Shown: piece after piece, positions 1 through 54,907 of the stretch | Layout: each line of letters opens with the position of its first letter | Numbering within the stretch: the stretch's first letter is position 1 | NCBI GenBank assembly: GCA_030627405.1 | Contig: DAOUSD010000001.1 | Coordinates: 1-54,907, forward strand | DNA: 54,907 bases | Source of the DNA: Deltaproteobacteria bacterium | GTDB lineage: Bacteria; Desulfobacterota; Desulfobacteria; Desulfobacterales; ETH-SRB1 | Direction of reading: 5' to 3' | Translations under genes and position numbers: made by a program | The notes under the pieces: generated by a model | What the model was told of the DNA's origin: nothing | Databases searched by the model: none | Seen by the model: the letters and a program-made list of their open reading frames with translations, nothing else

Positions 1-103
1 AGCAAACGAAAGTGAACTGTTATTTGCTTTTTTTATGTGGTTTCGAGAGAATGGGGAAAAATACATGAATGAAAGTATTGAGAAAATGATTCAGACATAC
101 TTG
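1..103. repeat. Direct terminal repeat, copy 1 (identical to 54805..54907)
   Basis: The first 103 nt (agcaaacgaaagtgaact...cagacatacttg) recur exactly as the last 103 nt. This is the typical overlap of a circular or terminally redundant phage contig. Confidence 0.95.
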
Positions 104-118
104 AAAAGCAAATTATAG
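2..118 (+). CDS. 3' part of the junction-spanning small ORF (5' part at 54785..54907)
   Basis: The frame is open from the window start to TAG at 116..118. Positions 2..103 duplicate the terminal repeat. Confidence 0.3.
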   Translation, partial: ANESELLFAFFMWFRENGEKYMNESIEKMIQTYLKSKL

Positions 119-122
119 TTGC

Positions 123-138
123 TAACGGTTATTGTATG
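123..138 (+). repeat. Early-arm intergenic motif copy (consensus TAAYGGTTTGKGYAWG)
   Basis: taacggttattgtatg, followed by aatagtagcc and tttaagcac boxes. Confidence 0.6.
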
Positions 139-262
139 AATAGTAGCCGATTTAAGCACATAATTAAGTAGATACAAAATAAATTAATTACATAGTAATA
201 GCTTTTAAAAAGACACCTTAACGGGCTATTATTTATACAAATTGTTAGGGTGCGTTTTTGAT

Positions 263-421
263 ATGGAAAAAGAAATTAGAATAAATGTAGTTGCACCAGT
301 AGAGTGTACAGACGAACAGTTCCAAGAATGGTGTGAATACTGTTTAGGATATAGAGGCGGTATAAGTGTAGACAACCCATTACACGAATACGATTTAGAA
401 GCTACTTACGTGGATATTTAG
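263..421 (+). CDS. Small hypothetical protein, 52 aa (MEKEIRINVVAPVECTDEQFQEWCEYCLGYRGG...)
   Basis: Hand-translated ATG..TAG ORF below the track cutoff. It fills the gap between two motif copies on the same strand as its neighbours. Confidence 0.4.
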   Translation: MEKEIRINVVAPVECTDEQFQEWCEYCLGYRGGISVDNPLHEYDLEATYVDI

Positions 422-433
422 TCTAATGCACCC

Positions 434-449
434 TAACGTTGCGTGCAAG
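434..449 (+). repeat. Early-arm intergenic motif copy
   Basis: taacgttgcgtgcaag, 13 nt after the stop of the 263..421 ORF. Confidence 0.55.
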
Positions 450-507
450 TTATCGTAACGATGCCGGAATACAAACGAATTTAATTTAAAACACAAAAAT
501 AGAAATT

Positions 508-891
508 ATGAAAATTTTGATTAGAAAAATTAGTTATGCAATTTGCATTGTGTTATTAACCTGTGCTTTTTGCCTTGCACAGGATTTAGCTATGAGCATA
601 AACGGTGGAGATTTAACAGTATATGCCACCAATACCACTGAACAAAAAAGCGCAGGCAGTGATACGACCATAATAAAGCTGATGATTGAATACAAAACTG
701 AATGCTACAATGATAGCACTTATGTAGAGTGGCTTAAAATAAACGAATCACCATCATATACAGATGCTATAACAGGAATGACATCGGCGTTGAGTATATT
801 TATTTCACCGACCTTGATAAAAGAGTGGCAACACAAAGAACCTACGTTTAAAGACTTTGTGCGTTGGGTGGCAAAAAAGTATGGTTTATAA
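508..891 (+). CDS. Exported protein or possible lipoprotein, function unknown
   Basis: 127-aa ORF. The N-terminus MKILIRKISYAICIVLLTCAFCLAQ looks like a Sec or lipoprotein signal. Confidence 0.6.
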   Translation: MKILIRKISYAICIVLLTCAFCLAQDLAMSINGGDLTVYATNTTEQKSAGSDTTIIKLMIEYKTECYNDSTYVEWLKINESPSYTDAITGMTSALSIFISPTLIKEWQHKEPTFKDFVRWVAKKYGL

Positions 892-904
892 CGGTCTGTA
901 CATG
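889..904 (+). repeat. Early-arm intergenic motif copy
   Basis: taacggtctgtacatg. Its TAA is the stop codon of 508..891. Confidence 0.6.
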
Positions 905-924
905 AATTTTAAAAAACGGATAAA

Positions 925-1125
925 ATGAAACAAAGTATTAAATGTTGTGACTGCTTCGCCAAAATGAGGCATCACTTTGATTGGTTTAGTTACCAAAATG
1001 ATAGTAAGCAAAAAATTTACTGTATGCCAAATCTGAAAAGTTGTGACGGACATACAAAGTTGAGCATTAACCACTGCCCAAGTTGCGGCAAGGAAATAAG
1101 GAACATAGAACTAATTGACGAGTAG
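925..1125 (+). CDS. Small zinc-ribbon-like protein
   Basis: 66 aa with paired Cys motifs (CCDC ... CPSC). Confidence 0.55.
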   Translation: MKQSIKCCDCFAKMRHHFDWFSYQNDSKQKIYCMPNLKSCDGHTKLSINHCPSCGKEIRNIELIDE

Positions 1126-1247
1126 TTTTTTATTATTTATGTACTTTGTTATTAATTGGCGTGGCGCTGTGAAAATCAAAGCAGAAGAATGTAAGCAATG
1201 AGTAAGACTTGCACCTACCGTAAAAGCCGTTCCGCCACGCTTATTTA

Positions 1248-1263
1248 TAACGGTTTGTGTATG
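1248..1263 (+). repeat. Early-arm intergenic motif copy
   Basis: taacggtttgtgtatg followed by tttagtagcg and ttaaatgcac boxes. It lies inside the rejected antisense ORF 1111..1305. Confidence 0.6.
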
Positions 1264-1358
1264 TTTAGTAGCGTCAAATCCCGCTCCGCTGCTGATTAAA
1301 TGCACCGAACTGTCTTGTTTTAAATTTTTGGGCGGGGTTTATTCTTAAATTTTTAATC

Positions 1359-1592
1359 ATGGGTAATTTATTAAAAAAAGACGAAACTTCAACAGTAATT
1401 ATTTTGTCAAGACTTATAGAGCAAGTCGTACATTACAGAAATATTCTTTCACCAAACTCTTCCATAACCGATAAATACAGAAGGCAGTTGGTATCAGATT
1501 TTGAAAAATTGAAAGAAGATATCAGAATGCTTTCAGAACGTTATCTGTCAATTGGTTTTGACCAATGTAATGGTCAACAATTGGACGAATAA
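1359..1592 (+). CDS. Hypothetical protein, last gene of the plus-strand arm
   Basis: 77-aa ORF on the same strand as its neighbours, followed by the convergent terminator. Confidence 0.5.
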   Translation: MGNLLKKDETSTVIILSRLIEQVVHYRNILSPNSSITDKYRRQLVSDFEKLKEDIRMLSERYLSIGFDQCNGQQLDE

Positions 1593-1731
1593 TGTGAGCA
1601 ATAGACTCGTCACAAGAAGGACTGTCGCTCAATAAAGTCGTATCTAGACAATATGTTATTTTATCTAAAACCTTTATGTACGACTCTAAACGAATAAAAG
1701 ATGCTCCTGATTGGTTGTATGACTAATAAAA

Positions 1732-1758
1732 AAGCCGGAACAATCGGCCCGGCTTTTT
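1732..1758. terminator. Bidirectional rho-independent terminator between the convergent arms
   Basis: Stem AAGCCGG (1732..1738) pairs with CCGGCTT (1749..1755). An A-run lies upstream and a T-run downstream. It sits between the plus-strand gene ending at 1592 and the minus-strand gene ending at 1775. Confidence 0.6.
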
Positions 1759-1774
1759 AATATATTTTTGAATC

Positions 1775-2131
1775 TTATTTTTTGCTAATCCATAATTGAA
1801 CTAGGCTTACAATTGCATCCGCAACAGCTATAAACGCTTTCCTTTCCATTTCGTCATCCAAGAAAGGGACATCTATTTTTTCGTCAGCCATAATAGCCGC
1901 CTTTTCTGCTGCTTCTTTCCATTTTTTCTCCCCACACAACAATGCAATTTCATTTAATTGTGCATCCATCGTATCTGGAATAATTTTATCAGCCTGTTTG
2001 TCGATAACATTCAGTGCTATTAAAATTAATGTGCCATCAAATATCTCGGCAATACCAGAATTTACCAAGTCATCAAATACTTCTGCAAGAAATCTTTTTG
2101 TCTCTTTGCTTAAAACTTTTCCGTCACTCAT
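1775..2131 (-). CDS. Hypothetical protein at the distal end of the lysis cassette
   Basis: 118-aa ORF with no recognisable motif, last gene of the late arm. Confidence 0.6.
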   Translation of the reverse strand: MSDGKVLSKETKRFLAEVFDDLVNSGIAEIFDGTLILIALNVIDKQADKIIPDTMDAQLNEIALLCGEKKWKEAAEKAAIMADEKIDVPFLDDEMERKAFIAVADAIVSLVQLWISKK

Positions 2132-2136
2132 GATTA

Positions 2137-2406
2137 TTATTTTTTAATGTTGTTTTTAGCTCGTTTAAGCGACTTTATCCAATTCCATGACGCTTCCCTT
2201 TGTTTGGCGGTTATCTTCCATAATTTATGCCCCAGAGTCATTAGTAGCCCACTTCCAAGTGAATACTCAATTACATTTTCTAATGATGGACTAATTAAAT
2301 CAGGTTTTGCAAGCATAACCGCTTGAAATATCATATATGCCACACTTACTCCGGTTGTCTTTTTCCCGTCAATTGATTTGTGTATTTTTATTGCGGCTTT
2401 CTTCAT
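2137..2406 (-). CDS. Small membrane-associated protein, lysis accessory candidate
   Basis: 89 aa with hydrophobic segments (VSVAYMIFQAVMLA, GSGLLMTLG). Its start overlaps the endolysin stop by 4 nt. Confidence 0.45.
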   Translation of the reverse strand: MKKAAIKIHKSIDGKKTTGVSVAYMIFQAVMLAKPDLISPSLENVIEYSLGSGLLMTLGHKLWKITAKQREASWNWIKSLKRAKNNIKK

Positions 2407-2915
2407 CTTACCTTTCTTAATCGTTTAACTACGCTTCTAAGCATTTGCATCATGTATTCTTCGTAATTCATGCCAGTAGCATAACCAGCTCTTGCAATCT
2501 CTTTTAAATACAACTCTGGTATTTCACGTACTGCCAATGCTCTTTTATAACGAGGATTAGCAAATATAAATTCAGCATAATGCCGAAATGAATCCGCTGG
2601 GGTGTCGTATTTTCGAAACCACGTTTCGCAATCATATTTGTACATCTGTACTTTTCCCTTCATTACCGGAGTTATGGAGTGGATTACCGGGAACTTAGCG
2701 TCCGGTGTGGGTAAATATTCTTTTGTCCGGATTAGTTGTTCGTTTCCGTTAATTCCGTCAATGTCCTTAATCCCGAACATCATATTTCCGGGCCCTTCTT
2801 TCCAGCCACTCTCGCCGGCACTCTGCGCCAGCATTGCTACAGCTGATATTCCAGTCTCGCGCTCTACCTTTTGCGCTTCTGGGTAATATTTTTTTACGTA
2901 GTCGAGTGCTTTCAT
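2403..2915 (-). CDS. Endolysin, glucosaminidase (FlgJ/LytD-like) family
   Basis: The segment ISAVAMLAQSAGESGWKEGPGNMMFGIKD matches the remembered catalytic-region pattern of mannosyl-glycoprotein endo-beta-N-acetylglucosaminidases. It is flanked by small transmembrane proteins. Confidence 0.8.
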   Translation of the reverse strand: MKALDYVKKYYPEAQKVERETGISAVAMLAQSAGESGWKEGPGNMMFGIKDIDGINGNEQLIRTKEYLPTPDAKFPVIHSITPVMKGKVQMYKYDCETWFRKYDTPADSFRHYAEFIFANPRYKRALAVREIPELYLKEIARAGYATGMNYEEYMMQMLRSVVKRLRKVR

Positions 2916-3151
2916 TATATTTCAGTATTTTCAAGATTTTTTAACTGTTGTTTCTTAATCTCGTATTCCAATTGCTCATTTCTTTTCTTCAGTCTCAGAA
3001 TAGATAACCAAACTATACCACCAGCGATGCCTACTATCCCCGCAACTATACTTATGCTATCGTCAATTACATTTGAAAACTTAGCAAGTATAGAGGTCAG
3101 CGAACCAACCGCCCAAAGGAAGAAACTTAATATCTGTGCTACGTACCTCAT
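2915..3151 (-). CDS. Holin-like protein (two transmembrane segments plus a charged C-terminal tail)
   Basis: Sequence MRYVAQILSFFLWAVGSL...IVAGIVGIAGGIVWLSIL then KKRNEQLEYEIKKQQ. There is an ATGA overlap with the upstream gene and a TAATG overlap with the endolysin start. Confidence 0.5.
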   Translation of the reverse strand: MRYVAQILSFFLWAVGSLTSILAKFSNVIDDSISIVAGIVGIAGGIVWLSILRLKKRNEQLEYEIKKQQLKNLENTEI

Positions 3152-3474
3152 GCAAAAATCAACCATAATATTCCGAATGCTAATATAGATATGCTAATTG
3201 CTGTATAGACCCAAAGATCGTGCGTCCCAACACCTGATAGCATTAGAATATCTGTAATCAGGCAAAAGCCTGAATAAATTATACTTATTTTAACTAATCT
3301 CTTTAATGTCCCTGTCGTGTAATTTAGAAGAATGAAAAATAATCCAAAAAGCGCAATACTATTACCCTCGAAATAAAAGAATGTAGTAATTTCTGAATTT
3401 TCAAAACTGAACGAATGGAATACTAACCTAAATCCCATCCAACATAGCAATGATATTACGCCTATTTTTTTCAT
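3148..3474 (-). CDS. Multi-pass membrane protein (about 4 TM) in the lysis cassette
   Basis: 108 aa, almost entirely hydrophobic helices. Confidence 0.55.
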   Translation of the reverse strand: MKKIGVISLLCWMGFRLVFHSFSFENSEITTFFYFEGNSIALFGLFFILLNYTTGTLKRLVKISIIYSGFCLITDILMLSGVGTHDLWVYTAISISILAFGILWLIFA

Positions 3475-3622
3475 TCGTTTGTCCCCGGAGGGTCTTTTGG
3501 TCTTTGGTCTTTTGATTTCACGATGGGCTCAATAGGTTCAATTTTTCAGGAACCTCAATTTTCTTTTCTTTTTTAATCATGATATTAATTTTTATAAAGA
3601 TAACTATTTTTTGTTTAACAAT

Positions 3623-3766
3623 TTATTTACTTTTTTCAATCTCGACTATGTGCCTGAATACTTTTTCTTTGCTAATGGTTTTTGAAATTTCATAGCCTTC
3701 ATTAAATAATGCCATTATCTCATCATTGTACTCTTTTTGGTCTTTAAATATTATCGTTCTTTTCAT
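3623..3766 (-). CDS. Small hypothetical protein, 47 aa (MKRTIIFKDQKEYNDEIMALFNEGYEISK...)
   Basis: Hand-translated ORF that packs tightly against its neighbours on the late strand. Confidence 0.3.
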   Translation of the reverse strand: MKRTIIFKDQKEYNDEIMALFNEGYEISKTISKEKVFRHIVEIEKSK

Positions 3767-3769
3767 TTT

Positions 3770-3910
3770 TTAAAGATTTAATATTGTTTTACATTTATGG
3801 ATAGCCGCATCAATATGGTATATAATAATAGCAGTAACTCCCCACCACCTCCATTGTATCTCTACTTTTGTATTGCTCCATAAATAGTTAATATTTTTTA
3901 GGATATTCAT
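3770..3910 (-). CDS. Small hypothetical protein, 46 aa
   Basis: Hand-translated ATG..TAA ORF filling the gap after 3920..4420. Confidence 0.3.
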   Translation of the reverse strand: MNILKNINYLWSNTKVEIQWRWWGVTAIIIYHIDAAIHKCKTILNL

Positions 3911-3919
3911 AATTGATTT

Positions 3920-4420
3920 CTATTGGGTATTCAACTGATTCTCAAAACCAGATAATCTAATCCATGCTGTTTCGAGTTGTTTAAAGTCAGGCAATCCCTT
4001 TACATTATCTTTCCCATACTTTTCGATTAAGCGTTGATACCGGCTCCATAAAACTGCTTTCTTATCAGCAATACTATTAACATTATCTCCTTCTAAATAA
4101 TACTCAGTATCAACTTTAGTCACTTGAATTGTGTCGGTTACAGAGAATAAATTAGCAAATTGCTTTGTCAAATTATTCACTGCGGTTAAATACTGATTAA
4201 TCTCAGTTTCATAATGAATCGTGTCGAGATTAATATCCTGTCGTTTTTTGTACTGCTCCCATTCTCGAACAATTCGAGCCTCCTGTTCACCTACTTTTAA
4301 GACCATAGTTTTGACATACGGTATATCAGTTGGAATTACTTTCTCCGTTACATAATACTGAGCTTGACTTGATGCAATTGCCGAGATTGCGATTATTGCG
4401 ACTAAAATTAACTTTTTCAT
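3920..4420 (-). CDS. Exported protein, function unknown
   Basis: 166 aa. The signal-like N-terminus is MKKLILVAIIAISAIASSQAQ. Confidence 0.6.
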   Translation of the reverse strand: MKKLILVAIIAISAIASSQAQYYVTEKVIPTDIPYVKTMVLKVGEQEARIVREWEQYKKRQDINLDTIHYETEINQYLTAVNNLTKQFANLFSVTDTIQVTKVDTEYYLEGDNVNSIADKKAVLWSRYQRLIEKYGKDNVKGLPDFKQLETAWIRLSGFENQLNTQ

Positions 4421-4464
4421 TTGTTGTTTATTAATTATATTCTCCTATTAATAATGTTCTTAAT

Positions 4465-7400
4465 TTATAATTGGTCTCCAAAATAACTTGTTAGAACAAA
4501 ATATATAGTTGCCCCAGTTGTATGAGATATATCTACACCAAGGTAACTTCCGCTTAATGCTGGCGTTACTGTTATATTTGTTGGATTTGAATCATATGTT
4601 TTATTATAATGTATAGAAGGAGTACCATTGTCGTAAGTTCCACAACTAACCCATTTAACAAGACCCAAGTAGTTTCCATTAACATCAGTGAATACTATTG
4701 AAGCATTTGCCACTACCATTTTATTACTCACACTTATTGCTGTCCCAGAAGTTGAATGCCAACCACTAGTTGATGCTCCAAGATTACCACTATATACATC
4801 TATTTCGCCACCTCCACTAGTTAGCAGATTAGTTTCTACCCCCGATTCATCCAAATAGTAAAGGTTATTGTCATCTTTTGGGTAGATAGTTCCATAATTA
4901 GTGGAACTTGCCGGGGTTGTTCTTTCTTTGATTCTGAATATGCCATCCATTAGCGAAGTTCCAGTTACAGAAAGATAACTGGATAAATCCGCGTACCCTC
5001 CTTCGAATCCTGAGCTGGCATTAATAATATTTCCAGACACATCCCCCGCTGCGATTAGGCTAGCCGATAAATATGCACTCCCTGTTACTTGGAACATGTA
5101 AGCACCATAATCGGCAACACTCCCCACTCTTACCTCATCGGTAATTGTAGCAGGTGCAATGGCTCCGGTTAATGTTTGCCACTTACTTGTACCAGTAGGA
5201 GCAGCCCAGATTCCATCACCTCGCCAAAAAGTAGATGCACTTGCACTTGTCCCAGAATTAAGATTACCAACCGGTAAATTACCAGAAACATCAGAAGCTA
5301 ATGAAATTTGAGCCTGAGTAGTGACAACCCCAGTAGTTGTAGCCGACTTCATAAATCCAGTTGACAATGAACCTAAAGCCTGCTCATTTGTTAAAGTTCC
5401 ATTTGCTGTTTGTGTAATATATGTCGCATCAGTTGGTGCGCCACCGCCTCCTGTCAAATCATACTCCGCTGTGCTAGTTGTGAAATATATTTTCTTATCA
5501 ACTGAACTCATCCATAAATCACCTACCGAGGAAGTTTGACCTGTTGGCGCGAGGGGTCGGCCTAGTAATCTCATATAGTTTCCACTTGCTAAAATAATAT
5601 TTCCACTGGTTAGCCATAAATTCCCATTCGTTAATGTTTGGTCTCCATTAAAAGAATTCGTACCACCCGTTCTAGCAAATCCCGTATGCCCAGAACTTGC
5701 GTAATCCAATTCTGTTAATCCTGAGTGATTATTAATACCACTTATTTTTGCATTATTAACCTCAACTTCATCAAATTTCGCCTTAGTCATTAATCCGGCT
5801 CTCGTCCCATCTGCACCAACCATCGTTGCATTAGTTCCATCGCTTGAATTAATATCGACGGTTGTAGTTGTAGCTGTTCCTTCTGATAAGTTGGTGGTGA
5901 TATTAGACACCACCGGAACTCCACCAATTGCCAAACTACTAAAATCACCGTCGATACTTGCGTCTTCTACTTGTGATTTGATTAACGATTGTGTGCCTAA
6001 TGTTGCTGCTGCGTGGGTTACTGTGCCTACTGATTCAATTGAACCATCAACTAATAAATTATTATCTCCTGGGTCACTTTCACCGCCAACATGTAACCCG
6101 CCATTTATAGCTGTTTTTGCAAGTGGTGTAGTGAAGCCGATGCCGACGTTGCCCTTCAAGACAGTCTTAGTAATATCGTCATTGCCTAGAACAACGGAAT
6201 TGCTTCCTGCTCCGTGCGTATTATAACCAATCACAATTTCATTTATACCGCCATCTGCTAGAGCTCTAGTATCATACCCTAAATATAGGGAGTTAGAAGA
6301 GGTCTCATTCTCAGCACCACTGATTATATATCTGCCAGATTGATAACCGTTGGCTGTATTATAGCGGCCAGTGGTATTGGAGTAGAGAGATTGCATCCCG
6401 TTGGCTGTATTATAGTAGCCAGTGGTATTGTAGTAGAGAGATTGATAACCGTTGGCTGTATTATAGTAGCCAGTGGTATTGGAGTAGAGAGATTGCATCC
6501 CGTTGGCTGTATTATAGCTGCCAGTGGTATTGTAGAAGAGAGACCGATAACCGTTGGCTGTATTATAGCTGCCAGTAGTGTTGTAGAAGAGAGATTGAGA
6601 ACCAAACCCAGCATTCCTATTATCGCTCAAATCATCAATAGCACCAGCACCGTACCCGAAGTAAGTAGAATTACCTAATCCTGTTTGATATACACGTCCT
6701 GCCACTTCAAGTTTAGTACCGTCATCGTAAATTAAACTATTACCAATCGAATTAACACCTGTGAATTTTGAAACGTAATTCGTTGTTCCTGACACGGAAG
6801 TATTAATAGTGCTATTAATCTTACTAGCACTCCACAATTCAGTCGCGCTTGTCCCAGCATCATTAATAATTCTATGCTGTCCGATTGCGTAATTTAACAA
6901 TCCATCGTGATTTATTTCTGAATCATTGGTTGTAATTGTATTTATTGCTCTAGTTAATCCAGTTGAGAAGGTTAATGGAACTTCGTAAGCCACGTTACTT
7001 CCGGCAGTTGCTAATCCTTTAGCATTTATTGTTACATTATTATAAGTTCCAATATTTGAATTAACTGTTGCAAGTGTTAATGCTGTTGCCCCCGTTGCAT
7101 CTCCTGTGTGAGTGGCGTTTGTAATTTTAGCAGTATTGGCAACAACACTTGAATTATTGCTAACTTCTGTATCGAAGTCGCTTATTTGAGTCGCTAGAAC
7201 GGCATGTGGATTACCCGTAACAAGTAAACTATGGTCATAAGCTATTTTACCTCTATCCCCACGATATGCAGTTACGGATGTTTCCCCTAATGCTAGATTT
7301 GAAGTGCCTGAGTTATCAGTAATTACAAATGCAGGGTAAGTTCCTCCGATTGTCACATTAGCACCACCTGAGAAAGAAACGGTTTTATCAAACAGCTTAG

Positions 7401-9723
7401 TAGTTCCTTCGGTAATATCATCTGTATCATCATTTAGTTTATTAAAATAATTGGTTTCGATGTAGGATATATCACTAACATTCTGATTTATGTCAGTTCT
7501 GTGAGCTGTTATTGAATCAGCATTTATTTGTATGTTGGTTGTATTGGTGTTTATATCTGTTCTCAAATTATTAACGGTATCATTCAATCCAATAACCTGA
7601 AATTGCGTTAACCGGAATCCTGTTGAATCAAAATCAGTCAGTAAAATATTTCCTTTAGGAATTGAGGTAAGGCCATCCTCACTGGAATTTACTACCATTA
7701 TATCGTCACCTCTACCAGCATAAGAAGTGAATACGTCACCTAAATCAATAAAATTATTAGCCCCAGAACCCCCGGCTCCTGCCCCTATTCCGGGAATCGC
7801 AAGGTCAATATAATCGACATCGTTTCCTGTTATTGGGTCTGTTACTGATACTATTCTGCCATGTACGGCATTAGTATAATTATCTCTTGTTTGATACACA
7901 ACCAAAGCAACTTTTGCAATTTCCTTAACAGGAAGGTTCTGTAATATAGTGGCAGCATCTGCCAGTCCGCCATCAACTGCATCCTGTTCGTCTGCATACG
8001 AAGCATGCCCGGGAATTGTGCCATATTTCAATCCGAGTGTATTACTGACAAGCATCAGATAATATACGTAATCTCCATTTGTTGCCTCGCTTAATTGCCA
8101 CGAACCGCCGACATCTTCGTTATACGCAAGTCTACCCGTACCTGTTGTAATTACACCAAATCCTGCATTTGTAGCCCTTAACCAAGCAGAAGTACCATCT
8201 TTATAAAATATTGAATATCCTTCTGCACTTACTGTTGCTGGAACAGATGTTTTAATGTCTTCATTTCTAATAGTACCAGATAAGTTTCCATATTGGGCAT
8301 GAGAATCTGAATTACCTGAGCCATCAATATCGAAATCGACTAATAATATAGGCTCTATAATAGTACAACCATGAACATCATATAAAGCACCTTTAGTCTT
8401 TCCATTCATGTCGAAAGTGTGAAATTCGTTGTTGACGAAGATAAAAGTCCCAAAAGTAAGAGAATGATAAATATTCATTATTCCAGGATACCTTTCCTTT
8501 ATTTGTCGTGATTCAGTATCGGTAGGGTTAGCAATTTCCGTTATCTCACCTTCATCATAATAAAGCAAATGAATTCCTTCTACATTCGAATAAACAAATG
8601 TATCCGCTGCAAATGCATACTTTTCTCCATCTTGATAATGATAAAATTCATCACCCGGAGTTGCAGTCAATATCAGTGTTCGCGTTGGTCCATCTAAACT
8701 TAGCCCAACATTGTCAGGAAAACTATTATCGTCAGCATCCGGCCATCCAGTATAGCCTTGTTGTTCTACTGTTACTGCAGATGTTCTAATGTCAACTATT
8801 ATTGTACCATCAGTAGCATCTATCTTTCCTGGACTGCCTACTATTGTCTCGTAGTGCCCTCCTATTGGTCTGGTAATGGTTATTTCTCCGTCACCATTTA
8901 GGTATAAGAATTTAACGCCAGCATAAGCCAGTGTGTTTAAACCTCCTACTTCTCCAAACTTAGTTACCCATCCAAATGTTAAAGGTGGAATATCATGTGT
9001 TGCAACAGCTATTAACGTTGACTTGTCTTTATATCGAGAATCTGCTAAGAATATTTCAGGTGAGCCAAATTGATCACCACTAGGTGCAACTATTATTCCA
9101 TTATGTATTGTATCTTCTGTATTGTTATAGATTCTTATTAAGTTTTCTAGTCCAATATTAACAGTCACACCCTCTATTTCATTATAATAGGCTAGGGTAT
9201 GTTTTATAGAATCGTAAAACGTTTTGCCTTCTTGATGAGTAAGACCTGATTGTAATGTGTATTGAATTGAGTCATGTGGATTAAATAACTGTCCCCAAAG
9301 GATATTCATATCTAACCTGTATCCATAATCGAAAGCTTTGGTGTCAAGTTTCTCGAACATATTTGTAGGCAAAGAATGGGAATCGCCATTTCCGGCTGAC
9401 TGGTAAACATATCCGATTTTACCTTGAAATGGCGCAAATCCAGCTCCGAAAATATCCACTACCGTAATAGTAGGCGATGCGGTTGTATCTATTACTAAAT
9501 ACCTTAATCCGCGATTGTCCATTAAGTAATTACCATATTTAAACGGGAAAGCACCTGGTTCGCTTAAATCTAATGGTAGCACGTCAACAGTGAATGTATC
9601 CGTATTAATAAATACTACGTTGTCCAAATTTGTACTCCATGCTATTTTTGGAAGATACTGAGTATAATCCTGAGACATCGAGAATAACGGAAGAAATAAT
9701 AGTACTATCAGTATTTTTTTCAT
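4465..9723 (-). CDS. Tail fibre or large receptor-binding structural protein
   Basis: 1752 aa, rich in G/T/S/N, downstream of the tape measure and baseplate-like genes. It has six 17-aa YNTANG..SL..NTTG repeats and a hydrophobic signal-like N-terminus. Confidence 0.8.
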   Translation of the reverse strand: MKKILIVLLFLPLFSMSQDYTQYLPKIAWSTNLDNVVFINTDTFTVDVLPLDLSEPGAFPFKYGNYLMDNRGLRYLVIDTTASPTITVVDIFGAGFAPFQGKIGYVYQSAGNGDSHSLPTNMFEKLDTKAFDYGYRLDMNILWGQLFNPHDSIQYTLQSGLTHQEGKTFYDSIKHTLAYYNEIEGVTVNIGLENLIRIYNNTEDTIHNGIIVAPSGDQFGSPEIFLADSRYKDKSTLIAVATHDIPPLTFGWVTKFGEVGGLNTLAYAGVKFLYLNGDGEITITRPIGGHYETIVGSPGKIDATDGTIIVDIRTSAVTVEQQGYTGWPDADDNSFPDNVGLSLDGPTRTLILTATPGDEFYHYQDGEKYAFAADTFVYSNVEGIHLLYYDEGEITEIANPTDTESRQIKERYPGIMNIYHSLTFGTFIFVNNEFHTFDMNGKTKGALYDVHGCTIIEPILLVDFDIDGSGNSDSHAQYGNLSGTIRNEDIKTSVPATVSAEGYSIFYKDGTSAWLRATNAGFGVITTGTGRLAYNEDVGGSWQLSEATNGDYVYYLMLVSNTLGLKYGTIPGHASYADEQDAVDGGLADAATILQNLPVKEIAKVALVVYQTRDNYTNAVHGRIVSVTDPITGNDVDYIDLAIPGIGAGAGGSGANNFIDLGDVFTSYAGRGDDIMVVNSSEDGLTSIPKGNILLTDFDSTGFRLTQFQVIGLNDTVNNLRTDINTNTTNIQINADSITAHRTDINQNVSDISYIETNYFNKLNDDTDDITEGTTKLFDKTVSFSGGANVTIGGTYPAFVITDNSGTSNLALGETSVTAYRGDRGKIAYDHSLLVTGNPHAVLATQISDFDTEVSNNSSVVANTAKITNATHTGDATGATALTLATVNSNIGTYNNVTINAKGLATAGSNVAYEVPLTFSTGLTRAINTITTNDSEINHDGLLNYAIGQHRIINDAGTSATELWSASKINSTINTSVSGTTNYVSKFTGVNSIGNSLIYDDGTKLEVAGRVYQTGLGNSTYFGYGAGAIDDLSDNRNAGFGSQSLFYNTTGSYNTANGYRSLFYNTTGSYNTANGMQSLYSNTTGYYNTANGYQSLYYNTTGYYNTANGMQSLYSNTTGRYNTANGYQSGRYIISGAENETSSNSLYLGYDTRALADGGINEIVIGYNTHGAGSNSVVLGNDDITKTVLKGNVGIGFTTPLAKTAINGGLHVGGESDPGDNNLLVDGSIESVGTVTHAAATLGTQSLIKSQVEDASIDGDFSSLAIGGVPVVSNITTNLSEGTATTTTVDINSSDGTNATMVGADGTRAGLMTKAKFDEVEVNNAKISGINNHSGLTELDYASSGHTGFARTGGTNSFNGDQTLTNGNLWLTSGNIILASGNYMRLLGRPLAPTGQTSSVGDLWMSSVDKKIYFTTSTAEYDLTGGGGAPTDATYITQTANGTLTNEQALGSLSTGFMKSATTTGVVTTQAQISLASDVSGNLPVGNLNSGTSASASTFWRGDGIWAAPTGTSKWQTLTGAIAPATITDEVRVGSVADYGAYMFQVTGSAYLSASLIAAGDVSGNIINASSGFEGGYADLSSYLSVTGTSLMDGIFRIKERTTPASSTNYGTIYPKDDNNLYYLDESGVETNLLTSGGGEIDVYSGNLGASTSGWHSTSGTAISVSNKMVVANASIVFTDVNGNYLGLVKWVSCGTYDNGTPSIHYNKTYDSNPTNITVTPALSGSYLGVDISHTTGATIYFVLTSYFGDQL
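6326..6615 (-). repeat. Tandem 51-nt (17-aa) coding repeat inside the fibre gene
   Basis: Near-identical units start at 6349, 6400, 6451, 6502 and 6553 (gttggctgtattatag..gccagtggtatt...). They encode NG[YM][RQ]SL[FY][YS]NTTG.YNTA. Confidence 0.9.
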
Positions 9724-10409
9724 TATTGAAGTAGGATTTCCAATTTTAATTTATAAGCCGTATAAAATACACTGATTGATTCAATTGTCACATTATTGTT
9801 GTCCATTAATATTCCAGAATAGGCATTATCGAAATTCCGTAATTGTCTGTAAAAATCTCCCGAAGTATTATAATAAACTGTTGTATTCGCATGGTATCTA
9901 CTTAATCCATGATTTACTTGCAAATCTCCCCCCGAAGCACTCAATACCCACCCCGTTGGATAGTCTGTACCCTCAACTGCTGCTGCCACACTCCCCGCTA
10001 AAGTGCCGTTAATGGGTAGTGTAATTTCGTAAACAGTTTGCGCCCCAGTCGCAGATAGCATACTGTCAACCGTCCTCTGCGTATAGAATATGTCTAAAGA
10101 GTCGGAATATTGAACATCTCTCCCATCTGTCAAAGTAGAATCTATTCTTGCCCCTGCATACCACCATACCAAATAACCGTTACTTGGTTGATATATTATC
10201 GAATCCCATCCATTCCCCGATCCTGCTGTGTTTAGAACAAATTGCCGTGTTGCTGCAATAGTGTCATTGCCATCAATTTGAGTAGTTCCCCTCAGTGAAT
10301 CACCAGTAATTATCAACTCGTAAGAAGCCTCAACTCTTTCTCCTTTTATTTGTGCATTGCCAGCTAATACTATAAGTGCAAGTGCTAATATTAAAATTAT
10401 TTTTTTCAT
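9723..10409 (-). CDS. Exported or tail-associated protein, function unknown
   Basis: 228 aa. The N-terminus is MKKIILILALALIVLAGNAQ. Its stop overlaps the fibre start codon. Confidence 0.6.
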   Translation of the reverse strand: MKKIILILALALIVLAGNAQIKGERVEASYELIITGDSLRGTTQIDGNDTIAATRQFVLNTAGSGNGWDSIIYQPSNGYLVWWYAGARIDSTLTDGRDVQYSDSLDIFYTQRTVDSMLSATGAQTVYEITLPINGTLAGSVAAAVEGTDYPTGWVLSASGGDLQVNHGLSRYHANTTVYYNTSGDFYRQLRNFDNAYSGILMDNNNVTIESISVFYTAYKLKLEILLQ

Positions 10410-10415
10410 ATCAAT

Positions 10416-10811
10416 TTATTTATAATCCCATTCTACTACTATTCCTGTTAAATCAGCTTCCAGTATAGTCAGCTGAAACCCTGTCAATGATGGCTGATTT
10501 GCATCCACAAACCCCCACGACATTTCATATCTTCGCCATACTCCACTTGGCTGTTGAACCATTTTATACACCTCTGGTTCTCTGCCTATCGGAATTGATG
10601 TGTATGGTATGCCAAATGGTACTGTAACGTTAGGTGAACCCAATCCAGACAATCTCCCTTTTTCTGGATGATCGTCCTCTAGTAAATTCTCCAAAGGTAC
10701 TTTGAATGGTTCACTTCCGAAATTTATACTATCTATTACAATGTACAGCGAGCTAAGCGGTACTGCGCCAGAGATATACGTGTCTAATGCTCTTATTCTT
10801 TTTTGTGTCAT
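10416..10811 (-). CDS. Hypothetical tail or baseplate-module protein
   Basis: 131-aa ORF, assigned by position in the tail module only. Confidence 0.55.
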   Translation of the reverse strand: MTQKRIRALDTYISGAVPLSSLYIVIDSINFGSEPFKVPLENLLEDDHPEKGRLSGLGSPNVTVPFGIPYTSIPIGREPEVYKMVQQPSGVWRRYEMSWGFVDANQPSLTGFQLTILEADLTGIVVEWDYK

Positions 10812-10813
10812 AA

Positions 10814-13438
10814 TTATCCAAAGTCAAATTGTACATCTTCTGCTCCCGTAAAATCACCAACCTCACTTACCATTAAAATAAATGTGTCAGACACCGATCC
10901 TGATCCAAATCTATACCTAAGCGATATTTTTGTATGTTCTCTATCAAGATCATGTATTAGCGATTCGATTCTACCAATACTAATCTTGCTCTTGAAATAT
11001 TCGTAGTCGTAAATGCCTTTTAATTTTATTTCTTTCCCAACTTTTGTTCTTGTTGTAACATCAAAAACGACTGGTATATTATTTATTTTAGCGTCCAGAA
11101 AAATTCCCTCATACTTGTATCTATTTAAGATATTACTAAGTGCTAAGTTGCCATTTTCAAAATCAGTATTAGAAATCGGGACTTTTGATATTACTGCATT
11201 ATAATTACTGTCGTGATTGATCAGTATCATGCCATTCTCAATGTCAGATGGGTTTTCTATGCAATACCTAATATCGGTTGTTATATTCTTAGTTGCCAAT
11301 GTATTTCTAATGTCCTCATTCCTTTTATTTGATACTATTTTATCGTAAGTTATATTATTGTCATTGAAGTCTTTATATCCTGAATTCGCTATCTGGAAAT
11401 TAACCAGAGAATACATTTCAGATTTATCAAATTTCCACGATGATATTTCAGTAAGTAATTCCATATTATTCAAATATGGTGTGTTAGGTGTTGCGGTTTT
11501 GGTTATGTCTAAAATTACTTTAGCTTCATCAATGTATTTTAAATGCTCTAAATGCAATACCCCAAGAATATCAACCCACCAAAATATCTGATTATTAAAT
11601 AATGCCTTTAAGTCAGACATCAAGTCCTTGAAGTTAATTTTAAGGATGGAATCTTCAGAGTCAGTATTTATTTCTTTTAATTGATAGGTATGTGCGGCAG
11701 CTATTTTGTTTAACCAATTCTCTGTCCCCTGTTGGTACGCATAATTTACATTTGCGGACACATCAGGAATGTCAGAATCAGGATCGTTCCAAAAGAATAC
11801 AGAATTAATATCGTTGTTTACTAATGATAAAAATGTGCCGTTATAAACATCTTGTACTATTTCTCTAAAATCTCTCGTTTGGAGCACTACCGATTCCACA
11901 GATGATGGATATACTTTATTAGATTTTAGTCTTACGTCCCACTCAAGGCTTGCGTTTGTTCCGCCTGCATCGTCTATGTCTCCTAGATTCCATTCAGTTA
12001 TTGTTCCATCGAAAGGCTTCTTAACCCATAATCTTTCATTATTAGAATTATCATATTCGGTGTCAGTCCATCCTGATACTGGAGGTGTGTCACCCTGAGC
12101 TACATATTTCTCAAATCTGGAATATTTACATAGCGCATGAGTACTTGCTTTGTGTACTGTATTAAACCATCCACCCCACCAAAAATCAGAATACACTTCT
12201 ACCTCTGACAATTCAAATCCATAAGGCTCTAATACTGCCCCGATGTCATTTCCTGTACCCATATATAACCCACTTATAGGAATTACATTTATACCAAGCT
12301 CTGCTATGACAGATGAATCGATACTGGCGGCAGTGCTATATGGTGCATATAGGTTGGAATTAAGTAAGGTATCTTTCGGTGAGCCATCTATGTTAAAATA
12401 AGAAGCTAGTGTAGGTATGGTTGAATCATAATTGCTTTTAAGTATAGAATCAGTAACTCCCATTTTAAACTCAGTCCATATCTCGTAAGTTTTAAGGCTA
12501 GATTCTTGAATTTCTACTGAAACATCTGTTGTTGCGTATGCAATATTCGTAGTACTTAATTCAATCTTAATGTCATTATAGTTTACTGTGCAGGTAGGGT
12601 TCAAACTGCATATAACTCTAACCCAATCACCTTTAGGTATTGTTATGTCTACATTGTATGATTCAGACAGTGTGCCTGTACTGAGCGCACTGCCTAATGC
12701 TCCGCTATATATCTGATTGTCATCATTGTCATATACCTCTAATATGAACCATGATGGTGGTGTAGGGTCCGCTATTAATATTTCTGCATTTATGTAAACG
12801 GAAAAAGCCGCATCGTATTCCACTTTTGAATTTACAAATATACCTCCCGTTTTGTTGCCTAGTAATATGTCGGTAGGAGTCTGAGCTTCATCCATGTCAG
12901 AAATACTTAGTTCAACAGGAAGGTTGTGTGATTGACTAAAATCAATCCCCTTCATGTCGGGATCAATACTCCATGTCGATTTTCTTATAATTGTTTCCCC
13001 AAAAATAGGTACTTCGGTTTCCCAGTTTTCAACGAGATCCGTATATTGGTCTAATATCGTAGGTGTTGCTATGACAATTCCACTATCTTGGTCGAACTCA
13101 CAATCATTCGTACCAAAATAACCTCTTATGACATTTGATGAATCAGGATCTACAAGGCTTGCAGGAAGCGTTACCTTCATTCTTATCTCCTGATCTATCG
13201 AAGCATTTGCTATTATATTATATGTTTCTGCTGCCGACCCTGTAAGATTTGGATTGTTTTTAAATGTTACCTGCCCCCATGAGTAACGGGTAAACATTTC
13301 TTTATTAAATGGAGCTTTTTTAAATTGCTCAATATCAGGAACTATCTCTACCCAATTAGCATTGTCGTCATCGTTCCATTCCGAGTTCTTAGGAACAGTC
13401 CAATCTAAAAAGACTTTATATCTAGTATTAAATCCCAT
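10814..13438 (-). CDS. Tal-like or baseplate hub protein candidate
   Basis: 874 aa, the second gene downstream of the tape measure. The call rests on siphovirus synteny only. Confidence 0.45.
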   Translation of the reverse strand: MGFNTRYKVFLDWTVPKNSEWNDDDNANWVEIVPDIEQFKKAPFNKEMFTRYSWGQVTFKNNPNLTGSAAETYNIIANASIDQEIRMKVTLPASLVDPDSSNVIRGYFGTNDCEFDQDSGIVIATPTILDQYTDLVENWETEVPIFGETIIRKSTWSIDPDMKGIDFSQSHNLPVELSISDMDEAQTPTDILLGNKTGGIFVNSKVEYDAAFSVYINAEILIADPTPPSWFILEVYDNDDNQIYSGALGSALSTGTLSESYNVDITIPKGDWVRVICSLNPTCTVNYNDIKIELSTTNIAYATTDVSVEIQESSLKTYEIWTEFKMGVTDSILKSNYDSTIPTLASYFNIDGSPKDTLLNSNLYAPYSTAASIDSSVIAELGINVIPISGLYMGTGNDIGAVLEPYGFELSEVEVYSDFWWGGWFNTVHKASTHALCKYSRFEKYVAQGDTPPVSGWTDTEYDNSNNERLWVKKPFDGTITEWNLGDIDDAGGTNASLEWDVRLKSNKVYPSSVESVVLQTRDFREIVQDVYNGTFLSLVNNDINSVFFWNDPDSDIPDVSANVNYAYQQGTENWLNKIAAAHTYQLKEINTDSEDSILKINFKDLMSDLKALFNNQIFWWVDILGVLHLEHLKYIDEAKVILDITKTATPNTPYLNNMELLTEISSWKFDKSEMYSLVNFQIANSGYKDFNDNNITYDKIVSNKRNEDIRNTLATKNITTDIRYCIENPSDIENGMILINHDSNYNAVISKVPISNTDFENGNLALSNILNRYKYEGIFLDAKINNIPVVFDVTTRTKVGKEIKLKGIYDYEYFKSKISIGRIESLIHDLDREHTKISLRYRFGSGSVSDTFILMVSEVGDFTGAEDVQFDFG

Positions 13439-13449
13439 TTATCAATTTT

Positions 13450-13470
13450 CACAAAGTTATAGATAAAATC
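13450..13470 (-). promoter_or_regulatory. Late promoter candidate (21-mer also found at 25378..25398)
   Basis: The minus strand reads gattttatctaTAACTTTGtg. TAACTTTG matches the Bacteroidota -7 consensus TAnnTTTG, and 13 nt separate the box from the ATG at 13438. Confidence 0.5.
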
Positions 13471-14249
13471 TATACATCATTCATAGGTTGCAGATAATCT
13501 TTCAGTTTGAACTTCCAGTTTATGATTAAAATATCACTATAGCTAAAGTTCTGTGCGGTATCCGCAGTCTCTATGTCATATATTTCATTTGAATCATTCT
13601 TGTAGGTGATAGTAACTGTGCCGTTTGTTGCAACCACCCTTAGTCCAGCTAAGAAATTTAACGTTTTCCTGTACCCTGTAATCTCGAACTCCTGTGCATG
13701 GTTACGTGAATTGTAATAAGGGATATTGCCATATGTTTTTGAATCACCCTCTTCTTCTACATCGTATTCTTCCCTGAATCCGTTCTTTCTAACTTCAAGA
13801 TAAACTAAATAAGTGAATCCGGTCATGTTCATCTTAAGACTACTTATGGATATATCGGCAGTTGTCGCTTCAATTTTTAAATATTCAGAAACATCTGTTT
13901 TCCAACAAAATACATCAGTATATAACTTGCTTGCATCATAGGTTATTTCGACGTAATAAAAGCCATCATCTTTGCTAGTTAATGTTGCTCCCAAAAATAT
14001 CAATCTACTATAAACTGTCCCTGCATCATTGGTATCGTTTTCAACTGTCACTGAGCCTGTCGAAACTTGAACATCATTAATATCAAACAATTTATAACTG
14101 GCAGTAATTATCGTTCCTGTTACTATTATTTGAAAAGCAGGAATTTTATTCGTTTCAAAATGATGTAAAACACGAATATTTCCAGTATTGTCATATTGGC
14201 GATTAGCCTTCGTTTCGTAAATCCCTAATGTATTATAGCTATATATCAT
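13470..14249 (-). CDS. Distal tail protein (Dit)-like candidate
   Basis: 259 aa immediately downstream of the tape measure with a 4-nt overlap. The call rests on synteny only. Confidence 0.45.
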   Translation of the reverse strand: MIYSYNTLGIYETKANRQYDNTGNIRVLHHFETNKIPAFQIIVTGTIITASYKLFDINDVQVSTGSVTVENDTNDAGTVYSRLIFLGATLTSKDDGFYYVEITYDASKLYTDVFCWKTDVSEYLKIEATTADISISSLKMNMTGFTYLVYLEVRKNGFREEYDVEEEGDSKTYGNIPYYNSRNHAQEFEITGYRKTLNFLAGLRVVATNGTVTITYKNDSNEIYDIETADTAQNFSYSDILIINWKFKLKDYLQPMNDV

Positions 14250-17200
14250 ATCTTGTAGCGTCCAACGAAGCCTTTTCTTCGCACTATCTTATAATTACCT
14301 TCGTATGTTGTTGACTCACTAGTATTCTTGTTTATTTGCCTTAATTGACTATTTGTTGATGACATGTCAATCATGTTGTATGTACTATTCATCGCTTCGT
14401 TTGCTAAAACACTTGCAATTCCATCATTCGGAATAATATCTGTACCTGAAGGCAAGTTCATTACAGTAGGCGTACTTGGAGTGAGAAACATTTGACCGCT
14501 TGGTAATATTCCCAATTCTGATCCACCTGCTTTTGTTGGGTCTCCCTTCTTGTCTCCTACTATCGCTTGTCCACCTTCAAAGTTTTTAACCCCCTCAGCA
14601 AAGGATGGAAGAGGCTTGGCTAATACTGCTGCTAATTGTGCTGCTCCTATACCTCCAACGACAGCAGTTAATATTCCTGCTGAAATACCGAAATCAAATT
14701 TAGGAACCTGTGCCCAAATACCAATAATAGCCTGAGCAGTACTTAATCCAATATTAAATGCTGCTTGCGCTTTGGCTGCTTTAGCCTGACGTTTCGCAAT
14801 CTTTCTTTCCTCTGCCTCAAACTTACGCTTGGCAACCAATTTGGCTGCTTCTGAATCTCCTGCAAGTTGCGTTTCTCTTTCGTAGCGGTTTTTTGCTCGC
14901 TGAAGTTGATTGTCAGAAAATTGTTGCTGAATATTAAATCCTGCATTTACATTCTCAGAGATGAACGCAAATGTTTTTTCAAGTTCTTCTCGTTTTAATT
15001 TTTCGGTTTCTACTGTACCCTTACGGACAGTTTCTTGTAATTTCTCTTCAAGTTGTTTTTGTTTTTCTGCTGCATCTTCTTTTGCCTCCACCGAAGTTAT
15101 CGAGCTATCAATTATGGCTTGCTGTGCATTATACTCTATCGTTAATAAATCAACAGCAAGTTTTATATTTATTGCCTTTATTTTGGATGCCCTGTTTTTA
15201 GCGTCTAATATTTGTTGGGTGTATCCCTTCTGGATAGCTACCCTTTGAGTATCGGCATCTGCAAAAATAGATGCTACTTTCTGGTCACTAAATCTTTCAA
15301 AATCTTCTTCACTTGAATCGAAGAATTTCTTATCTATAAGAGTATTTCTCTTCAGGCTTTCGCTTAATACATTAGATTGTGCCAAGGCAGCATTTTTTTG
15401 CGTGTCTATCCGTTGCTTCGCATTAGCATTTGCAGATTTAGCTAATTCATCATTTTGATCTTTTATAAATTTAGAAAGTTCTATTCCTCTTTTCATTTCG
15501 GCGACATTGCCGCCATCCCCTAGTTCGCCGAGACTGTCTAATTCTACTTTTTTTAACGCTATCCGTAGCTCCATCTGACTCTTCTCGATAGAAAATAAAT
15601 CCTTTCCTGTTTTTTTATTTGTTTCAGCAAGCCTATTTGCAACTTCAATTCTTGCCTCTGTGAATGCAATGTCCTTGAACGAAAACGTTTCGTAGTTTTT
15701 AGATATAGCATCTAAATTTGACTGCTCTTTATCACTTAATCCCTTTTGTTCCTTCTTTAGGAGAAGAAAATCTCTAGTTATTTTTATTGCATCTAATGAT
15801 TTTTTATTGTTTTTTTGCTTTAATACTAATTCTTTTTCTTGTTGTATTAAAACAGCTTCGTAAGTAACGATTCCTTTAGACATGAAATCATTCGTACTGA
15901 TAAGACTATCTTTTAAACCCTTAGATGTTTGATTAGCAAATGATTTTGTATCTTTTTCTGCTTTGTCTAACTCCTTTTCGTATACGTCGAAACTAAATGG
16001 TTTTATAGACGCTCCTTCCTTATCTGCATCCATGAGTGATTTACGTCTTTCAACATATTGCTCAAATGCCTTAGAAGCAGTATCCATCCCAACTCCGATC
16101 TCTTTCATCTTCGCTATCCACGCGTTCAGATTCTTCATGTCAGCCAATGGCGATTTTCCTACATCTTCTATTTTATCAAAATAATCTACTATCTCATTTG
16201 CTCCCTTGCCGATACTATCACTTAATCCTTCTAATCCACCTAATTCATTAACCATCCCTAGCGTCCACCGCAGTTTAACTATCTGATCGTTTATCTCATC
16301 AATTACTGATATATACACGCTGCTTGCCTGTAATTCATCAACAAATTTTACCCACGAAGTTTTCAATCTTCCATGAGCCGCTGCTAGGTTATTAACTCTG
16401 TTTAGGGATTCTATACCATAAGCCTTTTCTAATGCGACTGCGAATTTAGGTAATGCCTCTGTGGACAACACTGACCCTGCCTTCAGCATTTTATCAAGTT
16501 CGACTATTGATACACCAACTGCATCAGCCATAATTCCCATCGCCCCTGGAAGTCTTTCACCTAATTGTCTACGAAGTTCCTCAGTAGTTACTTTACCCTT
16601 TGAAATCATCTGCTCCAAAGCAAGGAACACACCGTTCACTTCATCGGTTTTTAATCCTAATACTGCTGCTGCCTTTGCCGTAGAATTAAAAATTTTCATT
16701 GTTTCCCTAGCAGACATATTGGACTGCATTGATGCTGCTCGAAACTTTATGTATCTTTCAGTAAGTGTCAATATGTCCTGTCCGTAATTTATTACAGTTT
16801 TTGTTAGGAATATATTTGTGGCTGCATATTCTTTTGTGTCCTTTATTATTGTTCGCATAGAAAAGTCAAGTGAATCTAACTTTTTAGTCATATTCAATAA
16901 GTCTCTTGTGAAGAACTGTACAATCCTGTTTAGCCCAAACATCGCGGCTGCATATATCCCAACTGACCGAACTAAATTCTTTAATCCACTTGTTTTTTTC
17001 TTCCTTGCAGATTCTTCTTTTTTGTCAGCCATCGACTTATCTCTAGCGGCTTTCTTCTCAAATGCTGCAACTCTTTTAGCTGCGGCAATCCATTCTGCGA
17101 TATCTTTCTTTTGGTCTGCTAATTTTTTCTTGGCTGCTGCCCTCCTGTCTCTGTCAGCTTTTTTCTCGAATGTTGCCACCCTCTTTGCGGCTGCAATCCA

Positions 17201-17533
17201 ATCAGACATATTCTTTTTCTGGTCTGAAGTTTTCTTTTTATCTGCGGCTGCTACATTTTTAGCTGCGGCAATTAATTGTGCTGTATTTTCTTTTTGTTGT
17301 TGCTTGCCAAGGCTTATTAAAGAATTGAATTTGCGAGTCTCGTTCTCTACTTGTATTATGCTTTTCTTTGCATTCTGAGCATCCTTATCTAGCTGGTCAA
17401 ACCCTGAATCTGGAAGTGTTTTCTTTAATTCCTGTGCTGCTGATAAAAGCTTTTGGAATTCAGCTACTATTTCCGAAAATACCTTTAAGGCTTCCGGCGT
17501 GATTATATCATTCTTTTGAATTGTTCCGCTCAT
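14246..17533 (-). CDS. Tail tape measure protein
   Basis: 1095 aa, coiled-coil and K/A/E-rich. The core motif is [48 protein letters not shown], and a hydrophobic G/A-rich C-terminal segment is present. Confidence 0.9.
   Translation of the reverse strand: [1095 protein letters not shown]
17040..17290 (-). repeat. Imperfect coding repeats in the tape measure N-terminus
   Basis: Protein repeats LIAAAKNVA...DQKK, [15 protein letters not shown]...DQKK and [15 protein letters not shown], with a nucleotide period of about 108. Confidence 0.5.
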
Positions 17534-18236
17534 TGTTCTCTTTTATATCTTTCAATACTCCTACCCACTCTTCAAGTAAAATATTTCCATCAATAGAATA
17601 TCCCTGCTTTCTTATCTGTGCCAACATCATAAAGAAGTCGCTATGATTGCTTTCTTCTTCTGTATTTTTTAAGTTTCTTAGTTCATAGTTAGTTATCCGT
17701 CCTTTTATCTTCTGTAATAGCTGCTCTGGATTATCACCTTTTATTCCAATCTCAGCCAATGCCTCGTAGCCTTCATCCATCCCAATGGTTGCTAATTGCA
17801 ATCCTGTATTCATTATCACAAGGTCACAATCCCACGCAACATCTTTCCTTTTAGTTTTAAGGAATATTTCAAAAGAGCTTTCATCGATTTCGCGGAAATA
17901 TCTTTCAACTATTTCCCTCCATCTATTTTTTTGATGCTCTGGCTTTGCCTCGCCCAGAAGATTCATCGTTTTTACCCACTGATTGTTCAGTCGTTTTATT
18001 TCGGTTGCTAGTTCCTCTGGATTTGAGATCAGTAGATTTTGTTGACTTTTTACTACTTGATTCAGGTTTTTCTGAATCTGGTAATACATTTTTGCTTTTA
18101 TGGTCTCGAAACTTAATAATTTCGATAACTCCCCTTCCTCTGTCGACTGAATCTTTTTCCTCATAGTCATATAATCTACTGAAACCTCGTTGTGTCCATG
18201 TATGAAATTGAACATCCACTTCCATGTGAGCTGCAA
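17508..18236 (-). CDS. Tail assembly chaperone-region ORF B (possible T-like part); true start uncertain
   Basis: The 242-aa frame opens right after a TAA at 18240..18242. The track start is TTG, with internal ATGs at 18170 and 18164. The translation looks helical. It overlaps the tape measure start by 26 nt. Confidence 0.5.
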   Translation of the reverse strand: MQLTWKWMFNFIHGHNEVSVDYMTMRKKIQSTEEGELSKLLSFETIKAKMYYQIQKNLNQVVKSQQNLLISNPEELATEIKRLNNQWVKTMNLLGEAKPEHQKNRWREIVERYFREIDESSFEIFLKTKRKDVAWDCDLVIMNTGLQLATIGMDEGYEALAEIGIKGDNPEQLLQKIKGRITNYELRNLKNTEEESNHSDFFMMLAQIRKQGYSIDGNILLEEWVGVLKDIKENNERNNSKE

Positions 18237-18303
18237 ACTTTATTGCTTTTTCTCGCATTACGTCTTTCTTCTGACGTTCTGTATTTCCACAATTACATCC
18301 CAT
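17923..18303 (-). CDS. Tail assembly chaperone-region ORF A (possible G-like part)
   Basis: 126-aa ATG ORF that overlaps ORF B by 314 nt. It ends ...TCA AAA AAA TAG, with the A7 run at 17926..17932. Confidence 0.4.
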   Translation of the reverse strand: MGCNCGNTERQKKDVMREKAIKFAAHMEVDVQFHTWTQRGFSRLYDYEEKDSVDRGRGVIEIIKFRDHKSKNVLPDSEKPESSSKKSTKSTDLKSRGTSNRNKTTEQSVGKNDESSGRGKARASKK

Positions 18304-18314
18304 AACTTAAATTT

Positions 18315-18776
18315 TTAGTAACCTAATTGCTGTCTTATTCCTATCATTAATTCTGGAAATATTTGCTCCCTAAACTCCGATAAGTTTTCCTTTGTAAGTC
18401 CAAAAATTAATTGACCACCATCCTTGCTGTGCTGTTCTTTAACTAGCCTTTCAAGATAATTAGTTTTGATATCAAAAGAATCCACGATTATATTGCCTTC
18501 CAAGTCAAAATCTATTACAATACCTTGTTGAAAATTACCATGCAAATGCAAATCATACTGCCCGTAGTCAGCCAATGTGCCAAGTATCTGCTTTTCGTCT
18601 GAATAAGATTTCCACTTTAATATTCCTAATATGCTACCATCAGATGCTTCCCCTAAAAGCTGCTGCATCTTAATATGACCTATCAGGCTTTCTTTCTTTT
18701 TGACAACAGCACGCTTAAACACTTCCGTAATGTCAATCTTCTTAAACTTCTCTAATTGTTGCTCTATCTTGTTCAT
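18315..18776 (-). CDS. Hypothetical tail-module protein
   Basis: 153-aa ORF between the major tail protein and the chaperone-like pair. Confidence 0.6.
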   Translation of the reverse strand: MNKIEQQLEKFKKIDITEVFKRAVVKKKESLIGHIKMQQLLGEASDGSILGILKWKSYSDEKQILGTLADYGQYDLHLHGNFQQGIVIDFDLEGNIIVDSFDIKTNYLERLVKEQHSKDGGQLIFGLTKENLSEFREQIFPELMIGIRQQLGY

Positions 18777-18783
18777 TGAAAAG

Positions 18784-18806
18784 AAAGGGGTATTTTACGC
18801 CCCTTT
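18784..18806 (-). terminator. Rho-independent terminator or attenuator after the major tail gene
   Basis: The minus strand reads AAAGGGG-cgtaaaata-CCCCTTT followed by cttttc. It fills the 33-nt gap between 18810 and 18776. Confidence 0.55.
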
Positions 18807-18809
18807 ATT

Positions 18810-19667
18810 TTATATTCCTGAAGCTACTGCACCACTCGATATTACCATCACCGTATCAGTTCTGTCAACAGGAGATGCTAGGTCAACATCACCAGCCATT
18901 CCGACACCTGTAATAGTGTACTGTCCTCTGACACTTGCACTCTCAACAGCCGAACTTACCGTTCCTGTTGCTATTGTCCAATCAGCAGATGTTAATCCTA
19001 ATCCGCTAATCTGCTTAGACTGACCGCCACAATCGGCTGCTATGTCAACTACTATTGTAGTAGCTGTTGCTCCGGCAGAAACAGTTAATGTAACCTCAGT
19101 TAATCCATCAACATCAGCTAAGTCCCATGCCATTTTACGAGAGTAATCATATTCGTTTAGGTCTTTGTCTGACACCAAATCAACGACTACTTTAACCATT
19201 TCCCTGTCGCTCATTGTAGGCAATGTTGCCTTTTCAATGTTTACGTCTGCGATGCGAAGCGGAATAACATTTGTTCCTGCATCAATAGTGCGTCCTCTTA
19301 TTACGTCACCATAATACATATATAATCCCTGTTGAAATCCACGGAAATTAAGCAATTGCTTTTTAACGCATTCGTTTAAGTCGAAGTGAGCAGAAAAGCG
19401 ATAATCACCTTGTTCCATTAGTTTCCTTGATCCATCGTCATAATCATGATAAGTTGGCTCAGTAGATAAATCCTCAAAGCCTTTCATGTTATGTAATGGG
19501 AATATCTGCTGTGCCTGAACAGCGTCCTCCATCGTTGCTTGCAATAGAAAATTTGCAGCAGTTGATGTGTTCCCGTCTATTGCAAAGCCCAATCCGGTAG
19601 GCTTACCGAATCTGCTGTTCTTGTCGCAATAGTTCTGTCCTGTGTAACCTGTAGTATCACATGCCAT
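18810..19667 (-). CDS. Major tail protein candidate
   Basis: 285 aa, positioned between the neck genes and the chaperone/tape-measure genes. It has a beta-rich C-terminal T/S/A/G segment and is followed by a terminator. Confidence 0.6.
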   Translation of the reverse strand: MACDTTGYTGQNYCDKNSRFGKPTGLGFAIDGNTSTAANFLLQATMEDAVQAQQIFPLHNMKGFEDLSTEPTYHDYDDGSRKLMEQGDYRFSAHFDLNECVKKQLLNFRGFQQGLYMYYGDVIRGRTIDAGTNVIPLRIADVNIEKATLPTMSDREMVKVVVDLVSDKDLNEYDYSRKMAWDLADVDGLTEVTLTVSAGATATTIVVDIAADCGGQSKQISGLGLTSADWTIATGTVSSAVESASVRGQYTITGVGMAGDVDLASPVDRTDTVMVISSGAVASGI

Positions 19668-19671
19668 AATA

Positions 19672-20211
19672 TTAACAATTATTGTATTTTTTAATTTTTA
19701 AATCTTTAAATCGTATCTCAATAGCATCCAGGTGATCATTGAATATCGACCCATCAACTCCGTACACTGCTTCTTTACCCCAAAAAACTCTGTCGAATTT
19801 AGAATACTCAATGTCTTCAATCGAAGTAACGTCGAAATAATCACTCTTAGCTATGCTGGCCAATAAGTACTGCCAAATAGGATAAAGAATAGGCTTAAAT
19901 GAATATTGATAACGCAAATCACTAGTATAATTCTGATTAGTGTCAGTAACAATAACAATTTTTACTTCTGGGATGGTGTACTCAAACACGCCCCTGCCAG
20001 CAGATTGTTCCTCAAAGTCTTGGATCAATATAATCAAAGGATACTTCTTTTCTTTTTCAGAATCGTCAGTATCTTTAATCGTAAGCCGTTTTAGAATGTC
20101 CAGAATGTGACCATACATATAATAAGGCTTTTCCTCACTATTATAAAGTAACTTAACGTTATCTACAACGCTTCCAAGAACATCTACGAAATATCTGCTA
20201 TCAATTGTCAT
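19672..20211 (-). CDS. Tail terminator or tail completion candidate
   Basis: 179 aa. The call rests on synteny only, and there is a 4-nt overlap with the upstream gene. Confidence 0.4.
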   Translation of the reverse strand: MTIDSRYFVDVLGSVVDNVKLLYNSEEKPYYMYGHILDILKRLTIKDTDDSEKEKKYPLIILIQDFEEQSAGRGVFEYTIPEVKIVIVTDTNQNYTSDLRYQYSFKPILYPIWQYLLASIAKSDYFDVTSIEDIEYSKFDRVFWGKEAVYGVDGSIFNDHLDAIEIRFKDLKIKKYNNC

Positions 20212-20819
20212 ATTCCAAATGCGTTAATCTTCCATAGAGGGGCGAAAACCCAATCTTCATAATCAGTTAAATTCGCCAATAGGAAATTAAATAAACTTGG
20301 TTCTGCGTTAATATGGGAGTAATTGCCATTATCAAGGAAAAAATCAGGATATCTTTTATAGTATCTGTTTTGTTTCCCATGAATATTTGCCAAATCATTC
20401 CATACACTAACCATTTTTACTATTGCCGAATGAGCGACTGAATTTTCACCCTTTCCTTTTCTCTCTCCTAAACCTGAATTGAAACTTTCAACATTCACTC
20501 TATTCTTATAGTATATATAATTTGCTATCGGTGAAATCTTTTCATCATTCACTAATCCTTCCCATTTAGTATTTATAGTTCTACCATTGTACTCAAATGA
20601 GAATTCTGCACCGTTAATCAACTCATTATAATTAGTGTACACACTAGCGTCTATTTCTGCCTGAACAGCTTTCCATAGCGTGTATCCAAGTAATAATTTT
20701 AGATATTCCGGTTCATACCTTACTATTGCAGCGATTAATGGTGCTTTTAGTTCAGCTGTTGAACCAAATGGCACATTAATGTCGCGAACAAAATAACTTG
20801 TATCAATCAGGTTTGCCAT
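20208..20819 (-). CDS. Head-tail connector or neck protein candidate
   Basis: 203 aa, synteny only. Confidence 0.4.
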   Translation of the reverse strand: MANLIDTSYFVRDINVPFGSTAELKAPLIAAIVRYEPEYLKLLLGYTLWKAVQAEIDASVYTNYNELINGAEFSFEYNGRTINTKWEGLVNDEKISPIANYIYYKNRVNVESFNSGLGERKGKGENSVAHSAIVKMVSVWNDLANIHGKQNRYYKRYPDFFLDNGNYSHINAEPSLFNFLLANLTDYEDWVFAPLWKINAFGI

Positions 20820-20825
20820 TACTTA

Positions 20826-21104
20826 TTATTCTATTCCAAGTTCTTTTCTGCGGTCTACCAAAACTGAGATAACGCCTTTCCTTTCATCAGAATCAAATTG
20901 CTTCAATTCTTCATGGTCGGTTATGGCATTAATCAATTTAGCTGTTTCTTTAACGTTAATCGGAGGCTCTGGGTCAATAACAACTGAATTGGAACGTTTT
21001 TTCTTTACGATAAAAGCATCCAACTCTTTGTTGTCAATCTCCAATTTCTCACAGATCAATCCAACAGCTAACCTAAACCTACGTGTTCCTCTAATATTTA
21101 CCAT
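20826..21104 (-). CDS. Small head-tail module protein
   Basis: 92-aa ORF, synteny only. Confidence 0.45.
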   Translation of the reverse strand: MVNIRGTRRFRLAVGLICEKLEIDNKELDAFIVKKKRSNSVVIDPEPPINVKETAKLINAITDHEELKQFDSDERKGVISVLVDRRKELGIE

Positions 21105-21106
21105 AA

Positions 21107-21574
21107 TTAATTTCGTTTAGTATAAATATAAACCTTCGGAATCGTAACAGCAGTACCAGTTTGCAGATAAATTAACTTGTAATAAGGATATAGGTAGTTA
21201 TCTAAACTAATTACTTCAGTATCCATTGCATCGGCCGTCAAACTAGTCACTGTTATAGTGTCTCCATTTGCCTGATAATTAACACCATCAATAGAGTTAT
21301 AACCTATAATAGTACCACCCGCAGTGCCAGAAACAAAATCAGAATATAATTTAATTGTGAAATCCTGAGTTTGCCCATATCTGGATGATGATTTTACCCT
21401 ATAGACAAAATTTAGAGTATCGGCATTTGTCAAAGTATCCAATGTTGTTCCCCAGATATATTTATACGACTGAGATGAAATAGTAGCGTCAGGAGTAACC
21501 TCCGTTGGAGTAGTCTGTGCATTTGCTACAAAAACACTAACTACTAATGCTAAAATAAATAATAATTTTTTCAT
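21107..21574 (-). CDS. Beta-rich protein with a signal-like N-terminus, in the position of a decoration protein
   Basis: 155 aa. The N-terminus is MKKLLFILALVVSVFVANAQ. It lies immediately downstream of the capsid gene. Confidence 0.5.
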   Translation of the reverse strand: MKKLLFILALVVSVFVANAQTTPTEVTPDATISSQSYKYIWGTTLDTLTNADTLNFVYRVKSSSRYGQTQDFTIKLYSDFVSGTAGGTIIGYNSIDGVNYQANGDTITVTSLTADAMDTEVISLDNYLYPYYKLIYLQTGTAVTIPKVYIYTKRN

Positions 21575-21576
21575 GA

Positions 21577-22995
21577 TTATACTCCTTTATCAATTGTGTT
21601 AATATCGGCAGTTGGATTTGTTGAAACAACAATTCCGGCAGGTTTTCCAACTCCAAATGCAGCTCTCATTTCAAATACAATAGTACGCATACCTTCAGTA
21701 AGGTCAGAACCATCCAAGCCAATTTCGAAGTTAATATCCTCACGGATACCAATTTCAGCAGCTTCGTTCCACATTACGGTTACTTTAGAAGTGGTCGGTA
21801 TTTTGTTTTTGATAACAGCTAATCCGTGTACACGTACAAGATTACCCATAGTATCATAAACAATACCGCGAGCTTGCAAGTAGTTTTCATCCAGGTCTTT
21901 TAACCCTTCGATTTCATCTATCTGAGTAGGATGAAGAACAACAGCATTAACATCTTGATCTGCATTGTAAGCTTGTAGCCTCATTTTGCGAATCAAGTCT
22001 ACAATGTTAGCAGCCTCTACGGTATTTTCAAAAGTAGCAGCTACAAAAGCTGTGTAATTACCGGCAACATACATACCTTTAATATCGGTTGAATTATCTC
22101 CTGTTGCAGAGAAAATCCTTGTATCCAAAGTTGTCAAAATTTTGTCCGGTGCGATACGGTTCAATTTGCTAACTAAACGGTCAATATCTGCCAGATTCTC
22201 TTTCGATACTCTAAAGTGAGTAGCAATAGTGAATACTTTAAATTCAAGAGTTTTGAATTTCAATGAAGATTTTCCACTTGCAGTACCGTCTGCCGCCTTC
22301 AGTGCAGATCCATCAAAGTAAGTGTACTCAACAAGAACACCCATGTACTTGTCTACAATTGGGTCAGTTGGCAAGAATTGAATAGCATGAGTATCTTTCG
22401 TAAGATCGATAAGCACATCACGCATTTTGTAATCGGTCAAGAAACCAATATTTACACCTGGGTCTTGTCCGGGAGTCAAAGTTAATGCAGTGGTCATGTC
22501 AATAGCAGCTTTTAAGGAAATCTTTGTGCTGTTATTGTCATATCCTTTCATCATTTTGGCTTTCTTCCCGCGAGTTGCATCCACAACATATTCTTCAATA
22601 TGTCCAGCACCTTTTAAGGCATCATACAGCAATGTACCAAAGCCTTTTTTACCTTCTTTTTGCTCCAATTTGCCACCCTTCATCTCTTTAATTTCGAGTT
22701 GTGACTTTTTAAGGTCGTCCTGAACTTTTGCAAGATCGTCACTTACTTTCTTTAATTCAGCATTGGTAAAATCTTTCGATTTTTTCTCCAACTTCTCAAG
22801 CTCTGCATCTACTTCTGTTTTTGTCATTTTGCCAGCAGCAGCCTCAGTGGCAATCCTCTTGTACTCATCCTTGAATGAATCAAGTTGAGACTTGTTCCTA
22901 TCAGATGTATAAGCCGCCAATTCCCCAGTTGATAAACCTTTTACTTGTTCATCATTGAGTTCAATAAACTTACCATCCTTCATCCAAATTTTCAT
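21577..22995 (-). CDS. Major capsid protein, HK97 fold, with an N-terminal coiled-coil delta domain
   Basis: 472 aa. The K/E-rich N-terminal ~110 aa look scaffold-like, and the remainder resembles the Phage_capsid family. It is located after the protease. Confidence 0.85.
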   Translation of the reverse strand: MKIWMKDGKFIELNDEQVKGLSTGELAAYTSDRNKSQLDSFKDEYKRIATEAAAGKMTKTEVDAELEKLEKKSKDFTNAELKKVSDDLAKVQDDLKKSQLEIKEMKGGKLEQKEGKKGFGTLLYDALKGAGHIEEYVVDATRGKKAKMMKGYDNNSTKISLKAAIDMTTALTLTPGQDPGVNIGFLTDYKMRDVLIDLTKDTHAIQFLPTDPIVDKYMGVLVEYTYFDGSALKAADGTASGKSSLKFKTLEFKVFTIATHFRVSKENLADIDRLVSKLNRIAPDKILTTLDTRIFSATGDNSTDIKGMYVAGNYTAFVAATFENTVEAANIVDLIRKMRLQAYNADQDVNAVVLHPTQIDEIEGLKDLDENYLQARGIVYDTMGNLVRVHGLAVIKNKIPTTSKVTVMWNEAAEIGIREDINFEIGLDGSDLTEGMRTIVFEMRAAFGVGKPAGIVVSTNPTADINTIDKGV

Positions 22996-22998
22996 ATT

Positions 22999-23835
22999 TT
23001 AATTTTTTAAAAGTGATAAATAAAAATTTCTTTTCTCGTTTTGAGTGTCCTGTTTTGACGGCTCGGTATCCTGTTTGTGAGTGTCCTGTTTTGACGGCTC
23101 ACTTTTGTTATTTTCTAATGTAGGTGTCACAAAATTGCTACCCATTGGAACCGCACTGCCTTCAATTGCCTTAGCTTCCAAAACATACCAAAAATATCCT
23201 AGTTTTTCGGCAGTGTCCTTATTGGCTATGTCTGGATAGTATTTGTTCCATGCTTCGAATTCATTTGGGTAATCTTCGTTATTGATAGCCAGGTCATACT
23301 TAATGTAACGCATTCCTACCGAATGATTTTTAACCCATCCATTCGCGTATTGATTAAACATTTCTTCATTACGCTTCTTTTCGATTGTAGATTCAAAAAC
23401 TAAAGCCTGCGTTTTGCCTTCAAAGTTATAACCAAGCTCTGACCAAGAATAATCTTTTGTGTAAGCCTTTAGATTTTTACCATCTGAAATAATACTTGAA
23501 AATGCCATTCTATGCTCCTGCAAGTGCATTATACTTTTGTTTTCACTTAGGCTTTTTTTCCAAATACCCCTAATATGAACATCAGAATGCGAATCCATCA
23601 AATTAGTTGTATTGATAATTACAATTACTTTAATTTCATCCATATTACTGGCATCAAAAGACTCATTAGCCTTGGCAGCATCTTCTTTTGACCTTACAAT
23701 TGTTGGAGAAAAAGAAATACAGTCGGCTTTTTTTAGCTCAGCCATTTTTTGTGCTGCTAAACTATTCTTGTTTTTGTATAAAAACTTAAATAGCTCTTCT
23801 TTTGTTTTGAATTTATCTTCGTCAAATAGTTCCAT
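22999..23835 (-). CDS. Prohead serine protease (HK97/S78-like)
   Basis: 278 aa between the portal and capsid genes. It contains the segment NLMDSHSDVHIRGIWKKSL ... LQEHRM. Confidence 0.7.
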   Translation of the reverse strand: MELFDEDKFKTKEELFKFLYKNKNSLAAQKMAELKKADCISFSPTIVRSKEDAAKANESFDASNMDEIKVIVIINTTNLMDSHSDVHIRGIWKKSLSENKSIMHLQEHRMAFSSIISDGKNLKAYTKDYSWSELGYNFEGKTQALVFESTIEKKRNEEMFNQYANGWVKNHSVGMRYIKYDLAINNEDYPNEFEAWNKYYPDIANKDTAEKLGYFWYVLEAKAIEGSAVPMGSNFVTPTLENNKSEPSKQDTHKQDTEPSKQDTQNEKRNFYLSLLKN

Positions 23836-23945
23836 GACGTTATTTTTTAATTATTTCGTTCCGGTCAATTTTATCCTGTTTCATTTTGCGAAGTTTTTCA
23901 ATTTCTTTTTTATCAAACTTCTTCCCTTTGCCTGTTTCGGTATCA

Positions 23946-25358
23946 TTATCCGTTTTCATCAGTATTTGAATTTAAAGTATAATTACCTTTTATTTTGAAA
24001 ATATCTTCATCTGACATTTCGGTAATTCGTATTTTAGCCCAAGGTTTATCAATAGCTGCTACGCCTAGTGCCTGTAGCCAGTAATTATAAGTTGTAGCTC
24101 CCGAAAAGAACAATTCTTTCTGAACTGTATTTATATTCTTATTAATTTCTGAACGGTCTTTTACATTTTCTTGTAGAACAGGAATATGATCAAAACTAAC
24201 AATGTATTCATAATTGAAATCCCTACATTTTAACCAGTTGTTGATGTCCTCCCATCTATCATTCTCTTCTGGGATCGTAGTATTTTGGTACATCCTGCGC
24301 TCAGAACTTTCCTGATTCTCAAATGTAGCTCCTTTCATGTACAGCTTAACAAGTACTTCTGGGACTCCATATCTTTCAGCTACTATCATGCCATCTGATG
24401 CTATTTCATTTAAAAGACCAAGTTTTCTTACGTCCTGATCAATATTATGAACAGCAATATTCTGACGAGTAACCATGAATTGCTTTTGGCCTTTCATGAA
24501 TCCATAACCTTCCGGGCCTGTCAAATCTTCCTGGACTTCTTTCTTTTCATCATCATCCATTGGGATAGCACCAAGATTGCCATCCTTACTTGCATTGGAG
24601 ATAATTGCTCTCATGCCACGATCAGATGCAATCGCATTTCTACTCTCGTAAGCTATTTTAATATTAGACAAAGGCCATGTAAGAGAGACTTGACGAGATT
24701 CACCTAATATCAAATCATCGGTTGATCTTAATCTTACATTCGGCTCCTTCCGGTGAAGTATTTCATTTGTAGAAAAATCTTTCTTATACGTTCCCCACTG
24801 CCATTCCCATCCTTTTAGAATAGAATCAAGACTTGCAGCATCAAAATATTTTCCGGTTATTGACGGCTTCATATATTGTGGCCACACCCCCCACATATAA
24901 GCAATGTCTTTAATATTTACATCATTAGTTACGCTATTACCGTAAATGTAGGCATTCCCGAAAACATCTTTAAAAATAGATGCTAATGAAAGAAATTCTT
25001 TTGTAGATTGAAGTGGGTTTGGATTATTTTTTAGCCGGAACATAGATCTTAGAATCGCATCGCTTGATTTGCTTTTCTTAAAATCTTTATCAGTGATTAT
25101 TTCGCCTGTTATAATGTTTCTTACACTGACAGTTGCATTTGCAGAATAATCAGCCTTGATATTAATAACAGACGACAAGACTGGATTTATTCGATATTCA
25201 TTTTCTAATGCAGTGTAGTTATTAAGAGTAGTGAATCTGGCATTTCCACCCATTAAGGCAGTGGCCATATTTGTCAATGAAATGTTAGGAACAGACTTCG
25301 AAATCGTTCCACCAATTAATTTTTGAGCACCCCAGAGCTTAATCCTATCAAAAGCCAT
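23946..25358 (-). CDS. Portal protein
   Basis: 470 aa between the large terminase and the protease. Size and position fit, but no motif was verified. Confidence 0.7.
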   Translation of the reverse strand: MAFDRIKLWGAQKLIGGTISKSVPNISLTNMATALMGGNARFTTLNNYTALENEYRINPVLSSVINIKADYSANATVSVRNIITGEIITDKDFKKSKSSDAILRSMFRLKNNPNPLQSTKEFLSLASIFKDVFGNAYIYGNSVTNDVNIKDIAYMWGVWPQYMKPSITGKYFDAASLDSILKGWEWQWGTYKKDFSTNEILHRKEPNVRLRSTDDLILGESRQVSLTWPLSNIKIAYESRNAIASDRGMRAIISNASKDGNLGAIPMDDDEKKEVQEDLTGPEGYGFMKGQKQFMVTRQNIAVHNIDQDVRKLGLLNEIASDGMIVAERYGVPEVLVKLYMKGATFENQESSERRMYQNTTIPEENDRWEDINNWLKCRDFNYEYIVSFDHIPVLQENVKDRSEINKNINTVQKELFFSGATTYNYWLQALGVAAIDKPWAKIRITEMSDEDIFKIKGNYTLNSNTDENG

Positions 25359-25377
25359 TGATATTATTTATGGTTTG

Positions 25378-25398
25378 CACAAAGTTATAGATAAAATC
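25378..25398 (-). promoter_or_regulatory. Late promoter candidate (same 21-mer as 13450..13470)
   Basis: The plus strand reads cacaaagttatagataaaatc, which gives TAACTTTG on the minus strand. 21 nt separate the box from the portal ATG. Confidence 0.5.
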
Positions 25399-25519
25399 GA
25401 ATTATGCAAAATCTATCATAAATAAAATTGAATAGATAAAATCTATCAGTTTTCACAAAAAGAAAGAGAGAATCTATTGACTCCCTCTTTTGCTTCATTT
25501 TTAATGTGATTTTATGGTT

Positions 25520-27289
25520 TTATTTCAAATACTGTTTAAGCAATCTTTTAACCACATAAGCCATACTAGGCAGAATATTAGCAGCAGCCGACTCATTAGC
25601 CTCTGAAGTGGTTGTGTAGGCATTTAATTGCTGCATATAAGTTTTATAATAAGTTCCATCCGAATCTTTCTCGAATATGAAAGTATCTTTAATAAACCCG
25701 GATTCACTCAAAATGTAATTGTCTTCTTTCCTGAATTCTTTTATGTGACGAATCGGTATTTTCATCGGCTTTAATCCAATATGGAAAGAAACAAATGAAG
25801 GATCACATTCAATAAATATTTTCTTGGCACCAATGAACTTATTTTTTAATTGATCAATATTATCAGAAGGAAGCATGGAATTAAAAATACAATCGGTGAT
25901 GAATATTTTCTGATTCTTAATCTTAGCATACAAGGCAAGAAAATTGTAATCGGTATTTTTGCTATTCGTACTGGTTATTTTGATGTAAATAAAGTCGTAA
26001 CTGTCCGTGAAATCGTAATCTTTCCAGTATTTTAAGTTATCTCTGTTGAATATCTCGCTGTCTGAATAAACTCCTATTGGGAATAGGTGGGTGAAGCCGT
26101 AAACTATGGCATCTAATCGGTTTGGTGATTTTTCTCCTGGCTTTCCAGTATATAGTGCCATTTCTGTTTCTGCATCGGGAAATCCACCAACATGACTTAT
26201 TTTACCATTGTCGTATAAAGCCGAAATCGGTTCCGCTCTCAAGAGCTTACCTTTAGTGGCATGAATACCTTTTACTGGAATATTTTCATTAACAATCTGT
26301 ATAGTGTGCCGAATTAGGTCTCCGCCAGCATTCGTTTCAGCTACAACCCATGTTGCTCTATATTTCAAATAAAGATCGCACACTATTTTAGACCATTCTT
26401 TTGGCGAGTACGTTCCTGATTTATCTTCAAGCAAATAGCCTCTGCCGTCAAATCCTTTGGCGCAAACGGCAATCCCTGTCTCATCTGAAGTTATTTTAGC
26501 TGTCGTCGCAGGATCAACAGCAATCACTATTTCTTTTAGTTCTGGCCTATTAACTAACCTATATTTATTAAAATTAGCTTCTGAGAATAAAGACCCTTCT
26601 TCTACATCTGCAAAATCGCCTTTATAGAAACGTTTCCTTTCTTCTGCCGGAAGCTCAGATAGCATTTCAATGTATTCTTTGTCGATATTAGCCTCATTGT
26701 CGATAGGATTCATCTTCATGTAGCAATACTGCTCAGGATGCTTAATAAGTGTCTTATCTCTTGGGTCAATCTGCTCGACGAATAATTTGTAGCACCAGTG
26801 AAGTTTTGAGGGTGGATTGAGGTCAAGGAATATGCGATTTGTCAATCCAGATTTTTGAGCAAGACGAGTTTTTAGTATTGTGTAGGTAGTGTATGTGAGC
26901 TGCGAAACTTCATTCATCCATATCGTACTCAGTTCTATACCAAGTACTTTGTCTAATCCGCGAGCATCATCAGCACCTACAAAATGTATTTCGGAGCCAT
27001 TCGAGAAACGAGCAAACCAATCTTGTAAGTTTAATTTATATTCAACATTCATTAATTGGCAAACGTCCTTGAAGGTTTCATTTACAATTGACCTTTTTAT
27101 GTCTGAGAAATGTAGCCTAACGATTAAATGCCTGGACTTCTTTTTTAAAGCTCTGAACACAATAAAGAACATTATTATGAATGATTTTCCACTACGGCTT
27201 CCGCCATAAAGCATTGTGTATCTGTGAGTTAGCATTAAATTTAATGCAACTTCCTGCGTAGGATTATTCTTAAAACTAATTTCTCCCAT
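25520..27289 (-). CDS. terL: Terminase large subunit
   Basis: Walker A motif LYGGSRSGKSF is present, and the size is about 590 aa. The start was moved to the ATG at 27289 (MGEISFKNN) because the track start is an upstream alternative codon. Confidence 0.9.
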   Translation of the reverse strand: MGEISFKNNPTQEVALNLMLTHRYTMLYGGSRSGKSFIIMFFIVFRALKKKSRHLIVRLHFSDIKRSIVNETFKDVCQLMNVEYKLNLQDWFARFSNGSEIHFVGADDARGLDKVLGIELSTIWMNEVSQLTYTTYTILKTRLAQKSGLTNRIFLDLNPPSKLHWCYKLFVEQIDPRDKTLIKHPEQYCYMKMNPIDNEANIDKEYIEMLSELPAEERKRFYKGDFADVEEGSLFSEANFNKYRLVNRPELKEIVIAVDPATTAKITSDETGIAVCAKGFDGRGYLLEDKSGTYSPKEWSKIVCDLYLKYRATWVVAETNAGGDLIRHTIQIVNENIPVKGIHATKGKLLRAEPISALYDNGKISHVGGFPDAETEMALYTGKPGEKSPNRLDAIVYGFTHLFPIGVYSDSEIFNRDNLKYWKDYDFTDSYDFIYIKITSTNSKNTDYNFLALYAKIKNQKIFITDCIFNSMLPSDNIDQLKNKFIGAKKIFIECDPSFVSFHIGLKPMKIPIRHIKEFRKEDNYILSESGFIKDTFIFEKDSDGTYYKTYMQQLNAYTTTSEANESAAANILPSMAYVVKRLLKQYLK

Positions 27290-27994
27290 TGTAGTCTGAT
27301 TTATATTCCCAAATATTACCACCAACTGTTTTATACTTTCCTTTACAGCATTTGGCTATGCCGCTTGCGTCTAATCCCGTCTGTCTATGGGCATCCATTA
27401 TTCCTTCGTATTCAGATACTAAAGTTCCATTTATTGTTAATTTCACTATGGGCATACTAAGGTGATGATCTTTTCCAAATTTACCAGTGCATGAGCCAAT
27501 TCTTAAACCTGTATCGAATGCGTGCTTGTTGTTTTCTGAATGAGTAGCTTTCTCTAAATTAAGATAAAAGTTATTGGTTTTTATACTATCAATATGATTC
27601 GTTGTTTTTTTGTTTTCTGGATTATCGAGGAATGATCCTGCCACTATAATGAATGCACGTTTGATTTATTATCAGCCCCATTAACATTAATTCCAACTAT
27701 CATATAGTTATCGTTAAAATTAGTAACTCTAAGTATTCTACCTTTCATGGCATGCCATACCTTGCCATTCCATGCATCCCTACCAAGGCTCTTAACGCGA
27801 CCAAAATTAGATACACAATAAAATCCTTCAAACTCCTTCACATCCCTCCATTCTTCCTCAATTCCAAACCAAACTTTAGCTGCTCTAATTAAAACAGGTA
27901 AAAACTCATTTTGATTTCTTCCGGTATCAAACATTTTACGGAACCATCCTGAATAGATCTTAGCAATTTCTTCTTCTTTAAACTTTGATTTCAT
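27276..27994 (-). pseudogene. NUMOD4/HNH_3 homing endonuclease split by a frameshift
   Basis: The upstream ORF has EEWRDVKEFEGFYCVSNFGRVKS and ends ...NVHSL-stop. The next frame continues VAGSFLDNPENKKTTNHIDSIKTNNFYLNLEKATHSEN. Removing 2 nt at about 27645 restores VHSLVAGSF. Confidence 0.7.
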
Positions 27995-28100
27995 TCTATC
28001 GTTTTTTATTATACGTTATTAAAAGAATTGGAGCAGGAACGTAGAGACCTCTTGCGATCCGCCGCTAAGCGAATACTCCAATCCAAAGATACAAAATATT

Positions 28101-28259
28101 TTAATACCTACATGGATTCCTTCGATGGTTCTTCCTATTCTGTAATGTCCGGTTATGCAATTTATTTACCTGTATTGCCAATTCATCAATAGCAATAGAA
28201 GTATCTTTGAATGCTCTCTGTATGTGTATCGTTACTGAATCAATCTCTTTTAGCCCCAT
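28101..28259 (-). CDS. Small hypothetical protein, 52 aa
   Basis: Hand-translated ATG..TAA ORF. Its basic, low-quality C-terminus makes it uncertain. Confidence 0.25.
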   Translation of the reverse strand: MGLKEIDSVTIHIQRAFKDTSIAIDELAIQVNKLHNRTLQNRKNHRRNPCRY

Positions 28260-28272
28260 TGGTTAGATTAAA

Positions 28273-28431
28273 TTATTCTATTTTCTTTTTTATTTCCACT
28301 TTTACTTTCTCAATATACTTGGAAAGATTTTCAAGTTCATATTCTGAGCAGTCATTGAATTGTCGTACGCTTTCCAATAATTTACGCATATTTAAAAACT
28401 CTTTTGATGGCGGTTCTGGTATTTTTTCCAT
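28273..28431 (-). CDS. Small hypothetical protein, 52 aa (MEKIPEPPSKEFLNMRKLLESVRQF...)
   Basis: Hand-translated ORF that starts 3 nt after the exonuclease stop. Confidence 0.35.
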   Translation of the reverse strand: MEKIPEPPSKEFLNMRKLLESVRQFNDCSEYELENLSKYIEKVKVEIKKKIE

Positions 28432-28433
28432 AA

Positions 28434-29018
28434 CTATTCAATTACTCTAAGTTTAACAAGTTCATCGAAACATCGTTTGGTTGCCTTAACGTCTTCCCCG
28501 GCATCGTGAGCAGGAAATTTCTCTTCAAACAATTTATCGTACAATTCCAGCAAGGTAGGAAATTTTAATCGATTAGAATCCTTTTGCTTTGCACCAATGA
28601 ATTTAATCGTTTTCATCATTGTGCAGATCCTTTTAGATTTATCCAAAGCAGAATCAGCCATTAAGGCGAAAGAATCAGGCATCGCCCGAAGTATGTTTGC
28701 CTTTATGATTGAAGTGTCGAAGTAGATATTGTGAGCAATAATCTTCTCAGCCTTTGTGCAATCAGATATGAACTCAATCAGTACATCATTGAAGTAATGT
28801 CCTTTTCTCAATGCTATGTCCTGAGTTATGCCATGTATTTTAGCAACTTCATCGGATATTACCCAATCTTCTGGAAAGATTATATAATCCTTTAATTCTC
28901 CTTCGAATAGCCATGCAATCTGTACTATGTTAGGGAAGCCTTCGTAATCTGTTTTGTAATTCAGTCCTTTTGGGACAAGCCCGGTTGTTTCTGTATCGAA
29001 TATTAATTCCTTAGTCAT
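28434..29018 (-). CDS. DnaQ-like 3'-5' exonuclease (DEDDh)
   Basis: Motifs LIFDTETTGL, AHNIYFDTSIIK and HDAGEDVKAT. Confidence 0.8.
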   Translation of the reverse strand: MTKELIFDTETTGLVPKGLNYKTDYEGFPNIVQIAWLFEGELKDYIIFPEDWVISDEVAKIHGITQDIALRKGHYFNDVLIEFISDCTKAEKIIAHNIYFDTSIIKANILRAMPDSFALMADSALDKSKRICTMMKTIKFIGAKQKDSNRLKFPTLLELYDKLFEEKFPAHDAGEDVKATKRCFDELVKLRVIE

Positions 29019-29115
29019 AGATTTTATTTATAAGATTAAATTTTCAATCAATTTCTTTTAAGTCTTTAAAGTTTCTCTAATTCATCAATCAATACATTTA
29101 TCTCATATTGCAATG

Positions 29116-29322
29116 TTAAGATAATATCTTCCTTAAACTTCGTGACCTTTTCTGTAATGTATTTATTGCTGTGCTGGGTTTTATTAAAAGAATATTCCTG
29201 CTGCAAACATTCAATCCCATAAAGCCAACAGAAACAGAATCTTTTATGCTGGATATAACCTTTCCAATTTTGTTGATTCTCTCAATCAAATCTGCCACCA
29301 CTTTTGCGTTTTTGTATTTCAT
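29116..29322 (-). CDS. Hypothetical protein
   Basis: 68-aa ORF on the late strand. Confidence 0.45.
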   Translation of the reverse strand: MKYKNAKVVADLIERINKIGKVISSIKDSVSVGFMGLNVCSRNILLIKPSTAINTLQKRSRSLRKILS

Positions 29323-29324
29323 GA

Positions 29325-29540
29325 TTATTTTAGTTTATTTTTAGACTTATCTCCAGGTTCAAAATCGATCAAGATCCCTTCAAAGTACTTGACAGGAACC
29401 TTATTTTCTTTTATTAATGATCGCCTCCATCTCCGGCAAGTGTCACCATCAACCTTTAGATATTCAGCCAAAAGTCCGATATTGCGGAAATTCCTTATTC
29501 TTCCTGATTCAAATATACTGCATGGGTTTGATTTAGGCAT
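29325..29540 (-). CDS. Small, possibly DNA-binding protein
   Basis: 71 aa. The segment IGLLAEYLKVDGDTCRRWRR looks HTH-like. Confidence 0.45.
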   Translation of the reverse strand: MPKSNPCSIFESGRIRNFRNIGLLAEYLKVDGDTCRRWRRSLIKENKVPVKYFEGILIDFEPGDKSKNKLK

Positions 29541-29659
29541 TTATTCCAAGTTCTTTCCCGGTTAATGCAAAGTATAGGGTTTGGAGTTGGTGGACGTAAT
29601 GTATCCTTAGATCTGTTGGACAATACATGGTGTTATTTTTAAAAGTTTTATAGCAACTA

Positions 29660-30178
29660 TTACAATTCATCTCCTAAAGCATCCCATCCCTTTTTCCTGT
29701 CTCTGGCAAATAGCTCGATTCTGGGTAAGTCACCACAAAGCTCAACTATTTTATCAGCAAATATGTTTGGCTTCTTAGAATGTTGCTCATTTACTGCCTC
29801 AATGACTGATCTGATAGAATGACTAATTGGTTTAACTTTCCCTTTTGTTGCAATCAAGCAACATTCGGAACCTGCTCGCGTCCAGAAACCCATTCCGAAA
29901 AACATTTTCCAGAGTTTAGTTTTTTTAACCCAAACAAAACCGGTCATAGTTTTTAAAGTAAATCCCCATGCCTTGCATAAATCCAAAGCCTCTTGCGGCT
30001 GACTTCCAACCCACCACATAAATAGAATACAATTATCATCCGTATCCAACTCCATTTCTTTCATCTGTGCCAATGTCATTGTATTGTACTTTGCCGATGC
30101 TCCTGAAATCATAGAACCACCTGTGTTCTTGTTATTGAATGACCAAGGAGGATCTGCGTAGATTATTTGGTATTTCAT
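29660..30178 (-). CDS. MT-A70 family N6-adenine DNA methyltransferase
   Basis: YQIIYADPPWSF contains the DPPW catalytic motif, and the 172-aa size is typical of phage MT-A70 enzymes. Confidence 0.85.
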   Translation of the reverse strand: MKYQIIYADPPWSFNNKNTGGSMISGASAKYNTMTLAQMKEMELDTDDNCILFMWWVGSQPQEALDLCKAWGFTLKTMTGFVWVKKTKLWKMFFGMGFWTRAGSECCLIATKGKVKPISHSIRSVIEAVNEQHSKKPNIFADKIVELCGDLPRIELFARDRKKGWDALGDEL

Positions 30179-30193
30179 GTTAGTTTAGATTCA

Positions 30194-30505
30194 TTAAATT
30201 CCTTTCCTGCGAAGTTCCTCAGTAGTTGCATTACCCTTAGCTCGCATTTGTTCCAATGCAAGAAATACTCCTTTTACCTCATCTGGGGTAAGTCCAGATT
30301 CAATAGATGCCCTTAATATCGTGATTGTTTCTTGGAATCTTTTTATCTCATTTGCAAAATAAAGTGAAATTTCAATCAAATCTGAATTCATACTGCCATT
30401 GCGATCAATATCCTTTCGTGAGCATAAATCAATTAATTCATCAATTGAATACAGACTTTCTCTTGGTTCAACTTTTTCAAGTTCGCTAATGCTTCTTTGT
30501 GTCAT
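30194..30505 (-). CDS. Small protein carrying a tape-measure core motif at its C-terminus
   Basis: The start was taken at [11 protein letters not shown]. The C-terminus [33 protein letters not shown] parallels the tape measure segment [33 protein letters not shown]. Confidence 0.55.
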   Translation of the reverse strand: [103 protein letters not shown]

Positions 30506-30521
30506 TTCTATAATTTTTAGT

Positions 30522-30752
30522 TTATTTAAAAAATTGCCACCACTTCTTATTTTTACTTGTATCCACCCCAAGTAGTGCAATGTTTGCAGCCACTAAGAAG
30601 TCGTCTTGCATCTTTTTCATCGCAAAATATCCGTCCCTTCTATACACATCTCTGGACATGCGCTTAAATGTTAAACTTAGTTTTGTTTGCGCTCCACTTA
30701 GCGTATTATGCCTTACGCCATCTCTTTGTTCTTGATTTAATAATAGTTTCAT
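30522..30752 (-). CDS. Hypothetical protein
   Basis: 76-aa ORF on the late strand. Confidence 0.5.
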   Translation of the reverse strand: MKLLLNQEQRDGVRHNTLSGAQTKLSLTFKRMSRDVYRRDGYFAMKKMQDDFLVAANIALLGVDTSKNKKWWQFFK

Positions 30753-30767
30753 TATTTAGTTTCTAAG

Positions 30768-31016
30768 TTAAAAAGGAAAAACACACCCACATTCCTTACA
30801 AAATGCACCATCTATCCTAGAAAATAGCACTACTTCTGACTGATCGCACTCATCACATTTACTCAGACGCCTAGCGACACCAATAGGGAGTAACTCATCC
30901 TTTTTCACGGTTGCGCTATGTTCTTTAATCGCATGTGCTAAATCAGATTTATTTGCACCTTCTGTCTCAATGAAGTTTTGTAGAATATATTCGTATTGTA
31001 ATAGTAGTAGTTTCAT
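30768..31016 (-). CDS. Hypothetical protein with a C-terminal Cys cluster
   Basis: 82 aa with the pattern CDECD...CKECGC. Confidence 0.55.
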   Translation of the reverse strand: MKLLLLQYEYILQNFIETEGANKSDLAHAIKEHSATVKKDELLPIGVARRLSKCDECDQSEVVLFSRIDGAFCKECGCVFPF

Positions 31017-31036
31017 TATTCAAGTTTTAATACCAA

Positions 31037-31044
31037 CAAAGCTA
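31037..31044 (-). promoter_or_regulatory. Candidate -7 promoter box
   Basis: The minus strand reads TAGCTTTG, matching TAnnTTTG. 20 nt separate it from the ATG at 31016, and it sits at the end of a 370-nt non-coding gap. Confidence 0.35.
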
Positions 31045-31382
31045 ATCAATCAAAAGAGTTAAATCAAATCAATAATATCTATCAAAGTAAAATCCCTATA
31101 GACAATACACACTCCGATTTTTTTTTACCGCGCGCCAAAACCGCAATCCATTTCTTCTACACACAAAAAGGAAAAGAATTTTTTTTCTGAAAAGCAAACA
31201 ATACGAAGAATATACTAATCTAACATCAATTTGGAATTATTCAATCTAATTAAGATACTTAAAACTAAGGAAGTGTTGAGAGGTTGCATGAAGGAGTGGA
31301 ATACCATAACTACTAATGAATATACAAGCCAATAGGACTAAAAGGGTTTTGAATTTGGGGGCGGTGGGGTACGTGTCCGGGC

Positions 31383-31706
31383 TTACCTGTTTAATATTGA
31401 ATGAATGTGCTTAAGCTCGTTAATCGATGTGTTTCTGATCCTATCGGCGTTTAATATTACAACTCTGTTCTTATCTTTCGCGTTGCTGTTATACTCTGGC
31501 TTGTGTTTAAATATTAGTTCTTTCTCTTTGTTCTTTGCTTCGCGTTGTCCTGGCATTGAAAACATTTGAATATCACTGAACTTTCTATTTCTCCATGGAT
31601 GATCCTTTAATCGTTTGTAGATATTCTTTGAACATCCGATATAAACTATCTTGCCATCATCAATAAGGGAGTAAACAAAGTAAATGCCTTTCAATTCAAT
31701 ATACAT
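31383..31706 (-). CDS. GIY-YIG nuclease (free-standing homing-endonuclease-like)
   Basis: GIYFVYSL...KIVYIGCSKNIYKRLKDH and a later E (REAKNKEKELI) fit the GIY-YIG core. Non-coding DNA flanks the gene on both sides. Confidence 0.75.
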   Translation of the reverse strand: MYIELKGIYFVYSLIDDGKIVYIGCSKNIYKRLKDHPWRNRKFSDIQMFSMPGQREAKNKEKELIFKHKPEYNSNAKDKNRVVILNADRIRNTSINELKHIHSILNR

Positions 31707-32145
31707 GTTATTTAATTTAGTGTACTTACAGATCGGAAGTTTGTCTTATAATATATATTGTGTTCATATATGTTAACTAGATTATTCCAGTTTTGGTCTA
31801 TTGTGTTGCATGTGAGCGCAATACAGCGAGCACGATAAACAATCTCCTGTCCTAATATAAATGTAAGGTAGGATTTAATTGTGTACTATACAAGTTCTTT
31901 ATGTGCTTCACGTTGATTTGTCAGTTTGTCAGGCGTATTTTGAACATGCCCGTTTACTTACAGTTTGACACAATAATAAGCGTTTTACTTACAGTCTGTT
32001 ATTTCGTTACCGTCTGGATAAAACAGTTTATTGTATTAGTCGCGCTTTTGCTTTCATGTGGTATATTAAACGCAAAACCGACCCACTAAATTAATAATGA
32101 GCCGGAAAACTTTAATTCAAACTATGATGAAAAACAAACGATATC

Positions 32146-32643
32146 TTATTCCTCGTCTAATTTATCTTTTAACCCCTTATCCTGTACGTTAACTGATATG
32201 TTGGTGTTTGTGGCTGTTATCTCCTGCTTATCTGTTAAGCCTTCTAGCCTGGATACTATCAGAGGATTGAACGCCCCAACCATTGCACCTTCAAACCTTT
32301 GGGATGAAATTACATCGTGTATGTACTTAGCTATTACGGAAAAATGGAGGTCTTCTTCTACTTCTTTAATCTTCAAACCTTCTTTGAACTCGTTGAAGTA
32401 CTGAGAGTTAACTCCGAGATGAATGCAAAGCCCTTGATAAGTGTAAGGCGTTTCTAAGTCAACACTACATTTTTGTCCTGCGTTTGGCCCTGATTTGATA
32501 AAGTCTTGTTTCTGCCATGGGTTTAATCTACAGTGCTCAAAGTATTCGTTTGCGGCGTCGAACAGTTGTTGCGGTGATTTAAACTTTCTGGGTCTTCCTT
32601 GTTTCGGAGGTAATATGTCTTGAATGTCTTTTATTAGTTTCAT
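32146..32643 (-). CDS. terS: Terminase small subunit
   Basis: KQGRPRKFKSPQQLFDAANEYFEHC...TYQGLCIHLGV matches the remembered terminase-small HTH pattern. The start was moved to ATG 32643 because the track TTG start overlaps the promoter box. Confidence 0.7.
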   Translation of the reverse strand: MKLIKDIQDILPPKQGRPRKFKSPQQLFDAANEYFEHCRLNPWQKQDFIKSGPNAGQKCSVDLETPYTYQGLCIHLGVNSQYFNEFKEGLKIKEVEEDLHFSVIAKYIHDVISSQRFEGAMVGAFNPLIVSRLEGLTDKQEITATNTNISVNVQDKGLKDKLDEE

Positions 32644-32668
32644 TGCTTTGTGTCTTTGTATTAAGCGA

Positions 32669-32689
32669 TTCAAAGTTATAGCTAAAATT
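32669..32689 (-). promoter_or_regulatory. Late promoter candidate (third copy of the CAAAGTTATAG.TAAAAT core)
   Basis: The plus strand reads ttcaaagttatagctaaaatt, which gives TAACTTTG on the minus strand. 27 nt separate it from the terS ATG. Confidence 0.5.
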
Positions 32690-32966
32690 GATTACTACAA
32701 AATATATTATAGTTTTTCTTTATTGGGCGCTTCGCGCCGGGGAATTCTTTTTTTTCTTTTTTTCTTGTTGTCTCTATTGGGTAACGGTAGAACATTAATG
32801 TTGATCACTCGTTAAATAGTAAGATAGTATTATTCATGTGAAAATAGTATCATATTGTTGTTTGGTCCACTTCAATCACTTGATATTTAATAAATATTAT
32901 CTATGTTATTGCTTGAATTCTCTTTATTTCCAGCTAACGTTTATACATTTGTATAAATATATTTTG

Positions 32967-32974
32967 TATTTTTG
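32967..32974 (+). promoter_or_regulatory. Candidate -7 promoter box for rightward transcription
   Basis: TATTTTTG is an exact TAnnTTTG match with a TTTG upstream. It lies directly 5' of the GC-rich structured region. Confidence 0.4.
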
Positions 32975-32980
32975 TTATGT

Positions 32981-33125
32981 GGGTATTGAGGTACTCGCAG
33001 TCGAAAGGCGGCACTTTCGAGGTCAAAGCCTCACTCTACCAAGAGAATAACAGGGACAGAAAGCGAAAACTGAAATATACGCTAAGCGCAGACCAGGAGC
33101 GGCAATCCTGCAGGAGTGAGAAAAC
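32981..33125 (+). ncRNA. Candidate structured RNA or 5' leader (strand uncertain)
   Basis: A GC-rich island in AT-rich DNA. Hairpin TCGAAAG-gcggca-CTTTCGA lies at 33001..33020 and hairpin CAGGA-gcggcaa-TCCTG at 33094..33110. A long-range pair joins CTCACTC (33030..36) with GAGTGAG (33114..20). Confidence 0.3.
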
Positions 33126-33346
33126 AAAAGAATTCATTCCTATAAATGCAATAAACTGTTTAAATTGATTGTTATCAACTTGTACGCAACTACGATTCTA
33201 TCTATCTTGTTTTATAGCACAGCGTTTACGCATCGCATAAATAATTCAATGGTATTACTGGCACGCTGATATGGAAAATAAGACAATTGAATTTATAAGG
33301 TTTCAAGACCTTGACAGTCACAAATTAAACTTTTAAAATTATCATC

Positions 33347-33601
33347 ATGCAAAAATTAAACTATTCAAAGTTAATGGCAGCAAAGCCAACAGTTTATGAA
33401 ACTATTGTTAATCAATTAGGCCAAACCATTGAACTTTGCGAGCATCCAACAGAAGGAGATCTTTATCCGGTCATTGCAGTTTATCACAAAGAAAAAGCCG
33501 CCGCAAACACTGATTTTTTTGATACTGAAGATTTTCACGAAGGTAGCGATTACAATCCTTGTTTTAAAGATGGTGAAATAAAATGTTTTTTTGAGTTATA
33601 A
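33347..33601 (+). CDS. Small acidic protein, first gene of the rightward arm
   Basis: 84-aa ORF with a D/E-rich C-terminal half. Confidence 0.55.
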   Translation: MQKLNYSKLMAAKPTVYETIVNQLGQTIELCEHPTEGDLYPVIAVYHKEKAAANTDFFDTEDFHEGSDYNPCFKDGEIKCFFEL

Positions 33602-33646
33602 ATTTCAAACGCCTGTCAAGTTGGTACGACGTGAAATAATAAACGT

Positions 33647-33662
33647 TAACGGTTCAATTCCG
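33647..33662 (+). repeat. Early-arm intergenic motif copy (divergent 3' half)
   Basis: taacggttcaattccg. Confidence 0.4.
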
Positions 33663-33696
33663 TATTCAGGCTCTAATTAACTTTAAAACTTTTATT

Positions 33697-34011
33697 ATGA
33701 CATTTATTAAATCTACTCGTACCGCATTAAGTTTCAGTAAAAATAATTTTAGCTTGATTGACGTGATCAATGCAATTTTAGATATTGAAAAATATTCGAT
33801 CCACCTGTCCGAACGTGCTGAAATGAGGCAAATTAAATTTTTCGCTTACCATGTTAATGTTAATTTTGATTGTAATCGTATTACTGACAGTGTTGAAGAT
33901 TTGTGTAAATTCTTTGATGTTGAATGTTTTAACAAGTCTAAATTGATTGACTTGTTAGCAGAAATAGATCACTCCGAAGGACTTGTCAATCGAATCGCTT
34001 CACAATATTAA
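33697..34011 (+). CDS. Hypothetical protein
   Basis: 104-aa ORF. Confidence 0.55.
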   Translation: MTFIKSTRTALSFSKNNFSLIDVINAILDIEKYSIHLSERAEMRQIKFFAYHVNVNFDCNRITDSVEDLCKFFDVECFNKSKLIDLLAEIDHSEGLVNRIASQY

Positions 34012-34020
34012 TGATTAGTT

Positions 34021-34050
34021 ACTCCCCTTCTACCAAGTTGGGGAGTTTTC
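34021..34050 (+). terminator. Rho-independent terminator candidate
   Basis: Stem ACTCCCC (34021..27) pairs with GGGGAGT (34040..46) around a 12-nt loop, followed by tttt. Confidence 0.5.
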
Positions 34051-34067
34051 CAGGTAAAAACTAAATC

Positions 34068-34154
34068 ATGCAAAAATTAAAACAAATCTTATTCGCCGTC
34101 TTAATTATTGGCGGCCTTCTTACTGGCTTAATCTTATCAATAATTAACTTTTAA
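34068..34154 (+). CDS. Tiny single-TM peptide, 28 aa (MQKLKQILFAVLIIGGLLTGLILSIINF)
   Basis: Hand-translated ORF below the track cutoff. Confidence 0.3.
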   Translation: MQKLKQILFAVLIIGGLLTGLILSIINF

Positions 34155-34164
34155 ATAAAATATC

Positions 34165-34281
34165 ATGAAAAACTTCTTAAAACTGTCATACATTGATCGC
34201 ATTGTTGAAACAATGAAGATCGCAACAATTGTTTTGTTTGTTGCTTCGATTGCTTTTATAGTCATTAATCACTTAAATTAA
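34165..34281 (+). CDS. Tiny single-TM peptide, 38 aa
   Basis: Hand-translated. The sequence MKNFLKLSYIDRIVETMKIATIVLFVASIAFIVINHLN has a hydrophobic C-terminal half. Confidence 0.3.
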   Translation: MKNFLKLSYIDRIVETMKIATIVLFVASIAFIVINHLN

Positions 34282-34353
34282 TTCCTTCTTTGCCTCGCTT
34301 CCTTCTGGTTGCGGGGTTGGGTTGGTAGAAAGAATAAATTTAAAATCTTAATT

Positions 34354-34827
34354 ATGACACCACAAGAAGCAAAGGAAAAAAAAGAAAAAATGACGAGTGA
34401 TTTATTAAAAAGCTGCGGAGTTTTTTTTGCATTTTCTAACCAACAATTTAACGAGAACAAAACACCGTTAAAAGAAGGAGAAAAATACATTTCAATTAAC
34501 AATGGTGGATATTTGCCAAAATCTAACTTAGCAGCATTTAAAATCGGACTTGCTGAAATTGGAAAAGTGAAAGGGACAAAAAAGAAAATTGAATACGATG
34601 TTTCTGATTTTCAGCCAGACGAAGACAAGGTAAAAGAATACGAAGAAAGACAGGGTGCAAAGGCAGAACGCTATCAGGAATTAGCAACAAAAGCAAAAAG
34701 CGAATCGACGCAAAGATACCAGACAGCTCAGCGTATTGAACATCGAATCCCTTTCTACGATGATAAACTAAACTTTGCCGGTTGGTTTGTAAAAAACTTT
34801 GCCGGTTGGTTTAAAGTATTTATTTAA
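34354..34827 (+). CDS. Protein with a DUF3560-like central segment and an aberrant C-terminus
   Basis: ERQGAKAERYQELATKAKSESTQRYQTAQRIEHRIPF resembles the remembered DUF3560 pattern. It stops short of the expected GQPILVGHHSE and runs into a tandem repeat. Confidence 0.45.
   Translation: MTPQEAKEKKEKMTSDLLKSCGVFFAFSNQQFNENKTPLKEGEKYISINNGGYLPKSNLAAFKIGLAEIGKVKGTKKKIEYDVSDFQPDEDKVKEYEERQGAKAERYQELATKAKSESTQRYQTAQRIEHRIPFYDDKLNFAGWFVKNFAGWFKVFI
34770..34812 (+). repeat. Tandem 19-bp direct repeat with a 24-bp period
   Basis: aaactttgccggttggttt occurs at 34770..34788 and again at 34794..34812. Confidence 0.9.
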
Positions 34828-34976
34828 AAAACTACAAAAATGAAAAACTTAGACAAAATTTTCTGCATCACTATTCACGGTGATTCATACAAACCACCCC
34901 GAAACCTACACCCGAACCAATAAAGAATAAAATACCGAACCGGCATATTCCGAATAATAATACAAATACTTACACC

Positions 34977-35675
34977 ATGAAAACTTTAAAAGACATTCTT
35001 GATTATTGCCAATCATGCAAAAGTACATCAACTTTAAGGCGAGTATTGCCACAAATGATTGAGGCATTCAACAACAGTTCCGAAGTGGAAAAACTACACT
35101 ATGCATACCACGAAGACGGCGCTAACACCTGGGTAAATAAATGGGCGGCGTCTGACTATTATCCTGACAATTTTGAGGAAGATACGCAGGATATTTTTAT
35201 TCTATTTGAACAAAGTTGGTTGATAGGAAAGAAAAAACAAGCACTAAAATTTCAGCGGGCGAATACCTATACGGCTGAATGCGCCATCTTTCTCTTTAAG
35301 GTTGCACCCGCCGACATCAATTACCGGGTTTCAAAATTAAAATCTGGTTGGGAACAAGATTTTTTGAGGGCTAAAGAAATCGTGAAAAAAGAAGAAGAAA
35401 CAGCAAAAATACATGCTGCTTATTCTGATGAAACAAAACAGCACATTGCAAACTTGCAAACTGAATTAGAAAATATTTTTGGCACTTATAATTCGTCAGA
35501 TCGGAGAATAGAGATCAACTCAGAGCTGGCTAAATTTGCACTGCCACCACGGGGAAAAAGGTATTCGTGCCATAACTGGATCGAATGTGCTGTTAATTGC
35601 AATTCGGTTGAAACCTACATTGAGCGTCGCAAAAACGAGATACAAAAAAAGTTATCTGAAAGTTTAAAATCTTAA
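34977..35675 (+). CDS. Hypothetical protein
   Basis: 232-aa ORF with no recognised motif. Confidence 0.6.
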   Translation: MKTLKDILDYCQSCKSTSTLRRVLPQMIEAFNNSSEVEKLHYAYHEDGANTWVNKWAASDYYPDNFEEDTQDIFILFEQSWLIGKKKQALKFQRANTYTAECAIFLFKVAPADINYRVSKLKSGWEQDFLRAKEIVKKEEETAKIHAAYSDETKQHIANLQTELENIFGTYNSSDRRIEINSELAKFALPPRGKRYSCHNWIECAVNCNSVETYIERRKNEIQKKLSESLKS

Positions 35676-35778
35676 AAACCAATAACCTAAAGAAAGAAGG
35701 TAAAAAATAAATTGTAAACAACACATTCAACCGGGGCCGTAATTGGTTCCCGGATTTGGTGGTAAAAAAAAGAATACT

Positions 35779-36039
35779 ATGAAAACATCACAAGCAAAAA
35801 GAATTTTAAAAGCCACAAATGACACTATGATCAGTTATGCGCTGTTAGTTGGTGGTCAGGTAATGGATGGAGCCCGAACCGAAGAGGATGCTAAGCAATG
35901 GTGTGCTAAAATGGTTGAATCTGACGTTGAATACTTTAAAAGTCCTGGCAATGCAGTCACTTATGAAGCTATTGTTATAGATGCAATAGACGGGACTGAG
36001 GTTACAATGAATAATTTACATGCCTACTTAAAAAACTAA
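35779..36039 (+). CDS. Hypothetical protein
   Basis: The start was taken at ATG 35779 (MKTSQAKRILK) because the track start is an upstream alternative codon. Confidence 0.55.
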   Translation: MKTSQAKRILKATNDTMISYALLVGGQVMDGARTEEDAKQWCAKMVESDVEYFKSPGNAVTYEAIVIDAIDGTEVTMNNLHAYLKN

Positions 36040-36043
36040 TATC

Positions 36044-36202
36044 ATGAAACGTAAAAAATCAGAATTAAATTGTCGTGACCGTTATGAGGTTGCTGAAGGG
36101 ATTCCATGCGACCCTATTAAAAAAAGTGACAGATGGCTAGGATTGCTTTTTATTGTCCTGATCTGTGCTGTTCCTGTTGGAACTTATTTGCTCATTAAAT
36201 AG
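36044..36202 (+). CDS. Small tail-anchored membrane protein, 52 aa
   Basis: Hand-translated. It has a C-terminal TM segment WLGLLFIVLICAVPVGTYLLI. Confidence 0.4.
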   Translation: MKRKKSELNCRDRYEVAEGIPCDPIKKSDRWLGLLFIVLICAVPVGTYLLIK

Positions 36203-36232
36203 TAAAAAACTGTTATAAAAAACCATCATAAA

Positions 36233-36421
36233 ATGAAAAAATTATTATTTTTAATTTCAATTGTGTTTGTATGCTCAATTATGATGCAAAAAACAGCATC
36301 CGCAAAAACTAAACACAAAACAGTAGTGAAAATGTCTAGAAGACAAGTAAAAAACGCCAAAAAAGGTAAAACTTTTTATTACCGGAATAAAAAAGGCAAA
36401 CTTAAAAAACGCATACTTTGA
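36233..36421 (+). CDS. Small, very basic exported protein
   Basis: Signal-like MKKLLFLISIVFVCSIMMQKTASA is followed by a K/R-rich tail. Confidence 0.5.
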   Translation: MKKLLFLISIVFVCSIMMQKTASAKTKHKTVVKMSRRQVKNAKKGKTFYYRNKKGKLKKRIL

Positions 36422-36442
36422 ATTATAAAAAACATTACAGCC

Positions 36443-36613
36443 ATGCTCACAACATTCGAAATAACAACCGATAAAAAAGGGATACTCGTTTCTAAAAAAA
36501 GAGGGGATAAAGTACTCAAAGAAACTTACGCCTTAAGTGCGGAACATGCCAACATAATAAGAGATCAATGGATAAATCAATTTTGGGGATTTCCTGCTAT
36601 AAATTATAATTAA
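36443..36613 (+). CDS. Small hypothetical protein, 56 aa
   Basis: Hand-translated ATG..TAA ORF. It ends 2 nt before the next start codon. Confidence 0.4.
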   Translation: MLTTFEITTDKKGILVSKKRGDKVLKETYALSAEHANIIRDQWINQFWGFPAINYN

Positions 36614-36615
36614 CA

Positions 36616-36978
36616 ATGAGCAAAGAAGGAAAAGAAAGGCTTGAATTAGAAATGCGAGCAATGCGGGTATCTTCTACTATTTTAGTAGCTGAGAAAGAAC
36701 TTCAGATAATAATTGGAGAAGCTAATAAGATAGGGTTAGAAGTAGCCCACACTGGTAGACTGATAAAAGTATCACCAATTACTTTTGAGTGCGCTAAAAG
36801 ACTTAGAAGCCCTATGTCGTTCTCTAAATTGTTTGCCGGAAATGAAAGGAGCGTAACCAACACTTATCAGCCAGATAAATATTTGGTTCCATGGAACGAG
36901 TATTGCGCTATGTTCTTTAAATTCGTTAAAAAATGGCGTAAAAAAGGGTTTATTATTGATCCTATTTTAAAAAAATAA
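36616..36978 (+). CDS. Hypothetical protein
   Basis: 120-aa ORF. Confidence 0.55.
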   Translation: MSKEGKERLELEMRAMRVSSTILVAEKELQIIIGEANKIGLEVAHTGRLIKVSPITFECAKRLRSPMSFSKLFAGNERSVTNTYQPDKYLVPWNEYCAMFFKFVKKWRKKGFIIDPILKK

Positions 36979-37053
36979 CCATACATGTCTTACAACATAT
37001 TATTTGTAAAATATAATTATTTACTTCATTAAACCAAATAGAAACTTACAATT

Positions 37054-37416
37054 ATGAAAGATTTAGGAATTACAAAAGGAGAATGGAAAGTTGATAATAC
37101 TACGGTCTATTCTTTATATCAGACATCGTGGGACAGTGGAAAACCAGTAATGACAAATAGATTCTATTTATCATTATATCCAGATTATCATTCAAGCATA
37201 GCTAAAAGTGAAGTTATTGAAAACGCCAAACTGATAGCAGACGCCGGAAACACAGCAAACAAATGCGGATTGCTCCCTAGTGAGTTGTTGGCGCAAAGGG
37301 ATGAATTACTTAGTGCATTGGAAATGATTACTAAAAGACTTAAAAAAGAATTAGATACGCCTTATAATTCATTCGTTGATAAAGCGGAAAAAGCAATCAA
37401 AAAAGCAACATCATAA
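37054..37416 (+). CDS. Hypothetical protein
   Basis: 120-aa ORF. Confidence 0.55.
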   Translation: MKDLGITKGEWKVDNTTVYSLYQTSWDSGKPVMTNRFYLSLYPDYHSSIAKSEVIENAKLIADAGNTANKCGLLPSELLAQRDELLSALEMITKRLKKELDTPYNSFVDKAEKAIKKATS

Positions 37417-37448
37417 AAAATAAAATATATCTTAAATTAGAACAAGTT

Positions 37449-37970
37449 ATGGAAAATAAATTCTTCAACGTAGAAATTGGCCGGACTACAAGAGCCGGAA
37501 ATATGCAAGTACAACATTCATTTGTTGCTAGCGTACCGAAAAGTAAAAATCAATATGAAGTACACAATTATTATCAGAGCCAATACTCTGGATTTGATGT
37601 AAGCGTATCAGAAGCGAAGGAAGTTTTATTTCCTATTTTTGTAGATACAAAAGTTATAATATCAGCTAATTCCGAACATAAGCCATCCCTGATAAAAAAA
37701 TCAAGAATTGAGCATTATGCTTCTATTAGTAGCTTTACGGATGAAACGAAAATCTTATGGAAAGATGCCAGAAAAAAGGAAGCGGAAGCAAATGATGCTA
37801 AAGAGCACCTAATTAAGATATTGCAGGCAGAAATTAGACTGCTATACAATAATGCCGTTTCAGTAGTCAGAATAGATCATGAAAAATTTATGATAGATAG
37901 CGGCACGGTTCGTTATAAAGCAGACATCTCAGGCACTTTGATAATGGAAGAAATAGAAAAAGCACTTTGA
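37449..37970 (+). CDS. Hypothetical protein
   Basis: 173-aa ORF. Confidence 0.55.
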   Translation: MENKFFNVEIGRTTRAGNMQVQHSFVASVPKSKNQYEVHNYYQSQYSGFDVSVSEAKEVLFPIFVDTKVIISANSEHKPSLIKKSRIEHYASISSFTDETKILWKDARKKEAEANDAKEHLIKILQAEIRLLYNNAVSVVRIDHEKFMIDSGTVRYKADISGTLIMEEIEKAL

Positions 37971-37982
37971 ATTAAATAAATT

Positions 37983-39314
37983 ATGGCAAAAGAAACTGCA
38001 AAAAATCTGCCTAAATCACAGGTAGTAAAGTTAGAATCTTATCCTGAAGTAATGGAAAGATTTCAATTGTTGGCTAAAAAATACGCTAACTTAGTTGTAA
38101 CGAAAGAAACCTACAAGGAATCTTTGAAGGCAAGAGCCGAATTAAGAGAAGAAAGATACTTGATTCAAAACATCATAAAAAATAACAAAGGGGTGCTGAA
38201 TGAAGCCAAAAAGAAAATGGAATCTGACGGCGCGGCGTTAATTGATGTGGTACTTCCGGTAGAAAACGAGATTGATACAAGACTCAAGGCAGTCGAAGCA
38301 GAAAAAGCCGAAGAGAAACGATTAGCCGAAGTAGCAAAACAAAAGTTAGCTGCTGAACGCATGGAAAAAATCAGTAAATTGCAAACAGGCTTTATGTCTG
38401 AAATTATTGAGGCTTCAACCATCCCACAATTGGATGTTTTAAATGAAAAACTTTCAGCATTTGAAGTTACTGATAAAGAGTTTGGTGATTTAAAGCTCTC
38501 CTGTGAACAAACGATAGCCGGAATTAGCTTTTATATCAATCAGGCGAAGGAAAGGATTGAAAAAGAGATTGAGGCTGAAAAACAGCTTAGATTGAGCGAG
38601 ACTAAAAGGGATTATAAATTAGAATCCGGCGAAGAGTGGTACGGCGAAGATGATATTGATCAGATTCAACAAAAAATTGCTGCCGTTATTAACACTAAAG
38701 CAAAAGCTAAGGTAATAGATGAGTATCATGATCTTGGCGGGGAAGTAGATATTCATGATGAAATGACTCTTGATGAATTGATTGGACATGTTTCTACTTT
38801 AAAGTTCGAACTTGCTGAATTTGCCAAGAAGAAAAAACTGGAAGAGAAACAAGCGAAGAAAGCGAGAGTGAAATTGGCATTTGATCGGATGTACATTTTT
38901 AACAATGCTGGTATTAGCGATTCTGAATGGATTGGAAGTATGCTGGGCAATGATTATCCTGGCAAAATGATTGAGGGCTTAACCGATGCTGAGTTTACAA
39001 CTTTTAAGGATAATTTAATTGCCATAGATGCCGAAATTACCAAGGTTGATTTTGAAGAAATACCAATAGAACATGCTCCTATAAAATCTTTCGGCAGGAC
39101 TCCTAAAAAAATTAAGCCAAAAGAATTTGAAATTAGCATAACTGGCACAAGGGAGGCCACGATACATTATGTGGCTACAAATGAAGAAGAACTTAATTCT
39201 TACACCAGACATTCAGCTACAAACTGGACTGTGACCATGGGGGAAAGCGAGGAACAAGTTTACGATTGTGAAGAACTTGAAGCATTATTCCAAGGATACA
39301 TTAAAACAAAATAA
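37983..39314 (+). CDS. Coiled-coil protein, possibly DUF1351-like recombination-module partner
   Basis: 443 aa. The N-terminal pattern YPEVMERFQLLAKKYANLVVTKETYKESLKARAELREER recalls DUF1351 proteins found next to phage annealases. This comparison is from memory. Confidence 0.45.
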   Translation: MAKETAKNLPKSQVVKLESYPEVMERFQLLAKKYANLVVTKETYKESLKARAELREERYLIQNIIKNNKGVLNEAKKKMESDGAALIDVVLPVENEIDTRLKAVEAEKAEEKRLAEVAKQKLAAERMEKISKLQTGFMSEIIEASTIPQLDVLNEKLSAFEVTDKEFGDLKLSCEQTIAGISFYINQAKERIEKEIEAEKQLRLSETKRDYKLESGEEWYGEDDIDQIQQKIAAVINTKAKAKVIDEYHDLGGEVDIHDEMTLDELIGHVSTLKFELAEFAKKKKLEEKQAKKARVKLAFDRMYIFNNAGISDSEWIGSMLGNDYPGKMIEGLTDAEFTTFKDNLIAIDAEITKVDFEEIPIEHAPIKSFGRTPKKIKPKEFEISITGTREATIHYVATNEEELNSYTRHSATNWTVTMGESEEQVYDCEELEALFQGYIKTK

Positions 39315-39613
39315 TGAAAAATTACAGCCTAAATAATCTCATTGCAAAACTCACATCCGAAATCGATTCAATGGAGATGAAAGGATTTGACGTGTGTTGT
39401 GATAAAGATTGGAACGGAGAAGGAGAATTTGAAATCGAATTTGAAGATTGCATTGTGGTTATTGGATGTAATATTTTTAAATCATTTGACAGGGACATGG
39501 AATTGACTGGATTTGAAGTTAAGGTCAGTAGTGTTTATTTGCAATATCCTGATAATAAAAAAATGATTCCGGTTAAAGATGTAAAAACAATTGAAAATTC
39601 ATTAAAACCATGA
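39314..39613 (+). CDS. Hypothetical protein
   Basis: 99-aa ORF with overlapping start and stop codons against both neighbours. Confidence 0.55.
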   Translation: MKNYSLNNLIAKLTSEIDSMEMKGFDVCCDKDWNGEGEFEIEFEDCIVVIGCNIFKSFDRDMELTGFEVKVSSVYLQYPDNKKMIPVKDVKTIENSLKP

Positions 39614-40605
39614 GCGAACTATATTCACATCCATTACCTTATATTTCAATTCCAGATGAAATTCCGAATGATGAATACCATAATGGAGAGAAATACAAGG
39701 ACTTTATAAGCTCAACGAGGCTTAAATGGTATTTAACTTCTCCTAAGTGGTACAAATTCATTTGCGACAACCCACAAGAGTCTAAAATTAGCTTAAAGGC
39801 ATCAATGGAAGGCTCTGTCTATCATGACATGTTGGCTTCATTGGTAAATAATGGTAATTTAAATGGCTTTGAAAGAGATTGGTTTGTCTTTGATCCTCCA
39901 ATAAACGAGAAGACAGGAAGCCCATATGGGATTACATCCAATAAATACATGGGTGCATACGAAGATGCTAAATATGCAAATCCCGGCAAAGAAACAACTT
40001 CTCATGCAGAAGTAGTCAAAGCAAAGGCAATGATTGATGAACTGCTTTACCACAATTACCATTATTCATACACCATTAGGAAATTTATCGAATGGGGCAA
40101 GGCTGAACAATCATGCTTCTGCGAGTATAAGGGACACAAGTTTAAATACAGGAAAGATTTAGCCACCAAAACAAAAATGATTGATTGGAAATCTACTGAA
40201 GAAAAGGACCTACATGAAGATACAATTGCCAAAATAATTGTTAAATTTAAGTATGATTTATCAGCAGCTTTTTATCAATTTTTCGAGCATCAAATAACGG
40301 GAGTTTGGAAACCTTTCTTTTGGGTGTTCCAACAAAAAAACCCTCCTTATGATGCAGTTTTGGTATCAGCAGATAAATGGGCTTATGAAATTACAGATAA
40401 TACACCAGGAGATCAAATTGTATTGGCAAGGGATGGAGCATTGAGATTTAAGCAACTTCTTAATCAGCATATTTGGTGCGAAGAAAACGATGTATATCCC
40501 GGAGCTTCAGTTTTTATTGAACCTGACTTTAAACAACACAGGGTTATGTATCCTGAAGTCCCGGGATGGAAGAAAAATGAAACTACAAATTTTTATAACG
40601 ACTGA
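39610..40605 (+). CDS. PD-(D/E)XK family exonuclease (RecE/YqaJ-like)
   Basis: 331 aa. It contains GSVYHD, KMIDWKST (a D-x-K motif) and YDLSAAFYQ segments, and sits two genes upstream of a RecT-like gene. Confidence 0.6.
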   Translation: MSELYSHPLPYISIPDEIPNDEYHNGEKYKDFISSTRLKWYLTSPKWYKFICDNPQESKISLKASMEGSVYHDMLASLVNNGNLNGFERDWFVFDPPINEKTGSPYGITSNKYMGAYEDAKYANPGKETTSHAEVVKAKAMIDELLYHNYHYSYTIRKFIEWGKAEQSCFCEYKGHKFKYRKDLATKTKMIDWKSTEEKDLHEDTIAKIIVKFKYDLSAAFYQFFEHQITGVWKPFFWVFQQKNPPYDAVLVSADKWAYEITDNTPGDQIVLARDGALRFKQLLNQHIWCEENDVYPGASVFIEPDFKQHRVMYPEVPGWKKNETTNFYND

Positions 40606-40606
40606 A

Positions 40607-40855
40607 ATGGAATCAAACAGAGAATTAGCCGAAAGATTAGTTAAAGATTGCCTTGAGAACAACGTAGTTAAAAGAACTAAATCAGAAATGGAAAATCATT
40701 TAGAAGATAGTATTACGTGGGCGATGAACGATGCTTTTAGGATAATAAAAAACATTGAAAAAACCTCTTTAGACAATATGGATAGAGCAACCAGATTTAT
40801 AAGGCTTGAAGAAAAATATGGAATACCAAAAACTCATTTAATATTAAAACAATGA
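40607..40855 (+). CDS. Hypothetical protein
   Basis: The start was taken at ATG 40607 (MESNRELAERL), just after the exonuclease stop. Confidence 0.5.
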   Translation: MESNRELAERLVKDCLENNVVKRTKSEMENHLEDSITWAMNDAFRIIKNIEKTSLDNMDRATRFIRLEEKYGIPKTHLILKQ

Positions 40856-41976
40856 TCAAAAAAGAACAATTATTAGAAGACTTAAAATTCAAATTCAATG
40901 GTGATGGATTCGAATGTGTCGGATGCCCAAAAGCATTAAAATTCACATTCGATGAGTTAAAAAACATGACAGATGATATGTTTGTCAAAACCATGCAAGA
41001 GCATGAAAAACACCATGTAATTGGATTTGGAGAGGCTTACATGAAATTACATTCGCCAGAAGTAAAATCTGTTGCGAATAAAACAGTAGTCAAAAAGAAT
41101 ATCCCTACTCCTGCCGCAAATAAAGTGGCAGCAAAAATCACTGAGCCTAAAGTTCCTGCAAAGGTAGCACCGCCGAAAGCTGCTTTACCTCAAAAGTTAA
41201 TTGATGCCGGATTGCAAAGAGTTTTACTTCAGCCAAAACAGGCGTTTATAGCAGCCGGAGGAACAGAGCAGCAATTTGCAAAAGAAATTAATTTTGCTGT
41301 TCAGCATCTAATGAAAAATGATTTCATACTTGGATGTGCTCAACGAAATCCCGAATATTTAGTTGAAGCCGTAAAGAACATAGCATTAACCGGACTTACG
41401 TTAAACCCGGAATTAAAACTTGGATATTTAGTTCCTAGGAGTGGCAAAATTTATTTCTCGTCTTCTTATATGGGAAAAAGAGAAATTGTAAATCGAACTG
41501 GGCATGTAAGAGATTCATTTGCTTCTTTAGTTTATGAAAAAGATGTTTTTGAAATTCAAAAGGGAACTAATCCGAGTATAAAGCACATCCCTAATCCTTG
41601 GGGAGAGAAAGGCGAATTAATGGGTGGATATTGGGTATGTGAGCTTTCTAATGGTTCAAAGTCTTTCGACACCATGACCAAAGAAAGGATCGATGAAATA
41701 AAGGCAAAATCAGAATCGGTAAAAGCAGGAGGTCAGTCTCCGTGGAAAACAGATTTTGAAGAAATGGCTCTTAAAACAGTTTACAATTGGGGCTTTAAGT
41801 TCATGCCCAAAACTGGATTATCACCAGATCAAGTAACTGCGTTAACCATTGAATCAAAATATGATAATGAAGTTTTTGAAGAATGGATAAAGGAACAAGA
41901 TAAAAAAGCTGAAATGTTTGACGATGATGGCCCGGCAGGTGAAAACCAAATAATAGATATTAAAGCCGAGGACTAA
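40852..41976 (+). CDS. recT: RecT-family single-strand annealing protein
   Basis: The central region NFAVQHLMKN...ALTGLTLNPELKLGYLVPRSGKIYFSSSYMGKREIV resembles RecT. It is paired with the exonuclease gene. Confidence 0.7.
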   Translation: MIKKEQLLEDLKFKFNGDGFECVGCPKALKFTFDELKNMTDDMFVKTMQEHEKHHVIGFGEAYMKLHSPEVKSVANKTVVKKNIPTPAANKVAAKITEPKVPAKVAPPKAALPQKLIDAGLQRVLLQPKQAFIAAGGTEQQFAKEINFAVQHLMKNDFILGCAQRNPEYLVEAVKNIALTGLTLNPELKLGYLVPRSGKIYFSSSYMGKREIVNRTGHVRDSFASLVYEKDVFEIQKGTNPSIKHIPNPWGEKGELMGGYWVCELSNGSKSFDTMTKERIDEIKAKSESVKAGGQSPWKTDFEEMALKTVYNWGFKFMPKTGLSPDQVTALTIESKYDNEVFEEWIKEQDKKAEMFDDDGPAGENQIIDIKAED

Positions 41977-42413
41977 TGGCTAGTGATTATTGGGCAAAAA
42001 GAAGAAACGAAGAGTTAGAGCAGGAAAATAAAAAACCTGCTCCAACAATTCCTGTTGATTATAATTCTGAGAACACAAGAGAAGAGATTCTACACAAGAT
42101 AAAATCACTTAAAAATGCCCGTTCTTTAATTATTGAATCAGCGAATGAAAAAGCCACAGCAATTTCAAATTATGCCAGAAAAGTAGCCATTACAGAGATA
42201 AAGCTAAAAAATGGACTTATTGATAAGTTTGATGGTATTGAAATAGGCCATATAACTGCTTCATCTGCAAGGAAAATTTCCGAGGGCATATGTTGGAAGG
42301 AGCTGAATGAGAAAGAACTTAAAGAAGGTCTTTATAAGGCTAATATAATAACCATTGAAGCTATAAAAGCTGAACTAAATGGTCTGCAATCAATTAATAA
42401 ACATTTAGAATAA
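41976..42413 (+). CDS. Hypothetical coiled-coil protein
   Basis: 145-aa ORF. Confidence 0.55.
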   Translation: MASDYWAKRRNEELEQENKKPAPTIPVDYNSENTREEILHKIKSLKNARSLIIESANEKATAISNYARKVAITEIKLKNGLIDKFDGIEIGHITASSARKISEGICWKELNEKELKEGLYKANIITIEAIKAELNGLQSINKHLE

Positions 42414-42420
42414 CCATTTA

Positions 42421-42471
42421 GCCCTGACTTTTAGAAAGGTTGGTACAACCCCGGTCACTCCGGGGCAGGGT
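42421..42471 (+). other. GC-rich nested stem-loop element
   Basis: The inner stem pairs CCCCGG (42449..54) with CCGGGG (42460..65) around a 5-nt loop. The outer stem pairs GCCCTG (42421..26) with CAGGGT (42466..71). Confidence 0.45.
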
Positions 42472-42502
42472 ACAAATTAAAATTAACTTAAAATCATTTA
42501 AA

Positions 42503-43036
42503 ATGGATTTACAAATTTTATCAAAAGCACAGGAAGCATTGGAAGCATTTCAAGAAGTTGTTTACGACTTAAAAGATAAAGTTCTTAAAGGGACGTATGA
42601 GTCAAAAATATTAGTTTCTGAATATATGACAGAATCACAAAAACTTGGCTCATCCCTAAGAAGTGCCGTACGGTCGAGTGAAGATATTTCTAAAACCGAA
42701 AGGCGAATAAACATGAATGAACTTTCTAGAAAAGTATCTGAATGTGCGGAAATATCAGAAACCGATTTACTCTCATTCAAAGGCAAAAAACGCGAATATG
42801 CAGTAGCCAGACAAGTTCACATGGCGATGCTTCATAAAGGGTTTAAAGTGAACCAACAAGTCTGTGGAGACATCTATGAATTAAATCACGCAACCGCATT
42901 ACATTCATGTAAGATTATTAAAAACTTATATGAAACCGACAAATTGTTTCGTCAACAATATGGATCTGTTATTACTTTCTGCTTAGAAATTGAAGGCATT
43001 GGGGATAATATTAGTGAATACTTAGGAATAAAATAA
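42503..43036 (+). CDS. DnaA C-terminal-domain-like HTH DNA-binding protein
   Basis: The start was taken at MDLQIL. The C-terminus KKREYAVARQVHMAMLHKGFKVNQQVCGDIYELNHATALHSCKII parallels the DnaA domain IV pattern (R..ARQIAMYL...DHTTV.HA..KI). Confidence 0.5.
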   Translation: MDLQILSKAQEALEAFQEVVYDLKDKVLKGTYESKILVSEYMTESQKLGSSLRSAVRSSEDISKTERRINMNELSRKVSECAEISETDLLSFKGKKREYAVARQVHMAMLHKGFKVNQQVCGDIYELNHATALHSCKIIKNLYETDKLFRQQYGSVITFCLEIEGIGDNISEYLGIK

Positions 43037-43037
43037 T

Positions 43038-43511
43038 ATGAAACAATTTGTAAAATGCCCTGAATGCGGCAAAGTTCAATTAGATTATCTTATTCATCCA
43101 CATCAAATGATTAGATGTAATTCATGCTCGAATGAAATTAATATAGCGTTGTGGGAAAGATTAAAAGCTCTTTCAATAAAACAACCGTGGGCTTGGCTAA
43201 TAGTAAACGGAGATAAAGACATTGAAAATCGTAACACAATAAAGAATTTTAAAGGTGACTTTTTGATTCATGCAGGATTACAATTTGACTATGATTGGTT
43301 TTCAGAAGATAACAACAATTTTATTGCCATGGATACCTCTCATATGCAAAGAGGCGGCATAATAGGTCACGCCACAATAACTGGATTCGTTGAAAAATCA
43401 GATTCACCATGGTTTGTTGGAAAATACGGACTACTTATCAAGGATGCCAAGCCTCTTCCATTCACTCCATGTAAAGGTAAATTAAGTTTCTTTTATCCTG
43501 AAATAAATTAA
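43038..43511 (+). CDS. ASCH domain protein with an N-terminal zinc ribbon
   Basis: CPECG...CNSC is followed by LSIKQPWAWLIVNGDKDIENRN, which is typical of ASCH domains. Confidence 0.7.
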   Translation: MKQFVKCPECGKVQLDYLIHPHQMIRCNSCSNEINIALWERLKALSIKQPWAWLIVNGDKDIENRNTIKNFKGDFLIHAGLQFDYDWFSEDNNNFIAMDTSHMQRGGIIGHATITGFVEKSDSPWFVGKYGLLIKDAKPLPFTPCKGKLSFFYPEIN

Positions 43512-43513
43512 TT

Positions 43514-43687
43514 ATGAAAGCATACGCTAAAAAGAAAACACCATTCGCTAAATTTGAACTAATCAGTAATGGAGTATTCAACTCAGATTTCCCGAAGGGC
43601 TATAACCTGGCAACAGGAATGTGCGATACCATAAAAATAAATACAAATGTATTCCTTCAGGATATCAGGGAGGTTAAAACAAGATAG
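43514..43687 (+). CDS. Small hypothetical protein, 57 aa
   Basis: Hand-translated ORF that exactly fills the gap between ASCH and the next gene. Confidence 0.4.
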   Translation: MKAYAKKKTPFAKFELISNGVFNSDFPKGYNLATGMCDTIKINTNVFLQDIREVKTR

Positions 43688-43688
43688 C

Positions 43689-44246
43689 ATGTCAGACACA
43701 ATAAAAATAACATGTGCTTGTGGAAGAGCGATACCCCAAAGATTTAATTCCACTATCCAGAACAAACAATGTCCTAAGTGTACTCTTTTGAATTTAACTT
43801 CAGGAGATGATAAGGCTGTTAAAAAAGGACTTCCTGCTAAGAAACAACGAAAGCCAAAGAAGAAAAAGACAAGTAATAGACGGCTGGAAGATGAACTAGA
43901 CAAGGCATGGTCAATACTTATAAAGCTAATTGCTGAAAAGAAATGTGAGCATTGCAGCAAAACAAAATATCTAAATTCCCATCATATTTACAGCCGAGCA
44001 AAAAAATCTGTTAGATGGAGTACAATGAATGGAATATGTCTTTGTGTAGGATGTCATATTGGAGTTAATTTCTCTGCTCACAAGACGCCTACTGAATTTA
44101 CAGAATGGCTTGTTGACTATAAAGGAATGCCATTCATGTCAGAATTAAGATTCAAGGCAAATTTCACTTCTCATTACGCTGATTTCGAAAAAGAACTAAT
44201 ACTAAAAGAACTAAATGCTGAAATTAACCGATTCCAAAGCCTTTGA
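43689..44246 (+). CDS. NinG-like protein
   Basis: The start was taken at MSDTIKITCACG. The segment CEHCSKTKYLNSHHIYSRAKKSVRWSTMNGICLCVGCH resembles the lambda NinG family. Confidence 0.6.
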   Translation: MSDTIKITCACGRAIPQRFNSTIQNKQCPKCTLLNLTSGDDKAVKKGLPAKKQRKPKKKKTSNRRLEDELDKAWSILIKLIAEKKCEHCSKTKYLNSHHIYSRAKKSVRWSTMNGICLCVGCHIGVNFSAHKTPTEFTEWLVDYKGMPFMSELRFKANFTSHYADFEKELILKELNAEINRFQSL

Positions 44247-44259
44247 GCTATTCAAAAAA

Positions 44260-44379
44260 ATGAAAAAAGTAACATGTCCTAACTGTAAAGGCGAAAACAA
44301 AAATTGCCCTTACTGTGAAGGAGAAGGAGTTATGTTTAAAGTTTCAGATAAATTAATGAAGGAGATGAAGATCCTGTAG
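44260..44379 (+). CDS. Small CxxC zinc-finger peptide, 39 aa
   Basis: Hand-translated. MKKVTCPNCKGENKNCPYCEGEGV has DnaJ-like CxxCxG motifs. Confidence 0.4.
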   Translation: MKKVTCPNCKGENKNCPYCEGEGVMFKVSDKLMKEMKIL

Positions 44380-44406
44380 ACTAAAAAACATTCATTATAC
44401 TAATCA

Positions 44407-44535
44407 ATGGCAGTAAAAAACAAATCAAGAAAGTGCATTAATTGCTATAAAAAACATAAATGCACAAAACAAGCTACTTACACAGATAAAAAAACAGGAA
44501 TTCTCACCTGTCCTTTTTTTGTTATGAATAAATAA
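44407..44535 (+). CDS. Small Cys-containing peptide, 42 aa
   Basis: Hand-translated ATG..TAA ORF. Confidence 0.3.
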   Translation: MAVKNKSRKCINCYKKHKCTKQATYTDKKTGILTCPFFVMNK

Positions 44536-44559
44536 AACTTTTCTAAATTTTACACAACA

Positions 44560-44598
44560 AGCGGAGTAATTGATTAACCAGATCATCTTCGCTTTTTT
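44560..44598 (+). terminator. Terminator candidate
   Basis: Stem AGCGGAG pairs with CTTCGCT (one G-U pair) around a 20-nt loop, followed by ttttt. Confidence 0.4.
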
Positions 44599-44630
44599 GT
44601 GCTTTACTTGTTTTTCTTATTAATGTTTGT

Positions 44631-44638
44631 TACATTTG
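44631..44638 (+). promoter_or_regulatory. Candidate -7 promoter box
   Basis: TACATTTG is an exact TAnnTTTG match. 24 nt separate it from the ATG at 44663, and it follows the terminator candidate. Confidence 0.45.
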
Positions 44639-44662
44639 GAGTATTAATAAATAATTATAAAT

Positions 44663-44842
44663 ATGCCGAATAGAAAAAAATCACGATCACAACGTAAGAA
44701 ACCGATGTCTTTCTCAATAAAGACAGCTACTTCAGAGGAATTTATAGATCTTTGCATCATTCATAAGCTGATTGCAAGCAATGAAGTTGAGGCAATGATA
44801 GAAGACCGCATAATTGAATTAAACAGCTATTCCAAACCGTAA
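44663..44842 (+). CDS. Small protein, possibly ribbon-helix-helix, 59 aa
   Basis: Hand-translated. It has a basic N-terminus and then MSFSIKTATSEEFIDLC (beta strand then helix pattern). Confidence 0.4.
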   Translation: MPNRKKSRSQRKKPMSFSIKTATSEEFIDLCIIHKLIASNEVEAMIEDRIIELNSYSKP

Positions 44843-44848
44843 TAAGCT

Positions 44849-45505
44849 ATGAAAACAAGTGTAAACATGTTGCGTAAAATGGGCAAATATAATGTTTCCC
44901 AACGCACGAAAGACGGTATGTTCAATGCCACAGACCTTATTAAGCAATGGAACAAGTCAAATGATTTAGGAAAGAGAATTAAGGATTTTATTAAACTGTC
45001 ACAAACAGAAGAATTTGTTGATGAACTTAAGACTGAACTTGAAAGCCAAAGGGACTTTTCTCCCAATGCTGAATACCAAGTAGTTATTACAATTAAAGGA
45101 AGAAACACAAAAAAAGGCAAAACTCCTAATGTAGTTTGGTATCATCCATATTTATTCATAAAGTTTGCGATGTGGCTCAATCCAAGGTTTGAACTTCAGG
45201 TTATAAAGTTCATAGCAGACCAATTGATTGAAAATAGACACAATGCTGGTGATAATTTCAACGGTCTTACGAGCGCAGTTCAGAAATTCACTGGCATTGA
45301 TTACCGAACAATGTCGAAGGGCCTTAATTGGATTGTATTCAATCGCCACGAAAGAGGAATTCGGGACTCCGCATCTCAGGAACAATTATCTGAGCTAACA
45401 GATCTGGAAAAGAAAATGGCTTTTGCCGTAGACATGGGTTATATTCGGACGTTTGATGAATTGGTGAATGAGATGAGAAGAATGTATCATAAAAAATGGG
45501 ATTAA
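44849..45505 (+). CDS. KilA-N domain protein
   Basis: The segments VSQRTKDGMFNATDLIKQWN and VWYHPYLFIKFAMWLNPRFELQVIKF fit the KilA-N pattern. Confidence 0.65.
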   Translation: MKTSVNMLRKMGKYNVSQRTKDGMFNATDLIKQWNKSNDLGKRIKDFIKLSQTEEFVDELKTELESQRDFSPNAEYQVVITIKGRNTKKGKTPNVVWYHPYLFIKFAMWLNPRFELQVIKFIADQLIENRHNAGDNFNGLTSAVQKFTGIDYRTMSKGLNWIVFNRHERGIRDSASQEQLSELTDLEKKMAFAVDMGYIRTFDELVNEMRRMYHKKWD

Positions 45506-45507
45506 CC

Positions 45508-45747
45508 ATGGCACCATCAAACGAAGACCAATTAAAAAGCGACTACGACAAACAAGTTGAATCTGAATCAATATGCAATATCTGTAATTGTGAGATGAAA
45601 GTTATTCACAAGGAGGGAAAGCGGTTCCGATATGACAAAGAACATACCATGTATCAATGCCCAATATGTGGGAATAAGCACCGAAAACGCACTCAGAATG
45701 AAGTACTACGTGATATTGGCAAAATGGATGATAACACTTTAGATTAA
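45508..45747 (+). CDS. Small zinc-ribbon protein
   Basis: The start was taken at MAPSNEDQ. The Cys pairs are CNICNC...CPICG. Confidence 0.5.
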   Translation: MAPSNEDQLKSDYDKQVESESICNICNCEMKVIHKEGKRFRYDKEHTMYQCPICGNKHRKRTQNEVLRDIGKMDDNTLD

Positions 45748-45751
45748 AATC

Positions 45752-46078
45752 ATGAAAACACTATTAATAATTATACTATTGACGTTATCAATGTCAATAT
45801 TCGCGAAAGACAAAATCGGGTATCTCGTCGCAGTTACCGGGACTGAAAAGATTAAGATTTACAAATGCCAGTCAATCGACAAGGCTGTCGAGTTATTCAA
45901 CATTTACTTCCCTGGCAATTGCATGTCACTTGAAAAAGTGTTGAAGTATTCTAATTACTTTCAGGTTCTTACTGAGAATAGAGGATACTATGTGGAAGCT
46001 AAACGGATGATTAGGAGAAGGCACCTGTTATTCGGAAAGAGAACCGGTAAGATTGTATTCAGAAAATTACGCAAGTGA
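45752..46078 (+). CDS. Exported protein, function unknown
   Basis: The N-terminus MKTLLIIILLTLSMSIFA looks like a signal peptide. Confidence 0.55.
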   Translation: MKTLLIIILLTLSMSIFAKDKIGYLVAVTGTEKIKIYKCQSIDKAVELFNIYFPGNCMSLEKVLKYSNYFQVLTENRGYYVEAKRMIRRRHLLFGKRTGKIVFRKLRK

Positions 46079-46168
46079 TATTGATTATTAAATAATATTT
46101 TGTATCTTGCAATCGCTTTAGTATCCCTTCGTGGATATTTTTTAAACTAATAAATATACAACTGTAAA

Positions 46169-46321
46169 GTGGAGGCATTAAAGATAGATAAAACAAAACT
46201 TAAAACAGTTTCCAATTATGCAAAGGACATAATGGTTACCAGACAAACTGTATATAATATGGCAAAGGAGAAAAAGGTTAAAATAGTTGTTATTGACGGT
46301 GTTCAATTTATTCAACTGTAA
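46169..46321 (+). CDS. Small HTH DNA-binding protein (excisionase/MerR-like), GTG start
   Basis: Hand-translated 50 aa containing VSNYAKDIMVTRQTVYNMAKEKKVKIVVIDGVQFI. Confidence 0.4.
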   Translation: MEALKIDKTKLKTVSNYAKDIMVTRQTVYNMAKEKKVKIVVIDGVQFIQL

Positions 46322-46352
46322 TTTTTTTGTTTTAATTTTTAACAATTGTAAA

Positions 46353-47063
46353 ATGAAATATTATTTACATGATTCAAACTCCTTTAACGATGAAAAAATA
46401 ACCCAACTATTCATTAAGTTCGGATATGAAGGATTAGGTTTATTTTATACTGCATTGGAAAAAATTGCATTACAGGAAAAACCAGTCTCAACAGAGGTGT
46501 TAAAACATCAATTAAAAGTTGGCAAAAGACTTAATAAATGCTGGTCGTTTATGGAAGAAATAGAACTTATTTCATCAAACAATGGTGAAACTTTCAACAA
46601 ACAATTGCTAAACTTTAGTGAAAAGTACCAGATAAAAAAAGAAAAAAACGCAAAAAGAATTTCTGAATGGCGTGAAAAACAAGATGTTAAAGAAAATGTA
46701 ACACGTTCTGAAAGTGTTCGTAACACTCCTAAAGTAAAGGAAAGTAAAGTAAATAGAAGTAAAGTAAATATAGAGTTTGATATTTTTTGGAATTTATATG
46801 ATAAGAAAAAAGGTGATAAAGATTCCTGTAAAAGAAAATGGGACAAATTAAAAGAGGATGAACAGCAGAAAATAATAGATATTATTCCTGAATGGAAAAA
46901 ACAATTTTCTGACATTCAATATCAGCCATTCCCATCTACATTCTTAAATCAAAAACGTTGGAATGACGAATTAATAATTAACAAAATAGCAAATGAAGAA
47001 ACTGGACGAAATACTACGCAATCATCAGAGCCAAATGATGGAGGGTGGAAAATCCATCGTTAA
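46353..47063 (+). CDS. Replisome organiser (Lin1244/DUF4373-like N-terminal domain)
   Basis: The start was taken at MKYYLHDSNSFNDEKITQLFIKFGYEGLGLFYTALEKIA. The C-terminal segment is FDIFWNLYDKKKGDK...FLNQKRWNDE. Confidence 0.65.
   Translation: MKYYLHDSNSFNDEKITQLFIKFGYEGLGLFYTALEKIALQEKPVSTEVLKHQLKVGKRLNKCWSFMEEIELISSNNGETFNKQLLNFSEKYQIKKEKNAKRISEWREKQDVKENVTRSESVRNTPKVKESKVNRSKVNIEFDIFWNLYDKKKGDKDSCKRKWDKLKEDEQQKIIDIIPEWKKQFSDIQYQPFPSTFLNQKRWNDELIINKIANEETGRNTTQSSEPNDGGWKIHR
46733..46770 (+). repeat. Direct repeats (iteron-like) inside the replisome organiser gene
   Basis: agtaaagtaaata occurs at 46743..46755 and 46758..46770, with a partial agtaaagg at 46733. gtaacac x2 and the inverted pair AACAC/GTGTT lie just upstream. 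Confidence 0.6.
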
Positions 47064-47667
47064 TAAATTAATTGAACTAACACCGGAAGTTTCAGCTACA
47101 TTAAAAATCGGAATTTTCAATACTGGAAAATCAATGGTTCCTGATTTCATATTAAGTGAAGATATGAAAATTGTATTTAATAGCTTATTTTTATATTTTA
47201 CCGGAAATGGAGGATACGACATGAGTAAAGGAATTTATCTTTATGGCGAGTTCGGAGTAGGTAAAACAATCACCATGTCGATTTTTAGTAGATTTTTAGC
47301 CACTTTCTTTCCATTCAGTGCGAATGGGTTCGGAATAACCTCAGTTGAGAAGATATCTGAGTCCTATAGGGATAATGGCAATATTGCAAAATATGGCAGG
47401 AATACTGAAGATAACAAACCTTTTAATCTTTGCATCAACGAATTCGGAAAGCCAATTGACGAGAAATTCTATGGGACAAATATTCAGTATGTAATTAACT
47501 CAATGTTAATGGCCAGATATGAAATATTTCAGGAAAAAAAGATACTAACTCATGCAACTAGTAATTTCCATCCTGGTAAATTAGATTGTTTCGACAGTGC
47601 ACTGATGGATAGATTCAAGGAAATGTTCAATTTTATAGAAATTAAAGGGGATAGTTTTAGGAAATAA
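47035..47667 (+). CDS. AAA ATPase, DnaC/IstB-like helicase loader candidate
   Basis: Walker A is LYGEFGVGKT and a Walker-B-like segment is LCINEFG. The start is uncertain (46993, 47035 or 47038). Confidence 0.6.
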   Translation: MMEGGKSIVNKLIELTPEVSATLKIGIFNTGKSMVPDFILSEDMKIVFNSLFLYFTGNGGYDMSKGIYLYGEFGVGKTITMSIFSRFLATFFPFSANGFGITSVEKISESYRDNGNIAKYGRNTEDNKPFNLCINEFGKPIDEKFYGTNIQYVINSMLMARYEIFQEKKILTHATSNFHPGKLDCFDSALMDRFKEMFNFIEIKGDSFRK

Positions 47668-47787
47668 ATTATGAATAAAAATTCATGACCGTAGGAGGGA
47701 GAGATTAAATCACACCACTTGTTACCAACTTGTGGTTATTGCGAACCTCGATTAAATAAACCGAATTAATAATTAAATATTTTTAGC

Positions 47788-48276
47788 ATGGGATTAAATA
47801 CATTACAAATGGAAATAGCACTTATGAAAGAGTGTAATTTCAGGCAAAATATAGTAGTTTCTAATGTTTCTTTTGGGATAGTAAGATACTTTTATAATGA
47901 AGGCAAAAGATGCTATGATGAGTTGCATGAATGTGATATTTTGAAAGTTACATTAACTGGTTATGCTACTGAATTTGAAATAAAAGTAAGTAAAAGCGAT
48001 TTTAAGGCAGATGCTAAAAAGAAACATTCACATGACAGTAAATTCATAAAACAACTATATTATGCAATCCCATTTGAAATGCTTGATTTTGCGAAAGAGA
48101 ACTTACCCTATAATTCTGGGCTTGTATATGTGAAAAATAATAAAGTTATATATGACATAAATGCACCTGTAAGAAATGACGCATTCAAATGGACGCAAGA
48201 TGAACTATTTAAATTAGCAAGACTAGGCACTATGCGAATTTCTACTCTTAAAAGTGCGTTGGCAAAAAATATTTAA
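47788..48276 (+). CDS. MmcB-like PD-(D/E)XK nuclease candidate
   Basis: LHECDILKV...ATEFEIKVSKSDFKAD fits a D...E-x-K core and the remembered MmcB family pattern. Confidence 0.45.
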   Translation: MGLNTLQMEIALMKECNFRQNIVVSNVSFGIVRYFYNEGKRCYDELHECDILKVTLTGYATEFEIKVSKSDFKADAKKKHSHDSKFIKQLYYAIPFEMLDFAKENLPYNSGLVYVKNNKVIYDINAPVRNDAFKWTQDELFKLARLGTMRISTLKSALAKNI

Positions 48277-48287
48277 GATTTAATAAA

Positions 48288-48539
48288 ATGGAACGATTTT
48301 ATAAACAGGTGGAAGATTTAGAAAAAGAAAAAGCACAAGAATTGTATAAAGAGATTTGTGCTGAGATTATTGAAAAAAATGGATTAAAAAATACAGCAAT
48401 AGAAATGCTGACTAATTTTTGTGATGCTCGTATAAGAGAGCAAATTGAATTAGATAGAAATAGAGATTATTTAACAAAAGTTGCTCCAATTTGGAAAGGA
48501 ATAAAAAGGGCTGTTACAATTATTGGTAATGGAGTCTAA
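48288..48539 (+). CDS. Hypothetical protein
   Basis: 83-aa ORF. Confidence 0.55.
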   Translation: MERFYKQVEDLEKEKAQELYKEICAEIIEKNGLKNTAIEMLTNFCDARIREQIELDRNRDYLTKVAPIWKGIKRAVTIIGNGV

Positions 48540-48552
48540 TGGTAAATTGTAA
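48537..48552 (+). repeat. Early-arm intergenic motif copy (variant)
   Basis: taatggtaaattgtaa. Its TAA is the stop of 48288..48539. The 14-mer ggtaaattgtaagt recurs at 50703..50716. Confidence 0.55.
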
Positions 48553-48610
48553 GTTGACATTTTCCGTTGAAATACCGATAGAATTAGTAAATAACATAAA
48601 TTTTAAAATT

Positions 48611-48979
48611 ATGATAGCAAAGGCATTGAAGAACTTTGGTGGACACATGGTATTTTTAGTAGGATTAAGTAGTGGAGTTAGTACATGGGTTTATTACGAT
48701 GAATATTGGTTAGGTATAACACTTATTGTGCTTGGCTACTTTCTTAGCTGTGTTGTACGTGCGATGGCAGCCAGTTATCAGACACCTACAGGCAAATGCA
48801 ATAAACATATTGTTAGCGGTTCGGTGCTTTCTGACAAAGAGCTGGAAGAACATATTTGGGAAGAGATAGAACTTCCACTATCAAATACTGATAAAATACT
48901 AAATACAGATAGCTATAAAAAATACTTGGATGTTGTTGAATGGGCGAAGTTCGGGCGCGATTATCGCACTGACCGCTAA
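48611..48979 (+). CDS. Membrane protein (2 TM)
   Basis: The start was taken at MIAKALKNFGG, after a tttaaaattatg context. The TM segments are HMVFLVGLSSGVSTWVYY and LGITLIVLGYFLSCVV. Confidence 0.5.
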   Translation: MIAKALKNFGGHMVFLVGLSSGVSTWVYYDEYWLGITLIVLGYFLSCVVRAMAASYQTPTGKCNKHIVSGSVLSDKELEEHIWEEIELPLSNTDKILNTDSYKKYLDVVEWAKFGRDYRTDR

Positions 48980-48992
48980 TGGTTTGGCTAAG
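48977..48992 (+). repeat. Early-arm intergenic motif copy
   Basis: taatggtttggctaag. Its TAA is the stop of the upstream ORF. Confidence 0.6.
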
Positions 48993-49051
48993 TACTTACC
49001 GCTGATGAATAACCGAAGCATTATAAACGAGATATAATTAAACACTTTAGT

Positions 49052-49288
49052 ATGGATAACAACGAAATTTTAAAACAACTTGAAGACTTATTGATAATTA
49101 CTTGTGAATCAGAAAAAAGAGAGATTAGTAAATACCTAAAGTTGTTAAGCGAAGGCAAACAGAAACCAACGAACGATAGCAGTAGTTGTACTATCTGCAA
49201 CAAAGAAACTGCTTCCGTTTGCGAAAAGTGTTTAGCTACACATTATAGTACAACTACCGCTAACGTTAAATGTATGCGCTGTATGTAG
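49052..49288 (+). CDS. Small Cys-rich protein
   Basis: 78 aa with the pattern CTICN...CEKC...CMRC. Confidence 0.5.
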   Translation: MDNNEILKQLEDLLIITCESEKREISKYLKLLSEGKQKPTNDSSSCTICNKETASVCEKCLATHYSTTTANVKCMRCM

Positions 49289-49360
49289 CGCAGCGAAATA
49301 TGGCGTATGACATAGTGTTATATGCTTTTATTAATAATTTTTTAAATAAATAATACAGAT

Positions 49361-49639
49361 ATGGAACAATTAAATTTAACACCAAAGGAACTAAAAAAAA
49401 TAGGATTTACCCAATTAAAAATAGAGGGTAACGAAATGAATAAGCCAAAAACAATTTATAAGATTGACTTTATAAATGGATATATTTATTGTAATCCAAA
49501 TGAAAAGATATACAAGTGGTATCACAAAACAATATTAGGAGATGCGGCTAATTATATTCATTTAGATATAACTAATAGACCTATATTATATACGCTACTA
49601 AGTTGTTTAAATATAGATTATGAGCTAGTGATGGTTTAA
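49361..49639 (+). CDS. Hypothetical protein
   Basis: 92-aa ORF. Confidence 0.5.
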   Translation: MEQLNLTPKELKKIGFTQLKIEGNEMNKPKTIYKIDFINGYIYCNPNEKIYKWYHKTILGDAANYIHLDITNRPILYTLLSCLNIDYELVMV

Positions 49640-49646
49640 TTGCATA

Positions 49647-49662
49647 TAATGGTTTGTGTATG
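49647..49662 (+). repeat. Early-arm intergenic motif copy
   Basis: taatggtttgtgtatg. Confidence 0.6.
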
Positions 49663-49675
49663 AAATTTAAAATTT

Positions 49676-49876
49676 ATGGATATGAAAAATGAAGACATTA
49701 AGGTGGCATGTGAACATCTATTCACAGTTATTAAAATGAGTGAAGATAAATTAAGTGAAATCAGAAAGATATGTAAACATGAAAAAACGTATGAAGGTAA
49801 TTACTCGTGGCGACCGGGGGCAATACAACTTGCAGACATTTGTGAGTATTGTGGTGAATTGGTACAGTATAAGTAA
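49676..49876 (+). CDS. Small Cys-containing protein
   Basis: 66 aa with the pattern C..H...C.H...CEYCG. Confidence 0.5.
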   Translation: MDMKNEDIKVACEHLFTVIKMSEDKLSEIRKICKHEKTYEGNYSWRPGAIQLADICEYCGELVQYK

Positions 49877-49917
49877 TAAATTTTATTTTTTATACACCTT
49901 GTTATAAATTGAAAATT

Positions 49918-50010
49918 ATGAGGAAAATACTTAATAGAATATTGGACGTTATAGCAATAATTTCACTCGCATATATAATACTGTATGCCGTGATAATTTT
50001 TTGTTTATAA
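49918..50010 (+). CDS. Tiny TM peptide, 30 aa (MRKILNRILDVIAIISLAYIILYAVIIFCL)
   Basis: Hand-translated. Its stop TAA is the first triplet of the next motif copy. Confidence 0.3.
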   Translation: MRKILNRILDVIAIISLAYIILYAVIIFCL

Positions 50011-50023
50011 CGGTTTGTGTTTG
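50008..50023 (+). repeat. Early-arm intergenic motif copy
   Basis: taacggtttgtgtttg, preceded by ttttttgttta. Confidence 0.6.
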
Positions 50024-50055
50024 TTTTGGAATTTTACGAATTTAAAACTACGAAT

Positions 50056-50388
50056 ATGATTAACGAAAATGTAACAAAAGTACTAGACCAGTTGAAATAC
50101 ATAGCTGAATTTGAAGAAAGCAAAAACGGAAATAAAGGGCATGTAATATGGAGCTATAACTTTTACAAGCTATCACAAGCTATAGTAAAATTATTAAATA
50201 AACATATTATTATGCCTTCGTTTGCGGAATTAAAGGAAATGAGGTTAAAAACTAGATACAGTATGCGACAAATAAGTAAAAAAACAGGAGTAAGTACCCC
50301 AACGATAAGCCGTATAGAAAAAGGGAATAATGCTGAATACCAGAACGTTAAAAAATTATACGAGTTTTATGTAGCAAATGAGGCATAA
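50056..50388 (+). CDS. XRE-family HTH transcriptional regulator
   Basis: The start was taken at MINENV. The C-terminal half is LKEMRLKTRYSMRQISKKTGVSTPTISRIEKGNN. Confidence 0.65.
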   Translation: MINENVTKVLDQLKYIAEFEESKNGNKGHVIWSYNFYKLSQAIVKLLNKHIIMPSFAELKEMRLKTRYSMRQISKKTGVSTPTISRIEKGNNAEYQNVKKLYEFYVANEA

Positions 50389-50401
50389 TGGTTGGCTAAG
50401 T
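50386..50401 (+). repeat. Early-arm intergenic motif copy (1-nt shorter)
   Basis: taatggttggctaagt. Its TAA is the stop of the HTH gene. Confidence 0.55.
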
Positions 50402-50431
50402 TTTGAAGTTTTAACGTAAAAAAAATAGATA

Positions 50432-50695
50432 ATGACAACAGAAGATTATTTTAACCAAGACGATTTACTTGCTACAAGTAAAGTACCAAAAGAGATACGA
50501 AGATTTACATACTTCGATTTATTAAAGTTCGCTGAATATTACCACAGAAGTGAGTTAAAGCTTTTAAATTTAGACTTTGCTAGCAAGCGAAGCGAACTGT
50601 TAATTGGCTTTATGGAAGATTTACGAAAAAACGGAGAACTACCAGAGTTGCTGAGCATTGAAAAAAGAGCTGCGAATTATTCAGCCAATTTATAG
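50432..50695 (+). CDS. Hypothetical protein
   Basis: 87-aa ORF. Confidence 0.55.
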   Translation: MTTEDYFNQDDLLATSKVPKEIRRFTYFDLLKFAEYYHRSELKLLNLDFASKRSELLIGFMEDLRKNGELPELLSIEKRAANYSANL

Positions 50696-50781
50696 TTGCT
50701 GACGGTAAATTGTAAGTGCTGACCGCTGTTAGATTACCGAAAGAATTTGAAACGAGAATAAAAATTATAAATTACCGAGCG

Positions 50782-51162
50782 ATGGACATGAAAAAATTAG
50801 AATACACAGAAACACAACACACTGGAAACCACGGAGATTTCCAAAACGTAATTATACAAGTAAAATTCATGGGAATTAACTTTTACCAACCAGCCAAAAT
50901 GAAAAGTATATTTAACTACAGCTACAGGTTGGCAAAATGGAGAATATTAAGGAATATTAAGCAAGTAATTAAGGGAGACATATTTGAACAGTGGGATGGC
51001 AAAGGGTATTCTACGGGCGCAAGCGGTTTGGATTTACACTTTGTTACCCAGCGAAGCGAACAGTTAAGCGATTTTGAGAAATGGCTTAACGACAAAGAGT
51101 ACGATTCAATGTGGACTAAACATTTAATTAGCGAATATAAAAAATTGCTTAATTGTGGGTAA
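50782..51162 (+). CDS. Hypothetical protein
   Basis: The start was taken at MDMKKLEY because the track GTG start lies inside a motif variant. Confidence 0.5.
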   Translation: MDMKKLEYTETQHTGNHGDFQNVIIQVKFMGINFYQPAKMKSIFNYSYRLAKWRILRNIKQVIKGDIFEQWDGKGYSTGASGLDLHFVTQRSEQLSDFEKWLNDKEYDSMWTKHLISEYKKLLNCG

Positions 51163-51175
51163 CGTTCCGGCTAAG
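51160..51175 (+). repeat. Early-arm intergenic motif copy
   Basis: taacgttccggctaag followed by aatagtgggcc. Its TAA is the stop codon. Confidence 0.55.
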
Positions 51176-51296
51176 AATAGTGGGCCGCGTAGATACCAAT
51201 AATGATAAAAATAGTTATATAAATTACTAATAAACAAGGACTTAAATGTGGGCCACGCCCATTATTTTTAGACTTTGTTACAAACTTTTAAAAATT

Positions 51297-51512
51297 ATGG
51301 ATTACAAGACATTGACACAACAATCAGACCATAATGCAGCTATTGAAAGAGAAGAATATAACTTATTTGCTACGATAAAGCCAAAACTTTACAAAGATGG
51401 CAACCAGTGGTGTTGCTTATATGGTGAAGATTTGCAGGTTGGAATTGCTGGTTTTGGCGATACACCATGGTTCGCAATAATGGATTGGAACAAAGGATGG
51501 CGTAAGCTATAA
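51297..51512 (+). CDS. Hypothetical protein
   Basis: The start was taken at MDYKTLTQQ, after a cttttaaaaattatg context. Confidence 0.5.
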   Translation: MDYKTLTQQSDHNAAIEREEYNLFATIKPKLYKDGNQWCCLYGEDLQVGIAGFGDTPWFAIMDWNKGWRKL

Positions 51513-51525
51513 TTTTATTTGTTTA

Positions 51526-51541
51526 TAATGGTTTGGTTAAG
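51526..51541 (+). repeat. Early-arm intergenic motif copy
   Basis: taatggtttggttaag, preceded by ttttatttgttta. Confidence 0.6.
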
Positions 51542-51628
51542 TTTTGAAGCCTAACCACAAACGATTAAATTTAGTATAAACTTTACATAGGCTTTTAAAT
51601 ATAGCTTTTGTTATAAACTTTTAAAATT

Positions 51629-51778
51629 ATGGATTTATTAAATGATGATACATCAATGACAGTAAGATGTGAAAACTGCGGATGGGAAGGTTACGATGAT
51701 GAATTAATTAAAAACGATGAATTTAGTAATGAAACTTATATGTATTGCCCGACTTGTTTAAGCGATAGAATTGAATAA
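51629..51778 (+). CDS. Small zinc-ribbon protein, 49 aa
   Basis: Hand-translated. The sequence MDLLNDDTSMTVRCENCGWEGYDDE...YCPTCLSDRIE follows a cttttaaaattatg context. Confidence 0.45.
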   Translation: MDLLNDDTSMTVRCENCGWEGYDDELIKNDEFSNETYMYCPTCLSDRIE

Positions 51779-51793
51779 TTTTTATTGTTTATA

Positions 51794-51809
51794 TAACGGC
51801 TCGTGCAAG
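51794..51809 (+). repeat. Early-arm intergenic motif copy
   Basis: taacggctcgtgcaag followed by aatagtggcg and attaacgcacgaa, and preceded by tttttattgttta. Confidence 0.6.
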
Positions 51810-51899
51810 AATAGTGGCGATTAACGCACGAAATTAGATTGAAAGAATACAGTAAAAAAGAAAAAAAGGGAGGGTTTTCTTCTCTTAAAAACTAAGAAT

Positions 51900-52763
51900 A
51901 TGAAAAACAAATTTAAAAACAATTGCTGTGATGGAATATATAACAGCTTTGATGTACACTTTACAAGTGCCTGTGATAATAAATGCGCACATTGTATTGA
52001 TATGAAATACTCTGGTTTTGATATTAAGAAACCTGATATTAACGCAATTGCAAAAACTATAATCGACAAGCAAGAAGGTTATAATGATGTTTTATTTTTA
52101 GGTGGAGAACCTTGTTTATATTTACAAGAGTTGATTGACTGCATTAAGCTTGTGAAAGCAAAAACTAAGCTTAAAATATTTGTAACTACTGCCGTGCCAA
52201 AAATATGCCACGATAGAATTGATTTATTCACAGAGCTTATTGCTTTGGTTGATGGAATGAATTTAAGCGTACAAAGCCACAATGAAGCTGTTGCAGATGA
52301 AATAAGGAAGGTTAAAAGTAAATATGACAGGCAATCTTTTTACAACAACCTACCAAGTAAAGAGAAGATTAGAATTAACCTTAATATTGTAAAGCCCTAT
52401 TTATACAAAAAAGAGGATATTGAAGAGTGTTTACTGCATTACGATAAGATGGGATTTAACTCTATTAAAATAAGTGAAATACAACACGGAAAAGATTATT
52501 TTGTTTCTTTTGAAGAAACATTTAATTTAAAGCTTGGTACACCTTATTTTAATGGATGCCAAAAATATTTAAAAATGAATGATTTGATACCAAACTTTAA
52601 AACTCCAGTACTACTAAAGAGAAGTTGCTTTATTTGCGAAAAAACGCTAAAAGCCTCTTTTATGGATGGTGTAAAAGTTTGCTCAAAATTATTTACAATA
52701 GCTAAGAAAAGCAACTATGGAGTTGTTTATGAAAACGGATGTTTAACTAAAGGATGGAGGTAA
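51900..52763 (+). CDS. Radical SAM enzyme, subfamily unassigned
   Basis: The Cx3Cx2C cluster motif is FTSACDNKCAHC (residues 25-32), followed by the LFLGGEP SAM-binding motif. 287 aa with 6 further Cys in the last 80 aa and no canonical SPASM pattern seen. Confidence 0.85.
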   Translation: MKNKFKNNCCDGIYNSFDVHFTSACDNKCAHCIDMKYSGFDIKKPDINAIAKTIIDKQEGYNDVLFLGGEPCLYLQELIDCIKLVKAKTKLKIFVTTAVPKICHDRIDLFTELIALVDGMNLSVQSHNEAVADEIRKVKSKYDRQSFYNNLPSKEKIRINLNIVKPYLYKKEDIEECLLHYDKMGFNSIKISEIQHGKDYFVSFEETFNLKLGTPYFNGCQKYLKMNDLIPNFKTPVLLKRSCFICEKTLKASFMDGVKVCSKLFTIAKKSNYGVVYENGCLTKGWR

Positions 52764-52768
52764 AAATT

Positions 52769-52855
52769 ATGTACACAAGAATTTTAAGAAAAGTTGCAAA
52801 CGCCATTGAAGCAATGGCAGGACACTGCGGAGGCAGTACGGGACATTGTTCCTAA
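52769..52855 (+). CDS. 28-aa peptide MYTRILRKVANAIEAMAGHCGGSTGHCS, candidate radical-SAM substrate or RiPP precursor
   Basis: Hand-translated. The ATG lies 5 nt after the rSAM stop, and GGAGG lies 8 nt upstream. The peptide has a helical basic N-terminal half and a G/H/C/S-rich C-terminal half with two GHC units. A hairpin terminator follows directly. Confidence 0.45.
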   Translation: MYTRILRKVANAIEAMAGHCGGSTGHCS

Positions 52856-52860
52856 CCAAA

Positions 52861-52900
52861 TTGGCTTGCAAAGCCAAAAGAGCGGTGGCTTTTTCTTTTT
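52861..52900 (+). terminator. Terminator candidate after the rSAM-peptide pair
   Basis: Hairpin TTGGCTT-gca-AAGCCAA lies at 52861..52877. An alternative stem pairs AGCCA with TGGCT (52886..90) and is followed by ttttcttttt. Confidence 0.5.
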
Positions 52901-53031
52901 GGTAAATTAGCACGAAACTCGATTGAAACACAGCGCATTACCTATATATGGTGTTGTGCGCTGTGCTTTCTCTTCTAAAAAGTGATAAGATTCAAAATTA
53001 AAACCTATTCGCTTTTTAGGGGCATTGCGCA

Positions 53032-53047
53032 CAACGGTTTGTGTATG
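53032..53047 (+). repeat. Early-arm intergenic motif copy
   Basis: caacggtttgtgtatg followed by catagtgcgc and gaattacgcacag. Confidence 0.6.
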
Positions 53048-53134
53048 CATAGTGCGCTTTTGAATTACGCACAGAAGTAAAAACGAAGATAACCAGCTCC
53101 GCATACGGTGTGCGAGGGCATAAAATTAAATAAG

Positions 53135-53380
53135 ATGATAAACAATGACTTATTAAAGGAGTTCAACGCCTTACAAAACGATGTTGAAAAGTGGAAATGG
53201 GTTAAAGAACATCAGCACACTGGCATAGTTATTATGCTGGATAATGATGATACGTTTGGTCAACTTCCCGACCAAGAAGACCCTGATGATATTCTGATAT
53301 TCCAATTCGATGATTATATTGGATACGGAGGTGTTGAAGAGTTGTTAAAAGCTTACGGCATTAAATCAGAGGGTGTGTAG
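53135..53380 (+). CDS. Small acidic protein
   Basis: The start was taken at MINNDLLKEF. A D/E-rich segment is DNDDTFGQLPDQEDPDDILIFQFDD. Confidence 0.5.
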   Translation: MINNDLLKEFNALQNDVEKWKWVKEHQHTGIVIMLDNDDTFGQLPDQEDPDDILIFQFDDYIGYGGVEELLKAYGIKSEGV

Positions 53381-53448
53381 GCAAAAGCCAAATACGAGAG
53401 CCAGCGCATTATGTATGACACTTTGTTATAGGCTTTTAAAATTACGGG

Positions 53449-53754
53449 ATGAAAAAAGAAAAATATTACTTTAAACGTAGTGACTCTGAGATTTGCAGAA
53501 CAGTAGCTTATTTTGATAGCTATATGCAGCAAAACAATTTAACAGAGATTGAAGTATTTGAAGCTGAGCCTGAAATTATAGGCGGTGGTATATTTTGGTG
53601 TAAGGAGCATTTGTTTTGCGGTGATGGAACGACAGACACCTGTGGTAAAAAGAATTGTAAAGACTACGAGCCACGAAACAAAATAAGCGGTGTATGTAAA
53701 CACCACACCCATAGACTATATACACACGGCAATAAAGTTACATTACGATTGTAG
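53449..53754 (+). CDS. Cys/His-rich protein
   Basis: 101 aa with the pattern CKEHLFCGDG..DTCGKKNC...CKHHTH. Confidence 0.55.
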   Translation: MKKEKYYFKRSDSEICRTVAYFDSYMQQNNLTEIEVFEAEPEIIGGGIFWCKEHLFCGDGTTDTCGKKNCKDYEPRNKISGVCKHHTHRLYTHGNKVTLRL

Positions 53755-53770
53755 CAATTTTTATTGTCTA

Positions 53771-53786
53771 TAACGTTGAATGTATG
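53771..53786 (+). repeat. Early-arm intergenic motif copy
   Basis: taacgttgaatgtatg, preceded by tttttattgtcta. Confidence 0.55.
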
Positions 53787-53900
53787 TGTAGTACAGCCTT
53801 GCACATATTTTCAACCTTAAATTAAACTTAATTGGCTGTATTACATATACATATTGTTAGCGTTTCGTTTTTGAGCGTTGGCATTTTAAAACTTAAAGCT

Positions 53901-54080
53901 ATGGCAGAATATTGCGAAGATTGCGGATGTAAAGTGTACGGTAATGGATGCACTAATTGTAATGAAGAGTTATATATACTCGACCAATACGATGAACTTG
54001 AAATGGAAAGACCAAGTGAGGACACGGATTTTATGAAGAAAGCACGTGAACAGCAAGAGTGTTTGGCAAATGAACGCTAA
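53901..54080 (+). CDS. Small zinc-ribbon protein
   Basis: The start was taken at MAEYCEDCGCKVYGNGCTNCN. Confidence 0.5.
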   Translation: MAEYCEDCGCKVYGNGCTNCNEELYILDQYDELEMERPSEDTDFMKKAREQQECLANER

Positions 54081-54093
54081 CGTTGCAGCGTAT
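54078..54093 (+). repeat. Early-arm intergenic motif copy
   Basis: taacgttgcagcgtat. Its TAA is the stop codon, and it is followed by aatttaaccacgaa. Confidence 0.55.
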
Positions 54094-54244
54094 GTTGCGT
54101 TGCCAATTTAACCACGAAATTTTGATACGAGAACGTCTGTAATAATTATTTTTAGGGAGGTTCTTTTTTGTTTTAATAAATAGTTGGTAATTAGTAAATA
54201 ATTACTATATTTGTAGGGTAATTATAAATTTAAACACTGAAACG

Positions 54245-54568
54245 ATGAAAACAAGAGATTACTTTACAGAAAAAACGAATGAGCTTGCACAGGAATTAAA
54301 AGCTGATATAATAGAAAGAACAAAAGAATTTATCGGTGATACATTTATGAATGATGACGAAAGCAATGCCATTGGATTCTTTAATCATATTTCCGATAGT
54401 GACGATACCGGGATGATATACAGCATCTATTTTGGTAAAGAGGAAATTACAATTTACCCGGGTGCAGAAGATTTATGCGAATATCATCTTTCTGATATTA
54501 TGGATGTACATGATTTGCTTTTATTGCACTACATAGTTTCTTCTGATAATTTTAAAAACGAAATTTAA
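54245..54568 (+). CDS. Acidic protein, function unknown
   Basis: 107-aa ORF, D/E-rich throughout. Confidence 0.55.
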   Translation: MKTRDYFTEKTNELAQELKADIIERTKEFIGDTFMNDDESNAIGFFNHISDSDDTGMIYSIYFGKEEITIYPGAEDLCEYHLSDIMDVHDLLLLHYIVSSDNFKNEI

Positions 54569-54738
54569 TGACAAAAGAAAAAACAAAAGCGGTTACATTA
54601 TCGCTTACCAAAAGTGAAGAACAGGACTTAATTGATATTTCAAAAAAGCTCTTTGGGAAATCAAATAAAAGCGGAATGATTCGCTATTGGCTGAATCAAA
54701 ATAGGCTTGAAAAGCCTACAGCGGGATGGCAAAAATAA
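54568..54738 (+). CDS. Ribbon-helix-helix (CopG/Arc-like) protein candidate, 56 aa
   Basis: Hand-translated. It contains KAVTLSLTKSEEQDLIDISKKLFGKSNKSGMIRYWL, and its ATG overlaps the previous stop codon. Confidence 0.45.
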   Translation: MTKEKTKAVTLSLTKSEEQDLIDISKKLFGKSNKSGMIRYWLNQNRLEKPTAGWQK

Positions 54739-54784
54739 TTATGGGCTTAACCCAGAAAAGTTAAATCGAAGTACTGAACCAGCA

Positions 54785-54907
54785 ATGCAATATTACGCAT
54801 TGTTAGCAAACGAAAGTGAACTGTTATTTGCTTTTTTTATGTGGTTTCGAGAGAATGGGGAAAAATACATGAATGAAAGTATTGAGAAAATGATTCAGAC
54901 ATACTTG
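54785..54907 (+). CDS. 5' part of a 45-aa ORF that crosses the end junction (MQYYALLANESELLFAFFMWFRENGEKYMNESIEKMIQTYLKSKL)
   Basis: The frame is open from ATG 54785 to the window end. In the joined genome it stops at the TAG corresponding to 116..118. Confidence 0.3.
   Translation, partial: MQYYALLANESELLFAFFMWFRENGEKYMNESIEKMIQTYL
54805..54907. repeat. Direct terminal repeat, copy 2 (identical to 1..103)
   Basis: Exact 103-nt identity with the window start. Confidence 0.95.

Follow-up and report, generated by a model that had tools for sequence, protein, structure and literature searches.

Clusters of attC sites lacking an integrase (CALINs) have been reported in virulent phages (Qi et al., 2023, PMC9892861), and the rAID-1 arrays of Bacteroidales carry conserved intergenic repeats that their authors called "reminiscent of integrons" (Ross et al., 2019, bioRxiv 10.1101/471110; a follow-up study dates from 2025, 10.1101/2025.05.03.651265). 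Here we analysed a phage window, the whole 54,907-nt stretch at positions 1-54,907 of contig DAOUSD010000001.1 (assembly GCA_030627405.1), in which a 16-nt motif, referred to below as M1, recurs between small genes. Two phage systems also invite comparison. The promoter-early stem-loops (PeSLs) of T4-type phages, reportedly described as "mobile regulatory cassettes", each include an early promoter and are believed to recombine through homology; both they and the lambdoid "boundary sequences" have been proposed to act as homologous-recombination linkers. Stoperators, known from cluster A mycobacteriophages, are recognised in double-stranded form by the repressor that the phage itself encodes, and they are confined to a single phage cluster.

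The closest match in construction is the integron attC site (the 59-base element, as in the Vibrio cholerae repeats). Like attC, the element containing M1 is a 50-130 nt imperfect palindrome with an invariant AAC...GTT, consists of R and L box pairs with a short unpaired spacer between them and a variable middle, and favours folding of one strand. As in attC arrays, the sites are hybrid, the right outer box being that of the next cassette and complementing that cassette's own left box, and they lie among short co-oriented genes, with some cassettes lacking an ORF and a stop codon often falling within the left box. Several features depart from attC. The split-off outer box spans 10-13 bp, of which 5 positions are free, where attC has 6-7 bp; the sequence of the L boxes and spacer is strongly conserved throughout an entire phylum; and in phages, opposite to integrons, the coding strand is the one that folds. 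Polaribacter phage P12002L, a reported attC carrier, contains no copy of the M1 motif.

Copies of the motif in the phage window

The original prediction listed 16 copies, all on the plus strand, in a cluster running over the end junction. Enrichment and strand bias are both real, as the degenerate 16-mer occurs twice exactly and 11 times at ≤2 mismatches compared to 0.59 expected, with 9 of these 11 on the plus strand within the claimed cluster. A 42-nt weight matrix (PWM), trained on 220 sites of other contigs and none from the window, scores above 13 bits on the plus strand at 123, 889, 1248, 48977, 49647, 50008, 51160, 51526, 51794, 53032 and 53771. Three further copies are degenerate but supported by their context. 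Those at 434 and 54078 were accepted because their 5′ flanks pair perfectly or near-perfectly with a partner box upstream of the same gene, and the copy at 50386 belongs to the 48977 type but has 1 nt deleted. The remaining two, at 33647 and 48537, fall below the PWM threshold, have no flanking features and were rejected as members, and the "degenerate copy" placed at 33170-33250 has no M1. All member copies lie on the plus strand in a single cluster, which spans the circular junction because the window's final 103 nt are a repeat of its opening 103 nt. The minus strand yields one match at 20401-20416 (15.2 bits), which is at chance level since simulated random sequence of the window's first-order Markov composition reaches 16.3 bits, and a weaker one at ~9943-9958 (8.5 bits). 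The TAA of M1 had been described as a stop codon in seven copies; this holds for the ORFs ending at 891, 48979, 50010, 50388, 51162 and 54080, the seventh copy being the non-member at 48537.

Anatomy of the folded site

M1 is the left arm of the 50-130 nt palindrome, and its right arm, M2, is TAYACNTTGTTA. This second arm, overlooked in the original prediction, is found 40-130 nt downstream of M1 or just upstream of the next gene. The site opens with the variable outer box R″, whose last letters are (T/C)AAC, and then has GGTTT as a short unpaired spacer. The inner boxes, first L″ (GTGTATG) and then L′ (TATACAC), enclose a variable middle of 0-100 nt. A second spacer, NTT, leads to the outer box R′, which starts with GTT(A/G). 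It is built like an integron attC. The flanking sequences noted earlier are present and find their place in this structure: the preceding TTTTATTGTTTA is the variable outer arm, ATAGTRGCG is part of the inner stem and pairs with sequence immediately 5′ of M2, and TTAA(C)GCAC is located in the subfamily-specific middle. The view that the motif is a DNA or RNA signal and not a leader peptide was also borne out.

Pairing in the short-type elements is supported by covariation. In their consensus hairpin 94.7% of cells are paired, 7 of 19 pairs show compensatory changes, and the covariation score is 0.320, compared to 0.158 for shuffled alignments (0/500 shuffles as high) and at most 0.092 for slid ones. 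The two parts of the stem have different partners. Among 29 informative cases, the L-box dinucleotide agrees with the same element's M2 in 26 and with the M1 on the other side of the gene in none (0/29), while the variable R positions pair across the gene, perfectly (6/6) in 27 of 35 cases in bacterial arrays, but not within the element (mean 2.2/6). The reverse complement of R″ directly follows an M2-like box in 31/90 intervals of viral contigs (4/446 controls) and in 44/95 of bacterial contigs (3/472 controls), and in the window cognate R″/R′ pairs match at 5.56/7 positions compared to 2.51/7 for non-cognate ones (permutation p < 1e-5). This chimeric covariation, with the inner stem within the element and the outer arm across the gene, is the classical hallmark of cassettes inserted site-specifically.

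The M1 strand bears most of the G·T wobbles, both in viral stems (50:6, 33:0 and 25:0) and in bacterial stems (76:11, 19:3 and 38:4). Relative to M1, phage genes run in the sense direction (36:1) and bacterial genes in the antisense direction (53:9). Since the wobbles prefer the same strand in both despite the opposite gene polarity, folded single-stranded DNA is favoured over mRNA, and single-stranded DNA would be the probable substrate. The strict sense orientation in phages is equally predicted by an RNA-level function.

Putative cassettes of the phage array

All features below lie on the plus strand, and L-numbers are locus labels of other contigs. The first complete element, at 123-253, starts with M1 TAACGGTTATTGTATG (123-138, 30.6 bits) and ends with M2 and R′ (TACAAATT GTTAGGGTGC, 236-253). 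The region 119-252 forms an end-to-end hairpin of -13.6 kcal/mol, compared to -7.9 kcal/mol on the minus strand, and homologous elements in L093 and L010 are flanked by different genes. Its R′ pairs 7/7 with R″ GCACCCTAAC at 428-437 across ORF 263-421; the degenerate M1 TAACGTTGCGTGCAAG is located at 434-449 (8.9 bits). M1 at 889-904 (13.7 bits), whose TAA ends ORF 508-891, has no M2 before the next gene. M2 and R′ at 1140-1157 (TGTACTTT GTTATTAATT) open an ORF-less cassette (1148-1251) with an inverted repeat extending to GTTATTAATTGGCGTGGCG / CGCCACGCTTATTTATAAC, and the exact consensus M1 follows at 1248-1263 (34.5 bits, RNA fold z-score -4.6). A Maribellus (Bacteroidota) contig, L224, contains an element that shares 82% identity with region 1248-1355.

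At the other end of the window, M1 at 48977-48992 (13.0 bits) has the L-box variant GGCTAAG and ends ORF 48539-48979. A variant M2 with R′ (..GACATAGT GTTATATGCT, 49305-49326) pairs 6/7 with R″ TGCATATAAT before the exact consensus M1 at 49647-49662 (23.7 bits), and M2 with R′ (TACACCTT GTTATAAATT, 49893-49910) pairs 5/7 with the R″ before M1 at 50008-50023 (20.9 bits), which ends the 29-codon ORF 49921-50010. The deletion variant at 50386-50400, TAATGGTTGGCTAAG, a weak member below the PWM threshold, supplies the stop of the XRE gene. Element 51160-51286 runs from M1 at 51160-51175 (24.2 bits) to M2 and R′ at 51269-51286 (TAGACTTT GTTACAAACT). After M1 at 51526-51541 (GGTTAAG variant, 19.4 bits) comes a variant M2 with R′ (TATAGCTTTT GTTATAAAC, 51599-51618), this R′ matching, with a 2-nt insertion, the R″ GTTTATATAAC before M1 at 51794-51809 (15.4 bits). 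The latter is followed by boxes ATAGTGGCG and TTAACGCAC and then by a radical-SAM and peptide module, on both sides of which lies a direct repeat of ~25 nt, TTA(AC)GCACGAAA.T.GATTGAAA.

A second ORF-less cassette (52953-53035) is opened by a variant M2 with R′ (TATATGGT GTTGTGCGCT, 52941-52962), which pairs 6/7 (9/10 over the whole box) with GCGCACAAC before M1 CAACGGTTTGTGTATG at 53032-53047 (31.7 bits). For M2 and R′ at 53417-53434 (GACACTTT GTTATAGGCT), the homologous gene in L327 has compensating arms, GTTATCTTT / AAAGATAAC. Element 53771-53865 is complete, from M1 TAACGTTGAATGTATG (53771-53786, 16.4 bits) to M2 and R′ (TACATATT GTTAGCGTTT, 53848-53865), the latter pairing 6/7 with R″ GAACGCTAAC; it folds as an end-to-end hairpin (DNA fold z-score -3.5) and has homologous elements in L084, L095, L062, L063 and L030. 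The degenerate M1 TAACGTTGCAGCGTAT at 54078-54093 (<8 bits) was accepted for its R″/R′ pairing. M2 with R′ follows at 54794-54811 (TACGCATT GTTAGCAAAC), and its cassette crosses the circular junction, through the terminal repeat, to M1 at 123. Element homology between contigs ends at the element boundaries and flanking genes differ.

Relatives in other phages and in Bacteroidota

Over 117 viral and over 119 genome contigs contain the exact 16-mer, and the genome contigs are overwhelmingly from Bacteroidota. Two or more copies on one strand occur in 52 of 118 viral sequences (117 viral loci and the window's own region) and 51 of 119 bacterial loci, with a maximum of 12 per single locus across both sets. 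On bacterial contigs the element separates short immunity-type genes, including SUKH and Barstar, downstream of Xer-like tyrosine recombinases (L156, L162, L170, L190 and L246). Unlike in integrons, these recombinases lack the IntI-specific insertion (TIGR02249 scores below cutoff and aligns in two stretches) and are co-oriented with the array genes instead of divergent (L156, L162, L170 and L246 checked); among four scored, those of L156 and L170 pass the NF040815 cutoff. Distant homologues of the array recombinase showed no visible association with the motif.

A Xer/XerD-like tyrosine recombinase followed by co-oriented short genes, SUKH and Barstar among them, with conserved repeats in between, is also the plan of rAID-1. 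The rAID-1 array of B. fragilis was likened by its layout, its motif being published as a figure only. Most bacterial matches here are from Flavobacteriia and other non-Bacteroidales Bacteroidota, unlike the Bacteroidales rAID-1. The phage window differs further in having no recombinase, in cassette genes that are ORFans without recognisable immunity genes, and in an inverted gene polarity relative to the site.

A probable cassette array and its alternatives

We consider it reasonably likely that M1 is an arm of an attC-like folded recombination site and that the small-gene region of the phage is an array of swappable cassettes. The M1-carrying strand would fold into an imperfect hairpin, and an Xer-like tyrosine recombinase of the kind adjoining the bacterial arrays would recombine two folded sites, with a predicted crossover in the interval that separates L′ from the variable portion of R′. 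A mobilised gene would then take along its own R′ on the upstream side and its own R″ on the downstream side, and the region from ~48.9 kb through the circular junction to ~1.35 kb would comprise an array of 10 or more small cassettes, including two that are ORF-less. The ORF-less cassettes and the compensating R′/R″ arms of the L327 homologue count in favour of cassettes, and recombination at the sites probably occurs. Searches of the window revealed no recombinase of any type, so that recombination, if it takes place, would depend on a host enzyme, which may act in trans in the phage or have done so in the past. No close relative of the phage was found either, and excision products and presence/absence polymorphism at site boundaries are therefore not demonstrable. 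About half of the phage copies have M1 without a recognisable M2, and several phage genes sit between an M1 and the next M2, so the phage array may be eroded or M1 may have a separate role; arms are also mismatched in some cassettes (L093 at 4223; L329).

It is possible, though we think it unlikely, that the element functions in RNA, as intercistronic hairpins of a long plus-strand transcript serving as RNase III-like processing sites, 3′-end stabilisers or weak terminators or attenuators, its resemblance to host arrays reflecting common descent and not present recombination. In its favour, 36 of 37 clear phage cases have the sense strand as the folding one, one-sided stem changes are G·U-compatible, M1 begins at or a few bases past stop codons, and M1-only copies are common in phages. 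Yet the wobble-bearing strand in bacterial arrays is antisense to the genes, a local hairpin leaves the outer-arm pairing across the gene unexplained, and a gene-spanning stem leaves unexplained why the inner boxes pair only within the element. Moreover, the terminator role in the original prediction found no support, as a U-tract is lacking and M1 does not coincide with any terminator-like site, and Rfam gave no family match to the element even at E ≤ 1.

Homologous exchange is an improbable explanation. Here the 16-40 nt junctions would provide microhomology for the phage RecT (40852-41976) and PD-(D/E)XK exonuclease (PDDEXK-like nuclease, 39610-40605) to exchange modules between co-infecting phages. 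These genes, the restriction of between-contig homology to the junctions and the lack of a site-specific recombinase in the window fit such linkers, but a hairpin would be unnecessary, the compensatory changes, cassette-specific inverted arms and strand-specific wobbles would go unexplained, and the same sites flank bacterial immunity genes next to tyrosine recombinases. The likeness to T4 PeSLs, drawn earlier, extends to stem-loop repeats of ~50-60 nt beside small ORFs in a plastic part of the genome with proposed gene shuffling. It is an analogy only, as the element has no promoter, is shared with bacterial recombinase-linked arrays, and has covariation indicating a fixed crossover inside a folded site, and hence site-specific rather than homologous recombination.

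We regard as very unlikely an asymmetric operator or promoter of the stoperator type, read as double-stranded DNA by a phage or host protein. As with L5-type stoperators, the motif is short, asymmetric, multicopy and in a single orientation to transcription, lies in short intergenic gaps and often overlaps stop codons, and the window encodes XRE and DnaA-C-like HTH proteins. The promoter or operator role proposed earlier is nonetheless unsupported, since the element has no Bacteroidota -33/-7 consensus (the only canonical matches in intergenic plus-strand sequence, 44608-44638 and 54184-54213, lie outside it), sigma-70-like matches are at background, and the sequence occurs in hundreds of unrelated contigs sharing no regulator, as well as in bacterial arrays. 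Unlike a stoperator, M1 is part of a covarying hairpin spread over unrelated phages and bacterial chromosomes, and neither pairing covariation nor a G·T bias is expected of a double-stranded site. Equally implausible is a selfish MITE- or REP-like miniature inverted-repeat element spreading by transposition into intergenic DNA, since its terminal inverted repeats (TAAC...GTTA), 50-130 nt size, many copies and subfamilies common to several genomes are countered by a lack of visible target-site duplications, uniform orientation in every array, and mutually unrelated sequences outside the two ends that pair with the far side of neighbouring genes.

Among the three roles first offered, recombination cassettes thus come nearest to the evidence. 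From sequence comparison, Bacteroidota phages appear to share a folded, integron-like site with their hosts' recombinase-linked immunity-gene arrays, and because M1 is an arm of this shared site, the small-gene region of the phage looks like an array of swappable cassettes.

An imperfect palindrome built from two boxes

The 16-nt motif M1, copies of which punctuate the small-gene region of the phage, is the left arm of a larger element. Its right arm is a second box on the same strand, M2 (TAYACNTTGTTA), absent from the original prediction, which follows an M1 at a distance of 40-130 nt or precedes the next start codon by 15-45 nt. The two boxes form an imperfect inverted repeat, and the box ATAGTRGCG, previously noted downstream of several M1 copies, pairs with the sequence immediately 5′ of M2. 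The result is an imperfect palindrome of 50-130 nt with outer boxes R″ (left) and R′ (right) and inner boxes L″ and L′. Single-sequence folds of the 16-mer neighbourhood were inconsistent, and the structure became clear only after M2 was found: the stretch 119-252 folds end to end (-13.6 kcal/mol on the plus strand vs. -7.9 on the minus strand), and the fold of 53767-53864 has a z-score of -3.5. Elements of the short type (n = 15) give a consensus hairpin in which 94.7% of cells pair, with double compensatory changes in 7 of 19 pairs and a covariation score of 0.320 compared to 0.158 for shuffled alignments (0/500 as high) and ≤0.092 when the partners are slid. In the outer stem, the frame (A/T)AAT(T/G)-N5-(T/C)AAC pairs with GTT(A/G)-N5-N-GTT; the five central positions vary freely, almost always remaining complementary, and a T·G pair is conserved at position 11. 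Positions 4-9 of cognate pairs are paired in at least 40 of 42 bacterial and at least 19 of 23 viral cases.

Enrichment of the motif is confirmed, since the degenerate 16-mer occurs twice exactly and 11 times at ≤2 mismatches, against 0.59 expected. To guard against circularity, the window was scanned with a 42-nt weight matrix trained on 220 sites, all from other contigs. Eleven plus-strand copies, at 123, 889, 1248, 48977, 49647, 50008, 51160, 51526, 51794, 53032 and 53771, score 13-34.5 bits; simulated random sequences with the first-order (Markov) composition of the window reach 16.3 bits, which places the one minus-strand match of 15.2 bits at chance level, and a further minus-strand match is weaker (8.5 bits). 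Most of the 16 copies listed earlier are retained: besides these 11, the copies at 434 and 54078 are degenerate and rescued by context, and that at 50386 is a one-base deletion variant of M1. Those at 33647 and 48537 are not members, nor is the supposed degenerate copy at 33170-33250. The overlaps of M1 with stop codons and the continuation of the cluster across the end junction are as first described. The copy at 33647 was also considered as a tRNA piece and is a mere T-arm look-alike. That at 48537 belongs to a second small repeat, GGTAAATTGTAAGT, found at two gene junctions (48541-48556 and 50704-50719) where a stop codon is near the next start. The neighbouring genes 50432-50695 and 50716-51162 contain a short paralogous segment, ..RSE(L/Q)L.. 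(50571-50603 and 51035-51067), whose DNA mimics M2 (TAGACTTTGCTAG / TACACTTTGTTAC) and gives false M2 matches within coding sequence.

The phage genome and its array

At ∼54.8 kb and ∼35% GC, the window represents a tailed-phage genome assembled as a circle. Positions 1-103 and 54805-54907 form an exact 103-nt terminal direct repeat, so the contig is circular or terminally redundant and features at both ends are contiguous. Lysis, tail, capsid, portal and terminase genes occupy the minus strand (1.7-32.7 kb), and the plus strand carries replication and recombination genes along with small genes from 33.3 kb across the junction to 1.6 kb, including those for RecT, a PDDEXK nuclease, a DnaA-C-like HTH protein, KilA-N, XRE and a radical-SAM enzyme. 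Genes for tyrosine or serine recombinases are absent, as are those for tRNA and tmRNA. Similarity to known phages at the DNA level is limited to a RecT gene of Bacteroides/Phocaeicola phages. No close relatives emerged when the AAA protein was searched, the radical-SAM protein was looked up exactly or metagenomes were searched for the XRE protein, so that gain and loss events are not mappable to a site boundary. Homing-endonuclease-like ORFs are located at 27276-27994 and 31383-31706; adjacent HNH_3/NUMOD-like and then NUMOD4 fragments sit directly upstream of the terminase large subunit ORF (25520-27325) and overlap its 5′-end, and a GIY-YIG ORF is separate from these fragments. A minus-strand tail-fibre-like ORF (4465-9723, 1752 codons) contains ∼5 tandem units of ∼50 nt at about 5.9-6.2 kb, the unit reading ..CCGTTGGCTGTATTATAG..GCCAGTGGTATTG.AGTAGAGAGATTG..

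The array is described here in circular order, from 48977 through the junction to the terminator, with M2v denoting an M2 variant and a cassette being the gene, or ORF-less stretch, between R′ upstream and R″ downstream. It opens with M1 at 48977, followed by M2v at 49305, gene 49361-49639 and M1 at 49647. Gene 49676-49876, M2 at 49893 and a 29-codon ORF lead to M1 at 50008, after which come the XRE gene, the M1-like copy at 50386, two genes and M1 at 51160. M2 at 51269 and a gene then precede M1 at 51526, and M2v at 51599 and a gene precede M1 at 51794. Beyond the radical-SAM enzyme and its peptide, M2v at 52941 and M1 at 53032 enclose an ORF-less cassette; a gene, M2 at 53417 and another gene extend to M1 at 53771, and M2 at 53848 and a gene to M1 at 54078. 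Two genes later, M2 at 54794 precedes a gene that spans the junction, with M1 at 123 next in order. The remainder comprises M2 at 236, a gene, M1 at 434, a gene, M1 at 889, a gene, M2 at 1140, an ORF-less cassette, M1 at 1248, a last gene and, after 1592, the canonical terminator of the plus-strand unit. About half of the phage sites are incomplete, having M1 without M2, and several genes stand between an M1 and the M2 that comes next; relative to the bacterial arrays, the phage array is eroded.

The cassette genes of the window are ORFans with no PHROG match, and Pfam recognizes only XRE and radical SAM. Gene 53449-53754 has homologues in four other phages: one is accompanied by compensating arms GTTATCTTT / AAAGATAAC (contig L327), one precedes an element from another subfamily (L329), and two have no elements at all (L325 and L328). 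Downstream of the radical-SAM gene (51900-52763) lies a 28-codon ORF (52769-52855) reading MYTRILRKVANAIEAMAGHCGGSTGHCS, and seven viral contigs of 4-286 kb with no other relationship (L237-L243) carry the same pairing of enzyme and peptide. Peptides of this type have a common M(Y/F)T..LRK start and at least one GHC motif, usually two, usually ending GHC(Y/S/N/D), and the pair resembles a RiPP maturase and its precursor carried by phages. The module of the window lies inside an element and is flanked by a ∼25-nt direct repeat; no elements are found beside the radical-SAM homologues, which sit in unrelated phages.

Chimeric sites and the predicted crossover

The inner and outer boxes of a site follow different partners. 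The L-box dinucleotide of M2 matches the M1 in its own element in 26 of 29 informative cases, compared to 0 of 29 for the M1 across the gene. The outer boxes show the reverse: in bacterial arrays, R′ after M2 and R″ before the next M1 are perfectly complementary (6/6) in 27 of 35 cases, whereas R′ and R″ of the same element match at a mean of only 2.2/6. Our first automatic detection of M2 was too loose and gave no signal; it was superseded by searches anchored on M1, in which the reverse complement of R″ directly follows an M2-like box in 31 of 90 viral intervals (4/446 controls) and 44 of 95 bacterial ones (3/472 controls). For the nine cassettes of the window, cognate arms agree at 5.56/7 and non-cognate arms at 2.51/7 (permutation p < 1e-5), a score that is slightly flattered because two of the nine M2 variants were recognized partly via arm pairing.

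Site-specific cassette insertion yields sites with a self-consistent inner part and a right outer box tied to the downstream gene. In integrons, the crossover was placed at G|TT in the 1990s by the same chimeric-site argument. Applied here, the covariation of L and R boxes would put the exchange point after L′ and before the variable positions of R′.

The same strand is favoured in phages and bacteria

Where transitions disturb the stems, the mismatches are predominantly G·T wobbles on the M1 strand rather than on the opposite strand, in viral (50:6, 33:0 and 25:0) as well as bacterial stems (76:11, 19:3 and 38:4); base composition predicts roughly 1:1, and because conserved positions that many sequences inherited enter these counts, the events are not independent. 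Gene polarity, on the other hand, is opposite in the two settings, the genes running in the M1 (sense) direction in 36 of 37 clear viral intervals and against it (antisense) in 53 of 62 bacterial ones (53:9). Since the M1-strand bias persists despite this reversal, folding stays with the same strand even where that strand is not the mRNA, so that single-stranded DNA, as in integrons, is a likelier substrate of folding than mRNA. Hairpins that process or stabilize phage RNA could coexist with a recombination origin and would fit the strict sense orientation in phages and the copies consisting of M1 only. Such a role would leave both the chimeric covariation and the bacterial strand bias unexplained, and we consider it unlikely; Rfam, which holds no attC model, returned no match at its gathering threshold or at E ≤ 1 for the window and five related loci.

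Distribution and associated recombinases

Over 117 contigs from IMG/VR contain the exact 16-mer, as do over 119 genome contigs, which by record titles are overwhelmingly Bacteroidota, including Aquimarina, Polaribacter, Cellulophaga, Tenacibaculum, Maribacter, Winogradskyella, Saprospiraceae, Prolixibacteraceae and Bacteroidales. Of 118 viral sequences (117 viral loci plus the region of the window itself), 52 have two or more copies on one strand, as do 51 of 119 bacterial loci; contigs L030 (12 copies in 12.9 kb) and L205 (10 in 8 kb) are examples. In L205, elements alternate with co-oriented short genes, among them those for SUKH-1 and Barstar immunity proteins. In this array and three others from uncultured Flavobacteriaceae (L184, L192 and L204), the distance between the start codon and the GTT of the site hardly varies (∼9-12 nt), and with such tight cassette packing the recombination box makes up practically all of the 5′ untranslated region.

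Between the window and other contigs, nucleotide homology (74-85% identity) is restricted to the elements, with unrelated neighbouring genes; element 1248-1355, for example, shares 82% identity with an element of a Maribellus contig. Shuffling driven by homology between repeats, as proposed for T4 promoter-early stem-loops (PeSLs), would account for this junction-limited homology and for none of the structural signals, and is a doubtful explanation, improbable even beside an RNA role. A search for whole cassettes common to different contigs yielded no informative case. An indel between L014 and L017 belongs to unrelated phages, and the sole match when one element was compared with GenBank phages by BLAST (LR756500) was spurious.

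Xer-like tyrosine recombinases adjoin five arrays (L156, L162, L170, L190 and L246), and in the four checked (all but L190) the recombinase has the orientation of the array genes. Four recombinases were scored, and those of L156 and L170 pass the NCBIfam NF040815 cutoff. Against the integron-integrase model TIGR02249 (cutoff 265), three full-length proteins score 180-204 bits and the truncated L162 copy 108; the match is split into two pieces, indicating that the array recombinases do not contain the IntI insertion. Distant homologues outside Flavobacteriia showed no clear association with the motif under a strict pattern.

Comparison to known systems

The window family resembles integron attC in being an imperfect palindrome with AAC ... 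GTT and the box pairs R″/R′ and L″/L′, although the AAC and GTT triplets are fixed by site detection and are not independent evidence for an attC-type palindrome. As in integrons, array sites are hybrid, the right outer box being linked to the downstream cassette and complementing its left box. Unlike integrons, in which a divergent IntI with its specific insertion stands beside attI and the Pc promoter, the window has no recombinase, and the Xer-like bacterial neighbours fall below the TIGR02249 cutoff and are co-oriented rather than divergent. The recombinogenic (bottom) strand of integrons is antisense to cassette genes; the wobble-favoured strand here is antisense in bacteria and sense in phages. 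Virulent phages are reported to carry attC clusters that lack an integrase, among them Polaribacter phage P12002L (PMC9892861); that phage has no copy of M1, so the M1/M2 family is not what that study described.

A second likeness is to rAID-1 of Bacteroidales, whose intergenic motif in B. fragilis NCTC 9343 is published only as a figure. The reports on rAID-1 arrays offer no dissection of the sites and mention no link to phages (10.1101/471110; 10.1101/2025.05.03.651265). Arrays of this type extend from 48.9 kb to 1.35 kb in the window and occur in L184, L192, L204 and L205, and the upstream, co-oriented recombinase is found in the bacterial relatives L156, L162, L170 and L246. The Xer/XerD-like recombinase is absent from the window, however, and the cargo of orphan immunity genes is seen in L205 and not in the window. 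MITE- or REP-like elements, expected to show target-site duplications and both orientations, differ from this family, which has one orientation per array and unrelated flanks on the two sides of an element (mean 2.2-2.4 of 6).

The promoter, operator and terminator roles once suggested for M1 find no support: no Bacteroidota -33/-7 match, and no early promoter consensus as in T4-type PeSLs, lies inside M1/M2, M1 (TAAC GG TTTG) and M2 (TAYAC N TTG) being wrongly spaced for TAnnTTTG; sigma-70-like matches are at shuffle level (38 vs. 34.8); the only intergenic plus-strand matches to the Bacteroidota consensus (TTG N17-22 TAnnTTTG), 44608-44638 and 54184-54213, lie outside the elements, 20-30 nt upstream of a start codon; and the U-tract of an intrinsic terminator is lacking, with 0 of 12 terminator-like sites coinciding with an M1. 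Searching the literature by motif string and for attC-like phage sites turned up no account of the family. M1/M2 is thus an attC-like site family, tied to Xer-like recombinases and Bacteroidota-wide, with inverted gene polarity in many phages.

Implications for phage genome plasticity

We infer cassette mobility from the sequence of the sites. As the window encodes no recombinase, recombination would need a host enzyme in trans or the phage RecT system acting on shared sequence. One tentative possibility is that Bacteroidota phages keep their own pool of mobile cassettes, using the sites of host arrays with inverted polarity, and that a host Xer-like recombinase acting in trans shuffles, gains and loses small accessory genes during infection. 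If true, phage genome plasticity would have a site-specific, integron-like engine, and the sites would be a shared “currency” of host defence islands and their viruses. Hypervariable regions of small ORFans are a hallmark of phage genomes, and their turnover is largely unexplained.

Sites of the rAID type have so far been described only as “conserved intergenic motifs”. Were the M1/M2 sites active, the anatomy presented here would suggest a mechanism for such arrays by naming the pairing bases and the expected crossover, and M1/M2 would provide a sequence handle for cassette boundaries in metagenomes. Should the sites be mere relics or phage RNA elements, phage and host cassette arrays would still be linked by descent. 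If they do recombine, accessory genes pass among a large group of marine and possibly gut phages of Bacteroidota by a defined and testable site-specific reaction common to phages and the interbacterial-defence arrays of their hosts, and integron-like systems would extend beyond IntI to an Xer-like enzyme and to viruses.

Follow-up and report, generated by a model that had tools for sequence, protein, structure and literature searches.

Among the described systems closest to the locus reported here are the sactipeptide and ranthipeptide systems (SkfB/SkfA, AlbA/SboA, CteB/CteA 'SCIFF' and PapB/PapA), in which a radical SAM (rSAM) enzyme is encoded beside a short ribosomal precursor whose core cysteines serve as reactive groups. 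The same arrangement is present in the phage DNA analysed here (a stretch of 54,907 nucleotides, hereafter the window), where the core cysteines of the small protein would play the equivalent part. PapA-type cores also resemble the phage precursors in carrying repeated motifs of variable copy number, and the second cluster of the sacti- and ranthipeptide maturases may, judging from conserved cysteines, have a counterpart in the phage enzyme. In contrast to these maturases, the phage enzyme is only 287 aa long and has neither a SPASM match nor an RRE, and none of their curated models is among its 19 matches listed at E ≤ 1. The phage core, built from G-[GH]-C units, the final one placing its Cys at the C-terminus, shows no known acceptor pattern such as CxxxD, and the module is phage-carried and comes without a protease or exporter.

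Other systems share individual features. Viperin and the pVips are the closest sequence relatives with solved structures and have a similar core barrel, but the phage family differs in its four extra invariant cysteines and in an obligate partner gene with the Cys motif. The substrates of viperins are free NTPs, and we know of no peptide partner for them. By fold, the best match is MoaA (GTP 3',8-cyclase), an enzyme with an auxiliary [4Fe-4S] cluster in its C-terminal part; however, the Cys pattern of the phage enzyme is different, its score with the MoaA model is far below cut-off, and no molybdenum-cofactor genes were found nearby, either among the large window ORFs scanned or by neighbour-gene clustering. 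The His-Xaa-Ser system (HxsA with HxsB/HxsC) and the three-residue-motif cyclophane systems also combine a short repeated core motif with radical SAM processing, but use another motif and chemistry, SPASM enzymes and extra genes. In the mycofactocin (MftA/MftC) and scaffold-peptide 'pearlin' pathways, the reactive residues lie at the extreme C-terminus of a small precursor, those of MftA being acted on by a radical SAM enzyme. These pathways need more enzymes (chaperone, peptidase, ligase), whereas the phage module consists of two conserved genes and has internal repeats. Microcin B17 and heterocycloanthracin-type precursors have Gly/Ser/Cys-rich cores with Gly before Cys, a resemblance limited to the core; they are processed by a YcaO cyclodehydratase, and no such gene is conserved beside the phage enzyme.

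The first-pass annotation of the window had described a textbook radical SAM core in the 287-aa ORF, and this was confirmed. The cluster motif C25-x3-C29-x2-C32 lies within FTSACDNKCAHC, LFLGGEP occupies residues 65–71 (GGEP being 68–71), and the protein scores above the Pfam thresholds for both PF04055 (43.3 bits; gathering threshold 29.5) and PF13353 (33.6 bits; cut-off 22). On the basis of the CX3CX2C motif and the above-threshold HMM score, the enzyme is a member of the radical SAM superfamily (PF04055). Its own family is small and discrete, comprising 295 clusters at 50% identity (E ≤ 0.001) among 1.84 billion representatives. The nearest out-group proteins, at 25–30% identity, are unnamed MoaA-, viperin- or SPASM-like sequences and hence provide no functional lead, and the cassette, searched as nucleotides against GenBank phage records, gave no match. 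The features of the locus are collected in Table 1.

Table 1. Positions of the enzyme gene, the peptide gene and the surrounding elements in the window.
Feature	Position	Strand	Basis or remark
Intergenic motif AACGGnTnGTGnAnGnATAGTG, upstream copy	51795..51816	+	Motif scan
GCACGAAAnTnGATTGAAA, first copy, 56 nt before the rSAM start codon	51826..51844	+	Motif scan
Radical SAM enzyme, 287 aa	51900..52763	+	ORF translation, Pfam, alignments, AlphaFold model
GGAGG	52756..52760	+	8 nt 5' of the peptide ATG, within the enzyme's last codons
Precursor peptide gene, 28 aa, MYTRILRKVANAIEAMAGHCGGSTGHCS	52769..52855	+	ORF translation; kept 3' of the enzyme in related loci
Leader-like half of peptide, MYTRILRKVANAIEAMA	52769..52819	+	Clade-wide motif M-[YFW]-T-[KR]-h-L-[RK]-K
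Core-like half of peptide, GHC-GGST-GHC-S	52820..52852	+	Cys codons 52826-52828 and 52847-52849
7-bp hairpin TTGGCTT-gca-AAGCCAA	52861..52877	+	Fold z-score -1.5
GCACGAAAnTnGATTGAAA, second copy, just past the cassette	52910..52928	+	Motif scan
Intergenic motif AACGGnTnGTGnAnGnATAGTG, downstream copy, start of next transcription unit	53033..53054	+	Motif scan

No curated radical SAM subfamily model reached its cut-off on the enzyme. Scores were far too low for viperin_w_prok (NF038283; 37.0 bits against 180), viperin (TIGR04278; 22.5 against 450), NrdG (21–22.5 against 126–152), MoaA (20.3 against 284) and the PFL activase model PFLE_PFLC (13.6 against 174), and no QueE model was among the matches listed at E ≤ 1. 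We therefore rejected QueE, NrdG, MoaA and viperin as identities for the enzyme, which falls outside the nucleotide- and cofactor-modifying radical SAM clades; placement within such a clade had been named beforehand as a result that would speak against a RiPP-like cassette. Peptide-maturase models were likewise below threshold (TIGR04053, PqqE and TIGR04084 at 29, 17.5 and 15 bits against 395, 381 and 225, with no other SPASM-type maturase model among the matches listed at E ≤ 1), as were those for HxsC and HxsB (19–20 bits against 268–370). The SPASM domain PF13186 gave no Pfam match at E ≤ 1, nor was there a Pfam match to a PqqD-like RRE (leader-binding) domain; barrel strand 1 begins only 15 residues after the N-terminus in the predicted model. 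The enzyme is thus not a sactipeptide or ranthipeptide maturase by membership, because neither domain was detected, and no tie to the Bacteroidota GG-leader peptides emerged. Membership of the anSME group was also rejected, since no curated cut-off was reached and the target motif, C/S-x-P/A-x-R, was not seen, on reading by eye, in the core GHCGGSTGHCS or in the listed peptides.

By sequence the enzyme is nearest to viperins; by fold, to MoaA, viperin and peptide maturases. Viperins are the best solved-structure sequence matches (E 1.1e-11), covering only the core barrel at residues ~13–210, and the alignments to viperin structures stop at about query residue 193–228. Similarly, the PADLOC pVip models match all three clades at 41–45 bits, over profile positions 3–189 of 257–262 only. 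Residues 210–287 are family-specific, contain the invariant C220 and C243, and leave the viperin C-terminal extension unmatched. The AlphaFold model of the enzyme is confident (mean pLDDT 92.7), and places a beta-hairpin at residues 221–240 followed by a helix at 254–265 in this C-terminal part. Fold matches to MoaA, viperin, CteB, SuiB, anSME, SkfB and EpeE span TM 0.42–0.62, the highest being MoaA (TM 0.62 over about 300 columns); a BFVD fold search found no close viral structure. Besides the cysteines of the radical SAM motif, C10, C103, C220 and C243 are all invariant in a 21-sequence alignment, and across 69 sequences that are 31–87% identical to the enzyme of the window, C10 and C220 never vary and C103 and C243 are at least 90% conserved. 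These four extra cysteines suggest that the enzyme binds a second, auxiliary Fe-S cluster.

The peptide gene begins 5 nt past the enzyme stop codon, and its 28 codons, two GHC units and translation are as first annotated. A six-frame scan of the 54.9-kb window finds the paired motif [GSA][GH]C-x(2-20)-[GSA][GH]C a single time. In the clade to which the window belongs, 85 distinct gene sequences encode 83 distinct peptides, with frame, start and stop kept throughout and length differences that are always whole codons. The start Met lies at position −19 relative to the first Cys in 55 of the 83 peptides, and Gly precedes HC in 176 of 185 motifs, yet the codons used for G-H-C vary freely (Gly: GGA 79, GGT 55, GGG 31, GGC 11; His: CAT 138, CAC 47; Cys: TGT 112, TGC 73). 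Because the amino acid pattern is kept under this variation, we conclude that the ORF is a real protein-coding gene under selection on its peptide sequence. The Cys units are separated by 3 to 14 aa with no conserved acceptor residue, and the last Cys is at the C-terminus or 1–3 residues from it. Scans of the peptides against PHROGs and NCBIfam returned no family. The GGAGG sequence upstream of the ATG is positioned as first described, but it spans the enzyme codons GGA TGG AGG (G-W-R), and since W286 is invariant across the enzyme family (21-sequence alignment), the purine run is partly a by-product of coding. Similar purine runs are found at the same point in related loci.

The two genes are strictly coupled. 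An automatic test for two or more small-small-Cys units in an ORF 3' of the enzyme was passed by 124 of the 132 loci with enough downstream DNA. On inspection, seven of the eight failures also carry a Cys-motif ORF, missed on account of a non-ATG start, CH instead of HC, a plain Cys or frameshifts. The eighth (L057) is uninformative because it ends 303 nt after the enzyme, before the expected position of the precursor, which lies 344 nt downstream in the twin locus L056. Every precursor seen has at least two Cys units, with cores of 2, 3, 4 or 7, and tandem precursor genes occur in L008/L021. There are also two natural fusions of enzyme and precursor, P0125 (346 aa, with the C-terminal end ...SHDCHSGRGSRTGHC) and P0353/L026; AlphaFold left the peptide part of P0353 undocked and at pLDDT < 50. 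In a reverse search, from peptide to enzyme, a leader DNA pattern was run against viral contigs; 43 of 54 matches were to one unrelated repeated ORF and 3 more were unrelated or truncated, while all 8 true HC-type peptides have the enzyme directly upstream (7 full-length and 1 partial, at the end of locus L174). Neighbour-gene clustering revealed no third gene family common to the loci, the next two largest 'families' being antisense ORFs inside the rSAM gene. Some 130 related loci, in phages ranging from 55 kb to megaphages of 550 kb, have the pairing, and the downstream ORF keeps its position, strand and Cys pattern even in Lak megaphages, where enzyme identity has fallen to 33%. In gene arrangement the locus thus fits the general definition of a RiPP system, a leader/core precursor being encoded beside, and co-conserved with, its putative modifying enzyme. 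The RiPP-like reading of the first-pass annotation is supported, and neither of the two results that it had named as evidence to the contrary, a nucleotide- or cofactor-modifying enzyme or a downstream ORF lacking conservation, was obtained.

The description of the partner as a short GHC-repeat peptide holds for the clade of the window, in which G-H-C is near-invariant, but not for the family as a whole. At 33–47% enzyme identity, in clades that include Lak and rumen megaphages, the partner is a protein of 83–177 aa with 2–7 GGC units in its tail and a gene end of GGC-TAA (other loci with long partners include L039, L055, L059 and L060). In the Lak megaphage record Lak-B1 (MK250020), the enzyme gene is at 9255..10127 and its partner has 166 aa. 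His is specific to the clade of the window, being absent from the deep clades, and lies on the other side of Cys in L080 (GCH...SCH). The element conserved throughout is a Cys preceded by small residues. When profiles of the short and long precursors were compared, nothing but the G-x-C unit aligned, at a probability of 1%, and homology of their leaders was not demonstrated; the link between the two forms therefore rests on intermediates (MKRLLTKLIRKYDIGESCTGSCWVGGC and MIRKRLLRFFVRHQRMNACEGGGSICGN) and on the homology of the enzymes. In the megaphages the module adjoins PnuC, NadR and a PRTase-like gene (NAD-salvage or nucleotide genes), and the PnuC stop overlaps the rSAM start. Only related megaphages share this neighbourhood; the clade of the window lacks it.

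The enzyme and its Cys-motif partner very probably work together as an enzyme and its substrate, in a system not described before, to make a modified peptide, and we consider it likely that the two genes form a self-contained, phage-carried module of maturase and substrate. We infer that the enzyme modifies the peptide as follows. The precursor (the 28-aa peptide, or the 83–177-aa protein in megaphages) would be made on the ribosome and dock on the radical SAM enzyme through its basic amphipathic N-terminal helix (M-Y-T-K-L-L-R-K...), so that the active site is presented with small-small-Cys units, at least two of them (GHC in this phage and GGC in distant clades), carried on a flexible Gly-rich C-terminal part. 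SAM would be cleaved reductively at the C25/C29/C32 cluster, and the resulting 5'-deoxyadenosyl radical would take a hydrogen atom from a carbon in or adjacent to each unit, while the putative second cluster (C10, C103, C220, C243) might hold the Cys thiolate and/or accept an electron. The most likely products, and our leading guess, are Cys-derived thioether cross-links of the sactionine or ranthionine type. Because the module is without a protease or exporter, the product is probably active inside the infected cell, perhaps in early host takeover or counter-defence. More tentatively, the G-x-C units may receive a kind of cysteine modification so far unknown in radical SAM peptide chemistry, the product then being a phage-made effector directed, within the infected cell, at host defence or metabolism, perhaps as a metal- or redox-active peptide or a covalent inhibitor. 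If so, this would be the first widespread RiPP class native to phages, extending from 55-kb siphophages to Lak megaphages.

Several observations run counter to a maturase–substrate module. Most thioether-forming maturases have the PF13186 and RRE domains that went undetected here, viperins, the best matches by sequence, modify nucleotides, and the megaphage module has NAD-salvage or nucleotide genes as neighbours. The undocked peptide of the P0353 fusion and the lack of profile similarity between short and long leaders weigh on the same side. A viperin- or MoaA-like enzyme acting on a nucleotide or cofactor, with the Cys-rich product as an accessory (metal or Fe-S donor, chaperone or regulator), would account for the viperin matches, the pVip hits in three clades, the MoaA fold and the overlapping PnuC gene, and the two His and two Cys of the window peptide could indeed bind metal unmodified. 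We nevertheless regard such an enzyme as unlikely. The viperin and MoaA scores are far under their cut-offs (37/180, 22.5/450 and 20/284 bits), and the viperin matches end at about residue 200, missing the C-terminal extension, which is the nucleotide-binding part in published viperin structures; the 80 C-terminal residues of the phage enzyme are instead family-specific with invariant Cys. The NAD-gene neighbourhood does not extend to the window's clade, His is absent in the deep clades, and the leader and repeat-core layout, variable copy number, tandem genes and fusions fit a substrate better than a cofactor donor. Far less probable still is an activase placing a glycyl-type radical on a Gly of the tail, in the manner of NrdG/NrdD, PFL-AE/PFL or GrcA. 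In JGI, relatives of the enzyme bear the labels 'organic radical activating enzyme' and 'PFL-activating enzyme', HMM and fold comparisons give weak matches to NrdG and PFL-AE, and some tails contain C-G-Y (GGCGY in L060), Cys-Gly-Tyr being the glycyl-radical motif of class III ribonucleotide reductases. Against this, the NrdG and PFL-activase cut-offs were missed by wide margins, it is Cys that is invariant rather than a Gly set in RVxG[FY], the protein closes with its last unit (GGC-stop) and has nothing beyond it, and a flexible 28-aa peptide is an unlikely shelter for a stable glycyl radical. The large window ORFs scanned encode terminase, portal, capsid, tape measure, RecE/RecT and similar proteins or have no family match; none is NrdD-like, PFL-like or another glycyl-radical enzyme, which agrees, as far as these ORFs reach, with the earlier statement that partner genes for the usual phage roles of rSAM proteins are missing.

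A maturase–substrate pair could also work by different chemistry, and it is possible, though less likely than not, that each Cys is altered singly or built into something new (formylglycine, epimerisation, a His–Cys link, a metal-binding unit or a small cofactor on the C-terminal Cys). Odd unit numbers (3 and 7) imply that strict pairing is not required, the spacers offer no conserved acceptor, the last Cys is at or near the C-terminus, His stands beside Cys almost universally in one clade, on either side, and anSME and EpeE are among the fold matches. On the other hand, no precursor has just one unit, a point in favour of cooperation or cross-linking, the core lacks the anSME motif C-x-P/A-x-R, and no protease, oxidase or other follow-up enzyme is conserved nearby. 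Both single-Cys alteration and thioether formation fit the data, and nothing separates them. Finally, the chance that the small ORF is not a gene at all, and is instead an RNA or terminator element or a coincidence, is negligible. It is very short, missing from the annotation track and uncalled in the C. perfringens assembly (L146), but several databases list it as a 'hypothetical protein', it is fused in frame to the enzyme in some phages, and the whole-codon length differences and free codon variation under a fixed amino acid pattern in 85 sequences effectively refute a non-coding origin.

We found no published description of this enzyme-plus-Cys-peptide system in a literature search and no curated model covering it. 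Radical SAM peptide maturases have been a rich supply of new enzyme chemistry, but to our knowledge very few have been reported from phage genomes. Here, selection has kept a compact two-gene module in phages of very different size, with hosts that include Prevotella (Lak phages), Clostridium perfringens (an SPbeta-like element) and Lachnospiraceae, and in habitats that are anaerobic (gut, rumen, sludge and sediment). Its chemical interest lies in a small, SPASM-less 287-aa enzyme with a simple repeated G-[GH]-C unit as its predicted substrate. For phage biology, the conserved pairing points to a modified peptide that would be made during infection; NAD-salvage genes, such as those beside the megaphage module, have counter-defence functions known elsewhere. 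A sequenced C. perfringens isolate carries the module, in the SPbeta-like element on contig JAALLZ010000006.1 of assembly GCA_011062585.1, so that the native product may be detectable if that strain is in culture, and the genes are short enough for heterologous expression.

Downstream of the peptide gene, a strong hairpin with an immediate T-run had been proposed. The hairpin is real, but the T-run begins 13 nt after it, the fold z-score is modest, and the terminator scan called no terminator on the + strand; as a terminator, the hairpin is therefore possible but weak. The T-run and a further hairpin, also weak, extend to ~52900. As first noted, the cassette is bracketed by copies of the intergenic motif AACGGnTnGTGnAnGnATAGTG, found here at 51795 and 53033. 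This motif has 4 matches in the window (124, 1249, 51795 and 53033) against 0.04 expected by chance, and may be a phage promoter or operator. Related copies occur in families D1 and D3. The only two copies of GCACGAAAnTnGATTGAAA in the window, at 51826 and 52910, likewise flank the cassette.

The radical SAM (rSAM) enzyme of the window and the small ORF behind it had been read, in the first-pass annotation, as a candidate phage-borne RiPP-like pair of an enzyme and a 28-aa GHC-repeat peptide. That observation is confirmed, and comparative genomics supports the RiPP-like interpretation. The enzyme belongs to a discrete, unnamed family, and the Cys-motif ORF is obligately co-located with it, is under protein-level selection and co-diversifies with it. 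Both genes lie where they had been described, with the cluster motif C25-x3-C29-x2-C32 inside FTSACDNKCAHC and GGEP at residues 68–71 of the enzyme, and the paired motif [GSA][GH]C-x(2-20)-[GSA][GH]C has a single occurrence in a six-frame search of the window. The GGAGG, taken earlier for an unusual Shine-Dalgarno sequence, is at the reported position but falls within the final enzyme codons GGA TGG AGG (G-W-R), and, given the invariance of W286 across the family, coding for the enzyme accounts for at least part of this purine run. The hairpin behind the peptide gene is also present, although it is neither as strong nor as immediately followed by a T-run as had been claimed: the T-run starts 13 nt past it, the fold z-score is only -1.5 and the consensus scan called no + strand terminator, so a terminator here is plausible but weak. 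As noted at first pass, the cassette is bracketed by the early intergenic motif AACGGnTnGTGnAnGnATAGTG (0.04 matches expected in the window), and GCACGAAAnTnGATTGAAA is found in the window only at its two sites there.

Features of the cassette, its surroundings and related loci (L, collected locus; P, collected relative of the enzyme)
Feature	Sequence	Position	Strand	Remark
rSAM enzyme, 287 aa	window	51900..52763	+	ORF translation
Peptide gene, product MYTRILRKVANAIEAMAGHCGGSTGHCS	window	52769..52855	+	begins 5 nt past enzyme stop codon
GGAGG	window	52756-52760	+	8 nt ahead of peptide ATG
7-bp hairpin	window	52861-52877	+	directly 3' of peptide gene
Intergenic motif AACGGnTnGTGnAnGnATAGTG	window	124, 1249, 51795, 53033
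Second motif GCACGAAAnTnGATTGAAA	window	51826, 52910		one each side of cassette
TTTGTTTATAAYGGTTTGTGTATG-like intergenic repeats, ~30 nt	window	49636-53791		ahead of many small + strand right-arm ORFs
49-aa ORF	window	51629-51778		directly upstream of cassette
P0175, double-rSAM protein, 695 aa	L202	67-2154
GGC-tail gene	L001 (Lak-A2, MK250019)	3880-4224		frameshifted at A8 run
Extra A in A-run	L026	~4831-4954		near rSAM 3' end
Clostridium perfringens module	L146 (GCA_011062585.1, JAALLZ010000006.1)	10001-10960
Megaphage block	L143	1596-7176
Peptidase_C10 gene	L141	5117-6004		between PnuC and rSAM

The remainder of the window is tailed-phage DNA, encoding terminase, portal, HK97-type capsid, tape measure, RecE/RecT-like and replication proteins. 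It yielded no tRNA genes and, in line with the first-pass annotation, no NrdD-like protein among the large ORFs scanned. The right-arm repeats differ from the sigma-70 consensus applied in the scan; they are probably operators or early promoters of the phage. The 49-aa ORF upstream of the cassette carries two CxxC pairs (CENC...CPTC) in a zinc-ribbon-like pattern.

The short ORF proved to be conserved downstream of homologous enzymes. Loci were drawn from IMG/VR, JGI and ENA metagenomes, GTDB genomes, phage GenBank records and single-protein look-ups, and counted where they contained the 3' end of the enzyme gene with 100 nt or more after it (n=132). An automatic test for a same-strand downstream ORF with at least two small-small-Cys units was passed by 124, and on inspection seven of the eight failing loci do carry a Cys-unit ORF, missed through a non-ATG start (L075), C-H in place of H-C (L080, ...GSGCHDSHTPSCH), E-H-C (L140), S/T-H-C (L053), plain Cys (L054, ...NACEGGGSICGN) or a frameshift in the enzyme (L026) or precursor (L001). 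The eighth, L057, is uninformative because its DNA stops 303 nt past the enzyme, and the precursor of its twin L056, which has an identical enzyme, starts 344 nt downstream. The reverse search, with a leader DNA pattern against IMG/VR, returned eight HC-type peptides, all with enzyme sequence directly upstream (full-length in seven; partial in L174, where the locus ends).

Within the window's clade (55–87% enzyme identity), 85 distinct gene sequences encode 83 different peptides. Of 185 motifs, 176 have Gly before H-C, with all synonyms in use (GGA 79, GGT 55, GGG 31, GGC 11), and the motif His and Cys codons vary likewise (CAT 138, CAC 47; TGT 112, TGC 73). Retention of Gly-H-C while synonymous codons vary excludes a non-coding ORF, and these codon patterns indicate purifying selection at the protein level as opposed to an RNA element or chance. 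In 55 of the 83 peptides the initiator Met is at -19 from the first Cys, spacers between units run from 3 to 14 residues, and one residue usually follows the last Cys (S in 33 cases, Y in 30).

Outside this clade the GHC-repeat description gives way: enzymes at 33–47% identity are followed by a longer protein of 83–177 aa with a tail of GGC units in place of GHC. Its N-terminal part is helical and contains D-x-I-T-K-K-I-x...A...N-x-L-F, and its Gly/Ser/Tyr/Asp-rich tail has two to seven GGC units and the terminus ...GGC-TAA. Such partners occur in Lak megaphages (tail ...YSSGGCGNTYGSPYHHWSGGC), in rumen and gut megaphages (L056, L141-L144) and at L039, L055, L059 and L060. Profile comparison did not demonstrate homology of the short and long leaders; the only universal feature is Cys after small residues, the His belonging to the window's clade. 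The pairing of enzyme and Cys unit is thus much older than the GHC peptide. Intermediate forms also exist, namely MKRLLTKLIRKYDIGESCTGSCWVGGC, downstream of a double-rSAM fusion protein, and MIRKRLLRFFVRHQRMNACEGGGSICGN. In P0175, two radical SAM domains are fused, the N-terminal one with a GCPCGCKFC motif resembling RlmN/Cfr by eye and the C-terminal one of the enzyme's family; downstream of it in L202 comes a 27-aa precursor gene preceded by a strong Shine-Dalgarno sequence.

Tandem precursor genes (L008/L021), variable unit number (cores of 2, 3, 4 or 7) and enzyme-precursor fusions are habits typical of RiPP loci. P0125 is a natural fusion, its 346-aa ORF confirmed on its contig and ending ...SHDCHSGRGSRTGHC. 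P0353, found on four contigs, is an enzyme fused in frame to its precursor (318 aa) by one extra A at L026, an insertion that may be genuine variation, the result of slippage or a sequencing error that recurs at the homopolymer. The L001 frameshift probably arose in assembly of the deposited genome; near-identical L043 has A7, and the shifted frame retains an intact tail including the GGC-stop. The family member P0161 (361 aa) has a C-terminal extension resembling an excisionase/MerR-type helix-turn-helix and ending ...SSETQCHGISY, which contains one Cys-His; this protein may be a further enzyme-partner fusion.

Pfam assigns the enzyme to Radical_SAM (43.3 bits; cut-off 29.5), bearing out its recognition from CX3CX2C, and to Fer4_12 (33.6 bits; cut-off 22), and finds neither a SPASM nor a PqqD-like domain. 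All NCBIfam models fall far short of their cut-offs: tatD_link_rSAM gives 40.5 bits (129.7 needed), viperin_w_prok 37 (180), TIGR04100 36.3 (262), the NrdG models 21-22.5 (126-152), MoaA 20.3 (284) and PFL-activase 13.6 (174), and QueE does not match. The family is small, with 295 clusters at 50% identity and E <= 0.001 among 1.84 billion representatives, and proteins just outside it are likewise unnamed. The AlphaFold model, built from 69 input sequences, is confident (mean pLDDT 92.7, pTM 0.89). Foldseek against the PDB returned MoaA, viperin, CteB, SuiB, anSME, PFL-AE, SkfB, EpeE and BtrN at TM 0.38-0.62, and BFVD held no close viral structure; within the superfamily the enzyme sits in the MoaA/viperin/SPASM-Twitch area and is assignable to no particular group. 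Outside the SAM cluster, two further cysteines (C10, C220) are invariant and two (C103, C243) at least 90% conserved over sequences 31-87% identical to the window enzyme. In the model C220 and C243 sit on either side of a C-terminal beta-hairpin (221-240), with a helix (254-265) after it, and a Twitch-like auxiliary cluster at the extra cysteines is probable.

Viperins are the top match of the family profile among PDB sequences (E 1.1e-11), and PADLOC pVip models give 41-45 bits to members of three clades. This similarity, together with nucleotide and NAD gene neighbours, would suit a viperin- or MoaA-like small-molecule enzyme with the peptide as an accessory. We consider this unlikely: the viperin match covers residues 13-210 only and the pVip matches the core only, leaving the C-terminal domain unmatched, the viperin and MoaA cut-offs are missed, and the partner's layout is substrate-like. 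A glycyl-radical activase is more improbable still, the invariant residue being Cys and the activase models falling short.

For a peptide-modifying enzyme, the N-terminal helix of the partner would be the recognition element and the Gly-rich tail would present each G-x-C unit. SAM cleavage would yield a radical, a hydrogen atom would be abstracted near the Cys, and a second cluster could deal with the thiolate or electron. Thioether cross-links are the commonest outcome of radical SAM enzymes on Cys-bearing precursors, and there are always at least two units; on these grounds Cys-derived thioether cross-links are our best guess for the product, tentatively held. Single-residue chemistry or a metal-binding product is a plausible alternative: odd unit numbers occur, spacers vary with no acceptor residue conserved, His adjoins Cys and the last Cys is terminal.

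A full-text literature search found no description of the system, and NCBIfam, Pfam and PHROGs hold no model for the enzyme subfamily or the peptide, which databases name 'radical SAM protein' or 'organic radical activating enzyme' and 'hypothetical protein', respectively. The pair is a new family in a known kind of system, a radical SAM enzyme with a ribosomal precursor, unusual in being phage-borne, minimal and common to very different phages.

Neighbour-gene comparison found no third family common to loci of the window's clade, so the conserved unit is two genes, without protease, exporter or immunity gene; the next-largest 'families' were antisense ORFs within the rSAM gene. Carrier size runs from ~55 kb (contigs) to ~550 kb (Lak genomes). 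GTDB has the family in only 6 of its 185,579 species genomes, always on MAG contigs. One sequenced C. perfringens isolate has the module (L146) on a contig of 157.6 kb, among SPbeta-like genes (YorF, YorH, PolIII alpha, gyrase, RecJ). L145 encodes an identical enzyme followed closely by an annotated 32-aa gene; the L146 annotation calls no peptide gene at that position.

In rumen and gut megaphages (for example L056, L060, L141, L142 and L143) the module sits inside a conserved block in the order TonB-dependent receptor, NadR-like, PnuC, rSAM, GGC-tail protein, gp25 baseplate protein. The NadR-like NMN adenylyltransferase/kinase scores 197 bits to TIGR01526, under its 341-bit cut-off, and PnuC 133 bits (cut-off 42). 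Receptor, NadR-like protein and PnuC look like phage genes for taking up and salvaging nicotinamide riboside in a host with an outer membrane. NAD-synthesis gene clusters of gut jumbo phages have been published (PMC11662467), with mention of PnuC and NadR, none of the receptor or rSAM, and 'radical' absent from the main text. At most, the NAD-gene neighbourhood is a weak hint that the module serves counter-defence or takeover. The stop of PnuC and the start of rSAM overlap in L056, L060, L143 and L057/L058, not in L142, and the Lak rSAM has a PRTase-domain ORF 2 nt upstream. In L141 the gene between PnuC and rSAM encodes a streptopain-like Peptidase_C10 with a signal-like N-terminus, absent from the sister loci.
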